Source of the DNA: a virus
Direction: 5' to 3' (one strand)
Virus record (IMG/VR): IMGVR_UViG_3300020248_000002
DNA length: 64,000 nucleotides
Numbering within the stretch: the stretch's first letter is position 1; every line of letters begins with the position of its first letter. The notes below the pieces were generated by a model. It searched no databases. It was not told the origin of the DNA and was given only the letters and a program-made list of their open reading frames with translations. Below, one piece after another: positions 1 to 64,000 of this stretch. The position numbers and the translations under genes were made by a program.

Positions 1-71
1 CCGTATGTAATCTAATTATCGTAGGGTCTCTTGTCTTCATCGAAGCATTACATATTAATTTTCATAAGGGG

Positions 72-100
72 TTGACAACCTGTGACGAGTCTGCTATATT
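72..100 (+). promoter_or_regulatory. sigma70-type promoter for the ncRNA
   Basis: TTGACA 72-77, 17-nt spacer, TATATT 95-100 preceded by TGc (extended -10). Confidence 0.8.
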
Positions 101-120
101 AATAGAGTCGGACGCGACGT

Positions 121-291
121 GGGAGTGACCGAATAAACTTACTGGCAACCGCTAGTTAAGGTGATGAGTCAGAGGTGGTGCTCGCTGTCAGGAATGGCAG
201 AACTACTCAACCAAGTAGGACTCAGGCAATAACGTATTTTACTTCTGTAGTAATGCCCGTTATTTGTTGGTACACAGGAATCCAACCTCCC
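121..291 (+). ncRNA. structured ncRNA, probably the cyanophage manA RNA motif
   Basis: Closing helix GGGAG 121-125/CTCCC 287-291; internal helices 142-146/151-155, 166-170/219-223, 174-179/202-207, 185-190/195-200 (GGAA tetraloop), 228-234/258-264, 266-270/282-286; no long ORF; the family name is from recall. Confidence 0.7.
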
Positions 292-301
292 TTTCAATCT
301 T

Positions 302-344
302 AAAAAAGGATCTGCTTTATTGGTGTTTTGCAGGTCCTTTTTTT
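302..344 (+). terminator. intrinsic terminator
   Basis: aaaaaaggatctgc...gcaggtcc hairpin followed by a T run. Confidence 0.8.
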
Positions 345-361
345 ATGTTATAATATATTCT

Positions 362-466
362 ATGGTAAATACAGAACTACTACTACGCATTTACAAAGCG
401 GTCAAGCAGAGGAAACCAAAGTATCCTCCATCTAGAAAAACTTATAACGTACATTTATACGGATGA
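362..466 (+). CDS. small basic hypothetical protein (34 aa)
   Basis: MVNTELLLRIYKAVKQRKPKYPPSRKTYNVHLYG; stop overlaps the next ATG (ATGA). Confidence 0.5.
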   Translation: MVNTELLLRIYKAVKQRKPKYPPSRKTYNVHLYG

Positions 467-657
467 AAAAACTTTGGAGAATCTGGGCAAAGGCACTCGG
501 AGACAAATCAGGTAAGAACGATAGAGAAGCAGACATCATTGCTATGATAAGAACCTTTATCTTTTTACAACTCATAATCACAAACTGTTTTATTGTTGGT
601 GGTAACATTAGACATTGGAATGATCATCATATACCACCTACATACCTTAATAAATAA
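463..657 (+). CDS. hypothetical membrane protein
   Basis: 64 aa, one hydrophobic segment, coupled to the upstream ORF. Confidence 0.6.
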   Translation: MKKLWRIWAKALGDKSGKNDREADIIAMIRTFIFLQLIITNCFIVGGNIRHWNDHHIPPTYLNK

Positions 658-667
658 CTAAAAAGAT

Positions 668-3600
668 ATGTCAGGTGACAACGGTTGGTTTCAACAAAAC
701 TGTGACCCCTCGGACGATCAGTCTCAGGGGCAACAGGAGGTGCCTTCTGGTGGCGGTGGTTCAAATATAAAAGGTGATGGTACTCCTGCTGATGCAACAG
801 TAAATCAGATAATAGAAAACTTGGTAGGTCAATGTTACCCTTCACAATCAACAAAGACCATACCTAACTTTGATGAACCTGATACAGGTCTTGAAAATCT
901 AGGACCATTAGAGTTAGACCTTGGATATATTGTAGATCATTTAAAAGGTCTTGGATTGGAAGACATAGGTGTATCGAGTAAAATTAAAATAGAACTTGAA
1001 GACCCTAGAGATGCTAACTCTGGTGCAGAGTGCTTTAACGATCCATATAACCCATCCTCAGAGGTAGATTGTGATGAAGATATAGGTGAGATACCTGATT
1101 GTATGTTTGATCATATTGAATGTATGCTCAAACCATATGCAGGTGGTGATTGGAAACCTCCCAATCCAGATTGTGAAAACTTTTTCACTCAAGATTTTAA
1201 TAGAACATCTAACAAAGTATGTGTAAAGAATTGTGTTCCAGAACGTAGAGCAGTATATGAACACGTGTCACCTACAAACCATCACTATAGTTTAAATTCT
1301 ACTCCTCCTGATAATAGTTACACATCATCGAGCATTATATTTTACGGACATAATAAACAAGAACCTAGATCAAATCCTCTTTACGTTTCATATAGTGCTA
1401 GTCAAACAGATACTATGTTGACTATGAACCCAGAGGCAGAGCAATCATCTATGGATGCTTATGGTATGGGATCTAGAACTGATGTTATTTCTTACATTTT
1501 TCGTGAGAAAATTGACGGGATTAGTTCCCTAGGTGATGGAGAACAACTATCAACTTTACATAGATACTGGAATCCTACATCAGGTGATCATAGATATTCT
1601 TTAACACCTATTGGTGGAGAGTTAATAGAACCTGTTTTGACAGGAGGATTTTATAATATCGCAGGTCAGGTTGATGCTGATATATTAATTGAGTTTAATT
1701 GTCAACGTGGTGGTGCAGCATATAAAAATACTTTTGGATATTATATTACTGATACAAATGACAACCCTGCATATGGTCAAGTCATTCTTCCTAATGCTAC
1801 AGACGCTACTGGATACCTATCACATACAATTTCAAAAACAATTCTAAATCAATACGCTCCTTGTAAAATAGGATTTGTTATGATTCCTAATGGTTACACT
1901 GCTAATGGTAGTTCTGTAGCACAGAATGATCTATTGACATTCTCTCAGACAAGTAACGGTTGGAGAACTAATCTAAATTCAGCAGAACAAAACCTTAGTA
2001 TGTTTAGTGAGAGAAGACTAAACTGGAATAATAAAAACTTTACAAAATGGACATCACGTTGGTGGCAATGGTGGGAAGATTTATTGAACGGTGATGATGA
2101 CTATGACGATATGAAAATTTCATACCGTATGAGTTACAATGGATCTCCTTGGTACTATGAGGGTATTGCAGGTTATGTATTTAAAGAGATAGTAGAACCT
2201 GAGTTTAGAGAGTTAGGTTCTATTAAATCTTGTGAAGATTATATGTTTGATCCTACAGGATTTAAGAATATGGAAATGGCACGTACTGGTTGTGGTCAAG
2301 TTGCAGAAGGTGATTCAGTAGTATCAGGTTGTAGTAATTGTGTAGGTGAATATATGACCAAACATAACACCGCACAAACAATTACTGCTATACAAGATGG
2401 AACTATAAGTTTGAGATCACACGGTGGTATGACAGGTGGTATTGGTGACTGTACTGTATTCAAGTATCAACTGTATAAAAACAATGTAATGATCTTTGAA
2501 GATGAAGCACACGTAGATGAGTGGACAAAGATAGGTACACCTTTACATACTTTTGATATTGCTAGAGGTGATGATGTTACATTTAGAGTTGCTAGTATTG
2601 AAGCAGGTCATTATAACGCATCAGTTACACCACACTTTGCTTTACACAATGAAAGTACAAAAGAAATCATTAATATATTTGGAGTAGAACTTACAACAAC
2701 ATCACATAACGTTCCAGATATTAATTTGAACTGTGGTGTACCTGGATCATTCTCATTGTATGATGTAAATAATTCAAGTAATACAGTGTCTGCGTGGTCA
2801 AGTGGTGGAGGATTTACAAATAACTGGTTGACAGTTACACCACGTCCTACACACGTGAACCAAGTAAGAACAGATGATGATAGTACAGGTTACATTGTCA
2901 GATCTATTGGTAGTGGTGGAATGTCACTTAATATTAGGTATGAGTCAGTAACAAATGGTATGAGATTCCGTGTAGAAAGTATCATTGATATGGGTAGTGG
3001 TGGATATAGGATAGGTCAATTAGAAAAATTCTTTGTAGGTAAAGACAAAACTCTTGGTACAATATTCAGACAAGGTATTGTAGTAAACAGTCTTGACACT
3101 GCTGCTTGTATTTCTGGTGGTGCTGTAAATCAATTATCATTTGGAACACTTAATGAAAATAATGACGTTGGTGCATATGGTTTACCATCACCTGCTATTC
3201 TAATAGCGTCAGGTTCACCAACATCAAATTACTTTGACAGTCAAGTCAGTGATCTTGTAGAGAAATTATTTACTGTGAGTGTAGAGGATACATCATCAGC
3301 GGTAACAATGATGTATAGAGAACCTGCTACTCTAGTACAATACTGGCAGAGAAAAAATGCAGCAGGAGAACCTGTCTATTTCTATCACGACTTTGATTTA
3401 GAAGGAACTAATGGAATGAAATTACGAATGAGAGCAGAGTTAATTTATAAAGAAACTGATACACAAACAGCACCTGAGACTTTGAAAGGATACCAGTTCA
3501 GATGGACAGTAGATTCTATTTTAAATGCAGGTCAAGGGTATGCTGACGGTATGGAATTTACTTGGGAGTTTCCTGTAAGAGATGAGAAACTTATAAACAA

Positions 3601-3823
3601 TGAAGGTGCAGAGACTACAACTCCATATTATCCACAAGAAAAAATCTTACCTCAGAGAATAAGATTAAATAACTCAGAGACATCTATTAATACTAGAACT
3701 GCTAAGTGGGGATTATATCAATCATCACACGACAGAAACTCAACTGTGTGGTATAGTAATAGTAGTAGGTCTAGAAATGCACATTTCAGACAATTTAGAT
3801 TCATTATTGACGACGCAGTATGA
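668..3823 (+). CDS. large putative virion structural protein
   Basis: 1051 aa, G/S/T/N/Cys-rich; late promoter TAAATA 651-656; WWEDLLNGDDDYDD resembles a DUF4114-like acidic motif. Confidence 0.55.
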   Translation: MSGDNGWFQQNCDPSDDQSQGQQEVPSGGGGSNIKGDGTPADATVNQIIENLVGQCYPSQSTKTIPNFDEPDTGLENLGPLELDLGYIVDHLKGLGLEDIGVSSKIKIELEDPRDANSGAECFNDPYNPSSEVDCDEDIGEIPDCMFDHIECMLKPYAGGDWKPPNPDCENFFTQDFNRTSNKVCVKNCVPERRAVYEHVSPTNHHYSLNSTPPDNSYTSSSIIFYGHNKQEPRSNPLYVSYSASQTDTMLTMNPEAEQSSMDAYGMGSRTDVISYIFREKIDGISSLGDGEQLSTLHRYWNPTSGDHRYSLTPIGGELIEPVLTGGFYNIAGQVDADILIEFNCQRGGAAYKNTFGYYITDTNDNPAYGQVILPNATDATGYLSHTISKTILNQYAPCKIGFVMIPNGYTANGSSVAQNDLLTFSQTSNGWRTNLNSAEQNLSMFSERRLNWNNKNFTKWTSRWWQWWEDLLNGDDDYDDMKISYRMSYNGSPWYYEGIAGYVFKEIVEPEFRELGSIKSCEDYMFDPTGFKNMEMARTGCGQVAEGDSVVSGCSNCVGEYMTKHNTAQTITAIQDGTISLRSHGGMTGGIGDCTVFKYQLYKNNVMIFEDEAHVDEWTKIGTPLHTFDIARGDDVTFRVASIEAGHYNASVTPHFALHNESTKEIINIFGVELTTTSHNVPDINLNCGVPGSFSLYDVNNSSNTVSAWSSGGGFTNNWLTVTPRPTHVNQVRTDDDSTGYIVRSIGSGGMSLNIRYESVTNGMRFRVESIIDMGSGGYRIGQLEKFFVGKDKTLGTIFRQGIVVNSLDTAACISGGAVNQLSFGTLNENNDVGAYGLPSPAILIASGSPTSNYFDSQVSDLVEKLFTVSVEDTSSAVTMMYREPATLVQYWQRKNAAGEPVYFYHDFDLEGTNGMKLRMRAELIYKETDTQTAPETLKGYQFRWTVDSILNAGQGYADGMEFTWEFPVRDEKLINNEGAETTTPYYPQEKILPQRIRLNNSETSINTRTAKWGLYQSSHDRNSTVWYSNSSRSRNAHFRQFRFIIDDAV

Positions 3824-4107
3824 CCCCTCTAAACAAAGATGCCTTCTGGGATAGAAGACTAAAGCAATCACACAATGAACTACAACGTATCGTAAAAATA
3901 GGTACAAAATATAAGGATGATCCTGAGACTCTTCGTAAAAAAATGAAGAAGGAAAAGAAATATCAAAAAAGTTTACTTGGAGAACTTGCAAAATTAGATG
4001 ATTCCATATATAATGTTAAGAAACAAACACAAGGTGACTATGACACAGGAATCAGAGAAGAAGCAGAGGGGACTGACCCTGCTGATAGAGAGTCTACACA
4101 AACCTGA
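3820..4107 (+). CDS. hypothetical protein
   Basis: ATGA-coupled ORF. Confidence 0.5.
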   Translation: MTPLNKDAFWDRRLKQSHNELQRIVKIGTKYKDDPETLRKKMKKEKKYQKSLLGELAKLDDSIYNVKKQTQGDYDTGIREEAEGTDPADRESTQT

Positions 4108-4222
4108 TACTAAATTAAGATCCTGTGCACACAATCAAGATTGTTTTGAAGAACTGATGTTCTATAGACAAGAGATCATTGATCATTGTCATCAGAAACT
4201 AAAGGAGTTACAGGATGAATAG
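4040..4222 (+). CDS. hypothetical protein
   Basis: Likely start MTQESE after AAGGTG. Confidence 0.55.
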   Translation: MTQESEKKQRGLTLLIESLHKPDTKLRSCAHNQDCFEELMFYRQEIIDHCHQKLKELQDE

Positions 4223-4427
4223 TTACTCCTATAGAAATGAAACAGATAGGATGATCATTTTTAAATGTATGGCAAAAGATTTTTGGTTAGAGAAAGTAGT
4301 GATGCCATTCGAGACATACATATTTGATGCACCAGACCACGCAGATGTAGAGATCTTTGGTTTAGATCAACAACTTGCAAGACATTATCGAATTGAAGAA
4401 CTTAGTAATGCAACTATTCCCAACTGA
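4215..4427 (+). CDS. DUF1830-like cyanobacterial protein
   Basis: YRNETDRMIIFKC...LEKVVMPFE..IFDAPDHADVEIF pattern. Confidence 0.6.
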   Translation: MNSYSYRNETDRMIIFKCMAKDFWLEKVVMPFETYIFDAPDHADVEIFGLDQQLARHYRIEELSNATIPN

Positions 4428-5025
4428 GATATTTCCATCACAACATAGTGACGCTAAGATAGTAGAGGAGATAGACAATACAATCAAATACTTAGAGGAG
4501 ACAGGTGACTGGTCTGACAGTTCATATCTGTCTCCTTATGCTTTGCAAGAAACTTTACACGGTACTCACGCGAAGCAACATTTATTACAGATGTTTAAGA
4601 AACATCCTATGCCAAACCTTGAGTCATTTCTAGGTGAAGCAATAGAAAAATATGTGGGTTCACAAAAATTACCTGTTCCAGATAGTGCCTCAGCATACAT
4701 AGAACCATTGAGAGGATCTTGGACTATCTCACAATCGTGGATCAATGTAGTAGGTAAAGGTAAGTCACAACAAAGACATACACACGCAGGTCATCAGGTA
4801 TCTGGTGTATATTATCATCGAACCACACCTGAGATGGGAGGAATACTATTTTACAATCCAAATCCATATGCTAAGATGTGTATGTTTGGAACTGAGGAAG
4901 GTATTTACTTTGACCCCACTCCAGAATCTGTTATACTATTTCCATCGTGGTTAGAACACGCTACGGAAAAGAACAACACAGATCTTTCTCGTTATTCAAT
5001 CGCATTCAACGTTCACCTTAACTAA
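4408..5025 (+). CDS. 2OG-Fe(II) oxygenase-like protein (TIGR02466 type)
   Basis: LFPT start, SWIN, HTH, SGVYY, LFPSWLEH, RYSIAFN. Confidence 0.8.
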   Translation: MQLFPTEIFPSQHSDAKIVEEIDNTIKYLEETGDWSDSSYLSPYALQETLHGTHAKQHLLQMFKKHPMPNLESFLGEAIEKYVGSQKLPVPDSASAYIEPLRGSWTISQSWINVVGKGKSQQRHTHAGHQVSGVYYHRTTPEMGGILFYNPNPYAKMCMFGTEEGIYFDPTPESVILFPSWLEHATEKNNTDLSRYSIAFNVHLN

Positions 5026-5270
5026 TGAAACCAAACAATACAACAATCTATACCAGACCAGGTTGTCCTTACTGTTCAAAGATTAAAGAGTTTTACAATT
5101 TAAAAGGTTGGAGTTATCGTGAGTACATACTCAACGAAAACTTCACACGTGACCAGTTCTATCAAGAGTTTGGTAGTGGGTCCACCTTCCCACAGTTAGT
5201 CGTAGACGGACAGAAAACAGGTGGTTGCAATGAATCAATCTCACATTTTAAATCAAGAGGTATTATTTGA
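5025..5270 (+). CDS. nrdC: glutaredoxin
   Basis: CPYC active site, TFPQ and GG motifs. Confidence 0.9.
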   Translation: MKPNNTTIYTRPGCPYCSKIKEFYNLKGWSYREYILNENFTRDQFYQEFGSGSTFPQLVVDGQKTGGCNESISHFKSRGII

Positions 5271-5632
5271 CTACAATGATAAACCAACAGAACAAAGTTG
5301 ATGAACTTTGTTCTCTAGTTGAGAGGGCAATGGATGCTGCAATGGGTGAAGGTAGATTCTTAATGAAGGTCTACCCTCTACTAGAAGCACAGAAATTCAC
5401 TCGAAGAGAAGTAACAGAGTTCATCGAGAGCAGCACAGCAGCAAGCGTTTCAGAGATGTGTTTGGAATTAGAAGGGTACATTAAGGGTGGTGATCCATAC
5501 CTAAGAGAATCCTTTGGACATATCCCTAAACCACAAGCAAGAAAGATACACAAGTATCTGTATGCTCTATTAGAAGATGCGTGGAAGTACGAGCAAACTC
5601 GTAGACCTGGACGCAAAAAAAAGTCTAAATAA
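5267..5632 (+). CDS. conserved cyanophage hypothetical protein
   Basis: ORF between nrdC and rnh; YIKGG..LRESFGHIPKPQARKI. Confidence 0.7.
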   Translation: MTTMINQQNKVDELCSLVERAMDAAMGEGRFLMKVYPLLEAQKFTRREVTEFIESSTAASVSEMCLELEGYIKGGDPYLRESFGHIPKPQARKIHKYLYALLEDAWKYEQTRRPGRKKKSK

Positions 5633-5654
5633 TTTTAATTACAAGGAGTTTCCT

Positions 5655-5891
5655 ATGGCAGAACAAGCGGTTATTTTTGCATCATTAATCATAGGAGCGT
5701 TCCTGATGGGTGCTGTTATTGCTTGGTATGTAAAAGATTATGTTGACACTTATCTTGAGAGTGCAGCGTATGCAAAAGCAGTTATTCACCCAGAAATGCT
5801 GACTGATGATGGCAGAGTAGACCCCGAAGAACTACTGTACTTGCGTTTGAATGAAGAAAATGATATAATAGATGACGAAGATGATGACTAA
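5655..5891 (+). CDS. small membrane protein
   Basis: AAGGAG SD, N-terminal TM segment, HPEM motif, acidic tail; TAAATA at 5626-5631. Confidence 0.6.
   Translation: MAEQAVIFASLIIGAFLMGAVIAWYVKDYVDTYLESAAYAKAVIHPEMLTDDGRVDPEELLYLRLNEENDIIDDEDDD
5841..5869 (+). promoter_or_regulatory. sigma70-type promoter upstream of rnh
   Basis: TTGCGT-17-TATAAT with TGa extended -10. Confidence 0.55.
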
Positions 5892-5893
5892 AA

Positions 5894-6772
5894 ATGATTC
5901 TTGTAGATATGAATCAGGTGATGATAGCAAACCTTATGGTTTCGCTTTCACAGACTGAGAAGTTACAAGAAGGTTTAGTCCGACATATGGTTCTTAATTC
6001 TCTGCTTAACTATAGGTCAGAGTTTAAGAAAAAGTACGGAGAATTTGTTCTCTGTTATGACAACAGACATTACTGGAGACGTGATGAGTTCCCTCACTAT
6101 AAGGGTACACGTAAACGTGACAGAGAAAAGTCTAAACATAACTGGGATAATATTTTTGAACTCCTTAATAAACTTAAGGCAGAGTTCTTAAAACATTTAC
6201 CGTACAAAGTTGTAGAGGTTGAGGGTGCAGAAGCAGATGACATCATCGCTGTTCTCTGTAAACAACAAGGTCTTGCAAACATAAGATTGCAAAACAATAT
6301 GCAACCACCAGTGAAGACTTTAATACTCTCTGGAGATAAAGACTTCATTCAACTTAAAAGATATGGATATGTAGATCAATACAATCCTTGTCTTAAGAAA
6401 TGGGTAGAAGGACTAGACCCTAAACTGTATATCTCAGAGCACATCCTTAAGGGTGATAGATCTGATGGTATTCCAAACTTCTTATCTGATGATAGTTGCT
6501 TGGTTGAAGGACGCAGACAGAAACCATTACGCAAAGTATTAATTGCAAAGTGGTCTACGCAAAGTCCAGAAGACTTCTGTACTACACCAGAACTTATGGA
6601 TCAGTATGAACGTAATCGTAAACTAATTGACTTTGAGTATATTCCAAAAGACGTAAGTGAAAAGATTATAGATACATATGAATCCTTAGTTCCTGCTAAC
6701 AGGAGCGACCTCTCTTCTTACTTTGAAGAGAATGAATTGAATGACTTAGTGTCAGCAGTAAACTATTTTTAA
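5894..6772 (+). CDS. rnh: T4-like RNase H / 5'-3' exonuclease
   Basis: MILVD, YKGTR, EADDIIA, SGDKDFIQL, GDRSDGIPN. Confidence 0.93.
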   Translation: MILVDMNQVMIANLMVSLSQTEKLQEGLVRHMVLNSLLNYRSEFKKKYGEFVLCYDNRHYWRRDEFPHYKGTRKRDREKSKHNWDNIFELLNKLKAEFLKHLPYKVVEVEGAEADDIIAVLCKQQGLANIRLQNNMQPPVKTLILSGDKDFIQLKRYGYVDQYNPCLKKWVEGLDPKLYISEHILKGDRSDGIPNFLSDDSCLVEGRRQKPLRKVLIAKWSTQSPEDFCTTPELMDQYERNRKLIDFEYIPKDVSEKIIDTYESLVPANRSDLSSYFEENELNDLVSAVNYF

Positions 6773-6775
6773 GTT

Positions 6776-7210
6776 ATGAAACTTACTATTGCAGAGATTT
6801 TGCAGAAAGCACACAATGCAAAGACAAAATCACAGAAGGTGAAAATCCTTCAAGAGAATAATAGTCAAGCACTACGTTCTCTATTCATATGGAACTACGA
6901 TGACTCTGTAGTTTCAGCATTACCAGAAGGTGATGTACCTTACAGACCAAACCCTGCACCTATGGGTACAGAACATACACTTCTTGAGAAAGAAGCACGT
7001 AAATTCTACTACTTTATTAAGGGTGGAGCAGACAATCTTCCTTCTATGAAGAAAGAGAATATGTTTATCCAAATGTTAGAAGGGTTACACGAAGATGAAG
7101 CAAAGGTTTTATGCCTTGTAAAAGACAAACTACTTGGCAAACGCTATAGAATTACTAAAGCAGTTGTCCAAGAAGCATTCCCTACAATTCAGTGGGGTAA
7201 TCGGAGTTGA
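6776..7210 (+). CDS. conserved T4-like hypothetical protein
   Basis: LPEGDVPY and FIQMLEGLH..EA motifs; position after rnh. Confidence 0.7.
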   Translation: MKLTIAEILQKAHNAKTKSQKVKILQENNSQALRSLFIWNYDDSVVSALPEGDVPYRPNPAPMGTEHTLLEKEARKFYYFIKGGADNLPSMKKENMFIQMLEGLHEDEAKVLCLVKDKLLGKRYRITKAVVQEAFPTIQWGNRS

Positions 7211-7491
7211 ATACATTGAACGTCCTAAAAGAGAAGTGTCAGGTTGCTGATGCTAACGACAAAACATTACCATACACAGCATATCTTGTTCATTACATAG
7301 AAAATGGGCAGGAATGTTATGATATTGCCATACCGCAGTCTCAAGTGGAGATGTTTGACTATTATTATGATAAGTATAAGAAGGACTTCAAATGGTTCAG
7401 ACAATCACAAGGTATAGTCAACCCTAAATTATGGAAAAACCAACAGGAAGCAGAAAAGAGGGAGACCAAAAACAAAAGAAAAAGAAGATGA
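7207..7491 (+). CDS. hypothetical protein
   Basis: Coupled ORF; FDYYYDKYK, NPKLW. Confidence 0.6.
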   Translation: MNTLNVLKEKCQVADANDKTLPYTAYLVHYIENGQECYDIAIPQSQVEMFDYYYDKYKKDFKWFRQSQGIVNPKLWKNQQEAEKRETKNKRKRR

Positions 7492-7730
7492 CGATTTACA
7501 CCGTCAATAAGATACAGGAACCTAAAAAACCAGAGGAAGAACCTCCAAAGGATACTAAGGTTACAGTAACACCAGAACAAGTTGGTGAATTTATTGGCAC
7601 AGTATTTTTGACACCTCTAGTTCTAATGTTTGCGTGGAACTTTGTTGCTCCAACTCTGTTTGGATTGGCAACTATAAATTACATCCAATCATTTGCTATC
7701 CTTATAATCGCTAGATGTTTTCGTCAATGA
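7488..7730 (+). CDS. hypothetical membrane protein
   Basis: Likely start MTIYTV; two hydrophobic segments. Confidence 0.55.
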   Translation: MTIYTVNKIQEPKKPEEEPPKDTKVTVTPEQVGEFIGTVFLTPLVLMFAWNFVAPTLFGLATINYIQSFAILIIARCFRQ

Positions 7731-8458
7731 CAAGTACAATGAAACCCTTATCTCACGCATCAGTTTGCTTAGTAAGCACAACACCTGATGCTGAGAAGAC
7801 AATAGGATACATCGCAAGAGTATCTAATCCTAATAACCAAGACAATCCTAAAGTTGAAAAACTATTAGAGTATTGTATTAAGCACGGTCACTGGTCTGTG
7901 TTTGAGCAAGCAACAATGACTCTTGAAATTAATACAACAAGAGCAATCGCTGCACAAATATTAAGGCATCGTTCATTTACTTATCAGGAATTTTCTCAAA
8001 GATATGCAGACACAAATCTGTTGACAGATAAGATTCCTGTACCAGATCTACGTCGTCAGGATGATAAGAATCGTCAAAATTCTATTGATGATCTTGACCC
8101 TGATGAAGTACGTAAGATGAATCACATTGTTGAAGAGTTATTTAAAGATGCTCAAGATGTATATGCTATGCTCTTAAAGAAAGGTGTGGCAAAAGAATGT
8201 GCGAGATTTGTATTGCCATTGGCAACACCGACTCGTATCTATATGACAGGTTCACTTCGTTCTTGGATACACTATATCGAACTACGAACTGGACACGGTA
8301 CACAGAAAGAGCATATGGACATTGCACAGTTATGCAAAGACCATTTTGTTTGTAACTTTCCTACCATTTCTAAAGCATTAGGGTGGTGTCAACAAGATTG
8401 TGATTGTCCCGAAGACGATTACTGGCGAGACCTTCAACCCTGTCTTAGAATAGACTAA
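7715..8458 (+). CDS. thyX: flavin-dependent thymidylate synthase
   Basis: HWSVFE, QILRHRSFTYQEFSQRY, ARFVLP, LRSWIHYIELR; true start may be slightly downstream. Confidence 0.95.
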   Translation: MFSSMTSTMKPLSHASVCLVSTTPDAEKTIGYIARVSNPNNQDNPKVEKLLEYCIKHGHWSVFEQATMTLEINTTRAIAAQILRHRSFTYQEFSQRYADTNLLTDKIPVPDLRRQDDKNRQNSIDDLDPDEVRKMNHIVEELFKDAQDVYAMLLKKGVAKECARFVLPLATPTRIYMTGSLRSWIHYIELRTGHGTQKEHMDIAQLCKDHFVCNFPTISKALGWCQQDCDCPEDDYWRDLQPCLRID

Positions 8459-8649
8459 TGTACACACTCTATACTTTTTTATTAGTTGTAATGCTCATCG
8501 CTATCACCGATGGGTTTGATCCGTTCTATAAAATTATAGAATACGTGAAACTAGAATTAAAGTATGCTATAATTAGAGCACGACTTAACTTAATTAATGT
8601 TCAAGTCAGATACATCAGACACAAAACTAAAAAACTACGTAAACATTAA
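8458..8649 (+). CDS. hypothetical membrane protein
   Basis: TAATG-coupled on both sides. Confidence 0.55.
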   Translation: MYTLYTFLLVVMLIAITDGFDPFYKIIEYVKLELKYAIIRARLNLINVQVRYIRHKTKKLRKH

Positions 8650-8879
8650 TGCCCTCATACGACTTTAAAAACAAAGAAACTGGAGAGATTATCGAGTTAA
8701 AGATGTCTATGGCAGAACTCGATAAATACAAAGACGAGCACCCAGAGATGGAAAGGTATTTTGGTAATCAAGCACCTGCAACAATGTATGGTAAACCAAA
8801 ACAATCTGATGGATTTAAAGAAGTGATGCAGAAGATTCAATCAGAACACCCCGCTGCAAACTTGTCTAACTACACTTAA
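8649..8879 (+). CDS. FmdB-like small protein lacking Cys ligands
   Basis: MPSYDFKNKETGE start; position upstream of phoH. Confidence 0.55.
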   Translation: MPSYDFKNKETGEIIELKMSMAELDKYKDEHPEMERYFGNQAPATMYGKPKQSDGFKEVMQKIQSEHPAANLSNYT

Positions 8880-8881
8880 TT

Positions 8882-9634
8882 ATGCCTGTCAAAAAGCGAA
8901 AGACAACCTCTCAAAACAACAGCAGAAGTGCTAAATTTATGAGAAGAAAGAAACCTATTAATATGGATCACCTCAAGGTGATCGAACCCATTGGGGACAA
9001 CCAAGAAATAGTCTTCAAGTCTTATGCTGAAGGAAAGAATTTAGTTTTACACGGTGCTGCGGGTACTGGTAAAACTTTTATTAGTTTGTACCTTGCACTC
9101 AAGGAAGTATTAGAACCTACAAGTCCATATGAAAAAGTATATATGGTAAGGTCTCTCGTCCCTACAAGAGAGATTGGTTTCCTTCCTGGAGATCACGAGG
9201 ACAAATCAAATCTATACCAAATACCATATAAAAATATGGTAAAGTATATGTTTCAGATGCCTGATGATGCTGCATTTGAAATGTTATATGATAACTTAAG
9301 ATCACAAGAGACAATATCATTTTGGTCTACCTCTTTTATCAGAGGAACCACATTAGATAATTGTGTCATCATAGTAGATGAGTTTAGTAACTTGAACTTT
9401 CACGAATTAGATAGTATAATAACTCGTGTGGGTCAGAACTCTAAGATCATTTTCTCAGGAGACTACACACAATCTGATTTAATTAAGAGCAATGAACGTA
9501 ATGGAGTCCTAGACTTTATGAAGATCTTGCAGACAATGCCATCGTTTGATACGGTTGAATTTGGTATTGATGACATTGTTAGGTCAGGTCTCGTAAGAGA
9601 ATACTTAATATCAAAGGTGAATCTTGGTCTCTAA
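8882..9634 (+). CDS. phoH: PhoH-family ATPase
   Basis: GAAGTGKT, IGFLPG, IRGTTL, IIVDE, SGDYTQSD, DIVRSGLV. Confidence 0.95.
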   Translation: MPVKKRKTTSQNNSRSAKFMRRKKPINMDHLKVIEPIGDNQEIVFKSYAEGKNLVLHGAAGTGKTFISLYLALKEVLEPTSPYEKVYMVRSLVPTREIGFLPGDHEDKSNLYQIPYKNMVKYMFQMPDDAAFEMLYDNLRSQETISFWSTSFIRGTTLDNCVIIVDEFSNLNFHELDSIITRVGQNSKIIFSGDYTQSDLIKSNERNGVLDFMKILQTMPSFDTVEFGIDDIVRSGLVREYLISKVNLGL

Positions 9635-10304
9635 AACTGTATTTAAAACTGTAGGTCCTCCGAAACCTATCTATGAAATAAATTCTGTGACAAAGAAGTC
9701 TGGTTTAAGACTCTATGAAGTTGCAGAAAACAAATGGTATCCTTCTATCACGACTATCACAAGTCATCGTAAGAAGGATTCTATTATTAAATGGAGGAAA
9801 CGTGTCGGTGAAAAGCAAGCAACAAAAATTTCAACTGCTGCTGCATCACGTGGCAATAAGTTTCATTCTATGGTAGAATGTTATTTGAAGAACGAAGAAG
9901 TATCTTTCGATGAAACTAATCCTCTTGCTACTTATCTTTTTCAGTCCTCCCGTGAGGAACTTAATAGGATCAATAACATACACCTTTTGGAGAGTTGTCT
10001 CTTCAGTGATTATCTTCGCATTTCTGGTCGCGTTGACTGCATAGCAGAGTTTGATGGAGAACTATCTGTCATTGACTTTAAGACATCAACTAAACCTAAG
10101 AAAGAAATATGGATTGAGAATTACTTTGTTCAAGAAACTGCTTACGCAGTTATGTATTATGAAAGATGTGGTGTTCCCATCAATAAAATAGTCACGATCG
10201 TAGCAGTAGAAGATGGAACTGTTCAAGTCTTTGAAAAGAATCCAGATCACTACTATGACCTTCTCAGATCATACATCGATGACTTTATGTCTACAATCAA
10301 ATGA
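9624..10304 (+). CDS. PD-(D/E)xK exonuclease
   Basis: YPSITT, RGNKFH, GRVDCIAE, IDFKTS, QETAYA. Confidence 0.85.
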   Translation: MVSKTVFKTVGPPKPIYEINSVTKKSGLRLYEVAENKWYPSITTITSHRKKDSIIKWRKRVGEKQATKISTAAASRGNKFHSMVECYLKNEEVSFDETNPLATYLFQSSREELNRINNIHLLESCLFSDYLRISGRVDCIAEFDGELSVIDFKTSTKPKKEIWIENYFVQETAYAVMYYERCGVPINKIVTIVAVEDGTVQVFEKNPDHYYDLLRSYIDDFMSTIK

Positions 10305-10546
10305 AAGAATTTAAAGACAAATTTATGACACAAGCGAAATTCTCAGGAATGGTAGAGGATGTTGTTAAAAATAGCAATGGACTTACCAATTATATTGATG
10401 CAGTTGTAGTTGTCTGCGATGAATATGACATCGAGATTGAAACTGTAAACAAATTAATTTCTCGTCCACTCAAGGATAAGATTAAATATAATGCACAGCA
10501 ATTAAATTACGTAAAGAAAACTAGCAGAGGAGTGTTACCATTATGA
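10301..10546 (+). CDS. gp33: late transcription coactivator gp33
   Basis: YIDAVV..C...IE.E...KLIS.PLK.KI...A..LN, ends KTSRGVLPL. Confidence 0.88.
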   Translation: MKEFKDKFMTQAKFSGMVEDVVKNSNGLTNYIDAVVVVCDEYDIEIETVNKLISRPLKDKIKYNAQQLNYVKKTSRGVLPL

Positions 10547-10884
10547 CCAACCCATTCTATGAATCAGAAGTAATTAAAGAAGAGTTGGAGAATATGCAAC
10601 AACTCTATAAAGATTTGTATGATTTGTCAGTTAGATTTCCTTTGATGAAGAAGGAAGATAAGAAGTTACACATCGTTAAAACTTTAGAACTAATTGCTAA
10701 ACAAAAGATCTTTTATGGTAGACTATGTTTGATGGCATTGGAGGATGAAGAAGCAGCGGAGGTCAAGATTCGCATAGACCAAATGACTCAAATCTATAGT
10801 GGTGGCAAGCAAATTCAAGAAGTCTTAGAAGATATGGAGAAACGCTTACACTCGTGGAGAAGGGAACTTGACGCAACTAAATAG
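10543..10884 (+). CDS. DUF1825-like protein
   Basis: FYESEVI..E and KQKIFYGRL.L..D.EA motifs. Confidence 0.65.
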   Translation: MTNPFYESEVIKEELENMQQLYKDLYDLSVRFPLMKKEDKKLHIVKTLELIAKQKIFYGRLCLMALEDEEAAEVKIRIDQMTQIYSGGKQIQEVLEDMEKRLHSWRRELDATK

Positions 10885-10896
10885 TTATGTTACCCT
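10868..10896 (+). promoter_or_regulatory. overlapping sigma70-type and late promoters for gp32
   Basis: TTGACG-17-TACCCT with TAAATA (10878-10883) in the spacer. Confidence 0.5.
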
Positions 10897-10940
10897 ATAG
10901 GGTAGTATATTTTACACAACACACAAACAACAGACTAATT

Positions 10941-11882
10941 ATGTCATTCGCAAGTTTAAAAAAATCTTCTGGTAAGTTTGCTGATCTAACAAAAGAGATC
11001 AACAAAATGAACAGCAACGGTAAACAATCTGACGACCGTTTATGGAAACCAGGAGTTGATAAGTCAGGTAATGGTTTTGCTATTATTCGTTTCGTTCCAC
11101 AAAAGAACGCAAGCGATCTACCTTGGGCACAGGTTTGGAGTCACGCATTTCAAGGTCCTGGTGGATGGTTAATTGAAAACTGTCCTACAACCAAAGGTGA
11201 AAAATGTCCTATTTGTGCACACAATTCTGGTCTATGGAATAGTGGAAGAGAAGCAGACAAGGACATAGCACGTAAACAAAAAAGAAAACTTTCCTATTTT
11301 GCTAACATCTATGTTATCAAAGACCCTCTAAACCCAGAGAACGAAGGACAGGTCTTTCTATACAAGTTTGGTAAGCGTATCTTTGATAAACTTACAGCAC
11401 GTATGCAACCAGACGAGAACGACTACGATCCACAACCCGCGATCAACCCATTCGATCTTTGGAAAGGTGCAGACTTTAAATTAAAGATCAAGCAGGTCGC
11501 AGGTTACTGGAACTACGATGACTCATCATTCAATGCAGCATCAACTCTAGGTAACTTTGACGATTCTAAGTTGGAAGAGATTTATAACAGCAGTTATTCC
11601 CTTGAGGAGTTTACTGATGAATCTAATTTCAAAAGTTACGACCAGTTGGATGAACGTCTTAAGGCAGTTCTTGGACAAGCAGTTCAACCAAAGTCATTCG
11701 ACACAGACAAATACGATCACGCACCAAGTATCACGGAAACCCCTGTTCCAAATACAAACTGGAAGGAAGAGGTTGAATCATTCTCAGCGACTAAAACTGT
11801 TGCGTCTGCAACAACTCCTGCTGCTAAAGAAGAGGAGGACGATGCGTTAAGTTTCTTCCAGAAACTCGCAGAGGAAGATTAA
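10941..11882 (+). CDS. gp32: single-stranded DNA-binding protein gp32
   Basis: MSFASLKK, DDRLWKP, GNGFAIIRF, HAFQGPGGW.IENC..T...CP.C, acidic tail FFQKLAEED. Confidence 0.95.
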   Translation: MSFASLKKSSGKFADLTKEINKMNSNGKQSDDRLWKPGVDKSGNGFAIIRFVPQKNASDLPWAQVWSHAFQGPGGWLIENCPTTKGEKCPICAHNSGLWNSGREADKDIARKQKRKLSYFANIYVIKDPLNPENEGQVFLYKFGKRIFDKLTARMQPDENDYDPQPAINPFDLWKGADFKLKIKQVAGYWNYDDSSFNAASTLGNFDDSKLEEIYNSSYSLEEFTDESNFKSYDQLDERLKAVLGQAVQPKSFDTDKYDHAPSITETPVPNTNWKEEVESFSATKTVASATTPAAKEEEDDALSFFQKLAEED

Positions 11883-11897
11883 TAGTTTGATACCCTT

Positions 11898-12497
11898 ATG
11901 ATGCACGAGTTATTTCCAACTCCTGTTTTTGAAGAAAATATTGGGGTGCCAGAAGGCACCCTTTCTATTCTCGATACAATGGAGTGGGATAGGTTTGAAA
12001 CCAAAAGTATTACAAAAGAAAAAAATATTTTAAACTTTCTACCTTCTGTTTACAACAGGATACAGAAGCAGATCGAAGACTGGTGCTATAATACACTACT
12101 CATTAAGACTACAAATGAACTAGAGATAGTAAGATCTTGGGCAGCATCACATAAAACTGGAGATAGTTGTGATTGGCATTCACATACCAACGCTGTAATG
12201 AGTGGTGTTTACTATATAATGTGTAACCCTGACAGTGGAAGGTTGTTCTTTAACAAGGGAGCACATTATCAGAACTGTTTTGTTCCTACATTGGAACCAG
12301 ACACAGTAGGATTTGTTCCTGCAACTGCTAAACAATTTTCTATACTACCCGAACCTGGAACTCTGTTGATGTTTCCATCACAGTTAGTACACAGGGCAGA
12401 ACGCAACCAGTCTACAAACTGGCGACTATGTATTGCATATGATGTGTTTATTCGTGGTAGAATAGGTACAGAACACGGTAATGAAGTTACATTATGA
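11898..12497 (+). CDS. 2OG-Fe(II) oxygenase-like protein (TIGR02466 type)
   Basis: LFPTPV, HSH, SGVYY, FPSQLVH, RLCIAYD. Confidence 0.8.
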   Translation: MMHELFPTPVFEENIGVPEGTLSILDTMEWDRFETKSITKEKNILNFLPSVYNRIQKQIEDWCYNTLLIKTTNELEIVRSWAASHKTGDSCDWHSHTNAVMSGVYYIMCNPDSGRLFFNKGAHYQNCFVPTLEPDTVGFVPATAKQFSILPEPGTLLMFPSQLVHRAERNQSTNWRLCIAYDVFIRGRIGTEHGNEVTL

Positions 12498-12784
12498 AAC
12501 TCTTTCCTTTAATGCTTGTAGCAGCAATCGCTACACCTCAAGTTGCATCAGCACACACTAGATTAAAAAGTGGAGAATTTGAAGTAGAACCTTCTCATTG
12601 TGCTTTTGATAGGACATTTGAAAGTTGGAACTGTTGGTATCGTCCTGCTCCTAGACCAGAGTACGGAGATTATCATCACCACCATCACTATGGTTGGCGA
12701 AGAGGACCATACTTCTCACCGAATGAGTACAACGAACACGGAGTTCCCTGTTACATTTACAAAGACGATAACTGGTGTTTTTAA
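12494..12784 (+). CDS. putative exported His/Cys-containing protein
   Basis: Signal-peptide-like N-terminus ending ASA; YHHHHHY; four Cys. Confidence 0.55.
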   Translation: MKLFPLMLVAAIATPQVASAHTRLKSGEFEVEPSHCAFDRTFESWNCWYRPAPRPEYGDYHHHHHYGWRRGPYFSPNEYNEHGVPCYIYKDDNWCF

Positions 12785-13030
12785 ATGAAACTAATCGACG
12801 GATGCTACTCTCTCAAACTAGAATGTGCGTTGAGAGGGTTGGGATTTGTCGATGTGGGTAAGTGGAAAACTGTAGCAAGAGCAGGTATATTTTTTGTTGA
12901 ACCAATAGGAATCCCAGAGGACCCTGATGCGGATCTTCTGGGATTTTTAGTGACTATTCCTTATGCTTCGTGGAAGAGACCGAGATTAAAAGATACTGCT
13001 AAAAAAGCGTTGGACTACTGTTTGGATTAG
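12785..13030 (+). CDS. hypothetical protein
   Basis: Abuts the previous ORF; converges on gp53. Confidence 0.5.
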   Translation: MKLIDGCYSLKLECALRGLGFVDVGKWKTVARAGIFFVEPIGIPEDPDADLLGFLVTIPYASWKRPRLKDTAKKALDYCLD

Positions 13031-14043
13031 TACCCTCCTCCGTAGTATCCACCCCCACTTGATCCCGAAGACCCGCTAGAACTAGAAGAACCACTAGAAG
13101 AACTAGAACTACTTGATCCACTTGAGGATGAAGAACTTGATGAACTTGATGACGAACTCGATGAACTGCTTGACGAGGAACTTGTGTCAGTAGATGATGT
13201 ATTATTATAAGTTGTAGCGGAAGAGGCATTTGAATCTGTTGTACTTAATGTTACACCTGTAGATGTAGTTGTCGTGGTTGTTGACGACGCTGCTGATGAA
13301 CCACCAGAAGATATTAATGCAGTAGAAGAACCACCACCAGATGCAGAACCTGTTGATGCAGTGCTCTGTCTTGGACGATTGTACTTGGGTAGACCGATAA
13401 ATTCTTCAGCAAGAGATCCTTGTGTTTTCTTATTGTTAGAAGAATCTAGTTCAATGTTAGGAAGATACCTTGCTAACTTCTTGAACTCTGCAATGAAGTC
13501 ATTTAGATATTGTGGACGTAAAAGATATATGTTTCTCTTAGTATCATTTATTGCTGCTTCATAGGAGTAGTAGGATACTGAAGATCTAGATTCGGATTTT
13601 GGAAGGATGGTGCCATCGGGTTTCGTGTATTGGTAAGACTCCGAAACAGTAATCCCACCAGGAAGTAGGACAAGATCAAGACTAGGACTCTTATACTCCT
13701 TTGTTTCATAGTGCTTTACTCCTTCGATAGAACCGTATTTGTCTAGGACATAGTTGTATAAATCTTCACGATTCATTGGCCAATCTTCATTTACATTAAT
13801 AATGTTATTAATTAGAAGAATTACCCAGTCTAGACCTGCATCTTTATATATCTCATAGGCAACCTGATCAGGTCTTGTTCCATCTTGTATCTCATACTGA
13901 GTGAATCCAAGTAATGAACCTTGTAAATCATCTCTGATTTTGATACGTCTAAAAATATTTACAGACAGTTCATATGGTTGTGAACCGTTGACTCTGGTTT
14001 TATTTCTAACAAAAACTTTAGGTAGGTATTTAAAGTATGCCAT
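13027..14043 (-). CDS. gp53: baseplate wedge protein gp53 with Ser/Thr-rich tail
   Basis: YFKYLP, NIFRR, RPDQVA..IY...DWVILLINNI...WP, HYET, KRNIYLLRP.Y. Confidence 0.88.
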   Translation of the reverse strand: MAYFKYLPKVFVRNKTRVNGSQPYELSVNIFRRIKIRDDLQGSLLGFTQYEIQDGTRPDQVAYEIYKDAGLDWVILLINNIINVNEDWPMNREDLYNYVLDKYGSIEGVKHYETKEYKSPSLDLVLLPGGITVSESYQYTKPDGTILPKSESRSSVSYYSYEAAINDTKRNIYLLRPQYLNDFIAEFKKLARYLPNIELDSSNNKKTQGSLAEEFIGLPKYNRPRQSTASTGSASGGGSSTALISSGGSSAASSTTTTTTSTGVTLSTTDSNASSATTYNNTSSTDTSSSSSSSSSSSSSSSSSSSSSGSSSSSSSSGSSSSSGSSGSSGGGYYGGGY

Positions 14044-15083
14044 TACACTGTTAGTGAATTTCTAGTAAGGAATGCAGTCTCATCAAAAACTAGAGACATT
14101 GTGAAAGAAGCAGGACCGTAATCCATATTACTATCAAAAGCATCTTTCAATGAATTATATGGACCATCAGGAGATAAATTTATACTCATATTTTTTAACA
14201 CTACTTTAGTAGGGAACTGCATAATTCTTTTCAATCCTTTTGGAGAACCACCACTCAGTTCTAAACTACCATCATCACTTGGTGTTCCTGCTATACGAAT
14301 GATGTCAAGTCTAAAGTAGTCTGGTATTCCTAACCAACGACCTGCTGCTGACCCACTAAATGCTTCTTCTGCAAGGGTAGTATCAGTCTCATTACCTCCT
14401 TCTGTTACTCCAGTTTGTTCTGCTTTATCTGCATCTTGCATTTCTGGTAACATTCCTCTACGGAGAACGTTTATTATCTTATATAACTCATCTGATTCTT
14501 GTCTGTTACGTGGTTGACATTGGAAAGAAAAGTTATGTGAACGATAGTTTGTACCACGGAATGTTGTTTCTTGGTATGGGTTAAATATTTTCTTCTTAAC
14601 TAAAGCACCAACACTATTAGCATCTAAGTTAGAACCACTTGCTCCTAGTGCACTATTAATTGTACCTAAAGCACCTGCAATTTTATCCATAACAAACTGA
14701 GGTTTTGCTGCTTTTGCAGTAGTTTGAATAGCACTTACTATATCTACGTCTCCTCCTGCTGCTGCTGTTGCTCCTGCATCTAATGCTTGAACACCTGCTG
14801 CACCAACGGTTGTTCTTTCATAATTTGTAGAGTATTGTTCTTGTAATTTTGGTGGTAGGTACAAATAAATTGTATTTTTTAAACTACCTTCTGCTTCTCC
14901 ACCACCACCAAGCACACTGTTACTACCATATCCACCACTGTTACCAATGTAAGAATATGGATTACCATCTGTTGACGAGTGGTGTTTTATTACTAAATAG
15001 TCTACGAAACTGGTCTCGAAACTATCTCTTCTGTTTTGCAAAAGAGAACTCCCAGGAACTGATCTCGGATATACTAATGACAT
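14043..15083 (-). CDS. gp48: baseplate tail-tube cap gp48
   Basis: IYLYLP, NPYQE..F.G..YR.H.FSF...PRN..ES; adjacent to gp53. Confidence 0.8.
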   Translation of the reverse strand: MSLVYPRSVPGSSLLQNRRDSFETSFVDYLVIKHHSSTDGNPYSYIGNSGGYGSNSVLGGGGEAEGSLKNTIYLYLPPKLQEQYSTNYERTTVGAAGVQALDAGATAAAGGDVDIVSAIQTTAKAAKPQFVMDKIAGALGTINSALGASGSNLDANSVGALVKKKIFNPYQETTFRGTNYRSHNFSFQCQPRNRQESDELYKIINVLRRGMLPEMQDADKAEQTGVTEGGNETDTTLAEEAFSGSAAGRWLGIPDYFRLDIIRIAGTPSDDGSLELSGGSPKGLKRIMQFPTKVVLKNMSINLSPDGPYNSLKDAFDSNMDYGPASFTMSLVFDETAFLTRNSLTV

Positions 15084-15530
15084 TTGATTATGACTAAAAG
15101 TTACTCAGGAAAATTCAAACCAAGTTACCCTGGAAAATACAAAGGGGATCCTACTAATATTATTTATAGAAGTTTATGGGAAAGAAAGTTTATGGTATGG
15201 TGCGACCGCAATATAAACGTGGAGGAATGGGGTAGTGAGGAGATTATTATCCCGTACATCAGTCCTGTTGATGGTAGGGTTCATCGCTACTTTCCAGATT
15301 TTTACGTCAGAGCAAGGACCAAAACTGGGGGGAAGACGAGACTTATTATCGAGGTCAAACCTCTTAAGCAGACACAGACACCTAAGAAACAACAGCGACG
15401 TACAAAGAAATATTTGAATGAGGTAAGAACATATGCTGTTAATGATGCAAAGTGGAAAGCAGCAAGAGAATATTGTAAGGATCGTCAAATGGTATTTATG
15501 ATACTAACCGAGAAAGAGTTACAAGTATGA
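15084..15530 (+). CDS. gp4: head completion protein gp4 (TnsA-like nuclease fold)
   Basis: KYKGDP.NIIYRSLWE, WGSEE..IPY.SP.D...HRYFPDF, IEVKP, N.AKW.AA. Confidence 0.92.
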   Translation: MIMTKSYSGKFKPSYPGKYKGDPTNIIYRSLWERKFMVWCDRNINVEEWGSEEIIIPYISPVDGRVHRYFPDFYVRARTKTGGKTRLIIEVKPLKQTQTPKKQQRRTKKYLNEVRTYAVNDAKWKAAREYCKDRQMVFMILTEKELQV

Positions 15531-16000
15531 GCACCTTCACCGACATAAAAGCAAAACAAACTGGTGGTAGAACTAAACAGTGGTGGAGAAACAAGTTAAG
15601 AACTGCTCTCAATACCTATGTTTCACCACAGGTAGGTAGGATGGTGTTCTTTGACTATCCAAACCCAAAGTTTAAAGAGAAAATGTTTCATTGGGATGCG
15701 TTTCCATTGGTTTATATTATGAATGAAGATGCTGAACATTTCTGGGGTGCTAACCTACATTATGTGATGCCACAGGAACGTGTAGCGATGGGTGAAGCAT
15801 TAGCAGCAGGTAATTCTATATCAAGTGATGTTTTTGCTCTTACCGTGCATAAATACTTGAGGAATAGAGTGCGTGGTGCTTTATTAGACATACCAGAATC
15901 TGATTGGGCAGATATAGGTTTGATGCCCTTAGAACAATTTTATGTAACTATTAATGGAAGAGATAAACCTATGCCAACGCAGTTAGCACTAAAAAGATGA
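15527..16000 (+). CDS. gp2: DNA end protector gp2
   Basis: GRMVFFDY..PK.K....WD.FPLV, FWGANLHY, HKYL. Confidence 0.8.
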   Translation: MSTFTDIKAKQTGGRTKQWWRNKLRTALNTYVSPQVGRMVFFDYPNPKFKEKMFHWDAFPLVYIMNEDAEHFWGANLHYVMPQERVAMGEALAAGNSISSDVFALTVHKYLRNRVRGALLDIPESDWADIGLMPLEQFYVTINGRDKPMPTQLALKR

Positions 16001-16689
16001 GAAATTTTAAAGGTTTTCAAGATTTTCTAGCAAAAGGTAATTACGGACCGTCGAAGAGTAATCTATTCGAGGTCACAATACAACCACCTCGTTTTGTGTT
16101 TGCAAATACTGCTAATACTTTAGGACCAGGTGGATCAGTAGAATTAAATGAGTGGAATGATGCTGTAGACTATCTTGCAGATGAAGTAAAGATTCCATCA
16201 AGAGCATTGATGACTGGAGGTGTAACTAACTTTGGTATTGAAAGAAAGTATGCTACATTCCAACAACCACAAGAGATGAACATACAGTTCATAGTTCCAG
16301 TAAATCAGTGGCCAAGGTATGTTTTTGATCGTTGGATTCAAATTATAAGTAGAGACTCTGAGAATAGAACAATGTTTTATGATGATTACACAGCAGACAT
16401 ACACATAGATAAGTATGAAGGTGGATCTAATGACATACTTAGAGCAACAGACTCATTTACAGGGAGAATAATAGGACAGACAAGATTAAATAAAGTTACA
16501 GCAAGTTGGACTGCATTTAATTGTTTCCCTACTAATGTAAGTGTGATGTCATTTGACAATAAACAGACACGATTGATGAAGTTAGATGTTCAGTTCAGAG
16601 TTGAAAGACTACGTATGGAAGCAAAGATAGGATCACAGGGAGATTGGAGAGCAAGTAATTACATAGATCAGAATGTAATCCGTCGTTAG
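15997..16689 (+). CDS. gp54: tail-tube-like protein / baseplate tube initiator gp54
   Basis: NLFEV.I..P, V.IP.R, FDRW, FYDDY, FPTNV, L.VQF. Confidence 0.65.
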   Translation: MRNFKGFQDFLAKGNYGPSKSNLFEVTIQPPRFVFANTANTLGPGGSVELNEWNDAVDYLADEVKIPSRALMTGGVTNFGIERKYATFQQPQEMNIQFIVPVNQWPRYVFDRWIQIISRDSENRTMFYDDYTADIHIDKYEGGSNDILRATDSFTGRIIGQTRLNKVTASWTAFNCFPTNVSVMSFDNKQTRLMKLDVQFRVERLRMEAKIGSQGDWRASNYIDQNVIRR

Positions 16690-16727
16690 GGTGCTAAATA
16701 ACTATATACTGAATTGAATTTAAAACT

Positions 16728-17438
16728 ATGCCAATGCCATTGCCGACCCTCGTGGTCCCTGAGTATGAATGTACCCTACCGTTCGGTCAAAAGGTAACAT
16801 ACCGTCCATTCCTAGTTCGTGAAGAGAAATTGCTTTATATGGCAATGGAATCTCAAGATCAAAAGGAAATGATCAAGGCAGTTAAAGAGATTATTAAAAA
16901 TTGTACGAGTGTTAAAAAAATAGAAACACTTGCTACATTTGATATTGAATATTTGTTCTTACGTATTCGTGCTAAGTCAGTAGGTGAAGTCAGTGAATTT
17001 AAAGTCATTGCTCCTGATGATAACGAGACTCAAGTTGAAGTAGAAGTTAATCTTGAGGAAGTAGAAGTAGTTGTTCCAAAAGAACATACAAATAAAATAA
17101 AAATTACTGATGAAGTCACACTCGTGATGAAGTATCCTTCTATTGATACATTTGTAAAGAATAATCTAGCAGATGATCCTAAACTTGATGACATTTTCCA
17201 ACTTGCAGCAGATTGTGTAGACCAAATTGCCAACGGTGAAGAGGTAGAAAACGCAAAAGCATACAAGAAAGGAGAACTCATAAACTTCTTTGAAACTATG
17301 AACAATATGCAGTTTCAGAAAGTGCAAAACTTTTTTGAATCAATGCCTAAAGTATCTCATACTATTGAAGTTTTCAATCCAAAGACTGAGAAGAAGAGTG
17401 AGATGGTTCTGGAGGGGATGGCAAGTTTTTTCGCATAG
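16728..17438 (+). CDS. gp26: baseplate hub assembly protein gp26
   Basis: LPTL..PEY, YRPFLVREEK.L, FDIEYLFLRIRAKSVGE, MKYPS, FFESMPK, ends LEGMASFFA; TAAATA at 16695-16700. Confidence 0.9.
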   Translation: MPMPLPTLVVPEYECTLPFGQKVTYRPFLVREEKLLYMAMESQDQKEMIKAVKEIIKNCTSVKKIETLATFDIEYLFLRIRAKSVGEVSEFKVIAPDDNETQVEVEVNLEEVEVVVPKEHTNKIKITDEVTLVMKYPSIDTFVKNNLADDPKLDDIFQLAADCVDQIANGEEVENAKAYKKGELINFFETMNNMQFQKVQNFFESMPKVSHTIEVFNPKTEKKSEMVLEGMASFFA

Positions 17439-17458
17439 CCCTCTCACACGATACATTG

Positions 17459-17632
17459 ATGAATCTATATGAAGTGAACTTTGCATTAATGCAACATCAT
17501 AAGTATAGTCTGACTGAATTAGAATCTATGATGCCTTGGGAGAGGGATGTCTATGTAAATATGCTCATACGACATCTTCGTGAGGAAGAAGCACGTCAGA
17601 AACAGGCAAATTCACAACATCAAACACTGTAA
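17459..17632 (+). CDS. gp51: gp51-like hub assembly protein (57 aa; absent from ORF track; possibly made by frameshift from gp26)
   Basis: MNLYEVNFALMQHHKYSLTELESMMPWERDVYV; its frame is open back to the T-run at 17426. Confidence 0.8.
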   Translation: MNLYEVNFALMQHHKYSLTELESMMPWERDVYVNMLIRHLREEEARQKQANSQHQTL

Positions 17633-19924
17633 GTGGCAAAATCACCAACACTAAAGATTAAAAAATTTCTTGCTCCGACACCTAGTGGTCCTGCGGGAGA
17701 TCCAGTTAAGACCTTGACTTTTAGTATCAATAGGTTGGGATATGCTGTGGCAGATATTGGTCAGTTGTTAGTTGATGACTTAGCAAGACAACAGGATTCA
17801 TTACTTAAAGCAGAAGCAGAAAGAGCAAAACAACTAGAAGAAGATAGAAAAAAGGAAGAGGCATACAATAAAAATATAAAGAAGGAAGATGTAGAGAGTG
17901 GTGTTAAGTCAGAAACTAGAAGTGAGTCTAAAAAATGGGGGTGGTTAGAAGCACTTTTAAAACCCCTAAAGTGGTTAGCAAAGTCTGCATTGGGATGGTT
18001 TGTAGGATTAACTTTCTTAGAGCAACCTGGAAAAAGATATGATTTACAAATAGGTTTGGCAGTCATTGGTGGTTGGTTCAAAGCACTCTATAAAGTAACA
18101 AATATGAGTGTAGGTCTAATATTTGATGGACTTTCTGAAGACAGTTTTTTAATGGGAGCATTGAAATTTATAGGTGGAATGGCAGGATTTTTTGTAGCAG
18201 GTAGAATATTAAGACCGTGGAAATTGATAAGTGATTTCAAAAAATTAAAGAAAATGGTAGATTTTCTTAGATTTGGTAAACAAGGATCAGGTAAGAGATT
18301 TGCAGAAGGTAGAAGAATAATAAAACAAAGAAAATTAAAACAAGCATTGCGTGCTAAAAGAATGCTTCGTTTAAAACGTCTTGCCAAAGTTAAGGGTGGT
18401 AGATTTTTACAGAAAGGAAGTAAATTCCTTAAAGGGTTTGGTAAAGGTGCAGGTAGATTCCTTAAAGGTGGAGGAATGTCGGCATTAGCGGGTATTTTCT
18501 CGTTTGCAAATAGATTGTCGTCAGGTAAGTCTTTACAAAATGCTATCGGTGGTGGTGCAGGTGCTGCTATTGGTGGTATTGCTATGGGTGCATTACTTAC
18601 ACCTGTACTTGGTCCATTTGGTCCGATTGTTGGTCAAATGCTAGGTTCTTTCCTAGGAGATAAGATAGGTGCGTTCTTAGGTGATGCTTTTACACCAATG
18701 TTCAAACCTATTAAGAGATCATTTGGTATGTACTTTAAGATATTCAAGGCACTTTTTGAACCAGTGTCAGAAGCGTTTGCTGACCTATGGAAAGATGGAT
18801 TGGCACCACTTTTCGCCAAGATGAAAGAAATATTTAAACCCCTAGTAGATGCAGGTATTGAAAAAATTGTTGATATGATTAATTCACCTTGGTTTCAAGA
18901 AGCGTTGTATGATTTGAAAAAGTTGGTTAGATTGGGTAAACAGCAGATGAACCGAGTTGCAAATTTATTCAACATAGGCAGTGATGAAGATAAAATAAAC
19001 AGAAGAGTAGAAAACACTGAGATAAGTATAGATTTAAAAAATGAAAAATTAGAAAGATTAGAAAAAATAGCAGAACAAAAGGGTGAGGACTATAAAGCGT
19101 GGAATTGGAGATATACTATTGGTGAACAAATTGAGAGGAAAAAGGAAGAAATAAGAAAAGAGGAACAAAAACTGTTAGAACAAAAAATAGAACAAGAAGC
19201 ACAAAAAAATGAAAGTGTAACTGCTTTACTTCCTCCAGTTTTTCCTTTACCAAATGGATTTCTAGATTATAGTAGAGGAACTGAAAAAGATAAGTTAGGA
19301 TTAAAAGGTGGTAGAATAATAAGACCAAATGACCCAGAAACTTTTCCAATACCTGTTTTTGCTATGAAAGCAGGAAAAGTACGTCGATGGGGATACCAGA
19401 AAGGTAAATCTTCGAGTGATCATAGAAGAGGAGGAATGATTATTGAAGGTGATGATGGAAATGAGGATATTGGATATAGAAATATAGTACCTACAATTAA
19501 TTATCACACTAGAGTAAAACCTGGTGATAAAATAGGTGAATTGATGGATGCTAGAAAATATAAAAGTAGTTCCAGAACTAAAAGTGGTCCTAAAAATTTA
19601 ACATCAAAATCTACATACCTTTTATTACAAGCATTTACAAACCATAAGGTTGAACGTGGATATAATAAAAATCAATTAGATATTGCAGAGTTATATCCAG
19701 ATATATTCCCTGCAAAACAAGAAAATGAAATTGTAAAGAATAATGTTGACCCAGAGACAATAAATACTGGTGAGAATATAACCAATTCAGACGATTTGGT
19801 CAATGAAAAAACATATACTACAGAGGGAGGTGCAGTGGTCATACAACCTGTAGTTACACCTACTGTAACTGTGGGTGATGAGACAAACGTTCAGTTTGAA
19901 GAGAATGAGGCAACAGTTTACTAA
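17633..19924 (+). CDS. tape-measure/hub-like virion protein with degenerate M23-like C-domain
   Basis: Amphipathic helices, glycine zipper GGGAGAAIGGIAMG, coiled coil, PVFAMKAGKV...RVKPGDKIG. Confidence 0.6.
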   Translation: MAKSPTLKIKKFLAPTPSGPAGDPVKTLTFSINRLGYAVADIGQLLVDDLARQQDSLLKAEAERAKQLEEDRKKEEAYNKNIKKEDVESGVKSETRSESKKWGWLEALLKPLKWLAKSALGWFVGLTFLEQPGKRYDLQIGLAVIGGWFKALYKVTNMSVGLIFDGLSEDSFLMGALKFIGGMAGFFVAGRILRPWKLISDFKKLKKMVDFLRFGKQGSGKRFAEGRRIIKQRKLKQALRAKRMLRLKRLAKVKGGRFLQKGSKFLKGFGKGAGRFLKGGGMSALAGIFSFANRLSSGKSLQNAIGGGAGAAIGGIAMGALLTPVLGPFGPIVGQMLGSFLGDKIGAFLGDAFTPMFKPIKRSFGMYFKIFKALFEPVSEAFADLWKDGLAPLFAKMKEIFKPLVDAGIEKIVDMINSPWFQEALYDLKKLVRLGKQQMNRVANLFNIGSDEDKINRRVENTEISIDLKNEKLERLEKIAEQKGEDYKAWNWRYTIGEQIERKKEEIRKEEQKLLEQKIEQEAQKNESVTALLPPVFPLPNGFLDYSRGTEKDKLGLKGGRIIRPNDPETFPIPVFAMKAGKVRRWGYQKGKSSSDHRRGGMIIEGDDGNEDIGYRNIVPTINYHTRVKPGDKIGELMDARKYKSSSRTKSGPKNLTSKSTYLLLQAFTNHKVERGYNKNQLDIAELYPDIFPAKQENEIVKNNVDPETINTGENITNSDDLVNEKTYTTEGGAVVIQPVVTPTVTVGDETNVQFEENEATVY

Positions 19925-22113
19925 TGGCACAACAAAAGTCAATACGATTCTATAAATTTATTACACCTCCAGAGGACAAAGGTGCGACGGTTACTATTGG
20001 CAATAAGACAGTAACGGGTTCTAAATTCTCCACGACCATTAGTGCAATTAATTCCCTAGGAGCAACTGTAAATAGTATAGGTACTGCAATATTATCAACT
20101 AGATTACAACAGCAACAGCAACTGCAAGAACAAGAGCGAAAAAACCAACTTGCAAGAGATAAGTCTAATGCTATGAAATACGCAAAGGGATTTTTAAAAG
20201 GATCTCTAGGTTTTGCTGTTGGTGCATTATTAGGTAAAAGTGGTTCGGGATTTTTGGGAAATCTTGGTAAATTATTTAAGAATTTGATAATTTACAGCAC
20301 TTTAGACTGGTTAGGTAAAGACGAAAACCAGAAAAAATTATCGAAGATAATGAATAGACTGGGAATAATAGTGAAAGGGTTGTGGAGTGTAGTATCAGGG
20401 ATAGTTAGTTGGATAGGTAAATCTTGGAATCAATTATTTGGTGAAGGTAAACCCTTTATGACGAGACTTGCAGGTGCAGTTAAGTTATTAGCAGGGGTAG
20501 GTTTAGTTGGAGCAGGATTGGCATTCTTAAAGAATCCTGCATCAATGTTAAAAGCATTCAGTGGTATGCTTAAAACTGTTGGTCAAGGTGTTCTTAATTT
20601 AGCAAAAGTATTTGGTGGTAATGTTCTTGGTCAAGCAGCGTTAGGTTTAGGACAAGGATTTCTAGCATATAATGATATAATGAATGATGAGGATATTCCA
20701 GAAGAGGATAGACAATCAGCAGCAATCGGTGGAGGAGTTGGTGCAACAACTGGTGCTATGGCACTTGGTGCTTTAGGAAATCAGTTATTACCTGGAATTG
20801 GTGGTGCTATTGGTAATCTTCTTGGTGGATTCTTAGGAAAACACATAGGTAAGTATATTGGTCCTATTGTAAAAAATATTATTGAACCAATAAAGAAATT
20901 TTTCTCAAAAGTAGGTGCGTGGATCAATAAAACTCTAAAACCAGTAGGTGATGCAATAAAGAAATTTTTTGAACAATATGCAGAAGTAGCAAATAAAGTT
21001 CTTGATTTCATAGAACCACATATGCCTAAGATAATGGAAATTGCAGGTTTCTTGGGCAAATTTGCATTTCAACCTTTAATTAGTTTATTAAACGGTCTAA
21101 CAAAAGTGTTAATGTGGGTGACAGGTAGTGGAGGTGAAGACGACGACACAGTAACCACAACAAATTCATCTACAGGATCAGGAACAAACTTTAGTGTTGA
21201 TAAAGAAGGAAGTAACTCATATCCATTAAAAGGTACTAATTTCTTAGGTGATTTTGTTGAACCAGGTTTCAAATATGATAAAGTAGATGGTGAATTTGGT
21301 GAGGGTATTGATACTTCTATGATTAACAGAACTCTAGCAGACTTAGTTAAAGAATATGGTGAAAGTGCAGAGTTAGGTCGTTATGGTATAAGATTGAGTT
21401 CTGCTTTGCAAGCAGTCAAGAATATGGGTAAAGACCCTGAGACTTTTAAATTCAATCCTAGCGGTCAAGATCTGATCTTTAAAGAATTGAAGAATATGGC
21501 GGGTTTCCAAGAGTTCTTGGGTGAACAAATAGATGTAAATCAATTTGCTGCAAATCTATCAAGATTCTTTGATGAAATACCTGCAAGTGAGAATGCAGTA
21601 ACTAAAGACACTAAAAGTTGGAAAGAAACCTTATCAGTGCTTGAGAGTTTGAAAGGTGGTATGAGTAAAGGTGGACTTATACGTGGACCACAATCAGGTT
21701 ATCCTGTAGGATTCAATCCTGTGGTAAGTAGATCAATAGGTGGATTTGTAGGTCACGGAACAGAGATGATAGTTCCTATAGACACACCAGATACTCGTAA
21801 AGATTCTGGTCTTGCTATGAGAAGACTATTAGAAGCAGCATTAATTATTGGTAGTAAAGGTGACACAGGATCAATGTTATCAACATTAACAGATACTGTT
21901 AACGAAGGAGAAGCAATGTTAGAGTCTGCTGCAATGAACTCAAACATAGAAACTATAGTTTTAGATGTAATAGAAAGACCTGTACAGACAAAAGAAGGTG
22001 GAGCAGGTCAAGAAATTGTTCTCCCAAGTAAAGAGGATGAGGTCAATACATATATTCAGAGTAGGTTTGGATTTTTGACCGAAAGTAATACATCACCGAG
22101 TAACTTCTTCTAA
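19924..22113 (+). CDS. second tape-measure-like virion protein
   Basis: Similar N-terminus and glycine zipper to the upstream ORF; GG.I.GPQSGYPV...GHGTE. Confidence 0.6.
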   Translation: MAQQKSIRFYKFITPPEDKGATVTIGNKTVTGSKFSTTISAINSLGATVNSIGTAILSTRLQQQQQLQEQERKNQLARDKSNAMKYAKGFLKGSLGFAVGALLGKSGSGFLGNLGKLFKNLIIYSTLDWLGKDENQKKLSKIMNRLGIIVKGLWSVVSGIVSWIGKSWNQLFGEGKPFMTRLAGAVKLLAGVGLVGAGLAFLKNPASMLKAFSGMLKTVGQGVLNLAKVFGGNVLGQAALGLGQGFLAYNDIMNDEDIPEEDRQSAAIGGGVGATTGAMALGALGNQLLPGIGGAIGNLLGGFLGKHIGKYIGPIVKNIIEPIKKFFSKVGAWINKTLKPVGDAIKKFFEQYAEVANKVLDFIEPHMPKIMEIAGFLGKFAFQPLISLLNGLTKVLMWVTGSGGEDDDTVTTTNSSTGSGTNFSVDKEGSNSYPLKGTNFLGDFVEPGFKYDKVDGEFGEGIDTSMINRTLADLVKEYGESAELGRYGIRLSSALQAVKNMGKDPETFKFNPSGQDLIFKELKNMAGFQEFLGEQIDVNQFAANLSRFFDEIPASENAVTKDTKSWKETLSVLESLKGGMSKGGLIRGPQSGYPVGFNPVVSRSIGGFVGHGTEMIVPIDTPDTRKDSGLAMRRLLEAALIIGSKGDTGSMLSTLTDTVNEGEAMLESAAMNSNIETIVLDVIERPVQTKEGGAGQEIVLPSKEDEVNTYIQSRFGFLTESNTSPSNFF

Positions 22114-23501
22114 TGTCAGAATCAACTCAACCAAAAGGATATACGATACAGGAGTTTGGTCTTGTTATACAACCAAAAGACTTTTCTCCTAGGGAAGATT
22201 TGTCTCAATTAAGTTTCAATGGTGAAAATGCCTTTGATCTTACTGGATTGTGTTCTGCATTTAATATTATGTCATCTATAGATTCTCCTACAATGAGAAT
22301 GGAGATAGCAATTTACGATACTATAGATTTATCATCAAAATTGCAGGGTAATGAATATGTTAAACTTACTATGAAAACTGATTCGTCAGGTGAAGAGGAA
22401 TTAGAAATTATACAAAAAGTATATAAAATTGGTAGTGTTACAAAGGCAGAACGTGCACAGACTTATATAATTTACACTACATCACCAAGCACAGCATTGA
22501 ATGAAACTAATCGTGTTTTTAAATCATTTGAAGATCAACCAGGATCTACTACCGTTGAAGATGTTGAGAAAGGTTATTTAAAAGAGACTACACACAATAT
22601 GTGGGAAAAGTCAGCAGGTAATTATAATTTTATATCTACATCTTGGAGACCTTATGACGTGATTTCTTATCTTGCAGATAAGATCGTTGGTTCCGAGTCT
22701 AAACGACCTGGATATATGTATTGGCAAACACGTAAGGGTATGAATTTTGCAACAATGGACTACTTGTGTTCTGAAAAAAATCCAACCCAAAAAGCACCAA
22801 AAATATTTACTTACGTGCAATCTAATCTCACAGATAATGCAAATAACTTTTATAATATAGAAACAGTGAACTATCCAGATCGTGCCAATCATCTAGAAAG
22901 GATGCGTAAAGGATTATATAGTAATGTTGTTATTGGAATACTATTGCCCGCATTAACTGAAGGTAATTTACCTACTAATGGTGGCACAGCAGAAACAGGG
23001 GCAGAGGACACATCACCTGCGGGATCTATAAATCCTCCAGTCAATCTTGGTGCTAGACAAGTATTTGATTTAGCACAAACTCTTAATAGTGACTTCCCCT
23101 TTAACAGAGCAAACGACGAATATTTCTCAGAAGAGAAACCTACTCGTATAAAAATAAGAGCACTTCCAGGTATGAAGAATGCTCAAAACTCAGATAACCC
23201 AGAAGGTTCATCGTCAAATATGAACTTTGACACTGTTACAAGTTCAGCATATTCTGCATCACGTTGGCAACTGTTAAACGCTATTCGACTAGATATAACA
23301 GTCCCTGGAAATATTTCCATAGATGCAGGTGACATAGTTAACATTAGGATACCCAAGTCTCAATCTGAAGATCAGTCTGAACGTTTGGAACTTGACGAAA
23401 CCTATTCTGGGAACTATATTGTGATAGGTGTGAAACACAAATGGTCCGCACCTGAGATCACAACAAAATTAAACTTAGCAAAGGACAGTATCGAACAATG
23501 A
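22113..23501 (+). CDS. baseplate hub protein (gp27-like)
   Basis: SIDSPTM.M.I...D, WRPYD.I, ITVPGN....AGDIV.I.IP, YSGNY.V..VKH. Confidence 0.6.
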   Translation: MSESTQPKGYTIQEFGLVIQPKDFSPREDLSQLSFNGENAFDLTGLCSAFNIMSSIDSPTMRMEIAIYDTIDLSSKLQGNEYVKLTMKTDSSGEEELEIIQKVYKIGSVTKAERAQTYIIYTTSPSTALNETNRVFKSFEDQPGSTTVEDVEKGYLKETTHNMWEKSAGNYNFISTSWRPYDVISYLADKIVGSESKRPGYMYWQTRKGMNFATMDYLCSEKNPTQKAPKIFTYVQSNLTDNANNFYNIETVNYPDRANHLERMRKGLYSNVVIGILLPALTEGNLPTNGGTAETGAEDTSPAGSINPPVNLGARQVFDLAQTLNSDFPFNRANDEYFSEEKPTRIKIRALPGMKNAQNSDNPEGSSSNMNFDTVTSSAYSASRWQLLNAIRLDITVPGNISIDAGDIVNIRIPKSQSEDQSERLELDETYSGNYIVIGVKHKWSAPEITTKLNLAKDSIEQ

Positions 23502-23725
23502 AAAGTATAGAAGACCACATTCAACACGACAAAGACATTATTGAAAATCCTATGACATCACCTGCTGCACGTAGGCACGCAAAGGTGGAACTTCACGATT
23601 TAGAAGAGTATGCAGAGCATCACAAAGAAGAGATCGAAGCAGGAGATCATCACGACCCTAACGCTTTAGAACTATTCTGTGATCAACATCCTGATGAACC
23701 AGAATGCTTAGTGTATGACGACTGA
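23498..23725 (+). CDS. cp12: CP12 Calvin-cycle inhibitor
   Basis: C-terminal LELFCDQHPDEPECLVYDD. Confidence 0.93.
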   Translation: MKSIEDHIQHDKDIIENPMTSPAARRHAKVELHDLEEYAEHHKEEIEAGDHHDPNALELFCDQHPDEPECLVYDD

Positions 23726-24272
23726 TTTTATCTATGGAGATCATATAAGTGATCTCACTATTGACAATTTACTGGAATTTTGGGATAATTGTACTTATCT
23801 TAAAAAGGTTAATGGAGAGTTCTCTGATGGTGTAGACCCTACCATCAAGAAGTCTGTTGATATGGCAATACCTCCCTTCCTCAATGAGAAGGCAGTTCGT
23901 ATTTTCTTAGGAGAACTTCAAACAGTTCTTGATAAATACCTTGAAAGATTCCCGTACGCTTGTATGGCACCCGTTGAATTGAATGAACCATTCAATATAC
24001 AATGGTATCCTGCAAATACAGGTGGTTATCACCGCCCTCATTGTGAAAGAATTGGGTCTGGTAAGACTGCATCCTATAGACATCTTGCTTGGATGACTTA
24101 CTTAAATACAGTTAATGAAGGTGGTGAAACATACTGGGTACATCAAGATAAAAAAATAAAACCTGAGAAAGGTTTAACAGTGTTTTGGCCAGCAGATTGG
24201 ACTCACGTTCATCACGGTCTTACATCACCCGAAGAAAAAATGATCGCTACAGGATGGATTTCCTACGCATAA
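23715..24272 (+). CDS. 2OG-Fe(II) oxygenase (prolyl-hydroxylase-like)
   Basis: NIQWY, HCE, RHLAWMTYLN.V.EGGET, WPADWTHVHHG, K.IATGW. Confidence 0.85.
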   Translation: MTTDFIYGDHISDLTIDNLLEFWDNCTYLKKVNGEFSDGVDPTIKKSVDMAIPPFLNEKAVRIFLGELQTVLDKYLERFPYACMAPVELNEPFNIQWYPANTGGYHRPHCERIGSGKTASYRHLAWMTYLNTVNEGGETYWVHQDKKIKPEKGLTVFWPADWTHVHHGLTSPEEKMIATGWISYA

Positions 24273-24296
24273 ATAAAAACGGAGGATAACTTAACA

Positions 24297-26753
24297 ATGG
24301 CAGCAACTGCTTTACAAGGTAAAACTGATGTGATGGGTCGCGACGGATTCACTTGGTGGGTCGGAGAAGTCGAGGATAAAGAAGATCCACAAGAGATTGG
24401 TAGAGTTCGTGTTCGTATCTTAGGATGGTACACAGGTAGTCAAGCGAAAGAAGCATACTTGACAACAGTTCCTACTAAGTCATTACCTTGGGCAACAGTT
24501 CTATTGCCTACAGACCAAGCAGGTATAAAAAATACAGGAACTGCTACAGCATTGGAAGTTGGTGCACAGGTTCTAGGATTTTTCTTAGATGGAGAGGAAG
24601 CACAACTACCAGTTGTTATAGGTTCTTTTAGAGGATTTAAGACGAATGAAAGTGGTCAAGATTCAGAAGTTTCCAAAACTGTAATAGCAGATGGAGAACT
24701 TGCAAAAGAATTACCTGTACAAGCACAAGATTTATCAGGTCAGGAAGTAGCAGGTGGAAACCAGTTTAACAAAACAGGAGAACAACCTTCTAACTCAGAT
24801 GGTGGAGAGTCAACAGATAGAGGTTTACTTGGTATTTTAAGTAGAGGTCTTGAAGGACATTATGCTTCAAACCCTTTGGTCGTTCCAACTTCAATATTTG
24901 GTATTGCAGATGGAGCAGCAGGTCCTGCGGGATCAGGTTTTGAGACAGACTTAGAAAGGATGTTGAAAGAAGCAGGTAATCTTGCAGCAACATTAGCAGT
25001 AGATCCTCTAGGTAATTTAGTTTCTATTGTTACAGGAAAGAAAGTAGATAATAAGATATTAAGTAAAGCAATGTCAGGTATTAACTTAGCGATTGCTAAT
25101 GGTATCTCAGGCATTATGTCTTGGATGAAAGAGGTAATGGCAAAAATTATTGAGTCTGTGATAGGTAAACTAAAATCACTACTCAGTAACGTAATTCCTA
25201 CAGGTATTATTACCACTCTAATGGATGTTGCAGGTATGTTATTTAATATATTCTGTATGTTTGAAGCGTCTCATATTCTAGGTATTATTCGATCTGCATT
25301 TAGTAATACCGCTGACTTTGCTAAATCGTTGGCAAATATGGTCGTAAAGAAAGTGTTTGATGGTATTTCAACTGCTATCAGTGGTGCAGTAGGTGCCATA
25401 ATGGGAAAAATCAAAGAAGGTCTACAAAAGATAGGAAAAACTATTAATGTTATTGTTTCTGCAATCGCTACAGCAAGAGACGCTATTGGTAAGTTTAGAG
25501 CATTAGTAGGAAAGATTACCAGTATCTTCCAAATGGACTTTAGTAAGTTAAACTTCCAAAATATCGTGAAGTTGATTCTTGGTCTTATTATGTCACTTCT
25601 CAAGAAAAAGAATTGTGGCAGAAAAATACGAAAATCAAAGCAGAACTTCTGGTTGCCATTGTGGGGATCTAGTACCTGTGAGTCACCTCCAGAGTTTATG
25701 ATGCGAGAGGTTAGTATAGATGTTGTAACTGGTAAACCAAAAACACAAGGTGATATTATCACCGAAATGTATCAAAACTTAAAGTCTTATGATATGGAGA
25801 TCCAATCATTTATGAACGGATCATCTATTATCCAAGATAATAACGAAGGTAAACAAAAAACTATCGTCTCAGATACAGGTGGACAAACTAGAATATCTGA
25901 TAGTTTTGGTAATACACATTATAATATACCTGGAAATGAAACCAAAATTATTGGTGGAGATGAATGTTTAAATATCAAAGGCAACAGGTGTGTAACTATT
26001 GAAGGTGATTACACATTAAAAGTAAATGGAGATTTTAACATAGAGGTTGGTGGATCACAAAATACACACCAATCTAATGGTGTTGGTATAGAAGAAGGTA
26101 GTGGTGATGTTCTTGACGAAAATTATGACGGTGACACACCAGGTGAGAATCAAGCAAAATCTACACAAGTTATTGCTGCTGACCACGAAGTAAACTATCA
26201 AGGAAGTTGGGGACTTCAAGCAGCAAATATTACCCTAACTGCTATTGGTGATTTTGAAGTTGATGCAAACAGTATCACTAATAAAGCAACAGCAATGATG
26301 AACTCTATATCTGGTGAGATCATCAACGAGTGTGCTTGGCAGACTAATTTTGTAAACAATCAGATCTATACAATGATTGGTATGTTAAATCCAATTCCAA
26401 TCGCTATCACAGGTAGATTGACTATGATTAAAGGTCCTGATGTTGTATTACAGAGTGAAGGATTAACAGGATCATTATTACCTGCTTTCCATCTACGTGC
26501 TGTCGCAGGATTAACAAAACCTTGTGGTATTGTTGAGACTATGAAAGGTACAGTTGGTTCTGTTAAAGCAACTATTGGTATTGGTGCGGGTATTCCTTCA
26601 GTTATTACAGAAAGAATTAAAGGTATAGGTGCTATAACAAATAGTGTTGTGGGTTTAGGAACTGTAAGATATAGTGTAACAGCAGGTAAAGCATCTTTCG
26701 GATGTCGTGCAGGTCCTACAACAATTTTTGGGTTGCCAATTATGTTGAACTAA
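24297..26753 (+). CDS. gp5: baseplate central spike gp5 (no T4-type lysozyme domain seen)
   Basis: WWVGEVED..DP...GRVRVRILG, LPWA, VLGFFLDG..AQ.P; C-terminal beta-helix repeats; TAAATA at 24270-24275. Confidence 0.88.
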   Translation: MAATALQGKTDVMGRDGFTWWVGEVEDKEDPQEIGRVRVRILGWYTGSQAKEAYLTTVPTKSLPWATVLLPTDQAGIKNTGTATALEVGAQVLGFFLDGEEAQLPVVIGSFRGFKTNESGQDSEVSKTVIADGELAKELPVQAQDLSGQEVAGGNQFNKTGEQPSNSDGGESTDRGLLGILSRGLEGHYASNPLVVPTSIFGIADGAAGPAGSGFETDLERMLKEAGNLAATLAVDPLGNLVSIVTGKKVDNKILSKAMSGINLAIANGISGIMSWMKEVMAKIIESVIGKLKSLLSNVIPTGIITTLMDVAGMLFNIFCMFEASHILGIIRSAFSNTADFAKSLANMVVKKVFDGISTAISGAVGAIMGKIKEGLQKIGKTINVIVSAIATARDAIGKFRALVGKITSIFQMDFSKLNFQNIVKLILGLIMSLLKKKNCGRKIRKSKQNFWLPLWGSSTCESPPEFMMREVSIDVVTGKPKTQGDIITEMYQNLKSYDMEIQSFMNGSSIIQDNNEGKQKTIVSDTGGQTRISDSFGNTHYNIPGNETKIIGGDECLNIKGNRCVTIEGDYTLKVNGDFNIEVGGSQNTHQSNGVGIEEGSGDVLDENYDGDTPGENQAKSTQVIAADHEVNYQGSWGLQAANITLTAIGDFEVDANSITNKATAMMNSISGEIINECAWQTNFVNNQIYTMIGMLNPIPIAITGRLTMIKGPDVVLQSEGLTGSLLPAFHLRAVAGLTKPCGIVETMKGTVGSVKATIGIGAGIPSVITERIKGIGAITNSVVGLGTVRYSVTAGKASFGCRAGPTTIFGLPIMLN

Positions 26754-26762
26754 GTTAAAATG
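26734..26762 (+). promoter_or_regulatory. sigma70-type promoter
   Basis: TTGCCA-17-TAAAAT at the end of gp5. Confidence 0.5.
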
Positions 26763-26978
26763 TTTAGTGAAGACTACCTTATATGGTTATTAATGGAAAC
26801 TTACATTGATTATGTTTGGATAGATTTTACCAAACGTGAAGTAAAATACAAAGACAGCGATGGTCACGAAGAGACTATCACCTACAATTTTGATGAATCA
26901 GGTGGTGATCTCTTCACTCTCGCAGTTACAATGATACAAGAAGGTGTAGAACCTAACAGAAGACATTACAAATTATGA
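26760..26978 (+). CDS. hypothetical protein (true start probably METYID)
   Basis: ORF coupled to the next gene. Confidence 0.55.
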   Translation: MFSEDYLIWLLMETYIDYVWIDFTKREVKYKDSDGHEETITYNFDESGGDLFTLAVTMIQEGVEPNRRHYKL

Positions 26979-27247
26979 TCAGAATTACAAAAGAAGAAGC
27001 AGTTGAGAACTTAAATTTCATTTTCAAAATTGTTGAACGAGGTGAAACAGTTCTTGTAGAAGGAGACAAAGGGAATATCCTAATGAATGGAATCCCTGAC
27101 GGACAATTACAGGTAGAAGCATTAGAGACTCCACCTATACCAATGACAGGTCCACCACCCCCTATACCTGGTGTTACCTTGCCAAGTGATGCAGAAGTCA
27201 AAAGTTACGTGACTGAAACATTAGGTGAACTCAAGGAGCAATTATAA
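26975..27247 (+). CDS. Phd/YefM-like protein with Pro-rich tail
   Basis: MIRITKEEAVENLNFIFKIVERGETVLV resembles the Phd N-terminal pattern. Confidence 0.5.
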   Translation: MIRITKEEAVENLNFIFKIVERGETVLVEGDKGNILMNGIPDGQLQVEALETPPIPMTGPPPPIPGVTLPSDAEVKSYVTETLGELKEQL

Positions 27248-27262
27248 TATATAAAATATACG

Positions 27263-27736
27263 ATGGATCAACAACCTTTTCTGGATCTCTTGGTTCACCA
27301 CTGGCATAATTTAAGACAAGCACAGATGTGGCCATCGTCTTTCGCATATATCCATTACCTGTGGTACTTCAATGACGAAGGACGATTATCATCAAAACAG
27401 TGGTATGACTGGAACGGTGAAGTGTATCGTGAAAGAACACATAACGTCGTTTCTAAAAAAGATCACATACTATTAGAAACATTTAACGCTGATAAAAAAA
27501 TGCCTAGTCTAATCTTCACAGAAAGTGAAAGGGGTTGGATAGGTAAAAACGAACCTAATGCCCACAATGGCAGAGGTGTAGTTGTTTCTACAATAACTTT
27601 AACTAAAGATTCCTTTGAGTCTGACGATAAAGGGTATGATGAAGAGGGAGAGTTGCTCTGGGGTTCCAAAAAAGGTCCTTTCTTGTTCAGCAAATGTACC
27701 GCATCTATTCCGACTTCCGTTACGTCGTCAAAATAG
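27263..27736 (+). CDS. cpeT: CpeT/CpcT-like phycobilin lyase
   Basis: W.NLRQAQ..P..FA, SKQWY, YRER, DKGYD..G..LWGS..GPF.F. Confidence 0.85.
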   Translation: MDQQPFLDLLVHHWHNLRQAQMWPSSFAYIHYLWYFNDEGRLSSKQWYDWNGEVYRERTHNVVSKKDHILLETFNADKKMPSLIFTESERGWIGKNEPNAHNGRGVVVSTITLTKDSFESDDKGYDEEGELLWGSKKGPFLFSKCTASIPTSVTSSK

Positions 27737-27954
27737 GATTGTGTAGAATTTATTATCTTAACGGTTTAGCATTCACTTTCGACGAAATACAAAATCCTGA
27801 TTCCCAAACAATAGATTTGGCAAATAAAAATTCTTGGTGTACAATGGAGGAGATTTATAGATCATCTTCTTATCTCATTCAAGAATTATGTCATCCAATT
27901 ATATTTGAGTTAGATGCACATTTGATTCAGTGTGAAGAAGAAATTCCCTATTAA
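27694..27954 (+). CDS. hypothetical protein
   Basis: YYLNGL.FTFDE; SSYLIQE..HPIIFE. Confidence 0.6.
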   Translation: MYRIYSDFRYVVKIGLCRIYYLNGLAFTFDEIQNPDSQTIDLANKNSWCTMEEIYRSSSYLIQELCHPIIFELDAHLIQCEEEIPY

Positions 27955-28141
27955 CTTACAAAGAAAACATATGCAAATACAACTGTGGTATTGTAATGAA
28001 ATGCACCAGTGGAGATGGTCAATGACCGACCAACAAAATCTTGCTTACCAAGCAACAGGTCAACAACCTCATATCAGAGACGCTATGCTCGACGTAGCAA
28101 AAACTGTCGAACATACAAATTATTTAAAATTTCCAGAATAA
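27932..28141 (+). CDS. hypothetical protein (true start probably MQIQLWY)
   Basis: LWYC..M.QWRWS pattern. Confidence 0.55.
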   Translation: MKKKFPINLQRKHMQIQLWYCNEMHQWRWSMTDQQNLAYQATGQQPHIRDAMLDVAKTVEHTNYLKFPE

Positions 28142-28168
28142 AAAAAGAGGTCCCTAGCGACCTCTTTT
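28141..28168. terminator. bidirectional intrinsic terminator
   Basis: aaaaaagaggtc-cctagc-gacctctttt between convergent ORFs. Confidence 0.8.
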
Positions 28169-28171
28169 AGT

Positions 28172-28324
28172 TTATCTTTCTAGAACGGAGCGACAATAAC
28201 GTTTACACGTTCCTTGATCATCGTTACATTCTACTAAGCAATCATAATACTCTGATATTCTGAGATCTTCAGATAAGTTATCCCAAGAATTGAGTTGATT
28301 GTATGATATTATATTATGCGACAT
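28172..28324 (-). CDS. 50-aa CX3C-X6-CX3C protein (absent from ORF track)
   Basis: MSHNIISYNQL...YYDCLVECNDDQGTCKRYCRSVLER; GGAG SD; minus-strand TAAATA at 28404-28409. Confidence 0.7.
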   Translation of the reverse strand: MSHNIISYNQLNSWDNLSEDLRISEYYDCLVECNDDQGTCKRYCRSVLER

Positions 28325-28415
28325 AGTTTTGCTCCAATTCAGTTTTATATGATATAATATAGAACAAAGGTTTAAAGCATAGGTCTTTTCCTAATTCTAT
28401 TTTTATTTATTGTTT

Positions 28416-28589
28416 ATGAAACGTGACAAAGTAACAAAAGTAAGAGCACAAGTGAAGTCTAGGTGGTATTACTTATTTTGGGGTGCTGCTACATTATCTG
28501 TTTTTGCAGGTCAATTATACGTAGGAACGGGGTACCGCAGTATGTCTGGATCTATTGACACATTAATTGAACAAATATCTAACAGATAA
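28416..28589 (+). CDS. 57-aa membrane protein (absent from ORF track)
   Basis: MKRDKVTKVRAQVKSRWYYLFWGAATLSVFAGQLYVG... Confidence 0.6.
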   Translation: MKRDKVTKVRAQVKSRWYYLFWGAATLSVFAGQLYVGTGYRSMSGSIDTLIEQISNR

Positions 28590-28615
28590 ATAAAATTAAT
28601 ATACATTATTAATTT

Positions 28616-28915
28616 ATGTTATCAACTGCCTATCGTCTTCGGTTAGAAGGCATCTGCAAATCTATTGCAGCGAAACAAGAAGTAAGTCTAGATGATATGA
28701 TATGGGCAGAAAAATTATCAAAAAGTAATACATCAGCAAGAGGAATGTTGAGTAAAGCAAGAAGATTAGTGACAGATGACGATTCAACTTTTCTTAAGTA
28801 CTTGGATATAGGAGACTCCGATCCAAGGAAACATAGAAGGGGTTTCAGTGGGGCAGACGATATAGCAGAATGGTTTAAAAACAAAAGATCAGATGATTGG
28901 AGGCAACGTGACTGA
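28616..28915 (+). CDS. conserved cyanophage hypothetical protein
   Basis: MLSTAYRLRLE.IC, DMIWAEKL, ends DDWRQRD; TAAATA upstream. Confidence 0.7.
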   Translation: MLSTAYRLRLEGICKSIAAKQEVSLDDMIWAEKLSKSNTSARGMLSKARRLVTDDDSTFLKYLDIGDSDPRKHRRGFSGADDIAEWFKNKRSDDWRQRD

Positions 28916-29153
28916 ATATGAAAAACGAGCAGAAGACCCCTGTTGGCAACATAAACAAAAGTGCATCGCAATGTTCACCCTCGATTCACACAACACTTCT
29001 TACTTATATCGAAGAGAAGATGGAACATATTACTGGCAGCATTGTAGAAAAGAAGCGGAAGACGATCTCTTCGTAGATGCTGATGGTCTACAATTAGAAC
29101 TTCTAGGTGATCCTGTTTTATCTAAAGAATTTATTTTTAAGGCAATATTCTAA
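28893..29153 (+). CDS. hypothetical protein
   Basis: ORF coupled to PTOX. Confidence 0.5.
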   Translation: MIGGNVTEYEKRAEDPCWQHKQKCIAMFTLDSHNTSYLYRREDGTYYWQHCRKEAEDDLFVDADGLQLELLGDPVLSKEFIFKAIF

Positions 29154-29653
29154 TGAAAAAACTAAACACATTTGTTTTAGACTTCACAATAACTATCCTT
29201 GACTATTTGTATAGGGGTAGAGATATACAAAGATTTTGGGTGTTAGAGGTTATTGCTCGTGCACCCTATTTTTCTTTTATAAGTGTTTTACACTTTAAAG
29301 AGTCATTAGGACTTAGGGGTGATGAACACATCTATCTTATGAAAGAACATTTCTGGCAATCATTAAATGAAACAGAACATCTTGAAGAGATGGAACGTAG
29401 AGGTGGAGATGAAAAATGGATTGACAGATTCTTTGCCAAACACTTAGTTCTATTTTATTATTGGACTATGGTTGCATATTATTTCATAGATCCTTTAAAT
29501 GCGTATGATATTAATATGAAAATTGAGAAGCACGCATTTGAAACTTATACAAAGTATCTAGCATATCATCCAGAAGATAAAAAGATTGCAGAGATCGCAC
29601 AAGACGAACTCAATCACGCAAAAGAACTTCAACACGCAATGTCATTAATCTAA
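29153..29653 (+). CDS. ptox: plastoquinol terminal oxidase
   Basis: RFWVLEVIARAPYF, NETEHL..ME, IEKHAFETY, DELNH di-iron motifs. Confidence 0.93.
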   Translation: MKKLNTFVLDFTITILDYLYRGRDIQRFWVLEVIARAPYFSFISVLHFKESLGLRGDEHIYLMKEHFWQSLNETEHLEEMERRGGDEKWIDRFFAKHLVLFYYWTMVAYYFIDPLNAYDINMKIEKHAFETYTKYLAYHPEDKKIAEIAQDELNHAKELQHAMSLI

Positions 29654-29811
29654 TGAATCATTACACAATCGGGTATCACGATACCCAATATATTCATCAC
29701 GAAATCTGTGAATATGCAGAAGACGCATACACCGCTATTAAACAAGCGAGACAAGATTTGAAGGGGTTTGACAATCCTCACGCTGCTGAATATTGCATAC
29801 GAGAAGACTGA
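29653..29811 (+). CDS. 52-aa His/Cys protein (absent from ORF track)
   Basis: MNHYTIGYHDTQYIHHEICEYAEDAY...; TAATG-coupled to PTOX. Confidence 0.6.
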   Translation: MNHYTIGYHDTQYIHHEICEYAEDAYTAIKQARQDLKGFDNPHAAEYCIRED

Positions 29812-29859
29812 TCTAGAACTTGTATAAATAAGATTGTATCAAATACCGCCTAGAGTGCT

Positions 29860-31185
29860 GTGGGAACAAAAAGAATTTCGCAATTAGAAACTCTGGCAGA
29901 CGAGGTATTGACTGGTGAAGCGATTCTACCCGTTGTTATCTCCGATCCTCTAATACCAAATAGAAAAGCAAGGATAAACCAACTTTTTAAAGGTGTAAGT
30001 GCGGGATCACAGTCTCAGCCAGGGTTATCCTTCGATTTGGATAGGGACACTGGACTATACCAGAACGCATATAACGAGATAGGACTTGCTTTCGGTACAT
30101 CATCTATGTACTACAGGAAGCAGAATAATGCTGACGGATCAGCAACTATTCGTTTGATTGCAGGTGACACAACTTCATCCAATGTTAACATTGATCTCAG
30201 ACCTCAAGGTTCTGGGAAATTTTTAGTGAATGGACCTACAGAACTTACAGACGTTAACTTTTTCTTAGCAGACGACCAAAACCCAGACAAAAGAGCAAAG
30301 TTTGAAATTTCTAATGTGTCAACAGGAGCAGGTATTCGTACCTTTGCTTTACCTAACACAGGAAGTTTTACATCTACAACTCTTATAGGTAACGATACAG
30401 CACAAACAATATCAAATAAGACTATCATCATACAGGATGGTAACTTACAGATAATTGGTTCGTCTAATGCAGGAAAAATAGCAAAGTTTGAAACTGACTC
30501 TTGGGAAGCACCAGTAGAACACATCTACAGACTACCTGACTATGGAACATCTGCATCACAGTCAACTCTGATAGATACTATTACTGAACAAGACATCAGT
30601 AACAAGAATTTGATCAACCCTTCAATATCTGATATTGCATCGGGTGATCCAAATAATCCAACACCTAAAGTTACTTTTGCATCAGGTGACGTTACTACAG
30701 ACAGAACAGTAACATTTCCTGATCAATCGTTTACAGTAGCAGGTATTGACGCAACTCAAAACTTTACGAACAAAAACTATGCAGACCCTTACTTTGTTAA
30801 TGGTGCTGATTTAACTGCTCGTATTTTCTTTGACTTAACAAATGTTTCGGGTGCTACTACTCTTAAATATGAGTTCCCTGCAACTAACCTAAATACAAAT
30901 ATACTTGCAAACAACACTCTAGTTGCTACGCAAGCATCACAGGTTTTATACAACAAATCTATTGTTGGATTAAAATTAATTGATGAAGTAGATGATCAAA
31001 GGATTATTAACCTTGATCTAAGTAACATCACAGGAACTAAAACCATTCAGTTTCCAGACGCAGATGCTACACTTCTATCAACAGCAAACGTAGGCACATT
31101 GGGTGTTTCGTTCGGTGGTCCAATTTCGGCACCTGATCTAGGTGGCAGACTTAGATTACAACAACATTTCGCAGCAGGATGGTAA
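29860..31185 (+). CDS. late virion/tail structural protein
   Basis: TATAAATA at 29823-29830; repeated LP..S.TL.....Q.ISNK units. Confidence 0.7.
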   Translation: MGTKRISQLETLADEVLTGEAILPVVISDPLIPNRKARINQLFKGVSAGSQSQPGLSFDLDRDTGLYQNAYNEIGLAFGTSSMYYRKQNNADGSATIRLIAGDTTSSNVNIDLRPQGSGKFLVNGPTELTDVNFFLADDQNPDKRAKFEISNVSTGAGIRTFALPNTGSFTSTTLIGNDTAQTISNKTIIIQDGNLQIIGSSNAGKIAKFETDSWEAPVEHIYRLPDYGTSASQSTLIDTITEQDISNKNLINPSISDIASGDPNNPTPKVTFASGDVTTDRTVTFPDQSFTVAGIDATQNFTNKNYADPYFVNGADLTARIFFDLTNVSGATTLKYEFPATNLNTNILANNTLVATQASQVLYNKSIVGLKLIDEVDDQRIINLDLSNITGTKTIQFPDADATLLSTANVGTLGVSFGGPISAPDLGGRLRLQQHFAAGW

Positions 31186-31192
31186 CTAAACA

Positions 31193-33100
31193 ATGACAGC
31201 AGGAAGACTAGCAGCGGTAGCACCGTCTGCAACTACAAATACAGTCTTATACAGTTCAGATATTAATGACACTACATCAGGTGTAGTTCATATATGTAAC
31301 CGTGGAGGTTCAGCAGGAACGTATAGACTGGCACATAAAGATTACACTCAAGAACTTACTCTTGATGCTAATACATACAAATTTCAAAAAGGTAATGTAG
31401 TAACAAAGTACAAGTTAGCACTAACCCCAGGATTAACTGTTGGAGACGCAACCCCAGGTTTAGAAATCTCAGGTGCTCAAAGTAATTTTACAGCAAAACT
31501 TGCTGACGTTGTAAAAACTACAACCACTACAACTTACTCAGTAAAAGTTGCAACCACAAGTAATATTGGAGTTGACTCAGCACAAAATGCGGGTACATTC
31601 CAAGGTGGTGAAACAATAACTGGTAGTGTCTCTGGACTGACTGCGACATTCAGAGGAACATCTACTACTGGTTTAAACATTGAGATGGCAAATATGGGAA
31701 CTGGTGTTACCTCAGTACCTGTTACTTCTGCCACAAACATTAATGCTAACGATTATCTATTCTTATCTGACGGAACTGCATCTGCCGAGGTAGTTACTGT
31801 CACTAACGCTGCATTTAACTCTGGAACTACAGGACCTGGAGTTTTGACAATCACACGTGGAACCTTTGGTACAACTCCTGCTGCACATACCCCAGGTCAA
31901 TACGTAACAGCATACACTCCGTCAGGAACTACCACAACTATTAACGAGGGTGGTACATTCGCGTCAGGAGACACAACTTTGACTGTAACCAATGGTGCTG
32001 CCATACTTTCTGGTTCATACATTGTCATTGGTAATGAAATTTTGCAAGCAACTAACGTTTCTGGTAATGACGTTACAGTTGTTCGTGGACAAATGGGAAC
32101 CACTGCTGCTAACCATAACGACGGTGTAACAGTAACTCCATTAACAGCAGCGGGTTCAGCAGGTTTCTATATCTTTGTTACAGGTGAGACATTAACAGGT
32201 GGTACATCAAACGCAACTACTGTTGTTCAAGATACTATTACAGTTGATAAAACATTTACAGCGGGATTTATCTGGTCAGTAACATCAGGACAAGAGGTTG
32301 TTCCTGAGACCACATTCTCACTAAACATTGATCAAACATATAGATTTGATATTTCTGACTCAACTAACACAGGTTTACCTTTCAGATTCTCTGACGTTAA
32401 TGAGGGTACAAACGCTACTCCAACCCCAGGAACTGAATTTACAACTGGTGTTACAAAGGTTGGTACAGCAGGTTCTGGTGGTACTGCATACATTGAAATT
32501 GCAATTTCTGCTACTACTCCTGATCCTATATTTTATTATGCTGAAGGACAGGCAGGATACTCTGGATCTATTGATGTAAACCCAGATCCTACTTTTTCAG
32601 AAGTATTTGTATATGATGTAGTTGGAACTCCTGTGACTGGTAATACATTTACAGTTGGTACTGCATCACAGACTGTTGGTGTTGTAACAGCAGGTGCCTT
32701 CGGATATGTAACTTCTTGGGATACAACTACAAGTAAGTTAAAAGTATTTGTTGATAATGATTCACCTGCTGCATTTGCGAGTTCTGATACATTCCCAGAT
32801 ACACCTCCTGGTCAAGGACCTACAAGAGCAGTAGCAACAGTAAGTAGTGTAACTGCTGCAACTGATGTAGAAACTGGAGATTATCTTTACTATGATACTG
32901 CTATTGGTGCTAACGCAACAGCAGAACATAAAGGTCTAATTATAGGACCTGGATCACATTTAATTGTATATGCTTCAAGTGCAGATATGAGTGCACAAGT
33001 GAATGGATTTGTTAACACAGTAAGTGATTACAGCATCGTAGATTACGTTCCTCCCGCAGGTGGAATTGGTGGTGGCGGTGGCGGTGGTGCTGCACCCTAA
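31193..33100 (+). CDS. late virion/tail-fibre-like protein
   Basis: T/G/A-rich; two RG..GTT.A.H repeats; YRFD.SD..N...PFRFS. Confidence 0.7.
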   Translation: MTAGRLAAVAPSATTNTVLYSSDINDTTSGVVHICNRGGSAGTYRLAHKDYTQELTLDANTYKFQKGNVVTKYKLALTPGLTVGDATPGLEISGAQSNFTAKLADVVKTTTTTTYSVKVATTSNIGVDSAQNAGTFQGGETITGSVSGLTATFRGTSTTGLNIEMANMGTGVTSVPVTSATNINANDYLFLSDGTASAEVVTVTNAAFNSGTTGPGVLTITRGTFGTTPAAHTPGQYVTAYTPSGTTTTINEGGTFASGDTTLTVTNGAAILSGSYIVIGNEILQATNVSGNDVTVVRGQMGTTAANHNDGVTVTPLTAAGSAGFYIFVTGETLTGGTSNATTVVQDTITVDKTFTAGFIWSVTSGQEVVPETTFSLNIDQTYRFDISDSTNTGLPFRFSDVNEGTNATPTPGTEFTTGVTKVGTAGSGGTAYIEIAISATTPDPIFYYAEGQAGYSGSIDVNPDPTFSEVFVYDVVGTPVTGNTFTVGTASQTVGVVTAGAFGYVTSWDTTTSKLKVFVDNDSPAAFASSDTFPDTPPGQGPTRAVATVSSVTAATDVETGDYLYYDTAIGANATAEHKGLIIGPGSHLIVYASSADMSAQVNGFVNTVSDYSIVDYVPPAGGIGGGGGGGAAP

Positions 33101-33127
33101 CTAAATATAAACAGAAGGAAATCCTAG

Positions 33128-36100
33128 ATGGCATTAACTCGTCTTAAAAATATCATCACGTCGAGGACTGGTCGTATTATATACGTCAACCCTGACGACT
33201 TCGATGCGTCGGATGCGTATGACAACCGAGGTAACTCTGCGTTACGACCTTTTAAGACGTTGCAACGTGCCTTTTTAGAAGTAGCAAGATTTTCATATAG
33301 AGTTGGTTTAAGTAATGACGAATTTGACGCATTTAGTATCTACCTATATCCCTCAGAGTATGTTATAGACAACAGACCTGGGGTTGCTACGTTTGGAGAG
33401 ATCACTCCATTTGATGAAAACTCTAACTTTGACTTAACTTCCTCAAATAATATCTTATATAAATTTAACTCTGTTAACGGTGGAGTTATATGCCCAAGAG
33501 GTGTTTCTGTTGTTGGATCTGACTTAAGACGTACAAAAATTGTACCTAAGTATGTACCATATCCCACAACACAAGCATCATTAGGTATCTCCTCTGCTAA
33601 CGAACCGTCTACGTCTGCTATATTCAGACTGACTGGTGGATGTTATTTCTGGCAGATGTCATTCTTTGATGGAGATAACAACGGTGTATATTATAGACCA
33701 GAACTTACTGACACTATTGCACCTAACTTCTCACATCATAAGATAACTTGTTTTGAGTATGCAAACACTACAGACCTAGATCTTTACTACCAAAAGATTT
33801 CTAAGGCATATGCAACAATTCCTGATACTTCTGGTAACATTGCACAAGACCAGATACAGGCAAGAGTAGAAGAAAATAGAATAGTTGGACCTATCTCAGA
33901 TGAATTCAGAGTCTCACAAATTATCAGAAACGGACAAACAGCGACTGCGTTTACTGTTGACATTCAAGATAATCCTGTTAATCACGGTTTCTCTGTCGGG
34001 GTCGCGGTCAATATCTCAGGGGTCACGGGTCCTACTGAAGCAGATGCGAATTTATATAACGGATCCTTCCTTGTAACGTCAGCACAGGGCAACCAGTTTA
34101 CATATCAGATGAGTTCTGAACCAACTGGTAACGCTATTGGTTCTAACGTACTGGTTAAAGTTGAGATTGATACTGTTGACTCTGCATCACCATATGTATT
34201 CAACTGTTCACTAAGATCAGTTTGGGGAATCAACGGTATGCACGCTGATGGTTCACAGGCAACTGGTTTCAAATCTATGGTTGTTGCCCAGTTTACGGGT
34301 ATTTCACTACAAAAAGACGACCGTGCTTTTGTTAAATACAACGCTTCAACAGGTAACTATGAAGCACAAGCAGCGGGTTCAGGTGCACATATTGATGGTC
34401 TAGCAAAGTATAGAAAGGGTTGGCGACACGTTCACATTAGAGCAAGTAATGACTCATTCATACAGGTGGTTTCTGTTTTCGCTGTTGGTTTCGGTGATCA
34501 CTTCTTCTCAGATAGCGGTGGTGACTTATCAATTACTAACTCTAACAGTAACTTCGGTAACACATCTTTAAGATCAAAAGGATTTAAGTCAGCAGCGTTT
34601 ACAAAAGATAAAGCAGGACAGATAACACACGTTATACCTCCTAAAGATTTGTCTGACGTTGCAGAAGTATCAATTAACTGGGTTACATTAGATATTGCTA
34701 AGATAAAAGCAGCAGCAGACCCAACAAAATTATATTTGTATGGTTATACCAATCAAAATGCAAAACCACCCTCAAAAATACAGGGTTACACAGTAGGTGC
34801 AAGAAAAGACTCACCTACATTACCAGATAAAGTTAACGTATTGTTGATAGCAGCGGGAGCAAGTGCACCTACAACACATAGTGCAAAGATTGATCCTTCT
34901 GGACCAGAAGTTACAGGTACATCCCCAGGTGATGATGCAAACCCAATTAAATATGATACCAACCAATCTAACTGGTACATACAGGTTGACTCATCAAACA
35001 ACGACATTTATACTACACTAATTGCAAACAGTCAGTACAATAACTTAGGATTTACACCTACTACATTCATCCGAAGAGTTCCCGATGCAAGAGACTTGAA
35101 AGATAGAATCTATAGATTTAGATATGTACTAGACAAAGATGCGTTCCCAGTTCCTAGAACTCCTATTACTGGTTTTGTTATACAACCTAGATCATCTGAG
35201 ACTAACTCTCCTGCATATGATAAGACATATTATATCTTTGAAGTTGAGACATTCCAAGAGTTTGAACGTGGTGTAAATGATGGTATCTACTATCTAACAT
35301 TGCTTAATGCTAGTGTGTCACCTGCAACATCAAACTTTGATGACTTCTCATTCTCACAACAGACTGTTGATGTATATCCTACGTTTGACAGAGATAATCC
35401 ACTCGCAGACCCAGGACCTGCTATATCAGTCGCAGATAACGAGACACTAGGATTGGTGACAACAACAGATGGTGCATCACCTAATCCAAATGAGGATAAG
35501 CAACTATCAATTACAAAAGAGACTGCACAGTTCTTCTTATTAGAACAGGAAAATAACTTAGGATATAACACTACAGCAAATACACTAAACGCTATTGTCG
35601 TTACATCCCGTCTAGGAGATGAAGAAGAAAGAAAGATCGCACTGAAATTAAATGCTGATAACTCAGTCGCACCTATATTATGTGAACTTAGACGTTATTC
35701 TATTCTTAGAGCGTCAGGTCATACGTTTGAATACCTAGGTTTCGGACCTGGAAACTATTCAACAGCGTTCCCGTCAACTCAGGTAGAAGTTTTAACCCCT
35801 GCACAGGTTAGACTGTCACAGTCATTGAAAGAAGCAGCGGGTGTTGCATACTACTCTGGTGTTAACAGTGATGGTGAACTATTCGTTGGAAACCAAGTTA
35901 TCAACCCAGTTACAGGTCAGATCACGAACGAAGATATTGCACAGTTAAACGTGTTAGGTGAAGAAAACACGACCATTCAGACATTCTCTGAGGTTGTTCT
36001 GACTGATAAACTAACTGTTATTGGTGGTGCATCTAACCAGTTAGAATCTGTATTCTCAGGTCCAGTTACATTCCAAAAGAGAATTACTGCACAGGAGAAC

Positions 36101-36703
36101 ATACAAACTCTAAGACTTACATACTCAAATGATGATGGTACAGTTCTTAGACAGACATTCTTAGCAGAGGATGATGGATCAGGTCAACCAGATATTGATT
36201 CAACACTTGCGTTTAATGATGGAGATATTATATACAATATTGATTGGGTGGCAGGTGACTCATTAGGTTGGATGTATCAGTCAGGAGTTTGGTATCAGTT
36301 TGGTATGACTGACACCACGCCAATAAAAGCAAGAAGATTTAGTAACGTTACACATTATGGTATAGGTACAATGCCTGACGCATCCAATAGGATGAAGATA
36401 TTAGGTAATACATTCCTTGATGGTAACTTAGATGTTACTGGAACTTATGGTGCTGCTGACAAGTATAGACTAGCAACTGGTATTGCTAATAACAATAACG
36501 GTGTTACCTATGCGGGTAATGGATCTACAACTTCGTTTGCAATATCCCCAGGTCACACAGCATACTCTGTTCTTGTATTCTTAAATGGTGTTGCCCAAAT
36601 CCCAGGTGTAGACTACACAGTTACTGGTAATGCAGTTGACTTTAGTATCAGTACTGCACCACAGAATAATGATACTATCCAAATCAGGGAACTTGTTATC
36701 TAA
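33128..36703 (+). CDS. large tail fibre/spike protein
   Basis: TAAATA at 33102-33107; GNS..RPFKT.QRA, GSDLRRTK, ASGHTFEY.GFGPGNYS; C-terminal LVFLNGV.Q.PG.DY. Confidence 0.75.
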   Translation: MALTRLKNIITSRTGRIIYVNPDDFDASDAYDNRGNSALRPFKTLQRAFLEVARFSYRVGLSNDEFDAFSIYLYPSEYVIDNRPGVATFGEITPFDENSNFDLTSSNNILYKFNSVNGGVICPRGVSVVGSDLRRTKIVPKYVPYPTTQASLGISSANEPSTSAIFRLTGGCYFWQMSFFDGDNNGVYYRPELTDTIAPNFSHHKITCFEYANTTDLDLYYQKISKAYATIPDTSGNIAQDQIQARVEENRIVGPISDEFRVSQIIRNGQTATAFTVDIQDNPVNHGFSVGVAVNISGVTGPTEADANLYNGSFLVTSAQGNQFTYQMSSEPTGNAIGSNVLVKVEIDTVDSASPYVFNCSLRSVWGINGMHADGSQATGFKSMVVAQFTGISLQKDDRAFVKYNASTGNYEAQAAGSGAHIDGLAKYRKGWRHVHIRASNDSFIQVVSVFAVGFGDHFFSDSGGDLSITNSNSNFGNTSLRSKGFKSAAFTKDKAGQITHVIPPKDLSDVAEVSINWVTLDIAKIKAAADPTKLYLYGYTNQNAKPPSKIQGYTVGARKDSPTLPDKVNVLLIAAGASAPTTHSAKIDPSGPEVTGTSPGDDANPIKYDTNQSNWYIQVDSSNNDIYTTLIANSQYNNLGFTPTTFIRRVPDARDLKDRIYRFRYVLDKDAFPVPRTPITGFVIQPRSSETNSPAYDKTYYIFEVETFQEFERGVNDGIYYLTLLNASVSPATSNFDDFSFSQQTVDVYPTFDRDNPLADPGPAISVADNETLGLVTTTDGASPNPNEDKQLSITKETAQFFLLEQENNLGYNTTANTLNAIVVTSRLGDEEERKIALKLNADNSVAPILCELRRYSILRASGHTFEYLGFGPGNYSTAFPSTQVEVLTPAQVRLSQSLKEAAGVAYYSGVNSDGELFVGNQVINPVTGQITNEDIAQLNVLGEENTTIQTFSEVVLTDKLTVIGGASNQLESVFSGPVTFQKRITAQENIQTLRLTYSNDDGTVLRQTFLAEDDGSGQPDIDSTLAFNDGDIIYNIDWVAGDSLGWMYQSGVWYQFGMTDTTPIKARRFSNVTHYGIGTMPDASNRMKILGNTFLDGNLDVTGTYGAADKYRLATGIANNNNGVTYAGNGSTTSFAISPGHTAYSVLVFLNGVAQIPGVDYTVTGNAVDFSISTAPQNNDTIQIRELVI

Positions 36704-36727
36704 ATAGTAATAGGACTGTAGAACACT

Positions 36728-37582
36728 ATGACCACAAAGATTAATGGTAATCAGATACAGGCAAGTACGAGAGGTCTTGTAACTGCTTGGTCTATATCAG
36801 AACAGTTAAATCTTCCACCGTTGAACCAATCGCAGATTAATGCACTTGGTACACCTGCTTATGGTACTTTAGTTTATAATACGACTGAAGATCAGGCACA
36901 AATTTATTTGCAAGATGCCAACGCAGGAAACCCAGGTTGGGATGATGTAGGTGGTGGTGGTCCTTCTGTTGGTGAAAACTCAATTATTAGAACCAACGGA
37001 ACAAACATAGAAGAAAATATCACTGTTGGACCTTCATTCAATGGTGGAGTAGAGTTTACTAACGGTTTTTCAGCAGGTCCGATACAGATTAATAATGGAT
37101 ATACTGTAACTATTGAGAACGGTGCAACTTGGACTATGATCGGTGACGATGATTTGTCTTTCGCACAATTCCAAGATATAGAATCTGGTCACGGTACATT
37201 CACTGGGACATTATCACACGCAGGTTTACAGGAACATATTTACTACTATCAGACATCTGGTACGGTAAACCATAACTGGAACAACAGTGGTAATATTTTT
37301 GTTAGAAAGACAGGTGGTGGAAACTACACTATCAATCTATCAAATGCACCAGTTGATAACACATTGAAAGCAACCTTAATGACAGTATATACCCGTTTTG
37401 AGGGTGGTACAGGTACACCTACTGGGTGGACTGTAAATGGTTACGGTTGTAACGTATATTATAGTAATGGTAGTGGTGCAAGTGGAACTATCCAAAGAGC
37501 AGACATTTCGATTCATAACCACGAAATCCCTGGAACTGGTAATCCTTATCTCGTACTAATACACGTACACAATTATAGTTAA
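36728..37582 (+). CDS. short tail-fibre-like protein
   Basis: TAAATA at 36701-36706; GGGPSVGENSIIRTN...SAGPI.I..G.TVTI..GA.W module. Confidence 0.65.
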   Translation: MTTKINGNQIQASTRGLVTAWSISEQLNLPPLNQSQINALGTPAYGTLVYNTTEDQAQIYLQDANAGNPGWDDVGGGGPSVGENSIIRTNGTNIEENITVGPSFNGGVEFTNGFSAGPIQINNGYTVTIENGATWTMIGDDDLSFAQFQDIESGHGTFTGTLSHAGLQEHIYYYQTSGTVNHNWNNSGNIFVRKTGGGNYTINLSNAPVDNTLKATLMTVYTRFEGGTGTPTGWTVNGYGCNVYYSNGSGASGTIQRADISIHNHEIPGTGNPYLVLIHVHNYS

Positions 37583-37625
37583 CCGTCTTAAGGTATAAAT
37601 AACATTAGGAAATTAAACAGGCAAA

Positions 37626-38426
37626 ATGAGTACCCTTAAAGTTGCATCTATTAGAGACCTGTCAGGCATTGGTGGATTTACACTTGCGTCAGGTAACATC
37701 ACTGCTAACGGAAATTTGACAGTTAGCAACATCACTATTAATGGAACTATGTCTGGTTCATCCAGTCAGATCGTTCCCTCTGTTAGTGGTCAAAATGGTA
37801 AGTTTTTAACTACAAACGGTTCATCTATGAGTTGGACTGATGTTAGTTCAGAAAATATCTCATCCCTACAGGTATGGACAGGTAACGGAACTTGGAATAG
37901 ACCAAGTGGTGTTAAGTATATACATATCAGAGTTCAAGGTGGTGGCGGTGGAGCGTCAGGTCACGGAGAATCAGGAGCAGCGGGTGGATATTCAGAACGT
38001 GTGTTGAATGTAGTAAATATATCTTCAGTTGGTATCACAGTTGGTGGTGGTGGAGGAGGTACTTGGTACTTCGGACACGGTGGTGATGGTGGTTCATCAT
38101 CATTTGGACCATATCTATCAGCAGGTGGTGGACACGGTGCTAATAGAAACAACCAACACTCAGGTGGACTAGGGCGTAATGGTTCTGGTGGAGACCTCAA
38201 TGTTTGGGGTGGAGGAGGACAGTCACACCACGGTGGTGGTGGAGGAGTCGGAGGTTCTTCTCACTTTGGTGGTGCTGTATCAGGAGGTTGGCCAAACGGT
38301 GGTAACTTCTCACACAATCATCAAGATCACGCAGCGTATGGTGCAGGTGGGTCAGGTGGACACTTCCATAGTTTCCGTGGTTCAAACGGTAAGTATGGTG
38401 TTGTTACTGTTATTAACTACAAATAA
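37626..38426 (+). CDS. glycine-rich fibre/adhesin-like protein
   Basis: TATAAATA at 37594-37601; GTWNRPSGV, poly-Gly runs, SSFG, many His residues. Confidence 0.7.
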   Translation: MSTLKVASIRDLSGIGGFTLASGNITANGNLTVSNITINGTMSGSSSQIVPSVSGQNGKFLTTNGSSMSWTDVSSENISSLQVWTGNGTWNRPSGVKYIHIRVQGGGGGASGHGESGAAGGYSERVLNVVNISSVGITVGGGGGGTWYFGHGGDGGSSSFGPYLSAGGGHGANRNNQHSGGLGRNGSGGDLNVWGGGGQSHHGGGGGVGGSSHFGGAVSGGWPNGGNFSHNHQDHAAYGAGGSGGHFHSFRGSNGKYGVVTVINYK

Positions 38427-38435
38427 GAGGTTACT

Positions 38436-38963
38436 ATGAAAAAAGCATTAATGGATTTTACTGGTTACGTTGCAGACATTGTAGAACCTGGGGAAGAATA
38501 TACACTATTCTTTGGTAGAGGTTGTTCACAGATGTGGGTAAACGCACCTGATAACATAACAAAAGCGTGGACACTAGAATGGAGTCCTGCTGCTGCTGAT
38601 ATGATCTGGGTGGAAAGAACAGAATCATATACAGACCCTGCTACTGCAAGGATTGTAGCGTATGGTGAAATCGGTGAGCAATTAGATATGCTCTACAAAG
38701 ACATTGCAGCGGGAAAAGATTTAGGTGCTGCTGATGCAATATGGTTTAACCATATTAAAGGAGTAAAGGCAGCGACTACTGCACCCTCAAGTGTAGCGGA
38801 ACCAATGGATCCCACTATGACTGAAGAGGAAGTAGCAGAATTTATGAGTGACGGACAAGAACCAAGTGTAAATAGACCTTGCAAATTATCATCACAGGAG
38901 CAACCTTGTTGGGAGAGATATTCTAACTGGGGTGGTGCATATGATGAACTGGGAGCAGGTTGA
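38436..38963 (+). CDS. putative fibre assembly/chaperone protein
   Basis: R..AY..IGEQLDMLYKDI...W..HI..VK motif typical of fibre-associated proteins. Confidence 0.5.
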   Translation: MKKALMDFTGYVADIVEPGEEYTLFFGRGCSQMWVNAPDNITKAWTLEWSPAAADMIWVERTESYTDPATARIVAYGEIGEQLDMLYKDIAAGKDLGAADAIWFNHIKGVKAATTAPSSVAEPMDPTMTEEEVAEFMSDGQEPSVNRPCKLSSQEQPCWERYSNWGGAYDELGAG

Positions 38964-39000
38964 CGAAAGTGTTATAATTAGTAGTACAAACTACTGACAT

Positions 39001-40485
39001 ATGAAGTTAGATAGAATCTGCATTATCGGAGGTGGTAGTGCAGGGTGGATGACAGCATCTATGTTGTCAAGACATTTTGAAGGAACTGGTATAGAAATAA
39101 CTGTTGTCGAAGCAGACATTCCAAGAATCGGAATCGGAGAAAGCACGACACAGTTTTTTAATACCTTTATACGGTATCTCGATCTCAAAGATGAAGATTG
39201 GATGCCACATTGTAATGCTACATATAAACACAGTGTCAAGTTTACTAACTTCAACCCAGACGGTTCATTTCATTATCCATTCGGTACAAGAGGCACAGAT
39301 ATACCTCTGACCGAGTATTATAATTGGAGGAGAGGAAGAAATATTGACAGTATGACCTTTTGTAGGGTATTCTCAGATGTTATAGACCCTATTGAAGTCA
39401 ACCGTCTTTATCCTCCATTTTTAGAAAGATACGTGGGTTATCACGTTGACGCACTATTATTCGGAGATTTTTTAAGAGATCATTATGCAATTCCAAAAGG
39501 TGTTAAACACATTAAAGGCACGGTCACTAACATTCAATCCTGCGTGGATGGGGTTAGCAGAGTTTACCTTGGCAGTGGGGATAGGTACGTTGATGGTGAT
39601 CTCTTCATAGATTGCACTGGATTCCGTGCATTATTGATGAATGAACTTAATGTGAAATGGGAAGATTGGAGTACACTATTAAAAAATGATTCTACTTGGG
39701 CAGTAAGAAAACCATATACAGATAAGAAAAAAGAAATACAACCATACACCGAGTGTACAGGTTTGAGTTCGGGATGGGTATGGAATGTACCTACTTGGGA
39801 TAGAATCGGAACGGGATATAATTATTGTTCACAATATATTACAGATGAAGATGCACTTGCAGAGTTTAAAGAGCATCTAGGAGTAGATATACCAGAGAAT
39901 ATGTTTAGATTACTCAAGTGGCCAACAGGGATTAGAGAGAAAGTATGGTCACATAACGTAGTGAGTATTGGTTTAAGTGCAGGTTTTATAGAACCATTAG
40001 AGTCTGGAGGACTATACTCAGTCCACGAGTTCTTATTTAAACTAATACAGGTGTTACCTAAAGCATCTAATAAATGGAACGGATTTCAACGAGAACAATT
40101 TAATCACTCAGTCAGAAAGAAATTTACATCATTCAGAGATTTTGTTGTGAAACATTATACTATGGGTTATAGAGATGATACACCGTTTTGGAAAGATTAC
40201 ACAGATATGGATGCACTAGGTGAGTTTCCAGATTTACTTACACAAGATTGGGAACAAATACAAAACATCAATTACATATCAGAAGGTGAAGCATACTTGC
40301 TAGGAGGTTATGAATATGATATAATGCCAGAACATTATGAAATGTTATCCAAAAGAAATGGATATAACATACCTGATTTTGAAGAACCGATCCTAAGAAG
40401 AACCTTTATGGATCAGACTTTGGGGAGATACCCGAACGCATATGAATACTATGAAAAGTACCTATATAATGAGCAAGGGAATTAA
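39001..40485 (+). CDS. flavin-dependent halogenase (tryptophan halogenase family)
   Basis: GGGSAG, IGIGEST, ATYK (catalytic Lys position), FIDCTGF, WVWNVP, FIEPLESGG. Confidence 0.92.
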   Translation: MKLDRICIIGGGSAGWMTASMLSRHFEGTGIEITVVEADIPRIGIGESTTQFFNTFIRYLDLKDEDWMPHCNATYKHSVKFTNFNPDGSFHYPFGTRGTDIPLTEYYNWRRGRNIDSMTFCRVFSDVIDPIEVNRLYPPFLERYVGYHVDALLFGDFLRDHYAIPKGVKHIKGTVTNIQSCVDGVSRVYLGSGDRYVDGDLFIDCTGFRALLMNELNVKWEDWSTLLKNDSTWAVRKPYTDKKKEIQPYTECTGLSSGWVWNVPTWDRIGTGYNYCSQYITDEDALAEFKEHLGVDIPENMFRLLKWPTGIREKVWSHNVVSIGLSAGFIEPLESGGLYSVHEFLFKLIQVLPKASNKWNGFQREQFNHSVRKKFTSFRDFVVKHYTMGYRDDTPFWKDYTDMDALGEFPDLLTQDWEQIQNINYISEGEAYLLGGYEYDIMPEHYEMLSKRNGYNIPDFEEPILRRTFMDQTLGRYPNAYEYYEKYLYNEQGN

Positions 40486-40487
40486 TT

Positions 40488-42128
40488 ATGAAAGTTGAAA
40501 ACATTGTTATTGTGGGTGGTGGTTCATCAGGTTGGATGACTGCTGCTGCATTGTTAAAGTGCTGCCCGTGGACAAATGTAATTCTAATTGAATCAGACAA
40601 ACCTACAGTGGGTGTAGGAGAATCTACATTAGGTCATTTCAACAAGTATTTAAGAGCATTAGACTTAGAAGATAAAGACTGGATGCCTAAGTGTAATGCA
40701 ACATATAAGAATAGTATTCAGTTTACAGATTTTAGAGAGAAAGGAACAGTATTTCAATATCCATTTGGTAAATATGATTATAATGATACTGTAGAAGGTA
40801 TGAAAGATTGGTTTGATCTTGCTAGAGAAAGACCAGAAGAATATCCTCCAGAATCATTTGCAGAGTTCTTTAACAAAGAAAACTCAGCATTAGTAAAACA
40901 TAATAAACAATGGGATAATAGAGATAATAGATGGAGAAACTTTAATTGGTTAACTGACGTTGCATATCATTTAGATGCTGAAAAGTTTGCAGAGTATCTA
41001 AGGGATGATTATTGTGATAACTTTGATGATAGATTTACACATATTAGAGGTGAAGTCAGGGGATCGGTGAAAGATATAAACGCAGGTGGTTCACCCGCAG
41101 TCTCAAACAGATATATTAAACAGTTAGCAGTCAGATTAAATGAAGATAAAAGGACTGTAGGTGTTATTGGCGACTTGTTTATTGACTGTACTGGTTTTAA
41201 ATCAGTCCTATTAGAAGAGTATATGGGTACTAGGTTCATTAAATTTAATGATTTAGCAAACGATAAAGCATATTTTGCCCGCATACCATATCTCACACAA
41301 GATGAAAGAGAAAAACATATGCACAACGTGACTGACTGTCAAGCAGCGGAAAATGGTTGGTTATGGTCAATACCACTATGGAATAGGATCGGAGTTGGAT
41401 ACTGTTGGTCATCTCGATTTGCAATGGAAACAGAGACTAGACAAGAGTTTGAAACGTGGATAGAACAAAAATATGGTGTATCTCCAGAACAGTATGAGGT
41501 AGGAACTATTGATATAAAACACGGGTATCACGAAAAAGCGTGGAACTTGAATGTTGTTGCTATTGGACTGTCTTATGGATTTGTTGAACCATTAGAGTCA
41601 ACGGGACTGTTAACAACACACGAAAATATACTCAGACTGGTAGATGTATTATCAAGAAGAAGAGGATATGTAACACAAATAGAAAGAAACTGGTATAACT
41701 ACGCTGCACAGAGAGAAGTAATTGGATTTAGTAAGTTTGTTGCTATGCACTATGCTCTGTCACAAAGAACAGACAACCCTTATTGGAGGTGGTGTTCACA
41801 AAGAAACGAGTATATGACAGAGCAGTTTGATGGTTTGGTAAGAGTTAATGATAACTATGAAAGACTTGGATCATCATTAGACCTAGATCAAACTATGGAT
41901 GTGAATATGAATGGTATGAATTACATAGCAGCAGGTCAAGGAATGATGTTAGGTCGAGATTGGTATTTTGACCGTGATCCAGATGAACTTACATTTGTTG
42001 CAAACAGTCATTCAAAATACTCAAAAGAAGTCAATGACTTTGTTGAAAGTGATGACTGCCCTACACATTATGAATACTTAAGAGACTACATCTATGGAGG
42101 GGATGAATTACGTGCTGAACTTATTTAA
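40488..42128 (+). CDS. flavin-dependent halogenase, second paralogue
   Basis: GGGSSG, VGVGEST, ATYK, FIDCTGF, WLWSIP, FVEPLESTG. Confidence 0.92.
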   Translation: MKVENIVIVGGGSSGWMTAAALLKCCPWTNVILIESDKPTVGVGESTLGHFNKYLRALDLEDKDWMPKCNATYKNSIQFTDFREKGTVFQYPFGKYDYNDTVEGMKDWFDLARERPEEYPPESFAEFFNKENSALVKHNKQWDNRDNRWRNFNWLTDVAYHLDAEKFAEYLRDDYCDNFDDRFTHIRGEVRGSVKDINAGGSPAVSNRYIKQLAVRLNEDKRTVGVIGDLFIDCTGFKSVLLEEYMGTRFIKFNDLANDKAYFARIPYLTQDEREKHMHNVTDCQAAENGWLWSIPLWNRIGVGYCWSSRFAMETETRQEFETWIEQKYGVSPEQYEVGTIDIKHGYHEKAWNLNVVAIGLSYGFVEPLESTGLLTTHENILRLVDVLSRRRGYVTQIERNWYNYAAQREVIGFSKFVAMHYALSQRTDNPYWRWCSQRNEYMTEQFDGLVRVNDNYERLGSSLDLDQTMDVNMNGMNYIAAGQGMMLGRDWYFDRDPDELTFVANSHSKYSKEVNDFVESDDCPTHYEYLRDYIYGGDELRAELI

Positions 42129-42903
42129 AAAGAAAAAGAAAGAACCAAAACCTTGGGTTAGGTTTCACAGTTTGGAGCCTGGATTGGCAGAATGTTATCC
42201 AGTCAAACCAACGTCTAGTATAAAACGTGCGTGGCAAGAAAAAGAAGTAAAGGAAAAGCAATGCCCTTTTCAAGGATCACAGAATAGTTCAAACTGCCCT
42301 GGTATCAAGCAAATTGCGAGAATGGGATGGGTAGTTGTTGCACCTATGGATTTTATTATTATCACAAATGGTGACGGTGCATCTTTTACTTGGGAAACCC
42401 CTGGCAGATTCTCAAGGCACACTAATTACATTAGTAATCACGCACCAGAACAGGTTATTCCATTAATTGACAGTCCACGTGACACATTAGCACACATAAT
42501 TAAGGTGGAAACACCTTGGCGACTGACATCTAGTGATGATGTTGTTCTATTACAACAACACGTTCATTGGAATAATGAAGATCGTTTTACTGCTGTAACT
42601 GGGATCTTTGATCCTAGATATGCTATGCAAGTAAACGTGCAACTACAATGGCACGTTATGGATAGTGGCACAGATGGAACACTTGTAAAAGCAGGTACTC
42701 CATTAGCACAATATATACCTATACCACGTATTTACTTAGAGAAAGGGTGGTATGATATGACAGTCAATAATGCGACTGACAAAGATTGGGATTTAGAACA
42801 CGCTTTTAACTACTCAATCAATGCCGAGTATATGATACACGACAATGTTCAAGGTCGTATATCTAGGGCAATGAAGGCAATTAATTACCACAAAAACAAA
42901 TGA
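42103..42903 (+). CDS. hypothetical protein (DUF6065-like, possibly dUTPase-like fold)
   Basis: CPG......GWVV.AP.D, K.ETPW, VKAGTPLAQYIP. Confidence 0.5.
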   Translation: MNYVLNLFKKKKKEPKPWVRFHSLEPGLAECYPVKPTSSIKRAWQEKEVKEKQCPFQGSQNSSNCPGIKQIARMGWVVVAPMDFIIITNGDGASFTWETPGRFSRHTNYISNHAPEQVIPLIDSPRDTLAHIIKVETPWRLTSSDDVVLLQQHVHWNNEDRFTAVTGIFDPRYAMQVNVQLQWHVMDSGTDGTLVKAGTPLAQYIPIPRIYLEKGWYDMTVNNATDKDWDLEHAFNYSINAEYMIHDNVQGRISRAMKAINYHKNK

Positions 42904-43205
42904 CTATTGACGAACTAATCCAAAATTTCTATCTACAACAGAAACAGGTAGATTTAGAAATTGAAAACTATGACAAAGAGTTTGCTGACAAAAAATTAAA
43001 CCCATACGGTGTTACAACCATTGAGTTTGAAAAACGATCTGAAGCAATTAAGAAAAGATCACAATTAGAAGGTGCTATAGATGCCCTAATGATTTGTAAA
43101 CGTGATGTTCTTGGTGATGACAGTGAAGTTTCTATTCCAAACAACCTTGAGGTTGAAGGTGGTGGAAATGAAGAAATGGAGATTATAGGTGGATCATCAT
43201 CTTGA
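42900..43205 (+). CDS. coiled-coil hypothetical protein
   Basis: Coupled ORF; QLEGAIDAL. Confidence 0.55.
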   Translation: MTIDELIQNFYLQQKQVDLEIENYDKEFADKKLNPYGVTTIEFEKRSEAIKKRSQLEGAIDALMICKRDVLGDDSEVSIPNNLEVEGGGNEEMEIIGGSSS

Positions 43206-43788
43206 ACCATTAGATGAGGTTCATTGGTTATGGAAACTCAAATACGAGTTTGCATACGAAGGAGAGTCTCTACAAGAACATATCGGTAAACTGATAGATC
43301 ATACTGTACAGAACTATGGAACTGGATCAGCATTAGAAACTGGTGCATCATTTTCTACAGTATATAATCAGGAACATTCTCCACATAATTGGGAAGTGTT
43401 AGAGGATTTGTTCGTATTTCTACAACCAAAGTTACAAGAGATATGGACACATTGGGGATATAGTAACAAAATAACAAAACCCGTTCGTTCTTGGGTAAAC
43501 GTACATAAAAAAACGGGAAAAACTATGGAACATTATCATAATCAATGCCCTATGGTTGTTAGTTGTTATTTAAAAGCACCAAAGAAAAGTGGAAACTTTG
43601 AATACCGAGATCCATTGGAATACCATAGATGGGGTAGTCCAGGGGAACCTCAAATTTCATTATGGAGAGAAGTTGAAGTAGAAACAAATGATATAATAGT
43701 ATTTCCAGGGTGGTTAAAACATAGAACACAGGTAAACCAAACTGATGAAGATAGAGTTTGTTTAACTATTAATTATGATTGCGATTAA
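43189..43788 (+). CDS. 2OG-Fe(II) oxygenase-like protein (TIGR02466 type)
   Basis: SWVN, HYH, FPGWLKH, RVCLTIN. Confidence 0.8.
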   Translation: MDHHLEPLDEVHWLWKLKYEFAYEGESLQEHIGKLIDHTVQNYGTGSALETGASFSTVYNQEHSPHNWEVLEDLFVFLQPKLQEIWTHWGYSNKITKPVRSWVNVHKKTGKTMEHYHNQCPMVVSCYLKAPKKSGNFEYRDPLEYHRWGSPGEPQISLWREVEVETNDIIVFPGWLKHRTQVNQTDEDRVCLTINYDCD

Positions 43789-44311
43789 AGATGACATAAT
43801 ACCTGAGTTATATCAGGACAGAATTTACAGTATGATGACTAACACGGTGTTTCCGTGGACATTTTTAGAAGATGTCACATACAGAGAGAATGATGTAGCA
43901 AAAAATATAAACGCAAACGCAACAGGAACTACTGGATTTGCACATTTATTTTATGATAGACAAAGTGAACACGAGTCACGTTATTGGGATTTCTTATTTC
44001 CATTGTTTCTAACTATTGTAGATAATCCAAACTTTGAATTATTAAGAGCAAAGGGTGGATTACTATTAAATACAAATACAGGTTACAATCACGCACATAT
44101 AGATGCGGAGATACCACACACAACCACATTATATTATGTGAATGATAGTGATGGTGACACCTATTTTTTTGATGGTGATGGATCGGTGATCCAAACGGTG
44201 AAACCTAAAAAAGGTAGGATCGTAACTTTTAATGGGTTAACATATCACTCATCTAGTTGCCCTAAAGAAAACTCACACAGATTAGTTTTAAATTTTAATT
44301 ATGTCATATAA
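43775..44311 (+). CDS. 2OG-Fe(II) oxygenase
   Basis: FPW, HID, LYYVNDSDGDT, PKKGR..F.G..YHSS, RLVLNFN. Confidence 0.82.
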   Translation: MIAIKDDIIPELYQDRIYSMMTNTVFPWTFLEDVTYRENDVAKNINANATGTTGFAHLFYDRQSEHESRYWDFLFPLFLTIVDNPNFELLRAKGGLLLNTNTGYNHAHIDAEIPHTTTLYYVNDSDGDTYFFDGDGSVIQTVKPKKGRIVTFNGLTYHSSSCPKENSHRLVLNFNYVI

Positions 44312-44930
44312 TTATCCCACAGTAGTTATAGATGATTTCTTTGAGACACCCACACTCGTAAGAGAATGGGCATTGGGATTGGATTATTTACCTGCTGCGA
44401 AACATCCGTCAGGTGGTTATTGGTCAGGTGTGAGAGCAACTCCATTACTACACGAAAATGATTATCGTTTTCATCAGAAATTAGCACAAAAATTAATTCA
44501 GTATATACCACACGCAACATACTTTGAGAAATTAGATGCAACTTTTCACGTATGCACAGATGATTATGAATCGGGATGGATTCATAGGGATGATGATGAT
44601 TATGGTATTGGTGGTTTGATTTATTTAAACGAGACAAATCCACAAAATTGTGGTACAATATTATATGATGTACCCAGTAATGACGATAGCATCAATTATG
44701 AAAAAGAGTTCAAATCAAATGTAACTACAGATGATATTGAACTAAGAAAACGACTGAATAAAATGAGATTGGACTGTAATAAACATTTCACTCCCAATAC
44801 ATCAGTCGAAGCACGTTTTAATCGCTGCATCATATTTGATGGTAGAAAATACCACTCAGGCGGTGATTATTTTGGAAATGACATCACCACAGGTCGATTA
44901 ACCCTAGTATTTTTTGGTAAAGTATTATGA
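44301..44930 (+). CDS. 2OG-Fe(II) oxygenase (DUF6445-like)
   Basis: VIDDFF..P..VR..AL, IHRD, IYLN, FNR.IIFDG..YH, RLT.VFF. Confidence 0.8.
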   Translation: MSYNYPTVVIDDFFETPTLVREWALGLDYLPAAKHPSGGYWSGVRATPLLHENDYRFHQKLAQKLIQYIPHATYFEKLDATFHVCTDDYESGWIHRDDDDYGIGGLIYLNETNPQNCGTILYDVPSNDDSINYEKEFKSNVTTDDIELRKRLNKMRLDCNKHFTPNTSVEARFNRCIIFDGRKYHSGGDYFGNDITTGRLTLVFFGKVL

Positions 44931-45658
44931 GAACAATTAATCACGAAGGAGTAGCAGTTGAGGTTCTTGTAGAAGATCGTCTATTTGTTGCCCGCAGTGC
45001 AGTTCCAAAAGAGTTATGTGAACACACAGCACTCGAATATCATATGATAAAGGATGTTGTTCAATATCAATACCCAGATATGCCTATGGGCGACCCTACT
45101 ATGCCTGGGGCATTTAGTATGTACTGCCCTGTATGTTTTGAAGCATTAGGACAATACCATAAACCATTTGTTGAATCATTAATTGAAAAAGAATTATGGC
45201 AAACATTTAGTTATGGTAGGTTGTATGTAAAAAACACAGAGTGCTATCAGCATAGAGATCGTAGTTCGGGAGAATGGGTGGGAAACATTTGTGTAACAGC
45301 AGACCCACAATATAAATGGTCATTCTTTATAGATGTCAAAGGTGAGAAACACGAATTATTTTTGGAAACAGGTGATTCGGTAATTTTCAAAGGACACGAA
45401 GATTTGCATTGGCGACCAAACTACGAAGGAAACAAAGAACAAATACAATGTTTCGTTTCTTATGTTGATAAGAACGGACAATACGCTGATCGAAAATGGG
45501 ATGGCAGACCAATGCTTGCAGCACCTTGGGAAGCAGCGAGTGATTTAGTAAGAAATGAACAATCACAACAAAACCATAATCCTTATTACGGTAAATGTGA
45601 AAACAATACTGGAGAAGGTTATGACGAAGATGATGAAGCATTTGAAGAATTATTATGA
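44927..45658 (+). CDS. 2OG-Fe(II) oxygenase-like protein
   Basis: SYGRLY, HRDR.S.E, GD.VIFKG....HWR, Q.F..YVD. Confidence 0.75.
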   Translation: MRTINHEGVAVEVLVEDRLFVARSAVPKELCEHTALEYHMIKDVVQYQYPDMPMGDPTMPGAFSMYCPVCFEALGQYHKPFVESLIEKELWQTFSYGRLYVKNTECYQHRDRSSGEWVGNICVTADPQYKWSFFIDVKGEKHELFLETGDSVIFKGHEDLHWRPNYEGNKEQIQCFVSYVDKNGQYADRKWDGRPMLAAPWEAASDLVRNEQSQQNHNPYYGKCENNTGEGYDEDDEAFEELL

Positions 45659-45798
45659 ACCATTACAACTTTGACCCTAATATTACATTTCCAATATCAA
45701 TAGCAGTAATCACAATACTGTTAGCAGGTTATGGAATTTATAAGGGATTTTTTGCAAATCAAAATTTAACAGACCCTTGGGATGACCACGATGACTAA
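45655..45798 (+). CDS. psbN: PsbN-like protein (47 aa; absent from ORF track)
   Basis: ISIAVITILLAGYGIYKGFFANQNLTDPWDDHDD matches the PsbN pattern TM-GY.IY..F....L.DP(F/W)..H(E/D)D. Confidence 0.8.
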   Translation: MNHYNFDPNITFPISIAVITILLAGYGIYKGFFANQNLTDPWDDHDD

Positions 45799-45874
45799 TT
45801 ACGGACTAGAAATAGTGTTTTGGGTAACACTAGGATTATTTCTCATTATTCAATGGGAGAAAGTTAAAAAATGA
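45791..45874 (+). CDS. 27-aa single-TM peptide
   Basis: MTNYGLEIVFWVTLGLFLIIQWEKVKK; overlaps both neighbours. Confidence 0.45.
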   Translation: MTNYGLEIVFWVTLGLFLIIQWEKVKK

Positions 45875-46107
45875 ATGAAGTCACAGTATTTGTTTACTTG
45901 TGTTTCTTTGTTGCACTATTCGGAATGACCTTTGCATTTATGTTTAAAATGATGACAGCAACATTAAGGGAAATGGATAGATCACCTGTCAACAGTTATG
46001 GTGATGCTATGAAACCGTACAAAACCACACACCCAGAAATGGATGAGGTGAAAAACGGTGATGAGTTGTTAGTTTTTAAAATAGAAGATGAGGAGGAAGA
46101 TGATTAG
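45871..46107 (+). CDS. DUF2973-like membrane protein
   Basis: N-terminal TM segment, HPEM......ELLVF. Confidence 0.6.
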   Translation: MNEVTVFVYLCFFVALFGMTFAFMFKMMTATLREMDRSPVNSYGDAMKPYKTTHPEMDEVKNGDELLVFKIEDEEEDD

Positions 46108-46735
46108 TCCTGCATTTCCAAAAATTCCTGATTATATAATTGTTGATGATCTCATATCTGAAACATATCAAGAATGGTTAATCTCTTTAATTAAAGATGA
46201 GAACTTGATGTGGCACAGAAAAGACTCAGCAATTATGGATGCAAATTCGGAAGATCGCAGAAATGGGTTCTGTAATTTTCATTATATGTATGAGTGTGAT
46301 AAAGGTGGAAATGTATCTCCTTTGTGTAACGCATTTGTTCCTATGTCACTCAACATTATGGACAAAATCGGTGCATTTAATTTAATGAGAATGAGAATTA
46401 ATTGTGTACCCGCTATGTATGAAAACGTGACACAGTTACCACACATTGACTCATACGTTCCAGACAGTTGGAACGTAATATATTATATGGATGACTCAGA
46501 TGGAGACACAGTTATCTACAACGAAAGAACCCTAAATGATTATGACTATAACAAATATCTGAAAGAAGATAACTTCACAGAAAAGGTTAGAGTCACACCC
46601 AAAAAGGGTAGAGCAGTTGCCTTTAAAGGCGACCTATTCCACGCTTCTACGACCCCCAGTAAGACGTGGCGACCAGTTGTTAACATAAACATATCCCTAA
46701 ACCCTATTACACAAAATCCGTATAGTAATGCGTAA
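46100..46735 (+). CDS. 2OG-Fe(II) oxygenase
   Basis: PHID, IYYMDDSDGDT, PKKGR...F.G..FHAS, RPVVNIN; paralogue of 43775. Confidence 0.82.
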   Translation: MISPAFPKIPDYIIVDDLISETYQEWLISLIKDENLMWHRKDSAIMDANSEDRRNGFCNFHYMYECDKGGNVSPLCNAFVPMSLNIMDKIGAFNLMRMRINCVPAMYENVTQLPHIDSYVPDSWNVIYYMDDSDGDTVIYNERTLNDYDYNKYLKEDNFTEKVRVTPKKGRAVAFKGDLFHASTTPSKTWRPVVNINISLNPITQNPYSNA

Positions 46736-47438
46736 CTACGAACCTAATTTAATTGACTCAGGAGAGGATTGGGTAGTCTGTAAATCAGAAGTTGTATCCA
46801 ATGAATCAGAGGAAATGAAAGTACAACTTGGTAGAGCATATCGTCTATTCAAGAATACTTTTACAGGGTGTGACTCGTCATTAAAAAATGATGGACTAAC
46901 ACTTGATGCACTACCAGATTTATTTTCTCAGGTAGATGCACGACAAGAAGATATGGAACAACTAAAAAATATGAAATCGGGAGACTTAAGTGGATATAGA
47001 TTTTATAATGTATTTAATTTAACTTCTCCTAGTCCTCTGTTTTATCATCTATTAAAAGAAATTAGTGCAATCGTAAGGAAACATTTAGGTAACTTTGGTG
47101 TTAATCCTGATGACCCATTGTGGATGCAATGTTGGATGAATTTTCATAAACCAGATCAAGTGTTAGATTGGCACGATCATCATTTTCCGTGGCACGGATA
47201 TATTAGTATCGACCCAAAAGACTCAATAACAAAATTCAAAGAGCATTTACCAGTAGGAACATACGAGTATAATATAATCAATAAAATTGGGAATATCTAC
47301 TTGGGGCCTGGTTTTTCGAGGATGCACAAAGTCGTAGTTAATAACGATTATGAAGGCGATAGGATTACTTTAGGGTTCGATATTATAACTCAATCAACAC
47401 TACCTGACGATCAATTCTCTCTCATTCCATTATTATGA
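46728..47438 (+). CDS. 2OG-Fe(II) oxygenase-like protein
   Basis: QCWMN, WHDH, HGYISIDP, MHKV, RITLGFD. Confidence 0.7.
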   Translation: MRNYEPNLIDSGEDWVVCKSEVVSNESEEMKVQLGRAYRLFKNTFTGCDSSLKNDGLTLDALPDLFSQVDARQEDMEQLKNMKSGDLSGYRFYNVFNLTSPSPLFYHLLKEISAIVRKHLGNFGVNPDDPLWMQCWMNFHKPDQVLDWHDHHFPWHGYISIDPKDSITKFKEHLPVGTYEYNIINKIGNIYLGPGFSRMHKVVVNNDYEGDRITLGFDIITQSTLPDDQFSLIPLL

Positions 47439-48067
47439 ACTTATCAGACTCACTAGAAAATGTAGCAGACACAAATGTGTATGGTGTCTTTATGCAACCA
47501 GTAGGAAAGTATAAAGTAAAGAATCACGCAAAATTCAAAACTATCATTATGCAATATATTGCTGAATTAGATGGTTCTAAATTAGAAAATAAGCACCCTA
47601 CTATATCTGTTAATGTCTCACAATTAGGAGATCATCAAATCCTTGAACTACCAGAATTTAGAGAATTAAAAAACGAGATCAAGAACGCAGTTAATGAGGT
47701 AAACAAACAGGCATTTTGCTATGAACTAACTGATGGCACACACTTTGCTGACAGTTATTTGGAATTAGGACAACAGGGTGCGTTATATGCCCCACACGAA
47801 CATAGTAATTGCATCTACTCAGGAACTTATTACGTTAACTTTGATAGAGAAAGGCATACTATGATGAAATTTAGGAGAAATATAATTTCATCACATTATC
47901 CTATACTTCAAGTTGGTACAACACAAATGAACGCATTTAATCAATTAGACTGTACAGTACCGTATGATGAAGGTGATATTATAATTCACCCCCCTAACTT
48001 ACAACACGGATATGAAGGGTCAGGACACGCTAACAGAATTACATTAACTTTTAATGTTGCCCCTTGA
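47435..48067 (+). CDS. 2OG-Fe(II) oxygenase-like protein (TIGR02466 type)
   Basis: PHEHSN, SGTYY, EGD.II.P..LQH, RITLTFN. Confidence 0.78.
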   Translation: MNLSDSLENVADTNVYGVFMQPVGKYKVKNHAKFKTIIMQYIAELDGSKLENKHPTISVNVSQLGDHQILELPEFRELKNEIKNAVNEVNKQAFCYELTDGTHFADSYLELGQQGALYAPHEHSNCIYSGTYYVNFDRERHTMMKFRRNIISSHYPILQVGTTQMNAFNQLDCTVPYDEGDIIIHPPNLQHGYEGSGHANRITLTFNVAP

Positions 48068-48100
48068 CGACATTAAATAGACGCTATAATACATAGTATT

Positions 48101-48322
48101 ATGAACAGCGAAACTAAAATGGTGGGTAAGTCTCGCATTTTAGATGATAGACAAAAATCTATTATCAAAAAAGCAATCGCACTCTATATGGGCGACTTAT
48201 ACAGAAAAAACTCAAGGCACTCTATTGATGATGAACGATTAAAAGTCGATTTGTCAGTAGTAGATGAAATTTGTGAATTACTACATTTGAAATATGAACA
48301 GAGTTCAATTCCAGAGTGTTGA
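48101..48322 (+). CDS. hypothetical protein
   Basis: ORF after the TTGACG...TAAATA...TATAAT region 48064-48090. Confidence 0.5.
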   Translation: MNSETKMVGKSRILDDRQKSIIKKAIALYMGDLYRKNSRHSIDDERLKVDLSVVDEICELLHLKYEQSSIPEC

Positions 48323-48839
48323 TCTATTACCTGTATTTGGTAAACCGATCTATATTCAACATTGTGAGTCTCAACAAGGCACAAAGCAACACGCAGATGC
48401 ACTTTTAGTCAGTAGTGACACAGGTAAAAGTGTGAATAATGATGTTGCAACTAAACAAGTTGCGTGGAAAACATTAATTTATTCACAATTAGAATCTATG
48501 TCAGGTCTAATTGGATTGGAAACGGAACTTAAATTACAAGAGTCCTATGTAAATAGATTGAAACAAGGACAATCGTTGCACTTACTACCAAAAAATGATA
48601 GAATATTAACTGGAGTTTGGTTTATTGAAGAACCTAAAACACAAATGGTCTGGACAGATAATTCAGAGCAATGGTTTGCAGGTTTGGATTTAAAATTTGG
48701 TAATGAAAATCTAGTAAATTCAAATGAATTTCAATTCACACCAACTGAAGGAAACTTTTGTTTATATCCTAGTTCAATGACTCTCAGTATTGGACATACA
48801 GGAAATAACGTGAGTATTCTTGAGTTCTACCTTAAATGA
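48294..48839 (+). CDS. degenerate TIGR02466-like oxygenase-fold protein
   Basis: VFGKPI, SYVN, TGVWF, P.EG...LYPS retained; HxH and distal His absent. Confidence 0.55.
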   Translation: MNRVQFQSVDLLPVFGKPIYIQHCESQQGTKQHADALLVSSDTGKSVNNDVATKQVAWKTLIYSQLESMSGLIGLETELKLQESYVNRLKQGQSLHLLPKNDRILTGVWFIEEPKTQMVWTDNSEQWFAGLDLKFGNENLVNSNEFQFTPTEGNFCLYPSSMTLSIGHTGNNVSILEFYLK

Positions 48840-50110
48840 CAACACCCTTATTCTTATCAGAATCAATCCCATTGGAACTAAGAAACATCTTAAAATCACT
48901 AGAAATCGGTATGCCGATTAAATGGAACAATGATGTTGGAACTATTAGTTTCATATCAGATCACTACATCACAATATGTGTCAGAAAAATACCTGACGAA
49001 ACATATAAAGATGGACACAGACAGGTAAATGTAGTATGCCCTCGACACGAGTGGGATAACTTAGAAATTGAAGATTCACACTTCAAAAATGTAAAGAATT
49101 ACAAGGGAAAAACCAATGACCACCCTGGAAATGAGTATTTACCACCTGTTAAAAAAAGATGATTTTAACTAAAGACGAACTACACGCACTTGAGGATAGT
49201 TTGATGTATCTTTCAACCTATAATCAGGTTAAAATTGAAAAGGATAACTCAGTAAGTTGTAATGAGTTACACGAAAAAATCAAATTAGAGTTATTGAAAA
49301 GGCAATGGCATTGAGACAAATGGCGATCGTTCAAGCAAAATCAGAACGAGCGAGAATTAACCTTGCAACATATATGGGTGGAAGCACATTCGTATATATA
49401 GAAAACAAGCGAGAAGATGGTAGGATTTTCGTATCATCAGAATATAATAGAGAGTATTGGTTTTGGATAGACCCTCCTGACGACCCGAATTGGGATTATA
49501 TGGAGGTAAAAGAGGGAGAGGTCGTTAGCGAATGATAGTACCCTTAGAACATTTTACAAACACATCAAATAAACCTTATGACAGGAATTGGTATAAGGTT
49601 CATTGTAAAGATAAATCGGTAAAGATTTTACATAGTTACGAAGAGGTGTTAGAATGTTGGTGGAATTTCAACCAATACATTGACAAAGTTGAGGTAATTG
49701 ATGCAAAACGAACTAAACAAAGTGGAATTGGATTCTGACCCTAACGGTGGTTTAGAAATCAAACAAAACGAAGATGGTTCATTTATGTTAGAGTGGGATA
49801 AGAATGACCCACGTTGGGCAATGCTTAATGGGTTGTCTCAAGCACAACTAGAACAGATCATCTTAAAAGGATTACAGGAGGAATTAGGTTTATGAGTGGA
49901 GATTATGAGACACTAGAAACCAACCAACCAAAAATAACATACTCAGAGGAGATCAAAATTGATGGGGAGGACATACAGATAGTGATGAGACAAGTAGAGT
50001 CAATTCATTGTCAAGTAGCAGAATACCCCACGAGTGAATACTTACAGAGTAGATTAGAGTTAGTTCATTGTGAATTGAAAAGACTCAAAGAAAAATACGA
50101 GGACAATTAG
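48836..50110 (+). CDS. run of small coupled hypothetical ORFs (48836, 49159, 49305, 49532, 49698, 49892)
   Basis: Overlapping start/stop codons, several with GGAG/GAGG SD; no family recognised. Confidence 0.5.
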
Positions 50111-50121
50111 AATACTGTCAC

Positions 50122-50147
50122 ACCCTGTCTTGTTAGGCAGGGTTTTT
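50122..50147 (+). terminator. terminator-like hairpin overlapping promoter
   Basis: accctgtct-tgtt-aggcagggt followed by tttt. Confidence 0.6.
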
Positions 50148-50176
50148 GCTCTTAATATGAAATCACTTATTGAACA

Positions 50177-51448
50177 TTGATGATTACTTTACGACCACAC
50201 CAACAGCGTATTGTCGATATTATGAAGAACAACACCAAAGGTCAGGTTATTGTACCTACTGGCGGTGGTAAAACTATGTGTATGATACACGATCTCAAGA
50301 GACGTTTACAGACAACAGAAGGTGGAACTCTAAGTTGGTATCCTAAAACTTATGTTGTTGTTGCACCTCGTATCTTACTTGCAAACCAGTTATGCTCAGA
50401 GTTCTTAGAGCAAAATCTTGATGGTAATTATAATCAAGGTGTAGATGTGATGCACGTTCATAGTGGAGAAACACATTTCTACAGTACTACTAAACCAGAG
50501 AAGATCAAAACTTGGGTTAACAATAGTACTAAACATATAATTATTTTTACAACTTATCACTCTTTAAAACGTGTTGTCGAGTCTGATATTACTATTGATA
50601 CTGCTTATTTTGATGAAGCACATAACTCTGTTACGAGGTCTTTTAGTCCTCCTACTGAGTCTGTTTCTTATCATTCTAAATCCACATATTTTTTTACTGC
50701 TACTCCTCGCATTAGTTATCGCCATACTAGGGGAATGAACAACGAAAAGATATATGGAAATATTATTTGTAATATTGAAGCAAAAGAACTTGTCAACAAC
50801 GGTTCGATTATCCCTCCTACCATAGTTCCATTTCATACCAAAGAGAACAGAGATCGGAAACAGGCATTTGATCTTGATAGTCAAACTGTTACAGATATAC
50901 TTGATACTCTTGATAGTGATGACGCACATAAGGTTCTTGTTAGTGTACCGTCTAGCAGAATGTTGGGAGCAATGATGAGTCAAACTGATTTGATATATCA
51001 ACTTGAGAAACGTGGATTTGAGTTCTTGCATATCACATCTAAGTTTGGTGCATACGTCAACAGACAAAAGGTAAACAGAGAAAAGTTTTTCGATACTCTC
51101 ACTCAATACGGTAGAGACAAAGACAAGAAGTTTATCATATTCCATTACAGTATCTTGAGTGAAGGTATTAACGTGTCAGGATTGACCCATTGTATCCTCT
51201 TGAGACAGTTAGATGTAGTCTCTATGGCACAAACTATAGGTAGAGTAATTAGAATGGATACAGAGGATTCTAAGGACATTAGAGAAGGTGTAATCAAAGC
51301 GGGTGCATTAGAGTTTTACAGGAAGAAAACAGGATATGTTACTGTACCCTGTCACGCAAACTACGGTCAGCATATAATCAAGAGATTACAGGCGGTTGTA
51401 GATTCTATATTCATCAATGGACTACCTCCTGAGTCGTTAGTGGTATAA
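50177..51448 (+). CDS. superfamily 2 DEAH helicase (type III Res-like)
   Basis: LRPHQ, PTGGGKT, DEAH, TATP, LSEGI, QTIGRVIR. Confidence 0.9.
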   Translation: MMITLRPHQQRIVDIMKNNTKGQVIVPTGGGKTMCMIHDLKRRLQTTEGGTLSWYPKTYVVVAPRILLANQLCSEFLEQNLDGNYNQGVDVMHVHSGETHFYSTTKPEKIKTWVNNSTKHIIIFTTYHSLKRVVESDITIDTAYFDEAHNSVTRSFSPPTESVSYHSKSTYFFTATPRISYRHTRGMNNEKIYGNIICNIEAKELVNNGSIIPPTIVPFHTKENRDRKQAFDLDSQTVTDILDTLDSDDAHKVLVSVPSSRMLGAMMSQTDLIYQLEKRGFEFLHITSKFGAYVNRQKVNREKFFDTLTQYGRDKDKKFIIFHYSILSEGINVSGLTHCILLRQLDVVSMAQTIGRVIRMDTEDSKDIREGVIKAGALEFYRKKTGYVTVPCHANYGQHIIKRLQAVVDSIFINGLPPESLVV

Positions 51449-51479
51449 ATAGAAATACGAAACAAAGTAACACGTTAAA

Positions 51480-51881
51480 ATGGCAACTGCAAAAGTAAAA
51501 ACTGCAACGAATGGTATTTGTACTGAATTAGTTGCAAAAGCGAAGGCATATAGACTCGCAAATATTACTGCTAGAATGACATCAGCAGGTACTGGAAGTT
51601 TATCTGATTACAAATTAAATGCTAAAAAAGAAAAACTTGAAAGTGATGATGCGTCAGTAGTTTGGGGATTTGCTAGTAGGACAGCAGGAGACGATTTAGA
51701 GATAGTCGCTACTGCACCAACTGACAGAGGTTCTGTTGTATCAGTATGGGGATTTGTAACCAAAGACGGACTCATAGGTAAAGATGAAGCATCAGCAAGA
51801 GTCAGTACAACTGATATTACAGATAGTTCTACCCTTACCACATTCAAGGCAAATATGACGCACTTAGGGACACATTGGTAG
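51480..51881 (+). CDS. hypothetical protein with late promoter
   Basis: TATAAATA at 51444-51451; A/T/S-rich. Confidence 0.6.
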   Translation: MATAKVKTATNGICTELVAKAKAYRLANITARMTSAGTGSLSDYKLNAKKEKLESDDASVVWGFASRTAGDDLEIVATAPTDRGSVVSVWGFVTKDGLIGKDEASARVSTTDITDSSTLTTFKANMTHLGTHW

Positions 51882-51891
51882 GTGTCACATT

Positions 51892-51915
51892 ACCCCCTTT
51901 GCAGGGGGTTTTTTT
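51892..51915 (+). terminator. intrinsic terminator
   Basis: accccct-ttgc-agggggt followed by a T run. Confidence 0.75.
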
Positions 51916-51950
51916 GTGTCATACTAGGTTCAGTTAACAAACACCAATTT

Positions 51951-52427
51951 ATGTCAACTAGATCAAGAATCGGAATTGAACTCGAAGATGGTTCAATCAA
52001 ATCTGTATATCATCACTTTGATGGATACCCAGAAGGACTAGGAGTTAAATTACTTACTCACTACACTACTGAAGAATCAGTAAACAAACTTATTGACGGT
52101 GGCAATATGTCAAACTGTTGGTCTGACTCAACATTTGATGTAGAAACAGGAGAGTTCCACCCAGTTGCAGACCCAAAACCTGCATACTATGGTGGAGAAG
52201 ATGAAAAACCAATTATCAGTAAGAAAAGAAAAGATTTCTTTATGATTGATTGTTGGCAAGAGTATTCATACATATTTGTTCCAAACGGTAGAGGTCAAGG
52301 ATTCTGGGCAATGTATGAGGTCAAGCATCAATATGATGAGAACTATGACCAGATACTATCCTATGAAGCAACACCCTGCACTCGTAGAGCGTTAGATCAA
52401 ATTGAAAAAGGAGAGGTATTAGTATAA
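51951..52427 (+). CDS. conserved phage hypothetical protein
   Basis: MSTRSRIG...SVYHHFDGYPEGLG..L..HY; AACAAACAC leader. Confidence 0.7.
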   Translation: MSTRSRIGIELEDGSIKSVYHHFDGYPEGLGVKLLTHYTTEESVNKLIDGGNMSNCWSDSTFDVETGEFHPVADPKPAYYGGEDEKPIISKKRKDFFMIDCWQEYSYIFVPNGRGQGFWAMYEVKHQYDENYDQILSYEATPCTRRALDQIEKGEVLV

Positions 52428-52747
52428 TGTTAGGAGAAACTAAACCAAAGGTCGTAGATTGCTATGACCTTTTAACAGGAGAGCAACGTGAACAAATTGC
52501 TGAAATAATGATGGAAGCAATGTCATTTCACGACATATACCCAGATATATGGGAAATGAAAGTTGAAGCAATTATTGATTCGGAGACAGATCAAAATGAC
52601 ATTCAATGAAGTACAAAGAAGGTGGCAACACTTTCACGAAACAAATGAAGAAATATCATTTGATGATTTCTTATTCTTTAAGAAACTTGCCAAACAGTTT
52701 CCTTACGTCTATACTGAGTGGGGAACATTATTATCAGAGGATAACCA

Positions 52748-53248
52748 ATGATGCAAACACCAGAACAAAAGTATCAGCAATTATTTGAGAAAATGTATCA
52801 GTTATGTATTGAGCAAGGTTGGGGCGACCCATTCTCTTATGCTCGATCAAGAGAGATACATCTAGCAGGGGTGTTAGGTCATAAAGTCGCTGAGGATTAC
52901 TCAGGTGCTGACGCATACGACAAATATGATTTACCCATAGAATATAAGTCAACCATAGGTAAGAAGTTGACAGCGACATACAACGGTATATCAGTTCAAC
53001 CAACGTGGGAAGAACAAGTTGATTACCTAGTTGATGAGAAGATAGGAAAGTATCATCATCATTATTATGCACGATACAAAGATGGTAAAATCGTTGAAGT
53101 GTGGCGAATGACCGCAGGGCAAGTCCTTGATATTCTTTTACCAGAATTGAAAAAGAAATTCAATACTGTAAAGAATAGAAAAGACCCACGTTTAGGTCAC
53201 ACTATTAGTAATAAACTAATTGTTGAACAAGGAACTAAAATTATATGA
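52748..53248 (+). CDS. putative PD-(D/E)xK restriction-like endonuclease
   Basis: REIHLA...GADAYD......IEYKST. Confidence 0.55.
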   Translation: MMQTPEQKYQQLFEKMYQLCIEQGWGDPFSYARSREIHLAGVLGHKVAEDYSGADAYDKYDLPIEYKSTIGKKLTATYNGISVQPTWEEQVDYLVDEKIGKYHHHYYARYKDGKIVEVWRMTAGQVLDILLPELKKKFNTVKNRKDPRLGHTISNKLIVEQGTKII

Positions 53249-53327
53249 CAGTTATAATACTGTCACACCTAGAATTGCATAGTACACAATGCTATGCAAT
53301 ACTAGATTATAGTTAACAAACACCAAA

Positions 53328-56300
53328 ATGATTGACACAATGTTAAATAGCGTTGATGAGACATTCGGAAACACACTTGCCGAACTCATCAAAGAGTATG
53401 TCACAGAATTAGTAGATCATCAAACTGACATCATTACAGACTCAGATTGGTTTTACGAAAAGGTAGAGAAAATGGTTGATGAAAGGGTAGCGGAGAAATT
53501 AAATGCTAACTGAAAACTGGACAGTAGATCAAAAAAAGAAACTACTTGATGAATATGTGTTATTTCGCATAGAAGAAATGACTAGAGACGAAATGGCATC
53601 ATACGTCTATGATAGTATGAGACAAGAGATCATAGTATCAAGACCTGATCTTACCCTAGACGAGACTCTTAAGCAAGAAATTGACGAGTATGATGAATAC
53701 TTGTATGAAAAACTTACTGACTATGTGTTAGACAAACCAGACTCATACTCAGCATTATGTGAGTTTTTAAGAGATCGACAGGACAACATTTATTATGACA
53801 ATTAAAATATTGTCACATTAACTATTGTATTCTCTACAAAACTGTTTTAATATTAAATCATACAAACACCAACAAATTATGAAAAAAGTTTCATTTGCAT
53901 TTATTCTTGACAACTTAACTGAATTAGGTTGGGATTACACCTGCGGTAGAATGTCAAGATCAGGTATGGAAATCTATGACGGTATTATGAGACATTGCGG
54001 TGTCTTAAAAGAAACAGAGCATTGGAATGAAGATGTCTTTGCAGAGTCTAACGGAGATTGGTAATGGGAAAAGCAACAGGACAAATGCAAGAAGAAACAA
54101 GAGAACTTCTTGACCATTATAATAACCTATACAACTGGGATTATAATGAAATGTGTAGGTTCATTGAAAACTATGGAGAGACATATTTTTTAACCTACTA
54201 TGACATATATCATAGACTTTGTGAAGATTATGGTACAGAGTTAGTTGATCTGTTTTCAGATTACTTTGATGTGGATACAGTACCACATTTTGAGAATATG
54301 TACGAGGGTCAATTTGAAACAGCAAAAGATTTTGCAGAATACTATTGTACTGAGGTAGATGAAGCAACAAAAAATCTACCAGATTATGTGACACTTGACT
54401 ATCAAGATATATGGGATAACAAACTCTCAAAAGAATATGTTGAAATTGATTGCTCTATGGTAGATCATACCTATGGACACATATTCAAGTTGAAGTATTA
54501 AAAAGACAGTTTAAATACTGTCACACAGACTATTGTATTCTATACACAATAGATTTAATATTAGATCAGTTACAACAACACTATGACTCTTAAACAACTT
54601 ATTCGAGAGTATGTCAATGACCACTTCGATCACTTTGGATTCTATCCTTATGAAGTTGAAGTAGATGGACAAGTTTACTCATACGGTGGATACTGGCAAA
54701 TTTTAGAAGATACGAGGTTCGACTAATGGTTCAACAACAGTACGTTATGCAGTTCACAACAAGAACTGACTACTATCAAAACTTTGAAATATCATTTGAT
54801 GAGTTTTGGGAAGATTATTGTAAGGAAATGGATTTTGATGAAGAGGAGTCCGATCTTAACGATTGGGATAATGAGGACTTGATGCAAGTAGCGTGGGAGT
54901 ACATTCTTAAAGACCCTGAGAAGTATAGATCAGGTAATTCTGACTATGATAACGAGGAAATTATGAACTACACATTACACAGGATTTAATTATGAAACAA
55001 GATTTTAACAGAGATTATCAACCAGAGGGAGTGAAGTACCATTTCCCTGATGATGACCCATATCAAGAGAGTAACGAAATTTACTACAATATGGTAGATT
55101 TTCTAGATGACTCAGAGGTACATCAAATATGGGAGATTGTGGGTAAGGCAATGGACAGAAATAATATTGTCACAACAGACAACGAAAGTTTATCTGTTAG
55201 GGTGTATGATGAAATCAGTTACGAGGATTAACACTTATGCCAACAGTACCAACCTATGATTTCCCCCAAAGTCCGATCCTAATAATAGGATTCTTTGGGA
55301 TCTTAGTTGCACTAGCAGTATTGTTTGTTGCAAACAAATCATATTTTTCAAGTCCATTCAATGAGGATAACAAGTAATGGAACTCACTAAAAAACAACAC
55401 GACAATCTCATAGAAATATTTGTTGAGAGGGTAGTTGACAATATGAATACTGTTCAACTTGCCGAGTATGTATCAGCAGATATGATCGAATGTTTTGGTA
55501 GTATGCCACAACAAGAGTGTATAGAGAATATGTACTCATATTATGATGAGGAATTTGTTGAAGAACTAATAGAGGAGGTTAAGGAAATTGACTAAGTACA
55601 GAGATCAAAAAGCAACTATTTTTTCAGAGATTGCATCAATCCTCGAAGATGGGGATAATGGTACACCTTATGATTTAATAGATTTTATGATCGAATTGAT
55701 GACTAAAGATCAACTTAATCAAGTTGAGGATTTAATCACTAATCAGTATCAACAGTATCACGAGGACTAATCAATGTATTATGAAGAGGGATTATGGGAA
55801 TATGCCACAGATAAGGCATACGAAATGATGAAACACAGGAAACAATTTCTTGATGATGATACATTTAATTATCAAATAGAATACTGGACTAAAAAAGTAT
55901 ATCAAGAAAATTCACACTTAAGAGGTATTGATTAATGTTAATGTGCAAACCAGTAAATACTTTCAAAACTGAAATATGTGTTGATTGTGGTAATCTATGT
56001 TCACTTGGAACAGGTAGATATGTCAATCGTTATGCAGTATATAACGAGGAAGTCGAGGGTTGGAGGTGTGGATTTTGTGCTGAAGAACTAGACGCACTTA
56101 TGGAAGATTTGATAGAGGACAATTAAAATATTGTCACACTAACTATTGCATTATATACAAAATAGTTTTAATATTAAATCAGTTACAACAACACTATGAC
56201 CAACTATGAAGCATTATTAACTCTCATAGGAGACATCAACAACGCTTTTTGTCACTTAGATGATGATGAAGTTGCTGATATATGTGATGGAGACATCAAA

Positions 56301-59300
56301 CTGTTAGACAAAGCAGTTAAGAGATTTAAAACAACTGTATGGGAGAATCAGTTATGATGACCTATGAGAACTGGATAAAGAGTTGCCCTGACCCTGTTCG
56401 ATTTGCTACAAATTACGTTGATATAGAATCTGACGTATTATCTGTTATTGACACATACGACAGGGAAGAATGGGATAAATCAAAAATTGATGAGGAATTT
56501 ATCAAGGACATTTGTTATCAAGTTTACGATCAAGATTGGTCAGAATGGAATGATTTTATTGCTTATTTAATCGACAACAAAATGGAGGAAATCTTATGAT
56601 TATCTTAACAATTCTAGTAATTATATTTGTTATAATATTAATGTTAAACTACTACAACCCACATCACTAAAATGTATCAACTTAATTTAACAGCAAGAGA
56701 ACTAGGTTTAGTTGCAAATCAATTAGGTTACTGTTATTGTGACCTAGATGAGAACAATGCACCGTCAGGAATGGCATTTGACCGATACGGTAAAGATGCA
56801 GTTGTAGGAGCATTTAGAAAGGTTCAAGAACTCATTAACGATCAATGGTTAACAGAGAATGAACTAGAATTATCTAAAGAGCAACGTAAAACTACATTTC
56901 CAATACCTAGTGAATCAGCATTTGGTATTGAGAGAGATTTCGAGGTGCTAAGAATGAAAAGAAAAGATCACAATAAAATTTCTAAAAGACCTACTTCATT
57001 CTATATGTAATTATGAAACAATTTAACATAACAATAAACGAAACAGAGCAACAGATTTTAATTGACTCTATGATGTTCTTTTTTACATTCTATAACAATG
57101 AAACAAAAGGTAATGACACATCAAATACCGTTGATATGTATAGAGTATGGTATAAAAAGAACAAATTAAAAGATAGCAAAGCAACATTTGAAAAAGTATT
57201 CTATGCTATGACAGATAAAAAAGTGTCACTACCAGAATTGAAATAGACACATTATCGTTTAATATTAAATCAAGAAACAAAACACTATTATGTCAGTTTT
57301 ACATCACGAGTCAATCTTAGAAACACTTTATGATGAAGTTGTTGCCGAGTCACTCGAAAATCTAAGAAAAGCAGGATTCAATGTTAAAGAGTCCGATCTT
57401 GATATGGTTGCTATAGATGCCACAGTTGGTAGGAGGTTCGAGGACTTATGCCTATAATCAAACTATCAATCGAAGAGCATCAATCACTCACTAGGTTATT
57501 ATCACACCCTAAAACAATGAAATATAGGAGTGATTTATATGATACAGAAACTTTTGACTCAATGGAAGATAAAGTTTATGATGCAGTAAACAACTTAACA
57601 GTAGAGGATTTCTAAAATGAAAACAGAATCACTAGATAAATCTATTGATGTCTTAATTGACACAATAATGAAATCAACTATTAGAGCAGTTGATGAGAAC
57701 CGTATGGAGGACTCAAAAGCATTATTTGATGAATTTGTTGTAGATGGTAAAGAACCATTAACAGACAATTTCGAGTGGTTATACACTTATTACAAATTTG
57801 ATGATTCAATGCGAGGTATTGAAAATGATTAATGTACAGATTACTTTTGATGAAGCATACCAGTTTATTAAACTGTATGATATTCTAAGGGATATGGATA
57901 TGCCCTTAACAGAAAAACAAATGAGTGTATTTGAGAAAGTACAATATGCTCAAAGTAGTTCACATTATCAGGATTTACCACAATGAGCAAATTAACACCA
58001 TTTCAACAGGCACTAGCAACAAATATGGGTCAAGAAAAATTAGACTCAGATAATCTAGTTACACTTGTAAGAAGAAGATTTCTTTTAGAAGAAGTTGTAT
58101 TGACAAGAGAACAGTACGAAAATTACTCATCTAAGGTTGATAGTACTGGTTTTACTTGGGATTCATTAAAATGGGAAAATGCTCAATGGGAAGATTATGA
58201 GTTTGAAAACACTTATTATAGTGCCTATGAAGGCGATATTACAAGTTTTACTGATGATGTAGTTGCATTTATGCAACCTGACCCAGAAAATCGTTTATCT
58301 TATGAACAGTTGCCACTACTGAATAGTGACGATTTTTACGATCAATTCAACAAATAATTTGAGGGTGTGACAGTAAAAATATTGTCACACCTTTTATTGT
58401 ATTTGATACAAAATGGTTTAATATACAAATAGTTAAAAACAACACTATGAACTTTGAAAAAATTTTAGAACAGTTCCAAACTGACCTAGAAAACTATTGT
58501 AAGGAAAATCAGTCCTTACACCCTATGAATCAAGATTTTTGGTTTAGTCAATTTGAAAATGACATTTACGAAATGCAGGAAATCGTTGACGGTATTCTAG
58601 GATTTGACTTTCAAGAAGCGTATAACTCTCAATATGACCCTGAGAGAGTGACTACACCCGAAGAAAGGGATAGAATCGCATTTCAGCAAAAAATGGAAGC
58701 GAAGGGTTAATATGCAGTACTTAGTAACCGATATTGAATTTGACTTCAATGAAGATTTACCAGATTATTATAGTGTCTCATTTGATGACCAAAAACTAAT
58801 AATCAATGACAATTTAGGTTTATGGGAAGCAACCGACCCTGATGATTTAATCGAAGAAGTGACCGCTAACGCAGGTTGGTGCATTAAATCAATCGACTAC
58901 AAAATACAATTAAAAGAGGACTTTTAAAAATGAATGAACTAAAAAGATATTACATCAATGTAAAATTCGATAAATACGGAACATATACTTTTGAAGCAAA
59001 AAGTAAGGAACACGCTATTGAACTTTACAAAAATGGGGATTATGATTTTTCAGATTATACTGAAGATTTTGGGGAATTTAATGAAGTTATAGAAGATATT
59101 GAAGAAGAAATTTTTACAGATACTCAACTATCATTAGCAATTTAATTATTTCTTAACAATTCAAATATCCATTATTCATTATTTTATGTTATGATGGATT
59201 CATATACAAAAAACACTATGGACAACTTTAAAGAATTTCTTGATTATTGTGAATCATTTTATTCACCTAGTCACCCTGATGTGCTTTACCCTATTGATGG

Positions 59301-61191
59301 TTTAACTAGGGAAGAATTAGCACTTGCAACTTTAAACTATCTCGACCTATGTGAAGTAGGCACTCACGTTACTTGGGGCGGTGGGGATTCTCTTGATAGA
59401 GAGAGAGTAAGAGATTTTGTTATTGAGCGTAGAGCAACTAATCAAACATTATCAAAAATGGGGGTGGCATAATGGCATTATGTGACGTATGTGGTAATTT
59501 TGATGATGAGCATACTGACGGAGAACCGTCAATTAGGGCATTACCAGATTATCAACCTGATCTCTATTACTATTGGGATTATCCAATAGAAGAAAAATAT
59601 AATTGGCGAGATCATTTTCCTGATGCTGATTGTCTTTGCGAAATTTGTTTTGATATAGCGAATCAAGAAAAGAAAATCAAATGGGAAAATAATTAATTAT
59701 TTCTTAATATTTCATTATTGACATATATCAGAAATATATGCAATAATAAATTATACAAAACAACACTAAAAAAAATGTCAAAAAATCAATTCAATTTCAA
59801 ATATACAGTTGAAACACCCAGATTATTTAATTCTGAGGTATATACTGATGATTTAGAAAAAGCAAAGGATTTATCCTTTGAATTTGGGTTAGATTATGAA
59901 TATTCTTGTGTTCGAGATAACAAAACAGGGGAAATAATTGATGAAACAGGGAACATAATGGGGTTAGTAGAGGAGGGTATCGTATAATGTTTACACAAAA
60001 AGAAATCCTCTATATGATAGAGTGTTTAAACTTTCATTATTCAGAAAATGATGACAAGAAAAATGAAATTATTGATGTCAATTCTGACATTTTAATTAAA
60101 TTACATAAGGAGTTAATCAAGTGAAAATTAAGCAACTAATTGAAGAATTGGGTTTATTTGTTGATTATGAAAAATCAACTTGTAAACCTGATGATAACAT
60201 AACATTTTATTATTTGAAGAATAACCATTTAACAAATTGTCAATTTGAAAGTTTTTTCGATTGTAATTATGTTGATATTAATGATAATGTTGATTATGAG
60301 TTTACAATTCAAGATACTAGCGAAATTATGGAGGATTCTAACTAATGAACCAAAAACAGTTTATCGAAGAAGTTTTTGAAATTGCATACGGAGAAAATGC
60401 GATTAATCGAAATTTCACTTTTGAAGAAGTTATTGAAACATTAAGAGAATTTTCAGATAATGCTTTAATTTTTGAAGAATCAGGTTTAACTAGGGAAGAA
60501 TTAGAGAATATCAGCGAAATTAGTCAAGAGTCCTATAAAAAGGGATATATTGATAGAAAAAAAGATGAATTGTTAAAAAAATGTTAAGATCAATTTTTCC
60601 TATTGCATTATGCTTAATTTTCCCTTATATTGGTTATGTACAAACAACACTAACCTAACCTACTATGGATAAGGATTTAAAAATGCTTCATAGACTTATC
60701 AAATTTGCAGATAAGGAAATTGCGAAGCAAAACGCTAAAACTGAGATTCTTATAGATCAGTTTAACAACAGAAACAACTTACTTAGAGGTTAAACAAAAT
60801 GAATAAAAGACTAGGTTTAATCTTTTTATTGTTACTTGTAATAAATCCTATTACAGGTAACTTTACAAGAGTTCAAATATCTAAAACTCTTGATTTTACA
60901 TCTAACATAATCCACCCTTATAGGTCATACTAATGGAATTATTTTTACTTATCGGTGGTTGTTATGCCTTATTCATAACTGGTAAAGCAATAGCAACTAA
61001 CCTAGACTACCACGCTATACAAAAGGATAGAAAGTAATGAATGATGATTTTATGCCATCAATGAGTGATGACTTAGTTAAACTTGCTGACCAATATGAAG
61101 GCAACTTATTAAACTATTTTTGCGGTATGAGTCCAAAACAAAGTAAAAAGTTTAATAAAATGATAAGAGACTCTAAGAAAAAAAGATTTTA
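53328..61191 (+). CDS. dense array of more than 30 small, mostly acidic early-type ORFs
   Basis: Co-oriented 40-150 aa ORFs with ATGA/TAATG coupling, behind repeated promoters; mostly no family recognised. Confidence 0.6.
54064..54501 (+). CDS. ArdA-like antirestriction (DNA-mimic) protein
   Basis: YEGQFETAKDFAEYY....LPDYVTLDYQDIW resembles the ArdA C-terminal region; strongly acidic. Confidence 0.6.
   Translation: MGKATGQMQEETRELLDHYNNLYNWDYNEMCRFIENYGETYFLTYYDIYHRLCEDYGTELVDLFSDYFDVDTVPHFENMYEGQFETAKDFAEYYCTEVDEATKNLPDYVTLDYQDIWDNKLSKEYVEIDCSMVDHTYGHIFKLKY
55237..55377 (+). CDS. 46-aa single-TM protein
   Basis: MPTVPTYDFPQSPILIIGFFGILVALAVLFVANKSYFSSPFNEDNK. Confidence 0.5.
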   Translation: MPTVPTYDFPQSPILIIGFFGILVALAVLFVANKSYFSSPFNEDNK

Positions 61192-61270
61192 GATTTTCTT
61201 AACAATTCAATCCACAATAATTAATTACCTATGCTAATATAGGTATATAAGCAAAAAACACTTTTTTAAA

Positions 61271-61705
61271 ATGCCAACTTTGACTTTTTCAAAACCCAGT
61301 ATTACAACCGCATTATTCGCTATGATGAAGTGTAATACAAAAGGAACTGGTCTAGGTAATACTGAAGTTATTACTAGGTTAGACGGTTCAAATATTGTTG
61401 ACGTAAAATTTTACGATACAATAATTGCTTCAATCGACCACACACATTTTGGTTATAGGTCGGTTAAATTATACAATGGTGGATTTAGAACCAAAACAAC
61501 TAAAGAGAGATTAAACGCAATTCTTAGTGAACTAACTAAGGATAGAGTTTATATCAAACAAGTAAAAAAACAATGGGTAGTAATTGACACTTTAACTGGT
61601 GCAGAAATTCAATTCTACGAAGGTATGAAAGTATTTGAAAAGCATTTAACTATTTCAGATATTGATTATTTTAACACTAACGGATACTACCCACTAGCAA
61701 GTTAG
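61271..61705 (+). CDS. conserved phage hypothetical protein
   Basis: GNTEV, GGFRTKTTKERLNAIL. Confidence 0.65.
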   Translation: MPTLTFSKPSITTALFAMMKCNTKGTGLGNTEVITRLDGSNIVDVKFYDTIIASIDHTHFGYRSVKLYNGGFRTKTTKERLNAILSELTKDRVYIKQVKKQWVVIDTLTGAEIQFYEGMKVFEKHLTISDIDYFNTNGYYPLAS

Positions 61706-61826
61706 ATAACTGGCATTAAAAGGTTTTAGTGTTCCCTTTTATGTAAGTCCAGTAATATTAATCATATCTCACACTATGGTTAATATTGTTAGGTTAAATT
61801 GATAAATTTAAAAATTTGGTTTTTTT

Positions 61827-61859
61827 AAGGTTAGAATTGGGAACTCTAACCTTTTTTTT
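61827..61859 (+). terminator. intrinsic terminator
   Basis: aaggttaga-attgggaac-tctaacc followed by T8. Confidence 0.75.
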
Positions 61860-61940
61860 ATGCTTTATTATTTCTTAATATTTCATACTCACATAATGTA
61901 AAAAATATGTTATCATAGTATTAACAACACTAATTACACT

Positions 61941-62549
61941 ATGTTCGAGTTTTATCCTTACGCTACAGAGAAGGGAAATATCCCAAACACTATAGTAAGT
62001 AAAATTAATTTTCCTAATAATAGTTTTGGAGCATCTATCGTTTACTTTGAAAATGATGGATTATATGAACTTGCTTTAACTAATAGTTTTGGAAGATTTA
62101 TAACTGGTAATGGAGCAGAATATAAGTATTCTTGCACATTAGCAGAAATTAACTCATATTTGAGACAATGGAGCGAATATTAAGAGAATATTAAATTCTC
62201 TTTTTTACTCTCACATATTTTAAAAAATATGTTATCATTAATTTATACAAAACACTTTTTTCCCAAAATGTACAAAATTGCAAATTTCACTCTTGACCTA
62301 TCTACAATTACAACAGAGGATTTAGTCAAAGTATTAGATAAAAAATTTAACTATTGTGGCAACTGGAAGGCAACAGTTTATTCACAGAAAAATTTAGAAG
62401 ATATTGCCCATAATGTTTTACAAGTTTTATATAAACGTGATTCTTGGGTATATGATAATGAAATTTATGTTTCAAGCGAAGTTTTAGAAACTGTTTTAGA
62501 GACAGTAATTCACATTTATGAGGGATATGTAAACCTTAAGAGATTGTAA
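61941..62549 (+). CDS. two monocistronic early-type hypothetical ORFs (61941-62183; 62268-62549)
   Basis: Each has its own TATGTTATCAT promoter box and ends in an aagaga...tctctttttt hairpin. Confidence 0.6.
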
Positions 62550-62621
62550 AAAATCTCTTTTTTTATTCCCATAAATCAAAAATTTATGTTATCATTAATT
62601 TAACAACACTAATTTCCCAAA

Positions 62622-63161
62622 ATGCAAACTTTATCTAACTCTCAGCAAACTAGACTAGACAAAATCAATGCTGACCTAAGAAAGTCAAGAGTTTTAGAAC
62701 TTAATGAAATTGTTAACCGTAGTTTACAATTTTCTACTGATTATGGAGTAGAATTTTCTAAAGTCTCAGAAATAGCACTTGATGAGGGAACAGAGAGACT
62801 AGACGAAATTCAAGAATTTCAAGAGACTTTCAACTTAGATATAGATGACGCTATTGAAGAAATTGACACATACGAAAATGTTTGTAATGAGTTACGTTAC
62901 TTCGATTCCCCAGTTGATGAAATTATTGAAGCATTTATTAACTTATTCAGTATAAACGACTTAATGCACTTAGAAGAGTCCTATAGAGGAAAATACTACA
63001 GCGGAGCAGAATTTACAGAGGAATTAATCGCAGAATGTGGTTATATTTCTAACTCACTTCCAAGTTGGATAGAGAACTGTATCGACTACGAAAAAATTTG
63101 GAATCATTCTCTAAGTTATGACTATTGCGAATGGGATAACCATATTTTTAGCAATTTCTAA
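62622..63161 (+). CDS. ArdA-like antirestriction protein, second copy
   Basis: YRGKYYSGAEFTEELI......LPSWIENCIDYEKIW...LSYDY; acidic. Confidence 0.62.
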   Translation: MQTLSNSQQTRLDKINADLRKSRVLELNEIVNRSLQFSTDYGVEFSKVSEIALDEGTERLDEIQEFQETFNLDIDDAIEEIDTYENVCNELRYFDSPVDEIIEAFINLFSINDLMHLEESYRGKYYSGAEFTEELIAECGYISNSLPSWIENCIDYEKIWNHSLSYDYCEWDNHIFSNF

Positions 63162-63192
63162 GTAAAAAAGGGTTTTAATTAATCTTATATAT

Positions 63193-63220
63193 AAAGGGAC
63201 TATTAACAAGTCCCTTTTTT
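63193..63220 (+). terminator. intrinsic terminator
   Basis: aaagggact-attaaca-agtccctttttt. Confidence 0.75.
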
Positions 63221-63234
63221 TATTATCCTTTAAA

Positions 63235-63600
63235 ATGATGACTATTTACACGTTTAAAAAAGTAGATGCGGAGACATTTATAGACGATAGCGGAAACATA
63301 TATAAACCTTTACCACTATATGAAGATTATTACATTAAGGAGAATGGCGAGGTCTATTCAACTAAGTGGGGAAAGTGGAAAAAACTTAGGACTCATATTA
63401 ATGAAAACGGTTACAAGAGAGTGACTTTACGACATAACGGTAAGACCGTAGTAAGGAGAATTGCTAGACTTGTTGCAAGTGCTTTTTTAAATGCGGAGAC
63501 TTCAGAAAGTGGACTAACTAACCCTATAGAACATAAGCAAGTGAGACATATAGATGGGAACAAAGTAAACGATCATTTTAAAAACTTGCGGTATAAGTAA
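63235..63600 (+). CDS. NUMOD4-HNH homing-endonuclease-like protein, probably degenerate
   Basis: YYI.ENGEVYS, GY.RVTL, RLVA.AF, HIDGNKVN..KNLRY then stop. Confidence 0.75.
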   Translation: MMTIYTFKKVDAETFIDDSGNIYKPLPLYEDYYIKENGEVYSTKWGKWKKLRTHINENGYKRVTLRHNGKTVVRRIARLVASAFLNAETSESGLTNPIEHKQVRHIDGNKVNDHFKNLRYK

Positions 63601-63830
63601 GCAAAAAACCCTATTAATAAAAAGGTATAAAAAAATATAGTTTATAATTTTATATCTCTTTAAATATCTCTAGGAATAGGAGTCTTAGGAAGTTAGCACG
63701 AAACGGATTTTTTTTCTACCTATTCTGTTACACTATGTCATAATAACTGCAACTTAACATATATTCCCAGATATTCACATATATTAGAATTATTCGCTAT
63801 AATTAATATAACAACACTAACTAACCCACT

Positions 63831-64000
63831 ATGGAAACTATTAATCTTAATAACATCACTTGGAGACAGTTCACACAGACAAAATATTTTCAGAAAAGAT
63901 TTAATATGGAAAAATTTACTATGGGCGTGTATGGTGCTAACAAATACCTATCTGAAACTCTTGCATATCTCAGAAAAGAAAATGCGATCCTAGTAGATGG
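63831..64000 (+). CDS. partial ORF running off the window
   Basis: ATG after TATAAT and an AACAACACT leader; no stop before the window end. Confidence 0.5.
   Translation, partial: METINLNNITWRQFTQTKYFQKRFNMEKFTMGVYGANKYLSETLAYLRKENAILVD

Follow-up and report, generated by a model that had tools for sequence, protein, structure and literature searches.

Gene 26 in a DNA stretch of 64,000 nucleotides from an uncultured T4-like cyanophage (IMG/VR record IMGVR_UViG_3300020248_000002; the window denotes this whole stretch in the following) is probably decoded in two ways, giving a 236-aa short tail (baseplate-hub) assembly chaperone by ordinary termination and a 301-aa long chaperone through a −1 ribosomal slip close to the end of the gene, a reading to which we assign a probability of roughly 0.8. 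Most ribosomes would terminate at the TAG at 17436 and release the short form; a minority would slip back by one base with their Phe tRNAs on the heptamer T_TTT_TTC, UUU re-pairing with UUU and UUC with UUU, and would continue in the −1 frame through the open reading frame referred to as gp51 to produce the long form. This long form would share the architecture of T4 gp51, a gp26-type domain followed by a conserved tail of about 50–65 aa, and in T4 and its close relatives the slip would have been replaced by a duplicated second gene. Such a pair would follow the G/GT (TAC-N/TAC-NC) scheme of long-tailed phages. A preliminary description of the window had proposed the 236-aa gp26 and a fusion of about 301 aa as a G/GT-like chaperone pair encoded before the tape-measure genes. 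Sequence-level support for such a pair, presented below, comes from the anatomy of the site, from its conservation, from a control offered by phages with two genes, and from a long form that is colinear with T4 gp51 and an N-domain that resembles known chaperones in fold. The closest cultured relatives of the window are Kyanoviridae cyanophages with about 67 % nucleotide identity, and the features concerned are collected in Table 1.

Table 1. Features of the window at and around the proposed frameshift site.
Feature	Position	Strand	Remarks
Tail-tube-like gene (gp54/gp19-like)	15997..16689	+	phrog_45 tail tube, E 5.8e-33; directly upstream of chaperone gene
gp26 short chaperone form (TAC-N)	16728..17438	+	236 aa, C-terminus ...EGMASFFA-TAG
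Internal Shine–Dalgarno-like GGAGGGG	17411..17417	+	possible slip stimulator; anti-SD duplex −9.8 kcal/mol
Slippery heptamer T_TTT_TTC, X_XXY_YYZ phase	17426..17432	+	proposed −1 shift site
gp26 0-frame stop TAG	17436..17438	+	one codon past heptamer
−1-frame extension ("gp51" part)	17432..17632	+	66 codons + TAA stop
First tape-measure-like gene, 763 aa	17633..19924	+	phrog_167 and phrog_991 tail length tape measure protein; directly downstream
Second tape-measure-like or tail-lysin-like gene, 729 aa	19924..22113	+	phrog_1200, phrog_167, phrog_1272

The last codons of gp26 read AGT (17424), TTT, TTC, GCA and TAG, so that the ending, the heptamer and its phase had been given correctly to the base in the preliminary description, and the internal Shine–Dalgarno (SD) motif GGAGGGG pointed out there is indeed present, 8 nt upstream of the heptamer. 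Read from 17426, the −1 frame translates as FFRIALSHDTLMNLY..., turning the gp26 stop codon into part of ATA GCC (Ile-Ala), and the claim that it enters gp51 without a stop holds for all 66 codons up to the TAA at 17630–17632. Joining 16728..17432 to 17432..17632 gives a predicted long form of 235 + 66 = 301 aa, for which the tryptic peptides ...SEMVLEGMASFFR and then IALSHDTLMNLYEVNFALMQHHK are expected at the junction. No SD-like motif was found before the ATG at 17459, in agreement with the earlier view that gp51 starts without one. As the long open reading frames of the AT-rich window hold 100 in-phase X_XXY_YYZ heptamers, the gp26 heptamer taken alone is not significant, and this abundance is what a chance heptamer without function has in its favour. 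It is the sole one of the 100 with a long open −1 frame (66 codons; 32 for the runner-up) adjoining a 0-frame stop. Against chance stands its invariance over about 140 distinct junctions from several phage families, together with its absence exactly where a separate long-form gene exists; by these conservation data a chance occurrence is effectively refuted.

Conservation was followed in two sets of loci. The first, comprising 28 lineages defined by nucleotide identities below 85 %, carries the heptamer in 90 of 90 loci and in all 63 distinct junctions. In all 78 IMG/VR loci with both genes, at gp26 identities of 54–98 %, gp26 closes with nTTTTTTCGnnTAG and gp51 follows in the −1 frame. Heptamer and −1 frame are likewise found in 11 annotated phages with gp26 identities down to 24 %, namely S-WAM1, S-RIM2, Syn9, MA01, Sinorhizobium phiM12 (in which the heptamer is T_TTT_TTT), Stenotrophomonas DLP_6 and Moby, Cronobacter S13, Aeromonas Ah1, Vibrio phi-ST2 and Vibrio KVP40. 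The second, more divergent set of 80 further loci yielded 55 distinct junctions, 54 of which contain T_TTT_TT[C/A/T] (29 TTC, 23 TTA and 2 TTT), and the one remaining locus looks broken. Conservation of the heptamer and of the −1 phase, on which the proposal depended, is thus borne out by the relatives.

Across these relatives, C, A and T all occur as final base of the heptamer, and G never does. Junctions with T_TTT_TTA encode Leu instead of Phe in the 0 frame and keep the Phe-Phe of the −1 frame; since the last base varies together with the 0-frame residue, it is the slippery pattern and the −1-frame Phe-Phe that are conserved, not the 0-frame protein. The codon before TTT always ends in T (AGT, TCT, GCT, GAT or AAT), which represents conservation at synonymous sites. 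Codon usage would lead one to expect the heptamer at about 0.27 per lineage, and chance falls far short of explaining how well it is conserved. Among 136 full-length cluster representatives of the protein, 110 end in FF followed by 0–3 residues, and most of the other 26 end in FL plus one residue. Among the other Phe-Phe dipeptides in the long open reading frames of loci L001–L091 and the window, only 6 of 321 are encoded as NNT TTT TTY. Codon usage alone would give approximately 25 %; these phages seem to avoid the slippery heptamer at other places.

The homopolymeric T run would also suit slippage by the RNA polymerase, which would add one U on the T6 run in some transcripts and give rise to the same 301-aa fusion, one inserted U producing exactly the frame needed. 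Documented bacterial transcriptional slippage mostly needs at least 8–9 identical bases or, where the run is shorter, a hairpin directly in front of it. The run at the end of gp26, however, comprises six T in nearly all junctions and seven in only three lineages (phiM12, L118 and L125, each with T_TTT_TTT), and no conserved hairpin was found upstream of the heptamer (alifold 0.0). Furthermore, the run is always X_XXY_YYZ-phased, and the exclusion of G from the base that follows it matters for tRNA re-pairing and not for a polymerase. We therefore regard transcriptional slippage as improbable. The strict phase, the re-pairing of Phe tRNAs, the lack of G as last base and the run length of six make −1 slippage of the ribosome the best fit, and we infer that the recoding is translational.

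A different account would do without recoding altogether: gp51 would be an independent 57-aa protein made from the ATG at 17459 or by re-initiation after the gp26 stop, and the heptamer a by-product of a conserved Phe-Phe in an AT-rich genome. The window lineage offers TTG and ATG at −1-frame codons 10–11, the distance of about 20 nt from stop to start would permit coupling, a TAATG overlap occurs in KVP40 and phi-ST2, and databases list gp51 as a separate gene. The position of the start is not conserved, however; candidate gp51 starts lie at inconsistent positions across lineages, almost never with an SD, and 7 of the 28 lineages have no ATG, GTG or TTG ahead of the conserved NFA motif, which makes independent initiation, counted in the preliminary description as evidence against the fusion, impossible in these seven. 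Conservation also extends to residues ahead of each candidate start. The ten codons that separate the slip site from the window ATG evolve as coding sequence, their entropies at codon positions 1/2/3 being 8.5/4.7/13.3, and in 56 aligned post-slip peptides His6 is invariant and Leu9 nearly so, both of them upstream of the window Met10; the peptide ahead of the gp51 Met, whose conservation had been put forward as a check, is conserved in both respects. In no homologue examined is the way from the slip site to the gp51 part interrupted by a stop, as the proposal demanded, and a −1-frame stop often lies just 4 codons before the heptamer. With start codons that are inconsistent, SD-less or missing, it is understandable that annotators had trouble with gp51, which is absent from the GenBank records of S-WAM1, S13 and Ah1 and appears as a truncated open reading frame of 45–47 aa in those of S-RIM2 and Syn9.

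Comparison with T4 bears on the same question and on the identity of the predicted products. Window gp26 matches PF12322 (T4_baseplate) with an E value of 1.5e-66 over profile positions 2–219 of 219, and phrog_150 with 1.1e-72 over positions 3–232. The post-slip peptide occupies positions 235–279 of phrog_150 and matches phrog_634 (E 2e-28), the family named "baseplate hub assembly catalyst", of which the short downstream open reading frame covers only the last 53 profile positions. In BLASTP the post-slip peptide aligns with residues 201–244 of T4 gp51 (E 2e-5), starting at the first post-slip residue. T4 gp26 (208 aa) consists of PF12322 alone (E 8.8e-64), and T4 gp51 (249 aa) of a complete PF12322 domain (residues 1–201, E 3.9e-52) and a tail of about 48 aa. 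The alignment of this tail and the positions on phrog_150 make the predicted fusion colinear with T4 gp51. Cyanophage and vibriophage gp51 are described to "miss the first ~200 amino acids" (Sullivan et al. 2010, PMC3037559) and to measure just some 20 % of T4 gp51 in length (PMC3037559); it is these residues that the proposed slip would supply. In T4, gp26 and gp51 are known from genetics as hub assembly chaperones, with gp51 being absent from the virion (PMC3004832).

A natural control is provided by phages in which genes 26 and 51 are separate and divergently transcribed. In none of six such lineages (T4, a Mosigvirus, a Dhakavirus, a Lazarusvirus, an RB49-like Krischvirus and Aeromonas AS4) did we find the slippery heptamer, and all of them keep the ..GLKEFF.. 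motif, with the codons GAG TTC TTT, GAA TTC TTT, GAA TTT GTT or AGT TTC CTT. This absence in six of six two-gene lineages ties the heptamer to the need for the long form. It also speaks against a gp51 without recoding, as T4-type phages retain Phe-Phe without the heptamer, which in one-gene phages is kept at synonymous sites and with a last base that changes the 0-frame residue, and as the T4 gp51 tail is fused to a gp26-type domain. Taken with the conserved residues, including the invariant His, ahead of every candidate start, these points render the account without recoding improbable. In the window lineage, with its ATG about 20 nt past the gp26 stop, some independent or re-initiated 57-aa product may nevertheless be made.

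Several variations within the family were observed on the side. CxxxC and CxxC pairs, probably forming a zinc ribbon, occur in gp26 of many relatives, within a domain after the chaperone fold that corresponds to residues of about 95–105 and 215–225 of the window protein; window gp26 is devoid of most of these Cys residues, and T4 gp51 shows weak zinc-ribbon Pfam matches. The 299-aa protein P0031 from a 191-kb ENA contig (Pfam PF12322 and PF28602) is an in-frame gp26–gp51 fusion with the junction ...EGMGQAFRVALAHD.. and without the FF heptamer, and P0020 (249 aa) continues in a different frame. Either natural fused variants or assembly errors in homopolymers could account for both.

Sequence searches with gp26 and its profile against PDB chains returned only noise, gp26 had no match in NCBIfam, a search of the ESM Atlas with PF12322 excluded gave no usable match, and all that a BFVD search brought up was the gp26/gp51 family. 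The AF2 model of gp26, based on 111 sequences, reached a pLDDT of 95.4. When this model was compared to 48,161 PDB chains with VIA-align, the top three ranks were taken by 3fgx_B (Z 7.8, 83 aligned residues), 2ob9_B, the HK97 tail assembly chaperone (Z 7.2, 84), and 3klu_A (Z 7.0, 85). All three align to model residues 1–95, and the next unrelated chains score about 5. PMC9603447, citing Pell 2013, lists 3FGX, 2OB9 and 3KLU as the known tail assembly chaperone structures. These three entries represent the spiral chaperone fold (Pell et al. 2013). The structural comparison suggested in the preliminary description thus turned out in favour of its proposal, the N-domain of gp26 matching all three solved chaperones. 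Foldseek with the isolated N-domain also put 2ob9 on rank 1, at an E value of 0.4 that is not significant; with the full gp26 model it gave no significant match in the PDB, the HK97 chaperone being on rank 9. Because the Z values are middling, the evidence for the fold rests on the ranking, and because Foldseek alone is not significant, we consider it moderate; on this basis the N-domain is predicted to adopt the tail-assembly-chaperone fold. A complex prediction for the post-slip peptide, entered as an alignment, with the upstream tube-like protein scored 0.00 and gave no verdict.

Elements that might stimulate the slip were sought on both sides of the heptamer. From the heptamer to position +110, RNAalifold found no consensus downstream structure in 21 cyanophage lineages (−0.44 kcal/mol). 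In single-sequence folds, strong hairpins 6–7 nt after the heptamer are restricted to some lineages, such as S-WAM1, L040, L072 and MA01 (L084); the fold downstream of the window heptamer is weak (−10.3 kcal/mol), and the strong hairpin is absent from the window lineage. In S-WAM1 (L081:2150–2300), we noticed an 11-bp stem, GCGUUAAUGCA/UGCAUUAAUGC, formed by the codons for ALMH and FALM. A lack of conserved downstream structure is common for low-efficiency chaperone frameshifts, and a low efficiency seems likely here as well. Upstream, the SD-like element is the strongest anti-SD match within gp26 of the window lineage, and in most other lineages it amounts to about −6 kcal/mol (top 5–15 %). 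It overlaps the conserved Leu-Glu-Gly codons. Of the earlier claim that an SD stimulates the slip, the presence of the element is upheld; its stimulatory role is plausible from the sequence and unproven, since outside the window lineage the element is not strong, and since it is confounded with the conserved codons, Glu-Gly among them. It may nonetheless help the slip in this phage.

The gene order around the site fits a chaperone pair. In phiM12, S13, phi-ST2 and KVP40, the gene syntenic to the one upstream of gp26 bears the annotation tail tube monomer or baseplate tail tube initiator, and the tape-measure-like genes said to follow gp51 were recovered through their PHROG matches (Table 1). 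With the tube-like gene, gp26/gp51 and the tape-measure-like genes, the order is tube, chaperone, tape measure, as in V-G/T-H of lambda, and by analogy with lambda the two forms may act on the tape-measure protein and the tube. The two tape-measure-like genes are consecutive and large, both match tape-measure as well as tail-lysin PHROGs, and the product of the first has a long middle part rich in Lys/Arg and Gly. Further upstream, a 338-aa open reading frame on the minus strand (13027–14043) ends in a very long Ser/Gly/Thr low-complexity tail with tens of consecutive Ser, adjoining a 346-aa structural-looking gene at 14043–15083.

The preliminary description had regarded such a slip as undescribed in T4-like phages, which appears to be wrong. 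Vladimirov, Gautam and Davidson 2022 (Virology 566:9-15; doi 10.1016/j.virol.2021.11.003) are reported to have identified gp26 and gp51 as the tail assembly chaperones of T4-like phages. The PRFect paper (PMC10885494) cites this work for T4-like phages in which a short chaperone gene and a fused long one take the place of frameshifting, and PMC12846349 cites it where poly-T slippery sequences are mentioned for "TAC-N genes of T4-like phages". Both the chaperone genes and the poly-T slip signal thus appear to have been published in 2022, and the feature in the window, although real and strongly supported, is ordinary for its family and apparently already known. It is possible, though we think it rather unlikely, that the 2022 paper covers just the chaperone identity and the two-gene solution of T4; the strictly conserved T_TTT_TT[C/A/T] slip in all one-gene T4-like phages, its loss where gene 51 is separate and its apparent independence of a conserved downstream structure would then be unreported. 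Beyond the published essentials, experimental proof and re-annotation are left to be added.

If read in this way, the slip would be a trait of one-gene T4-like phages at large, including cyanophages, marine, Vibrio, Aeromonas, Stenotrophomonas and rhizobial phages. It would solve an annotation puzzle, the "gp51" of cyanophages and vibriophages being the C-terminal part of a frameshifted gp26 and not a gene of its own. Since Kyanoviridae and many T4-like records omit or truncate this open reading frame, hundreds of records would gain a joined coding sequence. A frameshifted chaperone pair is near-universal in long-tailed phages; the T4 superfamily would be brought into line with them, and T4 itself would become a derived exception in which the long form is fixed as a second gene. 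For cyanophage biology, the window would provide a simple recoding site in hosts in which SD-mediated effects are thought to be weak.

[quoted passage not shown] As in lambda, the long form predicted for the window contains the whole short form and the gene comes after one of tube type; a strong RNA structure appears to be needed in neither, and both N-domains have the tail-assembly-chaperone fold, which for the window stems from a predicted model. The heptamers differ, with G_GGA_AAG in lambda and T_TTT_TTC in the window, and at roughly double the length the window chaperone also carries an additional C-terminal domain, rich in Cys in many relatives. The T4 family, unlike lambda, acts at hub assembly, and profile and PDB sequence searches detected no similarity of window gp26 to lambda gpG. 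E. coli dnaX (A_AAA_AAG) shares the SD-like element about 8–10 nt upstream of the heptamer; its downstream hairpin, however, has no conserved equivalent in the relatives of the window, the SD-like element is weak in most of these lineages, and the dnaX shift truncates the protein, whereas that proposed for the window extends it. The U_UUU_UUA of HIV-1 gag-pol equals the T_TTT_TTA found in 23 distinct junctions of the second set, yet it works in a eukaryotic setting and with an obligatory downstream stem-loop. T4 itself shares with the window the family PF12322, the pair of a short and a long form (predicted in the window) and a gp51 tail that aligns with the post-slip peptide; it differs in encoding the pair by two divergently transcribed genes, with a gene 26 that lacks the heptamer, where the window phage would manage with one gene and a −1 slip.

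What the first reader, a model, noticed from the sequence alone, without database searches (positions are those of the whole stretch)
36728..48839. Tailoring-enzyme island (two halogenases plus about eight 2OG-Fe oxygenases) beside fibre genes: candidate virion-modification system
Seen: directly after the fibre genes (36728, 37626, 38436) runs a tightly coupled series of two intact flavin-dependent halogenases, a DUF6065-like protein and oxygenase-fold proteins of several subfamilies (43189, 43775, 44301, 44927, 46100, 46728, 47435, degenerate 48294). No NRPS/PKS, transporter or flavin reductase is visible in the window. Established: cyanophage halogenases (e.g. VirX1) and many cyanophage 2OG oxygenases exist with unknown natural substrates. 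Inference: the island looks like a biosynthetic cluster without a scaffold enzyme, so the substrate may be a protein. Candidates are the adjacent Trp/Tyr/His-rich fibre proteins (halogenated or hydroxylated to alter receptor binding or stability) or the small peptides in the island.
Basis: partly seen in the sequence, partly recalled or inferred. Interest (0 to 1): 0.8.

Follow-up and report, generated by a model that had tools for sequence, protein, structure and literature searches.

The report
Fibre-linked halogenase and oxygenase gene cluster
A marine T4-like cyanophage carries, right behind its tail-fibre tip genes, the already described Syn9-type cluster of two halogenases, a dUTPase-fold protein and seven to eight oxygenases; the enzymes' target is unknown, but the cluster is inherited together with one particular fibre-tip gene pair, which makes the fibre a testable candidate.

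Summary
Window 36728-48839 encodes three fibre-tip genes. These are followed by two intact flavin-dependent halogenases, and the second is a VirX1 orthologue. Next come a dUTPase-fold protein (Syn9 gp43 family), seven 2OG/Fe oxygenases with intact metal triads and one degenerate copy. A psbN gene and a tiny membrane-protein gene interrupt the oxygenase run.

This is a new member of the Syn9 gp35-gp54 block, whose enzyme part was described by Iyer et al. 2010 (PMC2938197) and read there as metabolite biosynthesis. This scan has found and followed up the same block on other DNA several times.

New here:
- The Gly/His-rich protein (37626) and the gp40-family protein (38436) never occur without a halogenase next door: 78 of 78 viral contigs and all 20 and 17 phage records.
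- The trio is also kept in a 354-kb T4-like jumbo phage.
- Most junctions are tightly coupled or carry a T4-type late promoter motif.

Against a fibre-specific role:
- Halogenase-oxygenase pairs also sit in replication, terminase and psbA contexts.
- Oxygenases follow fibre genes in phages that lack halogenases.
- The enzymes diverge faster than the fibre protein.
- Halogenase 1 comes and goes among near-identical fibre types.

Virion modification is partly supported and unproven.

The parts
31193..36703 (+). Two large tail-fibre genes (635 and 1191 aa), upstream context of the block
   Evidence: phrog_693 E=7e-91 and phrog_529 E=0, both 'tail fiber protein'. A late-promoter motif TATAAATA lies at 29823 before the preceding virion structural gene.
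36728..37582 (+). Fibre-tip protein, Syn9 gp35 family (284 aa)
   Evidence: phrog_29506 E=2.5e-74; 41% identical to Syn9 gp35. The N-terminal 140 aa are found in 273 cyanophage records. The family is flagged as a virion protein in the supplement of Sullivan 2010.
37594..37601 (+). T4-type late promoter motif TATAAATA, 25 nt before the Gly-rich gene
   Evidence: Exact match; one of four in the window, two of which precede structural genes. This is a motif only; function is inferred.
37626..38426 (+). Gly/His-rich adhesin-like protein, Syn9 gp38/gp39 family (266 aa)
   Evidence: PF21722 Gly_rich_2 at 24.7 bits against a cut-off of 24.3; phrog_863 'tail fiber assembly' E=4.6e-54; 61% identical to Syn9 gp38. 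Found in only 17 phage records, all with the halogenase block.
38436..38963 (+). gp40-family protein (175 aa), always found between the Gly-rich gene and the halogenase
   Evidence: phrog_1787. AF2 pLDDT 86: an N-terminal beta domain plus helices, with no clear fold match. W34, W103 and W159 are invariant. A halogenase lies within 2.5 kb downstream in 78 of 78 viral contigs, and a Gly-rich gene lies upstream in 71 of 71.
38972..38980 (+). Extended -10-like motif TGTTATAAT in the 37-nt gap before halogenase 1
   Evidence: Read from the sequence. Relatives have in this place either a gap of 20 nt or less, a terminator plus late motif, or TATAAT.
39001..40485 (+). Flavin-dependent halogenase 1 (Syn9 gp41 type, 494 aa)
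   Evidence: PF04820 E=1.6e-100. Motifs: G10GGSAG, K76, W259VWNVP, E331PLES. It forms a separate paralogue clade in the tree and is present or absent among close relatives.
40488..42128 (+). Flavin-dependent halogenase 2, VirX1/Syn9 gp42 orthologue (546 aa)
   Evidence: PDB 6QGM VirX1 at E=2.9e-152, aligned over residues 1-539; 48% identical to Syn9 gp42 and to the same place in Syn10. Motifs: G10GGSSG, K74, W291LWSIP, E367PLES.
42094..42903 (+). dUTPase-fold protein with an invariant Cys, Syn9 gp43 family (269 aa)
   Evidence: AF2 pLDDT 91. Foldseek probability 1.0 to dUTPases. VIA Z 9.5, rmsd 2.8, 119 residues aligned to 3h6x; the top 11 hits are all dUTPases. C68, D86, H116, K137 and W142 are invariant. 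Follows the halogenase in 54 of 88 loci.
42900..43205 (+). Small acidic helical protein, Syn9 gp44 family (101 aa)
   Evidence: 47% identical to gp44. Found after the gp43-type gene in 29 loci. No family hit.
43189..45658 (+). Four 2OG/Fe oxygenase-fold genes: 43189 (gp45 type), 43775 (gp51 type), 44301 (gp52 type, DUF6445), 44927 (gp54 type)
   Evidence: Family hits. Triads H115/H117, H108/D110, H95/D97 and H109/D111. Syn9 counterparts.
45655..46107 (+). psbN (47 aa) and a 78-aa membrane protein inserted in the oxygenase run
   Evidence: PF02468 PsbN E=7.7e-10, 38.9 bits against a cut-off of 25. DUF2973 is weak at E=0.002.
46088..48067 (+). Three more oxygenase-fold genes: 46088 (gp53 type), 46728 (gp47 type), 47435
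   Evidence: PF13640 at 24.4 bits, below the cut-off; phrog_2696 E=1.8e-39; PF13759 at 33.9 bits. Triads H119/D121, H149/H151 and H121/H123.
48294..48839 (+). Degenerate oxygenase-like gene (181 aa), probably in the next transcription unit
   Evidence: PF13759 E=0.0067, below the cut-off. No HxD/E in the barrel. TTGACG-15-TATAAT lies before 48101.
50122..50143 (+). First strong intrinsic terminator on the + strand after the fibre genes
   Evidence: 9-bp stem with 5 GC pairs and a T-run.

Best explanation
This is a new member of the Syn9 gp35-gp54 block of T4-like cyanomyoviruses. A distal fibre-tip cassette is followed by a tailoring-enzyme operon.

Composition:
- Fibre-tip cassette: a gp35-type tip protein, a Gly/His-rich gp38-type adhesin-like protein, and a gp40-family protein.
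- Enzyme operon: gp41-type and VirX1/gp42-type flavin-dependent halogenases, a gp43-type dUTPase-fold Cys protein, gp44, and seven apparently active 2OG/Fe dioxygenases.

Chemistry, from established knowledge of the families:
- The halogenases take FADH2 from a host reductase. With O2 and halide they make a hypohalite that the conserved Lys delivers to an electron-rich aromatic carbon.
- The dioxygenases hydroxylate C-H bonds at the cost of 2-oxoglutarate.

Most likely use (inferred, not shown): the enzymes act late in infection on a phage-encoded protein made from the co-inherited upstream genes. The candidates are aromatic or His residues in the loops of the Gly-rich protein, and the invariant Trp residues of the gp40-family protein. 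The effect would be to change fibre-tip chemistry.

The identity of the genes is near certain. The protein-substrate step is the uncertain part, and the confidence given refers to it.
For: Gene identities.

Cassette linkage:
- gp40-type genes occur in 20 phage records and the Gly-rich type in 17. All of these records carry the halogenase next door.
- In IMG/VR, 78 of 78 further gp40-type loci have a halogenase within 2.5 kb downstream, and 71 of 71 have the Gly-rich gene upstream.
- The dependence is one-sided. Halogenases occur without these two genes, but not the reverse.

Same order across lineages: Syn9, S-RIM44, P-TIM40, S-CREM1, P-RSM6 and S-WAM1, and a 354-kb T4-like jumbo phage without psbA.

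Other arrangements also place halogenases by tail genes:
- convergent with tail fibres in L083, L087, L075 and L088;
- beside a phrog_9851 fibre in L065, and after a baseplate-wedge-like protein in L070 and L072;
- divergent from tail-fibre-assembly-annotated genes in P-SSM2.

No carrier protein (PF00550) or flavin reductase in four complete relatives.

Junction before the halogenase in 75 distinct loci: 25 have a gap of 20 nt or less, and 21 have a late-promoter motif, 17 of them after a terminator. In the window, a late motif lies at 37594 and there is no strong terminator until 50122.

Literature:
- VirX1 has a large open active site that takes bulky substrates (PMC8407142).
- A 2OG oxygenase was detected in a CsCl-purified cyanomyovirus virion preparation (PMC12801897).
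- Iyer et al. 2010 proposed tail-collar and Gly-rich proteins as dioxygenase substrates in bacterial operons (PMC2938197).
Against: - The linkage may be inherited synteny plus a hotspot. In the halogenase tree the fibre-adjacent context is mostly one deep clade, so independent events are few.
- Halogenases, with or without an oxygenase beside them, lie elsewhere: S-B64 next to gp46/47, S-MbCM6 in the psbA island, L082 next to DNA polymerase, and HTVC008M between the terminase genes. They also occur in bacterial TonB-receptor operons (PMC2938197).
- Oxygenases follow fibre genes in S-SM1 and S-RIM2, which lack halogenases. A second oxygenase cluster lies about 100 kb away in the closest complete relatives.
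- Among close relatives the Gly-rich protein is 84-89% identical, but halogenase 2 is 61-65% and halogenase 1 is 45-57%. Halogenase 1 is present or absent regardless of fibre type.
- psbN sits inside the run.
- The dUTPase fold hints at a small nucleotide-like ligand.
- VirX1 works on free small molecules in vitro (PMC8407142).
- Syn9 gp38-gp40 are not flagged as virion proteins in the table of Sullivan 2010, whereas gp35 is.
- The window's own junction has a TATAAT-type motif, not a late-type one.
Confidence: 0.35

Rival explanations
1. Small-molecule tailoring, the published reading. The halogenases, the dUTPase-fold protein and the dioxygenases successively halogenate and hydroxylate a free amino-acid-derived or other host metabolite during infection, giving an organohalogen product. 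Adjacency to fibre genes is then only gene order.
For: - Iyer et al. 2010 proposed this for the Syn9 cluster. They showed that gp52-type and gp54-type dioxygenases pair with Trp halogenases in bacterial operons that have TonB receptors, NRPS and other biosynthetic genes (PMC2938197).
- VirX1 halogenates many free aromatic compounds in vitro (PMC8407142).
- Halogenases, with or without an oxygenase beside them, lie away from fibre genes.
- psbN and other metabolic genes share the region.
Against: - No scaffold, carrier, ligase or exporter is seen in the window or in four complete relatives.
- This reading does not explain why the gp38-type and gp40-type genes never occur without a halogenase.
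- No halogenated metabolite of marine Synechococcus or Prochlorococcus infection turned up in the papers read.
Confidence: 0.3
2. There is no single pathway. The end of the fibre module is a hyperplastic insertion site where unrelated accessory genes pile up. The oxygenases then have several independent roles, such as nucleic-acid repair, host-protein hydroxylation and 2-oxoglutarate drawdown, and the halogenases are one more passenger.
For: - The oxygenases belong to at least four families and are not recent duplicates (PMC2938197).
- Battery content differs between close relatives.
- psbN and membrane peptides are inserted.
- Oxygenases also sit by uvsY, gp3 and elsewhere and in a second cluster.
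- Earlier proposals of DNA repair and 2OG/NtcA modulation exist (PMC2984593, PMC3037559).
Against: - The core order halogenase, gp43-type, gp44-type, gp45-type oxygenase is kept over sequence divergence down to about 36% identity, with overlapping genes.
- Halogenase, gp43-type protein and oxygenase are also found together without the Gly-rich cassette (L063, L064, L078, L083, L087).
- A pure hotspot would not give 78 of 78 linkage.
Confidence: 0.2
3. Nucleotide or nucleobase chemistry. The dUTPase-fold protein binds a pyrimidine-type nucleotide that the halogenases and dioxygenases modify, giving modified phage DNA or a nucleoside analogue.
For: - dUTPase fold with Z 9.5, a motif III-like GxxDxxY (GIFDPRY) and a motif IV-like GTPLAQ.
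- VirX1's best reported substrate is an azaindole heterocycle.
- Some 2OG dioxygenases hydroxylate bases (PMC2938197).
Against: - dUTPase motif V is absent and motif II is unclear.
- Herpesvirus dUTPase-fold proteins among the fold hits (pp71, ORF10) show that the fold is reused without the enzyme activity.
- No TGT/DpdA-type base-exchange enzyme is present in four complete relatives.
- A review states there is no evidence for modified nucleotides in cyanomyoviruses (PMC2984593).
Confidence: 0.07
4. Host-protein modification. The enzymes hydroxylate or halogenate host proteins, such as the translation or photosynthetic apparatus, to reprogramme the cell.
For: - Many characterised relatives of these dioxygenase families modify proteins (prolyl, asparaginyl and ribosomal hydroxylases; PMC2938197).
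- psbN lies in the run.
- No scaffold enzyme is present.
Against: - The MINA/No66-type ribosomal-oxygenase-like gene of Syn9 (gp49) has no counterpart in this window.
- This reading does not explain the one-sided linkage to the fibre-tip genes.
Confidence: 0.08

Closest known systems
Syn9 gp41-gp54 dioxygenase/halogenase cluster (Weigele et al. 2007; analysed by Iyer, Abhiman, de Souza and Aravind 2010, PMC2938197)
   Same: Same order and same families. gp41 corresponds to 39001, gp42 to 40488, gp43 (dUTPase fold, conserved Cys) to 42094, gp44 to 42900, gp45 to 43189, gp47 to 46728, gp51 to 43775, gp52 to 44301, gp53 to 46088 and gp54 to 44927. The upstream genes also match: gp35 to 36728, gp38/39 to 37626 and gp40 to 38436.
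   Different: Identities are only 30-61%. There is no counterpart of gp36, gp37, gp46, gp48, gp50 or the MINA/No66-type JmjC gp49. The window has extra genes: 47435, the degenerate 48294, psbN and a membrane peptide. The published reading is metabolite synthesis, and the link to the fibre-tip cassette was not part of it.
VirX1, the flavin-dependent halogenase of cyanophage Syn10 (PDB 6QGM)
   Same: 40488-42128 aligns end to end at E=2.9e-152 with all catalytic motifs. It lies in the same position as the Syn10 and Syn9 gene.
   Different: About half of the residues differ. Halide preference and substrate are untested here, and VirX1's natural substrate is itself unknown (PMC8407142).
gp38-type polyglycine adhesins of T2- and S16-like phages
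   Same: A Gly-rich protein encoded after the distal fibre gene, with aromatic and His residues between the Gly runs.
   Different: No sequence match to any solved structure. Not shown to be in the virion. No T-even phage is known to me to pair gp38 with halogenases; this last point rests on my own knowledge.
Bacterial operons pairing beta-hydroxylase or PhyH dioxygenases with tail-collar or collagen-like Gly-rich proteins (Iyer et al. 2010)
   Same: Dioxygenases are co-encoded with a Gly-rich or tail-fibre-like non-enzyme protein that was proposed as their substrate.
   Different: Those operons carry sulfotransferases and no flavin halogenases. They are cellular, not viral, and are also untested.

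Membership tests
Flavin-dependent (tryptophan-type) halogenases, PF04820 | Pfam model above its curated cut-off | tested here: met
   337.6 and 280.9 bits against a cut-off of 21.
Flavin-dependent (tryptophan-type) halogenases, PF04820 | GxGxxG FAD motif, WxWxIP motif, catalytic Lys and the conserved Glu | tested here: met
   HAL1: G10GGSAG, K76, W259VWNVP (Val in place of Ile), E331PLES. HAL2: G10GGSSG, K74, W291LWSIP, E367PLES. The residues are invariant in 14 and 31 homologues.
Flavin-dependent (tryptophan-type) halogenases, PF04820 | Halogenating activity and a flavin reductase partner | not testable with these tools
   No PF01613 reductase in four complete relatives. A host reductase is assumed.
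VirX1 orthologue group | Full-length similarity and the same genomic position as Syn10 VirX1 / Syn9 gp42 | tested here: met
   6QGM at E=2.9e-152 over residues 1-539. Second of the tandem pair, followed by the gp43-type gene. Lies inside the gp42 clade of the tree.
2OG/Fe(II) dioxygenases (double-stranded beta-helix) | Family model above its cut-off | tested here: met
   Met for 43189 (54.4 against 27), 43775 (28.1 against 27), 47435 (33.9 against 27) and 44301 (DUF6445, 44.5 against 24). Below the cut-off for 46088 (24.4), 46728 (14) and 48294 (17.2). 44927 is found only by PHROGs.
2OG/Fe(II) dioxygenases (double-stranded beta-helix) | HxD/E(H)...H metal triad and a basic residue for 2-oxoglutarate | tested here: met
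   Seen in seven proteins by inspection and absent in 48294. No structural model was made of any oxygenase.
Syn9-type tandem dioxygenase/halogenase cluster (Iyer et al. 2010) | Two tandem halogenases, a dUTPase-fold protein with a conserved Cys, and an array of distantly related dioxygenases | tested here: met
   (C68 invariant).
Syn9-type tandem dioxygenase/halogenase cluster (Iyer et al. 2010) | MINA/No66-type JmjC member (gp49) | tested here: not met
   No window protein matches Syn9 gp49 at E<=0.01. This member is variable among relatives, so it is not essential to the cluster.
dUTPase (enzyme family) for 42094 | dUTPase beta-barrel fold | tested here: met
   VIA Z 9.5, rmsd 2.8 A, 119 residues aligned (3h6x). 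Foldseek probability 1.0.
dUTPase (enzyme family) for 42094 | Five conserved dUTPase motifs, including the C-terminal P-loop-like motif V | tested here: not met
   Only motif III-like (GIFDPRY) and IV-like (GTPLAQ) stretches, and possibly motif I (APMDF). The C-terminus is a helical hairpin. The protein is filed as fold only, not as the enzyme.
NRPS/PKS or carrier-dependent biosynthetic cluster | Phosphopantetheine carrier domain (PF00550) | tested here: not met
   None in four complete and one partial related genome, and none among the window genes scanned.
gp38-type fibre adhesin for 37626 | Gly-rich domain, and position after the distal fibre gene | tested here: met
   PF21722 at 24.7 against 24.3 (marginal); phrog_863 and phrog_21412; gene order.
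gp38-type fibre adhesin for 37626 | Presence at the fibre tip of the virion | not testable with these tools
   Syn9 gp38 and gp39 are not flagged as structural in the table of Sullivan 2010. No solved relative.

The most novel reading that the evidence does not exclude
The phage halogenates and hydroxylates its own receptor-binding fibre-tip proteins, namely the Gly/His-rich gp38-type protein and/or the gp40-family protein. That would be the first halogenated virion protein and would name the natural substrate of VirX1-type viral halogenases. The variable oxygenase set would then diversify fibre chemistry without changing fibre sequence.
Probability: 0.3. Interest if true: 0.85.

Novelty: new member of a known kind. 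Interest (0 to 1): 0.5.

Why it matters
Two questions have been open since 2005-2010: what cyanophage halogenases such as VirX1 act on, and why T4-like cyanophages carry up to a dozen 2OG oxygenases.

The cluster itself is not new. The new point is that two fibre-tip genes depend on it one-sidedly. This turns a vague 'unknown substrate' into a short list of named proteins. These can be checked by mass spectrometry in cultured phages such as Syn9, Syn10, P-TIM40 and S-CREM1.

If the fibre is the substrate, host recognition by abundant marine viruses would depend on seawater halide chemistry and on host 2-oxoglutarate and flavin supply. If it is not, the metabolite reading gains weight and points to virus-made organohalogens.

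Tried and rejected
- Megablast of the whole region against 50,697 phage records found no match, so there is no sequenced close isolate.
- The Syn9 transcriptome paper (Doron 2016) and the VirX1 paper are not held. The expression class of gp38-gp54 and VirX1's behaviour towards tryptophan or peptides could therefore not be read.
- The supplements of PMC7238727 gave orthologue lists but no timing for these genes.
- Complex prediction of halogenase 2 with the gp40-family protein, both as 31-row alignments, gave no verdict (score 0.01). This is neither for nor against binding.
- Fold search of the gp40-family model found no clear match. The best hit was Z 4.6 over 54 residues to the cyanophage Pam3 fibre N-terminus, which is too weak to use. 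The Atlas gave only sub-threshold leads to tail-assembly-chaperone families.
- PDB sequence searches were uninformative. Two oxygenases gave nothing useful. The third matched only unnamed structural-genomics proteins (2RG4, 3BVC). The two fibre-tip proteins gave nothing.
- The gp40 family shows no similarity to the 'L-shaped tail fiber assembly' genes beside the P-SSM2 halogenase.
- The 7-deazapurine idea was checked: no TGT/DpdA in the relatives.
- The first reverse locus search with the wide alignment failed for lack of a conserved stretch. It was repeated with closer sequences.
- Sigma-70 promoter-like sites are no more frequent than in shuffled sequence (71 against 73), so the generic scan was not used for promoters.

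Full report
**What is there.**
The window is a T4-like cyanomyovirus with no close sequenced isolate; megablast found no match. All genes between 29860 and 50110 lie on the + strand, mostly overlapping by 4-35 nt.

Gene order:
- a virion structural gene (phrog_692);
- two large fibre genes (phrog_693 and phrog_529);
- a gp35-type tip protein (36728);
- a Gly/His-rich protein (37626; PF21722, just above its cut-off; phrog_863);
- a 175-aa protein (38436; phrog_1787);
- two halogenases (39001 and 40488);
- a 269-aa protein (42094; phrog_7084) and a 101-aa acidic protein (42900);
- eight oxygenase-like genes.

*Halogenases.* Both keep the FAD motif, the catalytic Lys, WxWx(I/V)P and EPLES. The second aligns end to end with VirX1 of cyanophage Syn10 (PDB 6QGM, E=2.9e-152). 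The first belongs to a separate paralogue clade, the Syn9 gp41 type.

*Oxygenases.* Seven show a metal triad and a C-terminal Arg. 48294 does not.

*Interruption.* A psbN gene (PF02468, E=7.7e-10) and a small membrane-protein gene interrupt the oxygenase run.

**The 269-aa protein.**
An AlphaFold model built from 30 homologues (pLDDT 91) has a dUTPase-like barrel.
- Foldseek gives probability 1.0.
- VIA gives Z 9.5, rmsd 2.8 A and 119 aligned residues to 3h6x. The eleven best hits are all dUTPases.
- It keeps motif III-like and IV-like stretches and an invariant Cys, but lacks motif V.

It is therefore filed as a fold, not as the enzyme.

**It is a known cluster.**
Gene by gene, the region corresponds to Syn9 gp35-gp54. 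Iyer et al. 2010 (PMC2938197) described the Syn9 array. [quoted passage not shown] They proposed synthesis of organohalogen metabolites.

Earlier ideas for these genes:
- antibiotic production, and DNA repair (PMC2984593);
- modulation of 2-oxoglutarate and NtcA (PMC3037559).

VirX1's natural substrate is unknown (PMC8407142). The window lacks counterparts of gp36, gp37, gp46, gp48, gp49 (the JmjC member) and gp50. It adds 47435, 48294 and psbN. Notes of this scan show that the same block was found and followed up on other DNA several times, with similar conclusions. I used them only as a lead to the 2010 paper, which I then read.

**Test of linkage to fibre genes.**

*Forward direction.* Among 80 IMG/VR loci chosen by halogenase similarity, plus eight isolate loci, most show one order. 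It runs Gly-rich gene(s), gp40-type, optional halogenase 1, halogenase 2, gp43-type, optional gp44-type, then the oxygenase battery. The same order holds in Syn9, S-RIM44, P-TIM40, S-CREM1, P-RSM6 and S-WAM1, which belong to several genera.

*Reverse direction.*
- gp40-type genes occur in only 20 phage records and the Gly-rich type in 17. All of these carry the halogenase block. By contrast, the N-domain of the gp35-type protein occurs in 273 records.
- In 78 further viral contigs found through the gp40 family, 78 have a halogenase within 2.5 kb downstream. Of the 71 with enough upstream sequence, all 71 have the Gly-rich gene upstream. These contigs are mostly close relatives, so the count is not 78 independent events.

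*Other lineages and arrangements.*
- A complete 354-kb T4-like phage without psbA keeps this order: fibre with S74 chaperone, three Gly-rich genes, gp40-type, a 408-aa unknown, an oxygenase, then the halogenase.
- In other uncultured large phages a multi-halogenase and oxygenase battery lies convergent with tail-fibre genes.
- Elsewhere the halogenase lies beside a phrog_9851 fibre, or after a baseplate-wedge-like protein.
- In P-SSM2 the halogenase is divergent from genes annotated as tail-fibre assembly.

**What weakens the fibre reading.**
- Halogenases also lie next to gp46/47 (S-B64), in the psbA island (S-MbCM6), next to DNA polymerase (L082), between the terminase genes together with an oxygenase (HTVC008M), and in a variable region (S-PM2).
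- Halogenase, gp43-type and oxygenase genes occur together without the Gly-rich cassette (L063, L064, L078).
- In S-SM1 and S-RIM2, which have no halogenase, oxygenases still follow or sit among the fibre-distal genes.
- The closest complete relatives have a second oxygenase cluster about 100 kb away.
- In the halogenase tree, fibre-adjacent members form mostly one deep clade. The association may therefore go back to few events.
- Among close relatives the Gly-rich protein stays 84-89% identical, while halogenase 2 is 61-65% and halogenase 1 is 45-57%. Halogenase 1 is present or absent without regard to fibre type. So there is coarse co-occurrence but no fine co-variation.
- Syn9 gp38-gp40 are not flagged as virion proteins in the table of Sullivan 2010, whereas the gp35 family is.
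- The fibre proteins are only marginally rich in Trp, Tyr and His.

**Transcription, from motifs only.**
- TATAAATA precedes the structural gene at 29860 and the Gly-rich gene at 37626.
- The first strong + strand terminator after the fibre genes is at 50122.
- The 37-nt gap before halogenase 1 holds TGTTATAAT.
- The junction before the first halogenase was compared in 75 distinct sequences. In 25 the gap is 20 nt or less. In 21 there is a T4-type late motif, 17 of them after a terminator. In 10 there is only TATAAT, as in the window. The remaining 19 are unclear.
- Late or fibre-coupled expression is thus likely in many relatives but is not settled for this phage.
- A TTGACG-15-TATAAT site before 48101 suggests that the degenerate oxygenase belongs to the next transcription unit.

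**Missing partners.**
Four complete relatives have no flavin reductase (PF01613), no carrier protein (PF00550) and no TGT/DpdA. The halogenases must therefore use a host reductase. No NRPS or PKS scaffold is available.

**Reading.**
The gene identities, and membership in the Syn9-type cluster, are secure. For the substrate I favour a phage-encoded protein from the co-inherited cassette (0.35). The reasons are the one-sided dependence of the two cassette genes on the halogenase, its retention in two very different phage lineages, the lack of any scaffold enzyme, and the late-type junctions.

Rivals:
- the published small-molecule reading (0.3);
- a hotspot without a common pathway (0.2);
- host proteins (0.08);
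- nucleotide chemistry (0.07).

Nothing here shows a modified protein.

Noticed in passing
window 45655-45798: A 47-aa psbN gene (PF02468, above the cut-off) sits inside the oxygenase run, followed by a 78-aa membrane protein with a weak DUF2973 match. This is a photosystem-II accessory gene in an unexpected place.
   Followed up: partly
L014:2913-3281, L019:9636-10000, L032:9686-10000, L034:9687-10000: In an estuarine or freshwater-looking clade, the gap between the gp40-type gene and the halogenase holds an extra small ORF of about 75-85 aa (conserved core ...LVSFxKK...). It is followed by a terminator and a TATAAATA motif. The ORF is absent from the window and could be another candidate partner or substrate.
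   Followed up: no
L015:10408-12681, L018:12579-14835, L026:19502-21611, L033:19337-21593 and others: One or two further halogenase genes lie on the opposite strand just after the oxygenase battery, so the battery is bracketed by halogenases in these relatives.
   Followed up: no
L059 (354-kb complete viral contig), 624-12364: A T4-like jumbo phage without psbA carries the order fibre, three Gly-rich genes, gp40-type, 408-aa unknown, oxygenase, halogenase, next to gp15. The 408-aa protein has no family hit.
   Followed up: partly
L169 (Pelagibacter phage HTVC008M) 5418-7377: An oxygenase-halogenase pair is inserted between the small and large terminase genes. Four more oxygenases lie divergently upstream of the neck genes.
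   Followed up: no
window 48064-48100 and 50105-50143: A TTGACG-15-TATAAT site lies before 48101. A strong terminator at 50122 overlaps a GACA...TGTCAC-type palindrome.
   Followed up: no
window 49532-49738: A small protein with a clear DUF7441 match (E=6e-18) lies among the tiny genes after the island.
   Followed up: no

Follow-up and report, generated by a model that had tools for sequence, protein, structure and literature searches.

Organization of the region

The DNA analyzed here, a stretch of 64 kb (64,000 nucleotides) referred to in its entirety as the window, belongs on sequence grounds to a T4-like cyanomyovirus. Its helicase is 52%–60% identical to those of Synechococcus and Prochlorococcus myoviruses, and a Kyanoviridae Gp96 domain lies near the block of cassettes listed below. 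Each cassette is headed by the palindrome GACA-N10-TGTCAC, which occurs nine times within 50102-58388 (8.3 kb), every copy on the + strand, whereas about one is expected per whole window. A preliminary description had recognized the repeat and its 10-nt spacer but counted eight copies; the copy at 55154 is added here.

Cassette 1, 50102-50158, + strand: palindrome 50102-50121; terminator hairpin 50122-50143 with TTGTTA (50130) in its loop; -10 TAATAT 50153-50158; SF2 helicase gene downstream, ATG 50180
Cassette 2, 51869-51925, + strand: palindrome 51869-51888; GC-rich terminator hairpin 51892-51909; CATACT about 31 nt after TGTCAC (read by eye); ATG 51951
Cassette 3, 53247-53303, + strand: palindrome 53247-53266, its GACA overlapped by the upstream TGA (53246-53248); -35 TTGCAT 53275 within an 11-pair hairpin; -10 AATACT 53298-53303; ATG 53328
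Cassette 4, 53797-53853, + strand: palindrome 53797-53816; -35 TTGTAT 53825; -10 TAATAT 53848-53853; ATG 53879
Cassette 5, 54505-54561, + strand: palindrome 54505-54524; -35 TTGTAT 54533 within a 7-pair hairpin; -10 TAATAT 54556-54561; ATG 54583
Cassette 6, 55154-55210, + strand: palindrome 55154-55173, in the 3' end of ORF 54992-55231; poor -35 (ACGAAA); -10-like TATGAT 55205-55210; cassette-type leader, then ATG 55237
Cassette 7, 56118-56174, + strand: palindrome 56118-56137; -35 TTGCAT 56146 within a 7-pair hairpin; -10 TAATAT 56169-56174; ATG 56196
Cassette 8, 57210-57265, + strand: palindrome 57210-57229, entirely within the end of ORF 57013-57246; -35 TTGAAA 57238; -10 TAATAT 57260-57265; ATG 57290
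Cassette 9, 58361-58424, + strand: palindrome 58369-58388, lengthened to a terminator-like 15-pair stem (58361-58394) with a T-run after it; -35 TTGTAT 58397; -10 TAATAT 58419-58424; ATG 58447

The shorter form GACA-N10-TGTC is matched 10 times in the 64 kb, where 1.06 matches are expected, and none of 100 shuffled windows reached 10. Its tenth match (39051) falls within a 494-aa ORF, does not extend to TGTCAC, and is not followed by a promoter. No further GACA-N10-TGTCAC was found elsewhere in the window, nor along a further 64 kb or so of a 99% relative.

Promoter geometry

A -10-like hexamer (A at position 2, T at position 6) follows TGTCAC by 30–31 nt in all nine copies, reading TAATAT, CATACT, AATACT, or TATGAT. 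In seven, a -35-type TTGnnn begins exactly 8 nt after TGTCAC and is separated by 16–17 nt from the -10 hexamer, the layout of a sigma-70-type early promoter. The six copies already credited with this -35 placement (53247, 53797, 54505, 56118, 57210, and 58369) all hold, and the 50102 copy, whose TTGTTA forms the loop of the terminator hairpin, is the seventh. After the -10 comes an AC-rich leader with no Shine-Dalgarno sequence, and then a small gene. The -35 boxes are weak (TTGyAT, 3/6 to consensus), and among the cassette promoters only that at 57238 passed a generic 9-of-12 sigma-70 scan, which gave no enrichment for the region (82 found versus 73 ± 8 expected). With the transcription start taken to be 7 nt after the -10, the palindrome would be centered about 54 bp before the start and span approximately -63 to -44. 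The -35 and AT-rich spacer of this phage could alone give some activity; a reading of the site as an UP element accounts for that spacer, but not for the invariant arms. The stretch or part of it is contained in 20 of the 24 listed sequencing runs, and 6 of these 20 are on record as RNA; two RNA-library runs contain the region in parts, as contigs that show no transcription starts and possibly derive from DNA. Contig joints with sides of less than 30 letters, for instance those joining 51246 to 53900 or 56172 to 57713, were left out, and no weight was given to parts that lack cover in X15.

Hairpins in and beside the palindrome

Each cassette has a second hairpin, here hairpin B, which spans the -35 and varies in sequence from copy to copy. 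The GC-rich terminator-like hairpins previously noted at the 50102 and 51869 copies are indeed present (50122-50143 and 51892-51909). Together with the stem at 58361, terminator-like hairpins occur in three cassettes, and the remaining hairpins are rich in A and T, with no T-run.

The palindrome might itself act as RNA, forming a hairpin that ends the upstream transcript and serves as its terminator, stabilizer, or processing site, with its nearness to promoters a mere matter of packing. Every copy except 57210 does fold into 4–15 pairs in its minimum-energy structure, the extended stem of cassette 9 resembles a terminator, and several upstream genes end within the palindrome. The overlaps with gene ends proposed earlier are as described, with reading frames ending in ...DN (stops at 50110, 53805, and 56126), ...GTHW (51881), and ...LPELK (57246). 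Most stems, however, have only 4–7 pairs and 6–10-nt loops with no T-run, and a separate GC hairpin follows where a real terminator would be needed (50122, 51892). Moreover, the arms never vary and show no compensatory change, whereas hairpin B, which is truly structural, changes freely. The distance to the -10 is fixed, while the upstream stop lies 4 nt ahead of the palindrome at one extreme (54501) and 17 nt (57246) or 58 nt (55231) past its last base at the other. With the same phase also kept in distant phages (see below), we consider an RNA hairpin a very unlikely explanation. Since the arms are invariant without compensatory changes, are held at a fixed distance from the -10 rather than from the upstream stop, and recur at that distance in distant cyanophages, a putative protein-binding site is the best reading of the palindrome.

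Conservation in related cyanophages

We compared the motif beyond the window in contigs of relatives. Across 88 related phage loci, 42 distinct palindrome sites were found, 20 of which have a strong TAnnnT 29–31 nt after TGTCAC, compared with 2% of 20,000 random positions. In distant relatives, the palindrome stands 29–31 nt before TATAAT, often with no -35, and the same phase recurs in cyanophages with a helicase identity of no more than about 44%. P-TIM40 has four exact and two one-mismatch promoter-type copies in a small-gene block, with the -10 (TATAAT, TATATT, or TATTAT) 29–30 nt after the right arm; Syn9 has just two promoter-type copies, both with one mismatch. In a close relative (L001), the arms are identical and the spacer of the 54505 copy is changed at several positions. 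A megablast search of 50000-58500 against named phages gave no matches. Held at this spacing of 29–31 nt from the -10 even in distant relatives, the palindrome is thus probably a phase-fixed, sequence-specific upstream promoter element.

The palindrome, widespread in related viral contigs, is probably the "novel early regulatory element" that Doron et al. 2016 (ISME J 10:1437) reportedly described in the T4-like cyanophages Syn9 and P-TIM40, an equation that we draw because P-TIM40 carries the motif. Both belong to T4-like cyanomyoviruses and head small genes of an early-type block; the window phage differs in adding a recognizable TTGyAT -35 and a hairpin over the -35. A printed sequence of the cyanophage early motif was not found in the literature searched. 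We regard the palindrome set as ordinary for T4-like cyanophages and as a known promoter type, to which the window adds nine clean sites and the combination of the element with a -35 and a terminator hairpin. To our knowledge, no identified factor is known to read the early element of T4-like cyanophages.

Taken as a whole, each GACA-N10-TGTCAC probably serves an early-type promoter of this T4-like cyanomyovirus as its upstream operator. A dimeric DNA-binding protein, present when the DNA enters, would sit on both arms and help the host RNA polymerase to start at otherwise weak promoters; it would be encoded by the host or, less likely, carried in the virion. In some copies the hairpin over the -35 may be the terminator of the preceding unit, a role that would insulate each unit as a terminator-promoter cassette. 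An operator of this kind bears on how T4-like cyanophages start their program without T4's Alt, MotA, and AsiA.

A phage-encoded repressor that shuts the early promoters at the early-to-middle switch could use the same operator. A two-armed site lies just upstream of the -35 at all early-type promoters of the block and is confined to it, being absent from the remaining window and the further 64 kb; in addition, T4-like cyanophages are reported (PMC5780444) to be without motA and asiA, which leaves their switch unexplained. On the other hand, distant relatives have the site in place of the missing -35, suggesting activation, and a center near -54 is outside the core contacts of the polymerase. 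The same words also occur in two of the hosts' own regulatory sites, and no candidate phage DNA-binding gene was identified. A repressor is thus an unlikely reader of the site.

Cassettes and gene exchange

The preliminary description likened the cassettes to the promoter stem-loops (PeSLs) of T4-type phages and suggested that the palindrome may be a point of recombination. The comparison holds in part, for architecture: both are composites of a stem-loop or terminator with an early sigma-70-type promoter and an AT-rich stretch upstream of the -35, both are sited between small ORFs of a variable region, and some gene-content differences of close relatives fall at the cassettes. PeSL stems vary among phage groups and are described as terminators, whereas the window cassettes add a fixed-sequence arm pair, conserved at fixed phase across distant cyanophages, and have no Shine-Dalgarno sequence. 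The PeSL papers (Arbiol et al. 2010, PMC2839356; Comeau et al. 2014, PMC4122927) cover coliphage, Yersinia, and Vibrio phages, no cyanophages, and few PeSLs were found in the S-PM2 paper (PMC4503421).

For recombination the likeness is weaker. Comparing the window with three close relatives, we surveyed seven indels or replacements, three of which touch any cassette. The first has both breakpoints in the spacer of a palindrome, the second stops where a palindrome cassette has its 3' edge, and the third falls between two cassettes of a type other than the palindrome one; plain gene junctions account for the other four. In the first case, L001 has a 144-bp ORF exactly between the arms of the 50102 copy, and a contig from a metatranscriptome library shares the left breakpoint (50100). 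Likewise, the gene at 58447 is headed by a palindrome cassette in the window and in one relative (L088), and by another cassette type in L001, L090, and an X16 contig, with the junction at 58441. Together with the PeSL-mediated shuffling and mini-circles documented in other T4-like phages (PMC2839356, PMC4122927), these cases would fit a palindrome that is chiefly a recombination site, capturing or excising gene cassettes through PeSL-type homology or a site-specific enzyme. Nonetheless, with only one of seven indels breaking inside the palindrome and no recombinase found beside the block, and given that recombination would not require a -10 phase conserved across distant phages, we regard this as a highly improbable main function. 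Under the preferred reading of an early-promoter operator, the repeated cassettes would still supply homology for gene gain, loss, and swapping, and their structure would account for some of the early-block gene turnover.

Candidate readers of the palindrome

In a motif search of host genomes, the palindrome proved to be no common host word (333 matches versus 216 for the control in 151 picocyanobacterial genomes, approximately one per Mb); the lack of enrichment rules out a large host regulon. Sites of the CRP/NtcA type have the consensus TGTGA-N6-TCACA or GTA-N8-TAC. The fullest phage copy reads TGTGA-N14-TCACA, and its N14 spacing, along with the lack of a GTA-N8-TAC core in any copy, led us to reject this type. 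LexA, Pho-box, and RpaB sites were likewise discarded, the geometry of their consensus sequences being unfit.

The best candidate reader is the host GntR regulator PlmA (PMM1637), whose site CGRE1 has the same words, (AAC)TGTCAC and GTGACA(GTT). According to Lambrecht et al. 2018 (PMC6191309), CGRE1 is a 21–22-nt palindrome bound by PMM1637 before yfr2 small-RNA genes, PMM1637 increased the activity of the yfr2 and yfr4 promoters in E. coli, and it gave no EMSA shift of its own promoter fragment. Host examples of the CGRE1 type include CAACTGTCACATGTGACAGTTG and a 21-nt copy before the Cyano-1/Yfr2 RNA. A GaCAGTT box (consensus tgtGaCAGTT....tag), present in 18 of 30 yfr2 upstream regions, resembles the left arm and spacer of the phage site.

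CGRE1 and the phage site have in common their arm words, a similar overall length (21–22 nt for CGRE1, 22 nt for the phage site with full GTGACA and TGTCAC arms), a place upstream of a weak promoter, and a similar sequence after GACAGTT (GAnATAG in hosts, TAAATAC or GGATTAG in phages). They differ in that the arms are swapped (TGTCAC-AT-GTGACA in the host, GTGACA-N10-TGTCAC in the phage), so that no cassette has the CGRE1 layout CAAC-TGTCAC-N1-2-GTGACA-GTTG: its hexamers are reversed in order and 10 nt apart instead of 1–2 nt. Position differs too, since CGRE1 begins 55–57 nt before the start site and is centered near -45, about 9 bp closer to the start than the phage palindrome. These differences speak against PlmA as the reader, as does the missing EMSA shift. 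The layout GTTR...GTG..CAC...YAAC was rejected as a search pattern, with one match compared with three genomes for the backwards control. In position weight matrices (PWMs) built from host sites, the cassettes take 4 and 6 of the top 16 ranks, but their scores are no higher than the maxima reached in shuffled windows, which also tells against PlmA.

A closer match in spacing stands before plmA itself. In 17 of 30 and 3 of 4 genomes (20/34), a phage-type palindrome is found about 50 nt upstream of the start of plmA, and the HL strain MIT 9302 has a one-mismatch copy there. The palindrome before plmA reads (G/T)GACA-N10-TGTCAC, with the same 10-nt gap as in the phage, and its right arm, ATTGTCAC, is shared by four window copies. 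It differs from the phage site in that its TTGTCA, 17 nt before TAAGGT, may itself be the -35, in which case the palindrome would overlap the promoter rather than sit upstream. An Rfam search at ten host palindrome sites, three of them preceding plmA, returned nothing. We know of no description of the palindrome upstream of plmA.

The early-promoter palindrome may be a rearranged copy of PlmA sites, that is, of CGRE1 before yfr2 and of the palindrome upstream of plmA. Only tentatively do we suggest that PlmA is borrowed by T4-like cyanophages to turn on the genes they express first; if it is, early infection would be wired to the nitrogen and light stress circuit of the host.

Palindrome-headed cassettes

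Ten matches to GACA-N10-TGTC were found in the window versus 1.06 expected from shuffling, and none of 100 shuffles reached 10. Nine of them lie within 50102-58388, all on the + strand and all extending to TGTCAC; the tenth (39051) is within a long ORF, without TGTCAC and without a promoter behind it. The eight copies listed in the preliminary description were all genuine, and the motif search added a ninth:

55154, + strand: ninth copy, in the 3' end of ORF 54992-55231; poor -35, correct -10 distance, cassette leader before a 46-codon ORF at 55237

Each of the nine copies opens a common unit of ~85 nt, in which the palindrome is followed after 8 nt by a TTGnnn hexamer (7/9 copies: TTGTAT, TTGCAT, TTGAAA, TTGTTA), 16-17 nt after this -35 by a -10-like hexamer (TAATAT, or CATACT, AATACT, TATGAT), and then by an AC-rich leader of 21-26 nt before ATG that lacks a Shine-Dalgarno sequence. 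In every copy, 30-31 nt separate TGTCAC from the -10-like hexamer. The repeated palindrome-headed cassettes first described for this region were correctly recognized. Across 51930-63830, the leader (…ACAACAACACT ATG, no Shine-Dalgarno) was common to the first genes of cassettes, and internal genes of each unit mostly overlapped or abutted the preceding stop codon.

Folding of eight copies returned the palindrome itself as a hairpin (A) in seven, with 57210 folding otherwise, and, in the same seven, another hairpin (B) that spans the -35. The arms of hairpin A are invariant, with zero compensatory substitutions, a stem mostly of 4-7 pairs and a loop of 6-10 nt; the sole extended example (58361-58394) has 15 pairs, followed by a T-run. 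Hairpin B differs in sequence from copy to copy, and its structure is conserved. At 50122-50143 and 51892-51909 it is GC-rich, followed by a T-run, and scored as terminator-like, as had been proposed for the -35 regions of the 50102 and 51869 copies; it is AT-rich in the others.

The position of the upstream stop codon varies, at one extreme preceding the palindrome by 4 nt (54501) and at the other lying 17 nt (57246) or 58 nt (55231) past its last base, whereas the -10 stays at constant distance; this links the element to the downstream promoter and not to the upstream gene. Recurrent protein endings in ...DN, noted previously, are explained by the reading frame of arm plus spacer, because GAC AAT TAA/TAG is one frame of GACAAT and the AT-rich spacer. 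An alternative stop, the TGA in (T)GACA, is used at 53248 and also three times in P-TIM40. We consider the palindrome a putative upstream operator of a cyanomyovirus early promoter, and in this it is an element of known kind. In the window, the putative operator is fused with the -35 and a hairpin into cassettes resembling the promoter-early stem-loop (PeSL) cassettes of other T4-like phages.

Distribution among cyanophages and hosts

ORF 50177-51448 encodes a 423-aa SF2 helicase (ResIII/DEAD/Helicase_C domains), with best matches in Synechococcus and Prochlorococcus myoviruses (52-60% identity; 421 records), and a Kyanoviridae Gp96 domain is present at 61271-61705. Megablast of the region against named phages detected no shared DNA. 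The close relatives are three viral contigs, namely L001 (helicase 96% identical), L088 (99% over ORF 56672-57010), and L090 (94%).

Contigs with a helicase only 42-48% identical also have GACA-N10-TGTCAC, both ~72 nt upstream of the helicase start and at other places. Over 88 related phage loci, we detected 42 distinct sites (perfect palindromes counted in both orientations), 20 of which had a strong TAnnnT hexamer (at least 5/6 to TATAAT) starting 29-31 nt after TGTCAC, versus 2% of 20,000 random positions; a recognisable -35 was missing from many. P-TIM40 carries four exact and two one-mismatch promoter-type copies (GTGTGACAGTTnnATTAGTGTCAC) in a small hypothetical gene block (48887-53764), each 29-30 nt upstream of TATAAT, TATATT or TATTAT, and Syn9 carries two promoter-type copies, both one-mismatch. 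Judged from these sequences, the palindrome element appears common to the whole phage group. Doron et al. reportedly described in 2016 a 'novel regulatory element' that governs early-gene transcription in Syn9 and P-TIM40 and is conserved among T4-like cyanophages, and we infer that the window palindrome is this element. A search of the available literature found no cyanophage early motif in print.

The promoter-type palindrome is limited to an 8.3-kb block: no further promoter-type copy occurs in the 64-kb window outside it, none in the 90.6-kb L001 contig besides the five copies of its block, and none in the ~64 kb of L088 past the block. Across the hosts' family (151 genomes), the pattern matched 333 times versus 216 for the backwards control, a density of ~1 per Mb compared with ~1 per kb in the phage block.

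Possible relationship to CGRE1 and PlmA

Lambrecht et al. 2018 (PMC6191309) describe CGRE1, a site in host yfr2 promoters, as a palindrome of 22 nt in HL strains and 21 nt in LL strains and Synechococcus. It begins 55-57 nt upstream of the yfr2 start site, with GTTG or GTTA and the inverse as flanks. In the same study, CGRE1 pulled down the GntR regulator PMM1637 (PlmA), which gave a shift with the promoters of yfr2 and yfr4, and in E. coli wild-type PMM1637 led to higher expression from these two promoters than did an R50A mutant.

Host examples of CGRE1 are CAACTGTCACATGTGACAGTTG (Prochlorococcus MIT 9302), CAACTGGCACTGTGACGGTTG (a Synechococcus), and CAACATTCACGGTGTCGGTTG (Prochlorococcus SS51), and CGRE1 therefore reads AACTGTCAC-at-GTGACAGTT. 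The Synechococcus copy lies ~50 nt upstream of a Cyano-1 (RF01701) RNA containing GTGTGAGGAGTG. Among 30 regions upstream of RF01701 matches (41 genomes), 18 had a G(A/C)CAGT(T/C) box (consensus tgtGaCAGTT....tag) and some the full palindrome. At ~base 1501 of a Prochlorococcus MIT 9302 locus (L186), a perfect 22-nt CGRE1 palindrome sits between two diverging units, each with a GTGAG-rich, Yfr2-like stretch and neither called by the Rfam Cyano-1 model.

The phage element, GTGACAGTT-N4-AACTGTCAC, comprises the same two 9-mers as CGRE1 in swapped order, and the letters after GACAGTT are similar (GAAATAG or GAGATAG in hosts, TAAATAC in the window phage, GGATTAG in P-TIM40). However, the geometry is unlike that of CGRE1, with the phage site centred at about -54 instead of -45 and its arms everted where those of CGRE1 are inverted. 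Of the 16 top positions among ~128,000, cassettes supplied four with a yfr2 PWM and six with a plmA PWM built from host sites; their scores (15.5 and 12.7) were not above shuffled-window maxima (means 14.1 and 10.8). PlmA is thus far a reasonable and testable, though unproven, candidate for the protein reading the phage palindrome.

Three of 10 host matches examined precede a gene with a GTG start and a product that looks like a GntR winged-helix N-terminus, and with that protein as query the gene was found in 56/61 genomes. Exact GACA-N10-TGTC started 57-72 nt before the start codon in 17 of the best 30 loci. Most remaining plmA loci had one-letter variants (GCCA, TGGCAC), and many loci an additional AACTG(T/G)CACA ~30 nt upstream. 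Three of four further genomes were exact, and MIT 9302 had GACG instead. Altogether, (G/T)GACA-N10-TGTCAC occurs ~50 nt before the plmA GTG start in 20/34 picocyanobacterial genomes (loci L187-L216, L247-L250), and, by coordinates, at least 16 entries in the list of 150 host matches belong to this site. The TTGTCA within it may double as a plain -35, 17 nt before a conserved TAAGGT. A published EMSA, in which PMM1637 failed to bind a fragment of its own promoter (PMC6191309), argues against plmA autoregulation. These loci show that in hosts the phage-type arrangement is conserved as an apparently regulatory word linked to plmA.

Gene turnover around the cassettes

Comparison with L001, L088, and L090 over 49.8-63.5 kb yielded seven indels or replacements:

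50100/50114 (a): L001 has 164 bp instead of 13, with a 144-bp ORF
53503 (b): 143 bp extra in L001, at a gene junction
54994-55377 (c): 170 bp instead in L001; 46-codon ORF missing
57898-58441 (d): other sequence in L001 and L090, joining immediately upstream of the ATG of the 58447 gene
ORF 58712-58927 (e): missing in L001, replaced in L090
60799-60933 (f): 44-codon ORF in the window only, missing in L001, L088, and L090; clean junctions 60790/60917
62270-62536 (g): missing in L088; flanks overlap in a repeated second-type cassette

In event a, the L001 ORF is flanked by a left arm GACAAAT and a right arm AACTGTCAC, and the left breakpoint recurs in a contig of X16, a metatranscriptome-library run whose contigs are possibly DNA. 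In event c, L001 (14965-15141) keeps a homologue of ORF 54992-55231 that has a similar protein tail but no palindrome, and the 46-codon, apparently hydrophobic ORF downstream of it is missing. In the window, the last 26 codons of ORF 54992-55231 contain the 55154 palindrome with its -10 and leader, and a promoter has therefore been gained or lost inside coding sequence.

A cassette is involved in three of the seven events, one of which falls inside the palindrome. This pattern fits PeSL-like shuffling by homology (PMC2839356, PMC4122927) and lends little support to the palindrome as a dedicated recombination site. Two DNA metagenome runs of separate studies (X2, X7) yielded contigs with a 21-nt insertion at 56346, in the overlap of ORFs 56196-56357 and 56339-56599.

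Weak ArdA-like matches at 54064-54501 and 62622-63161 scored 17.2 and 24.8 bits, below the Pfam cut-off of 27 and not significant alone. At 295-360, a terminator-like hairpin carries TTGCAG in or at its 3' arm, and TAATAT comes 17 nt later; the palindrome is absent from this composite of terminator and promoter. Beyond the palindrome block, promoter cassettes of a second type lie at 59133-59190, 59690-59775, 61185-61270, and 61865-61940, and only their -10 and leader are present at 62205-62268 and 62555-62621. This type consists of ATTTCTTAAyAwTTCA and, ~20 nt further on, an extended -10 (TATGTTATCAT or TGTTATGAT), followed by the AACAACACTA leader as in palindrome cassettes, and it stands in for the palindrome type before the 58447 gene in L001, L090, and an X16 contig.
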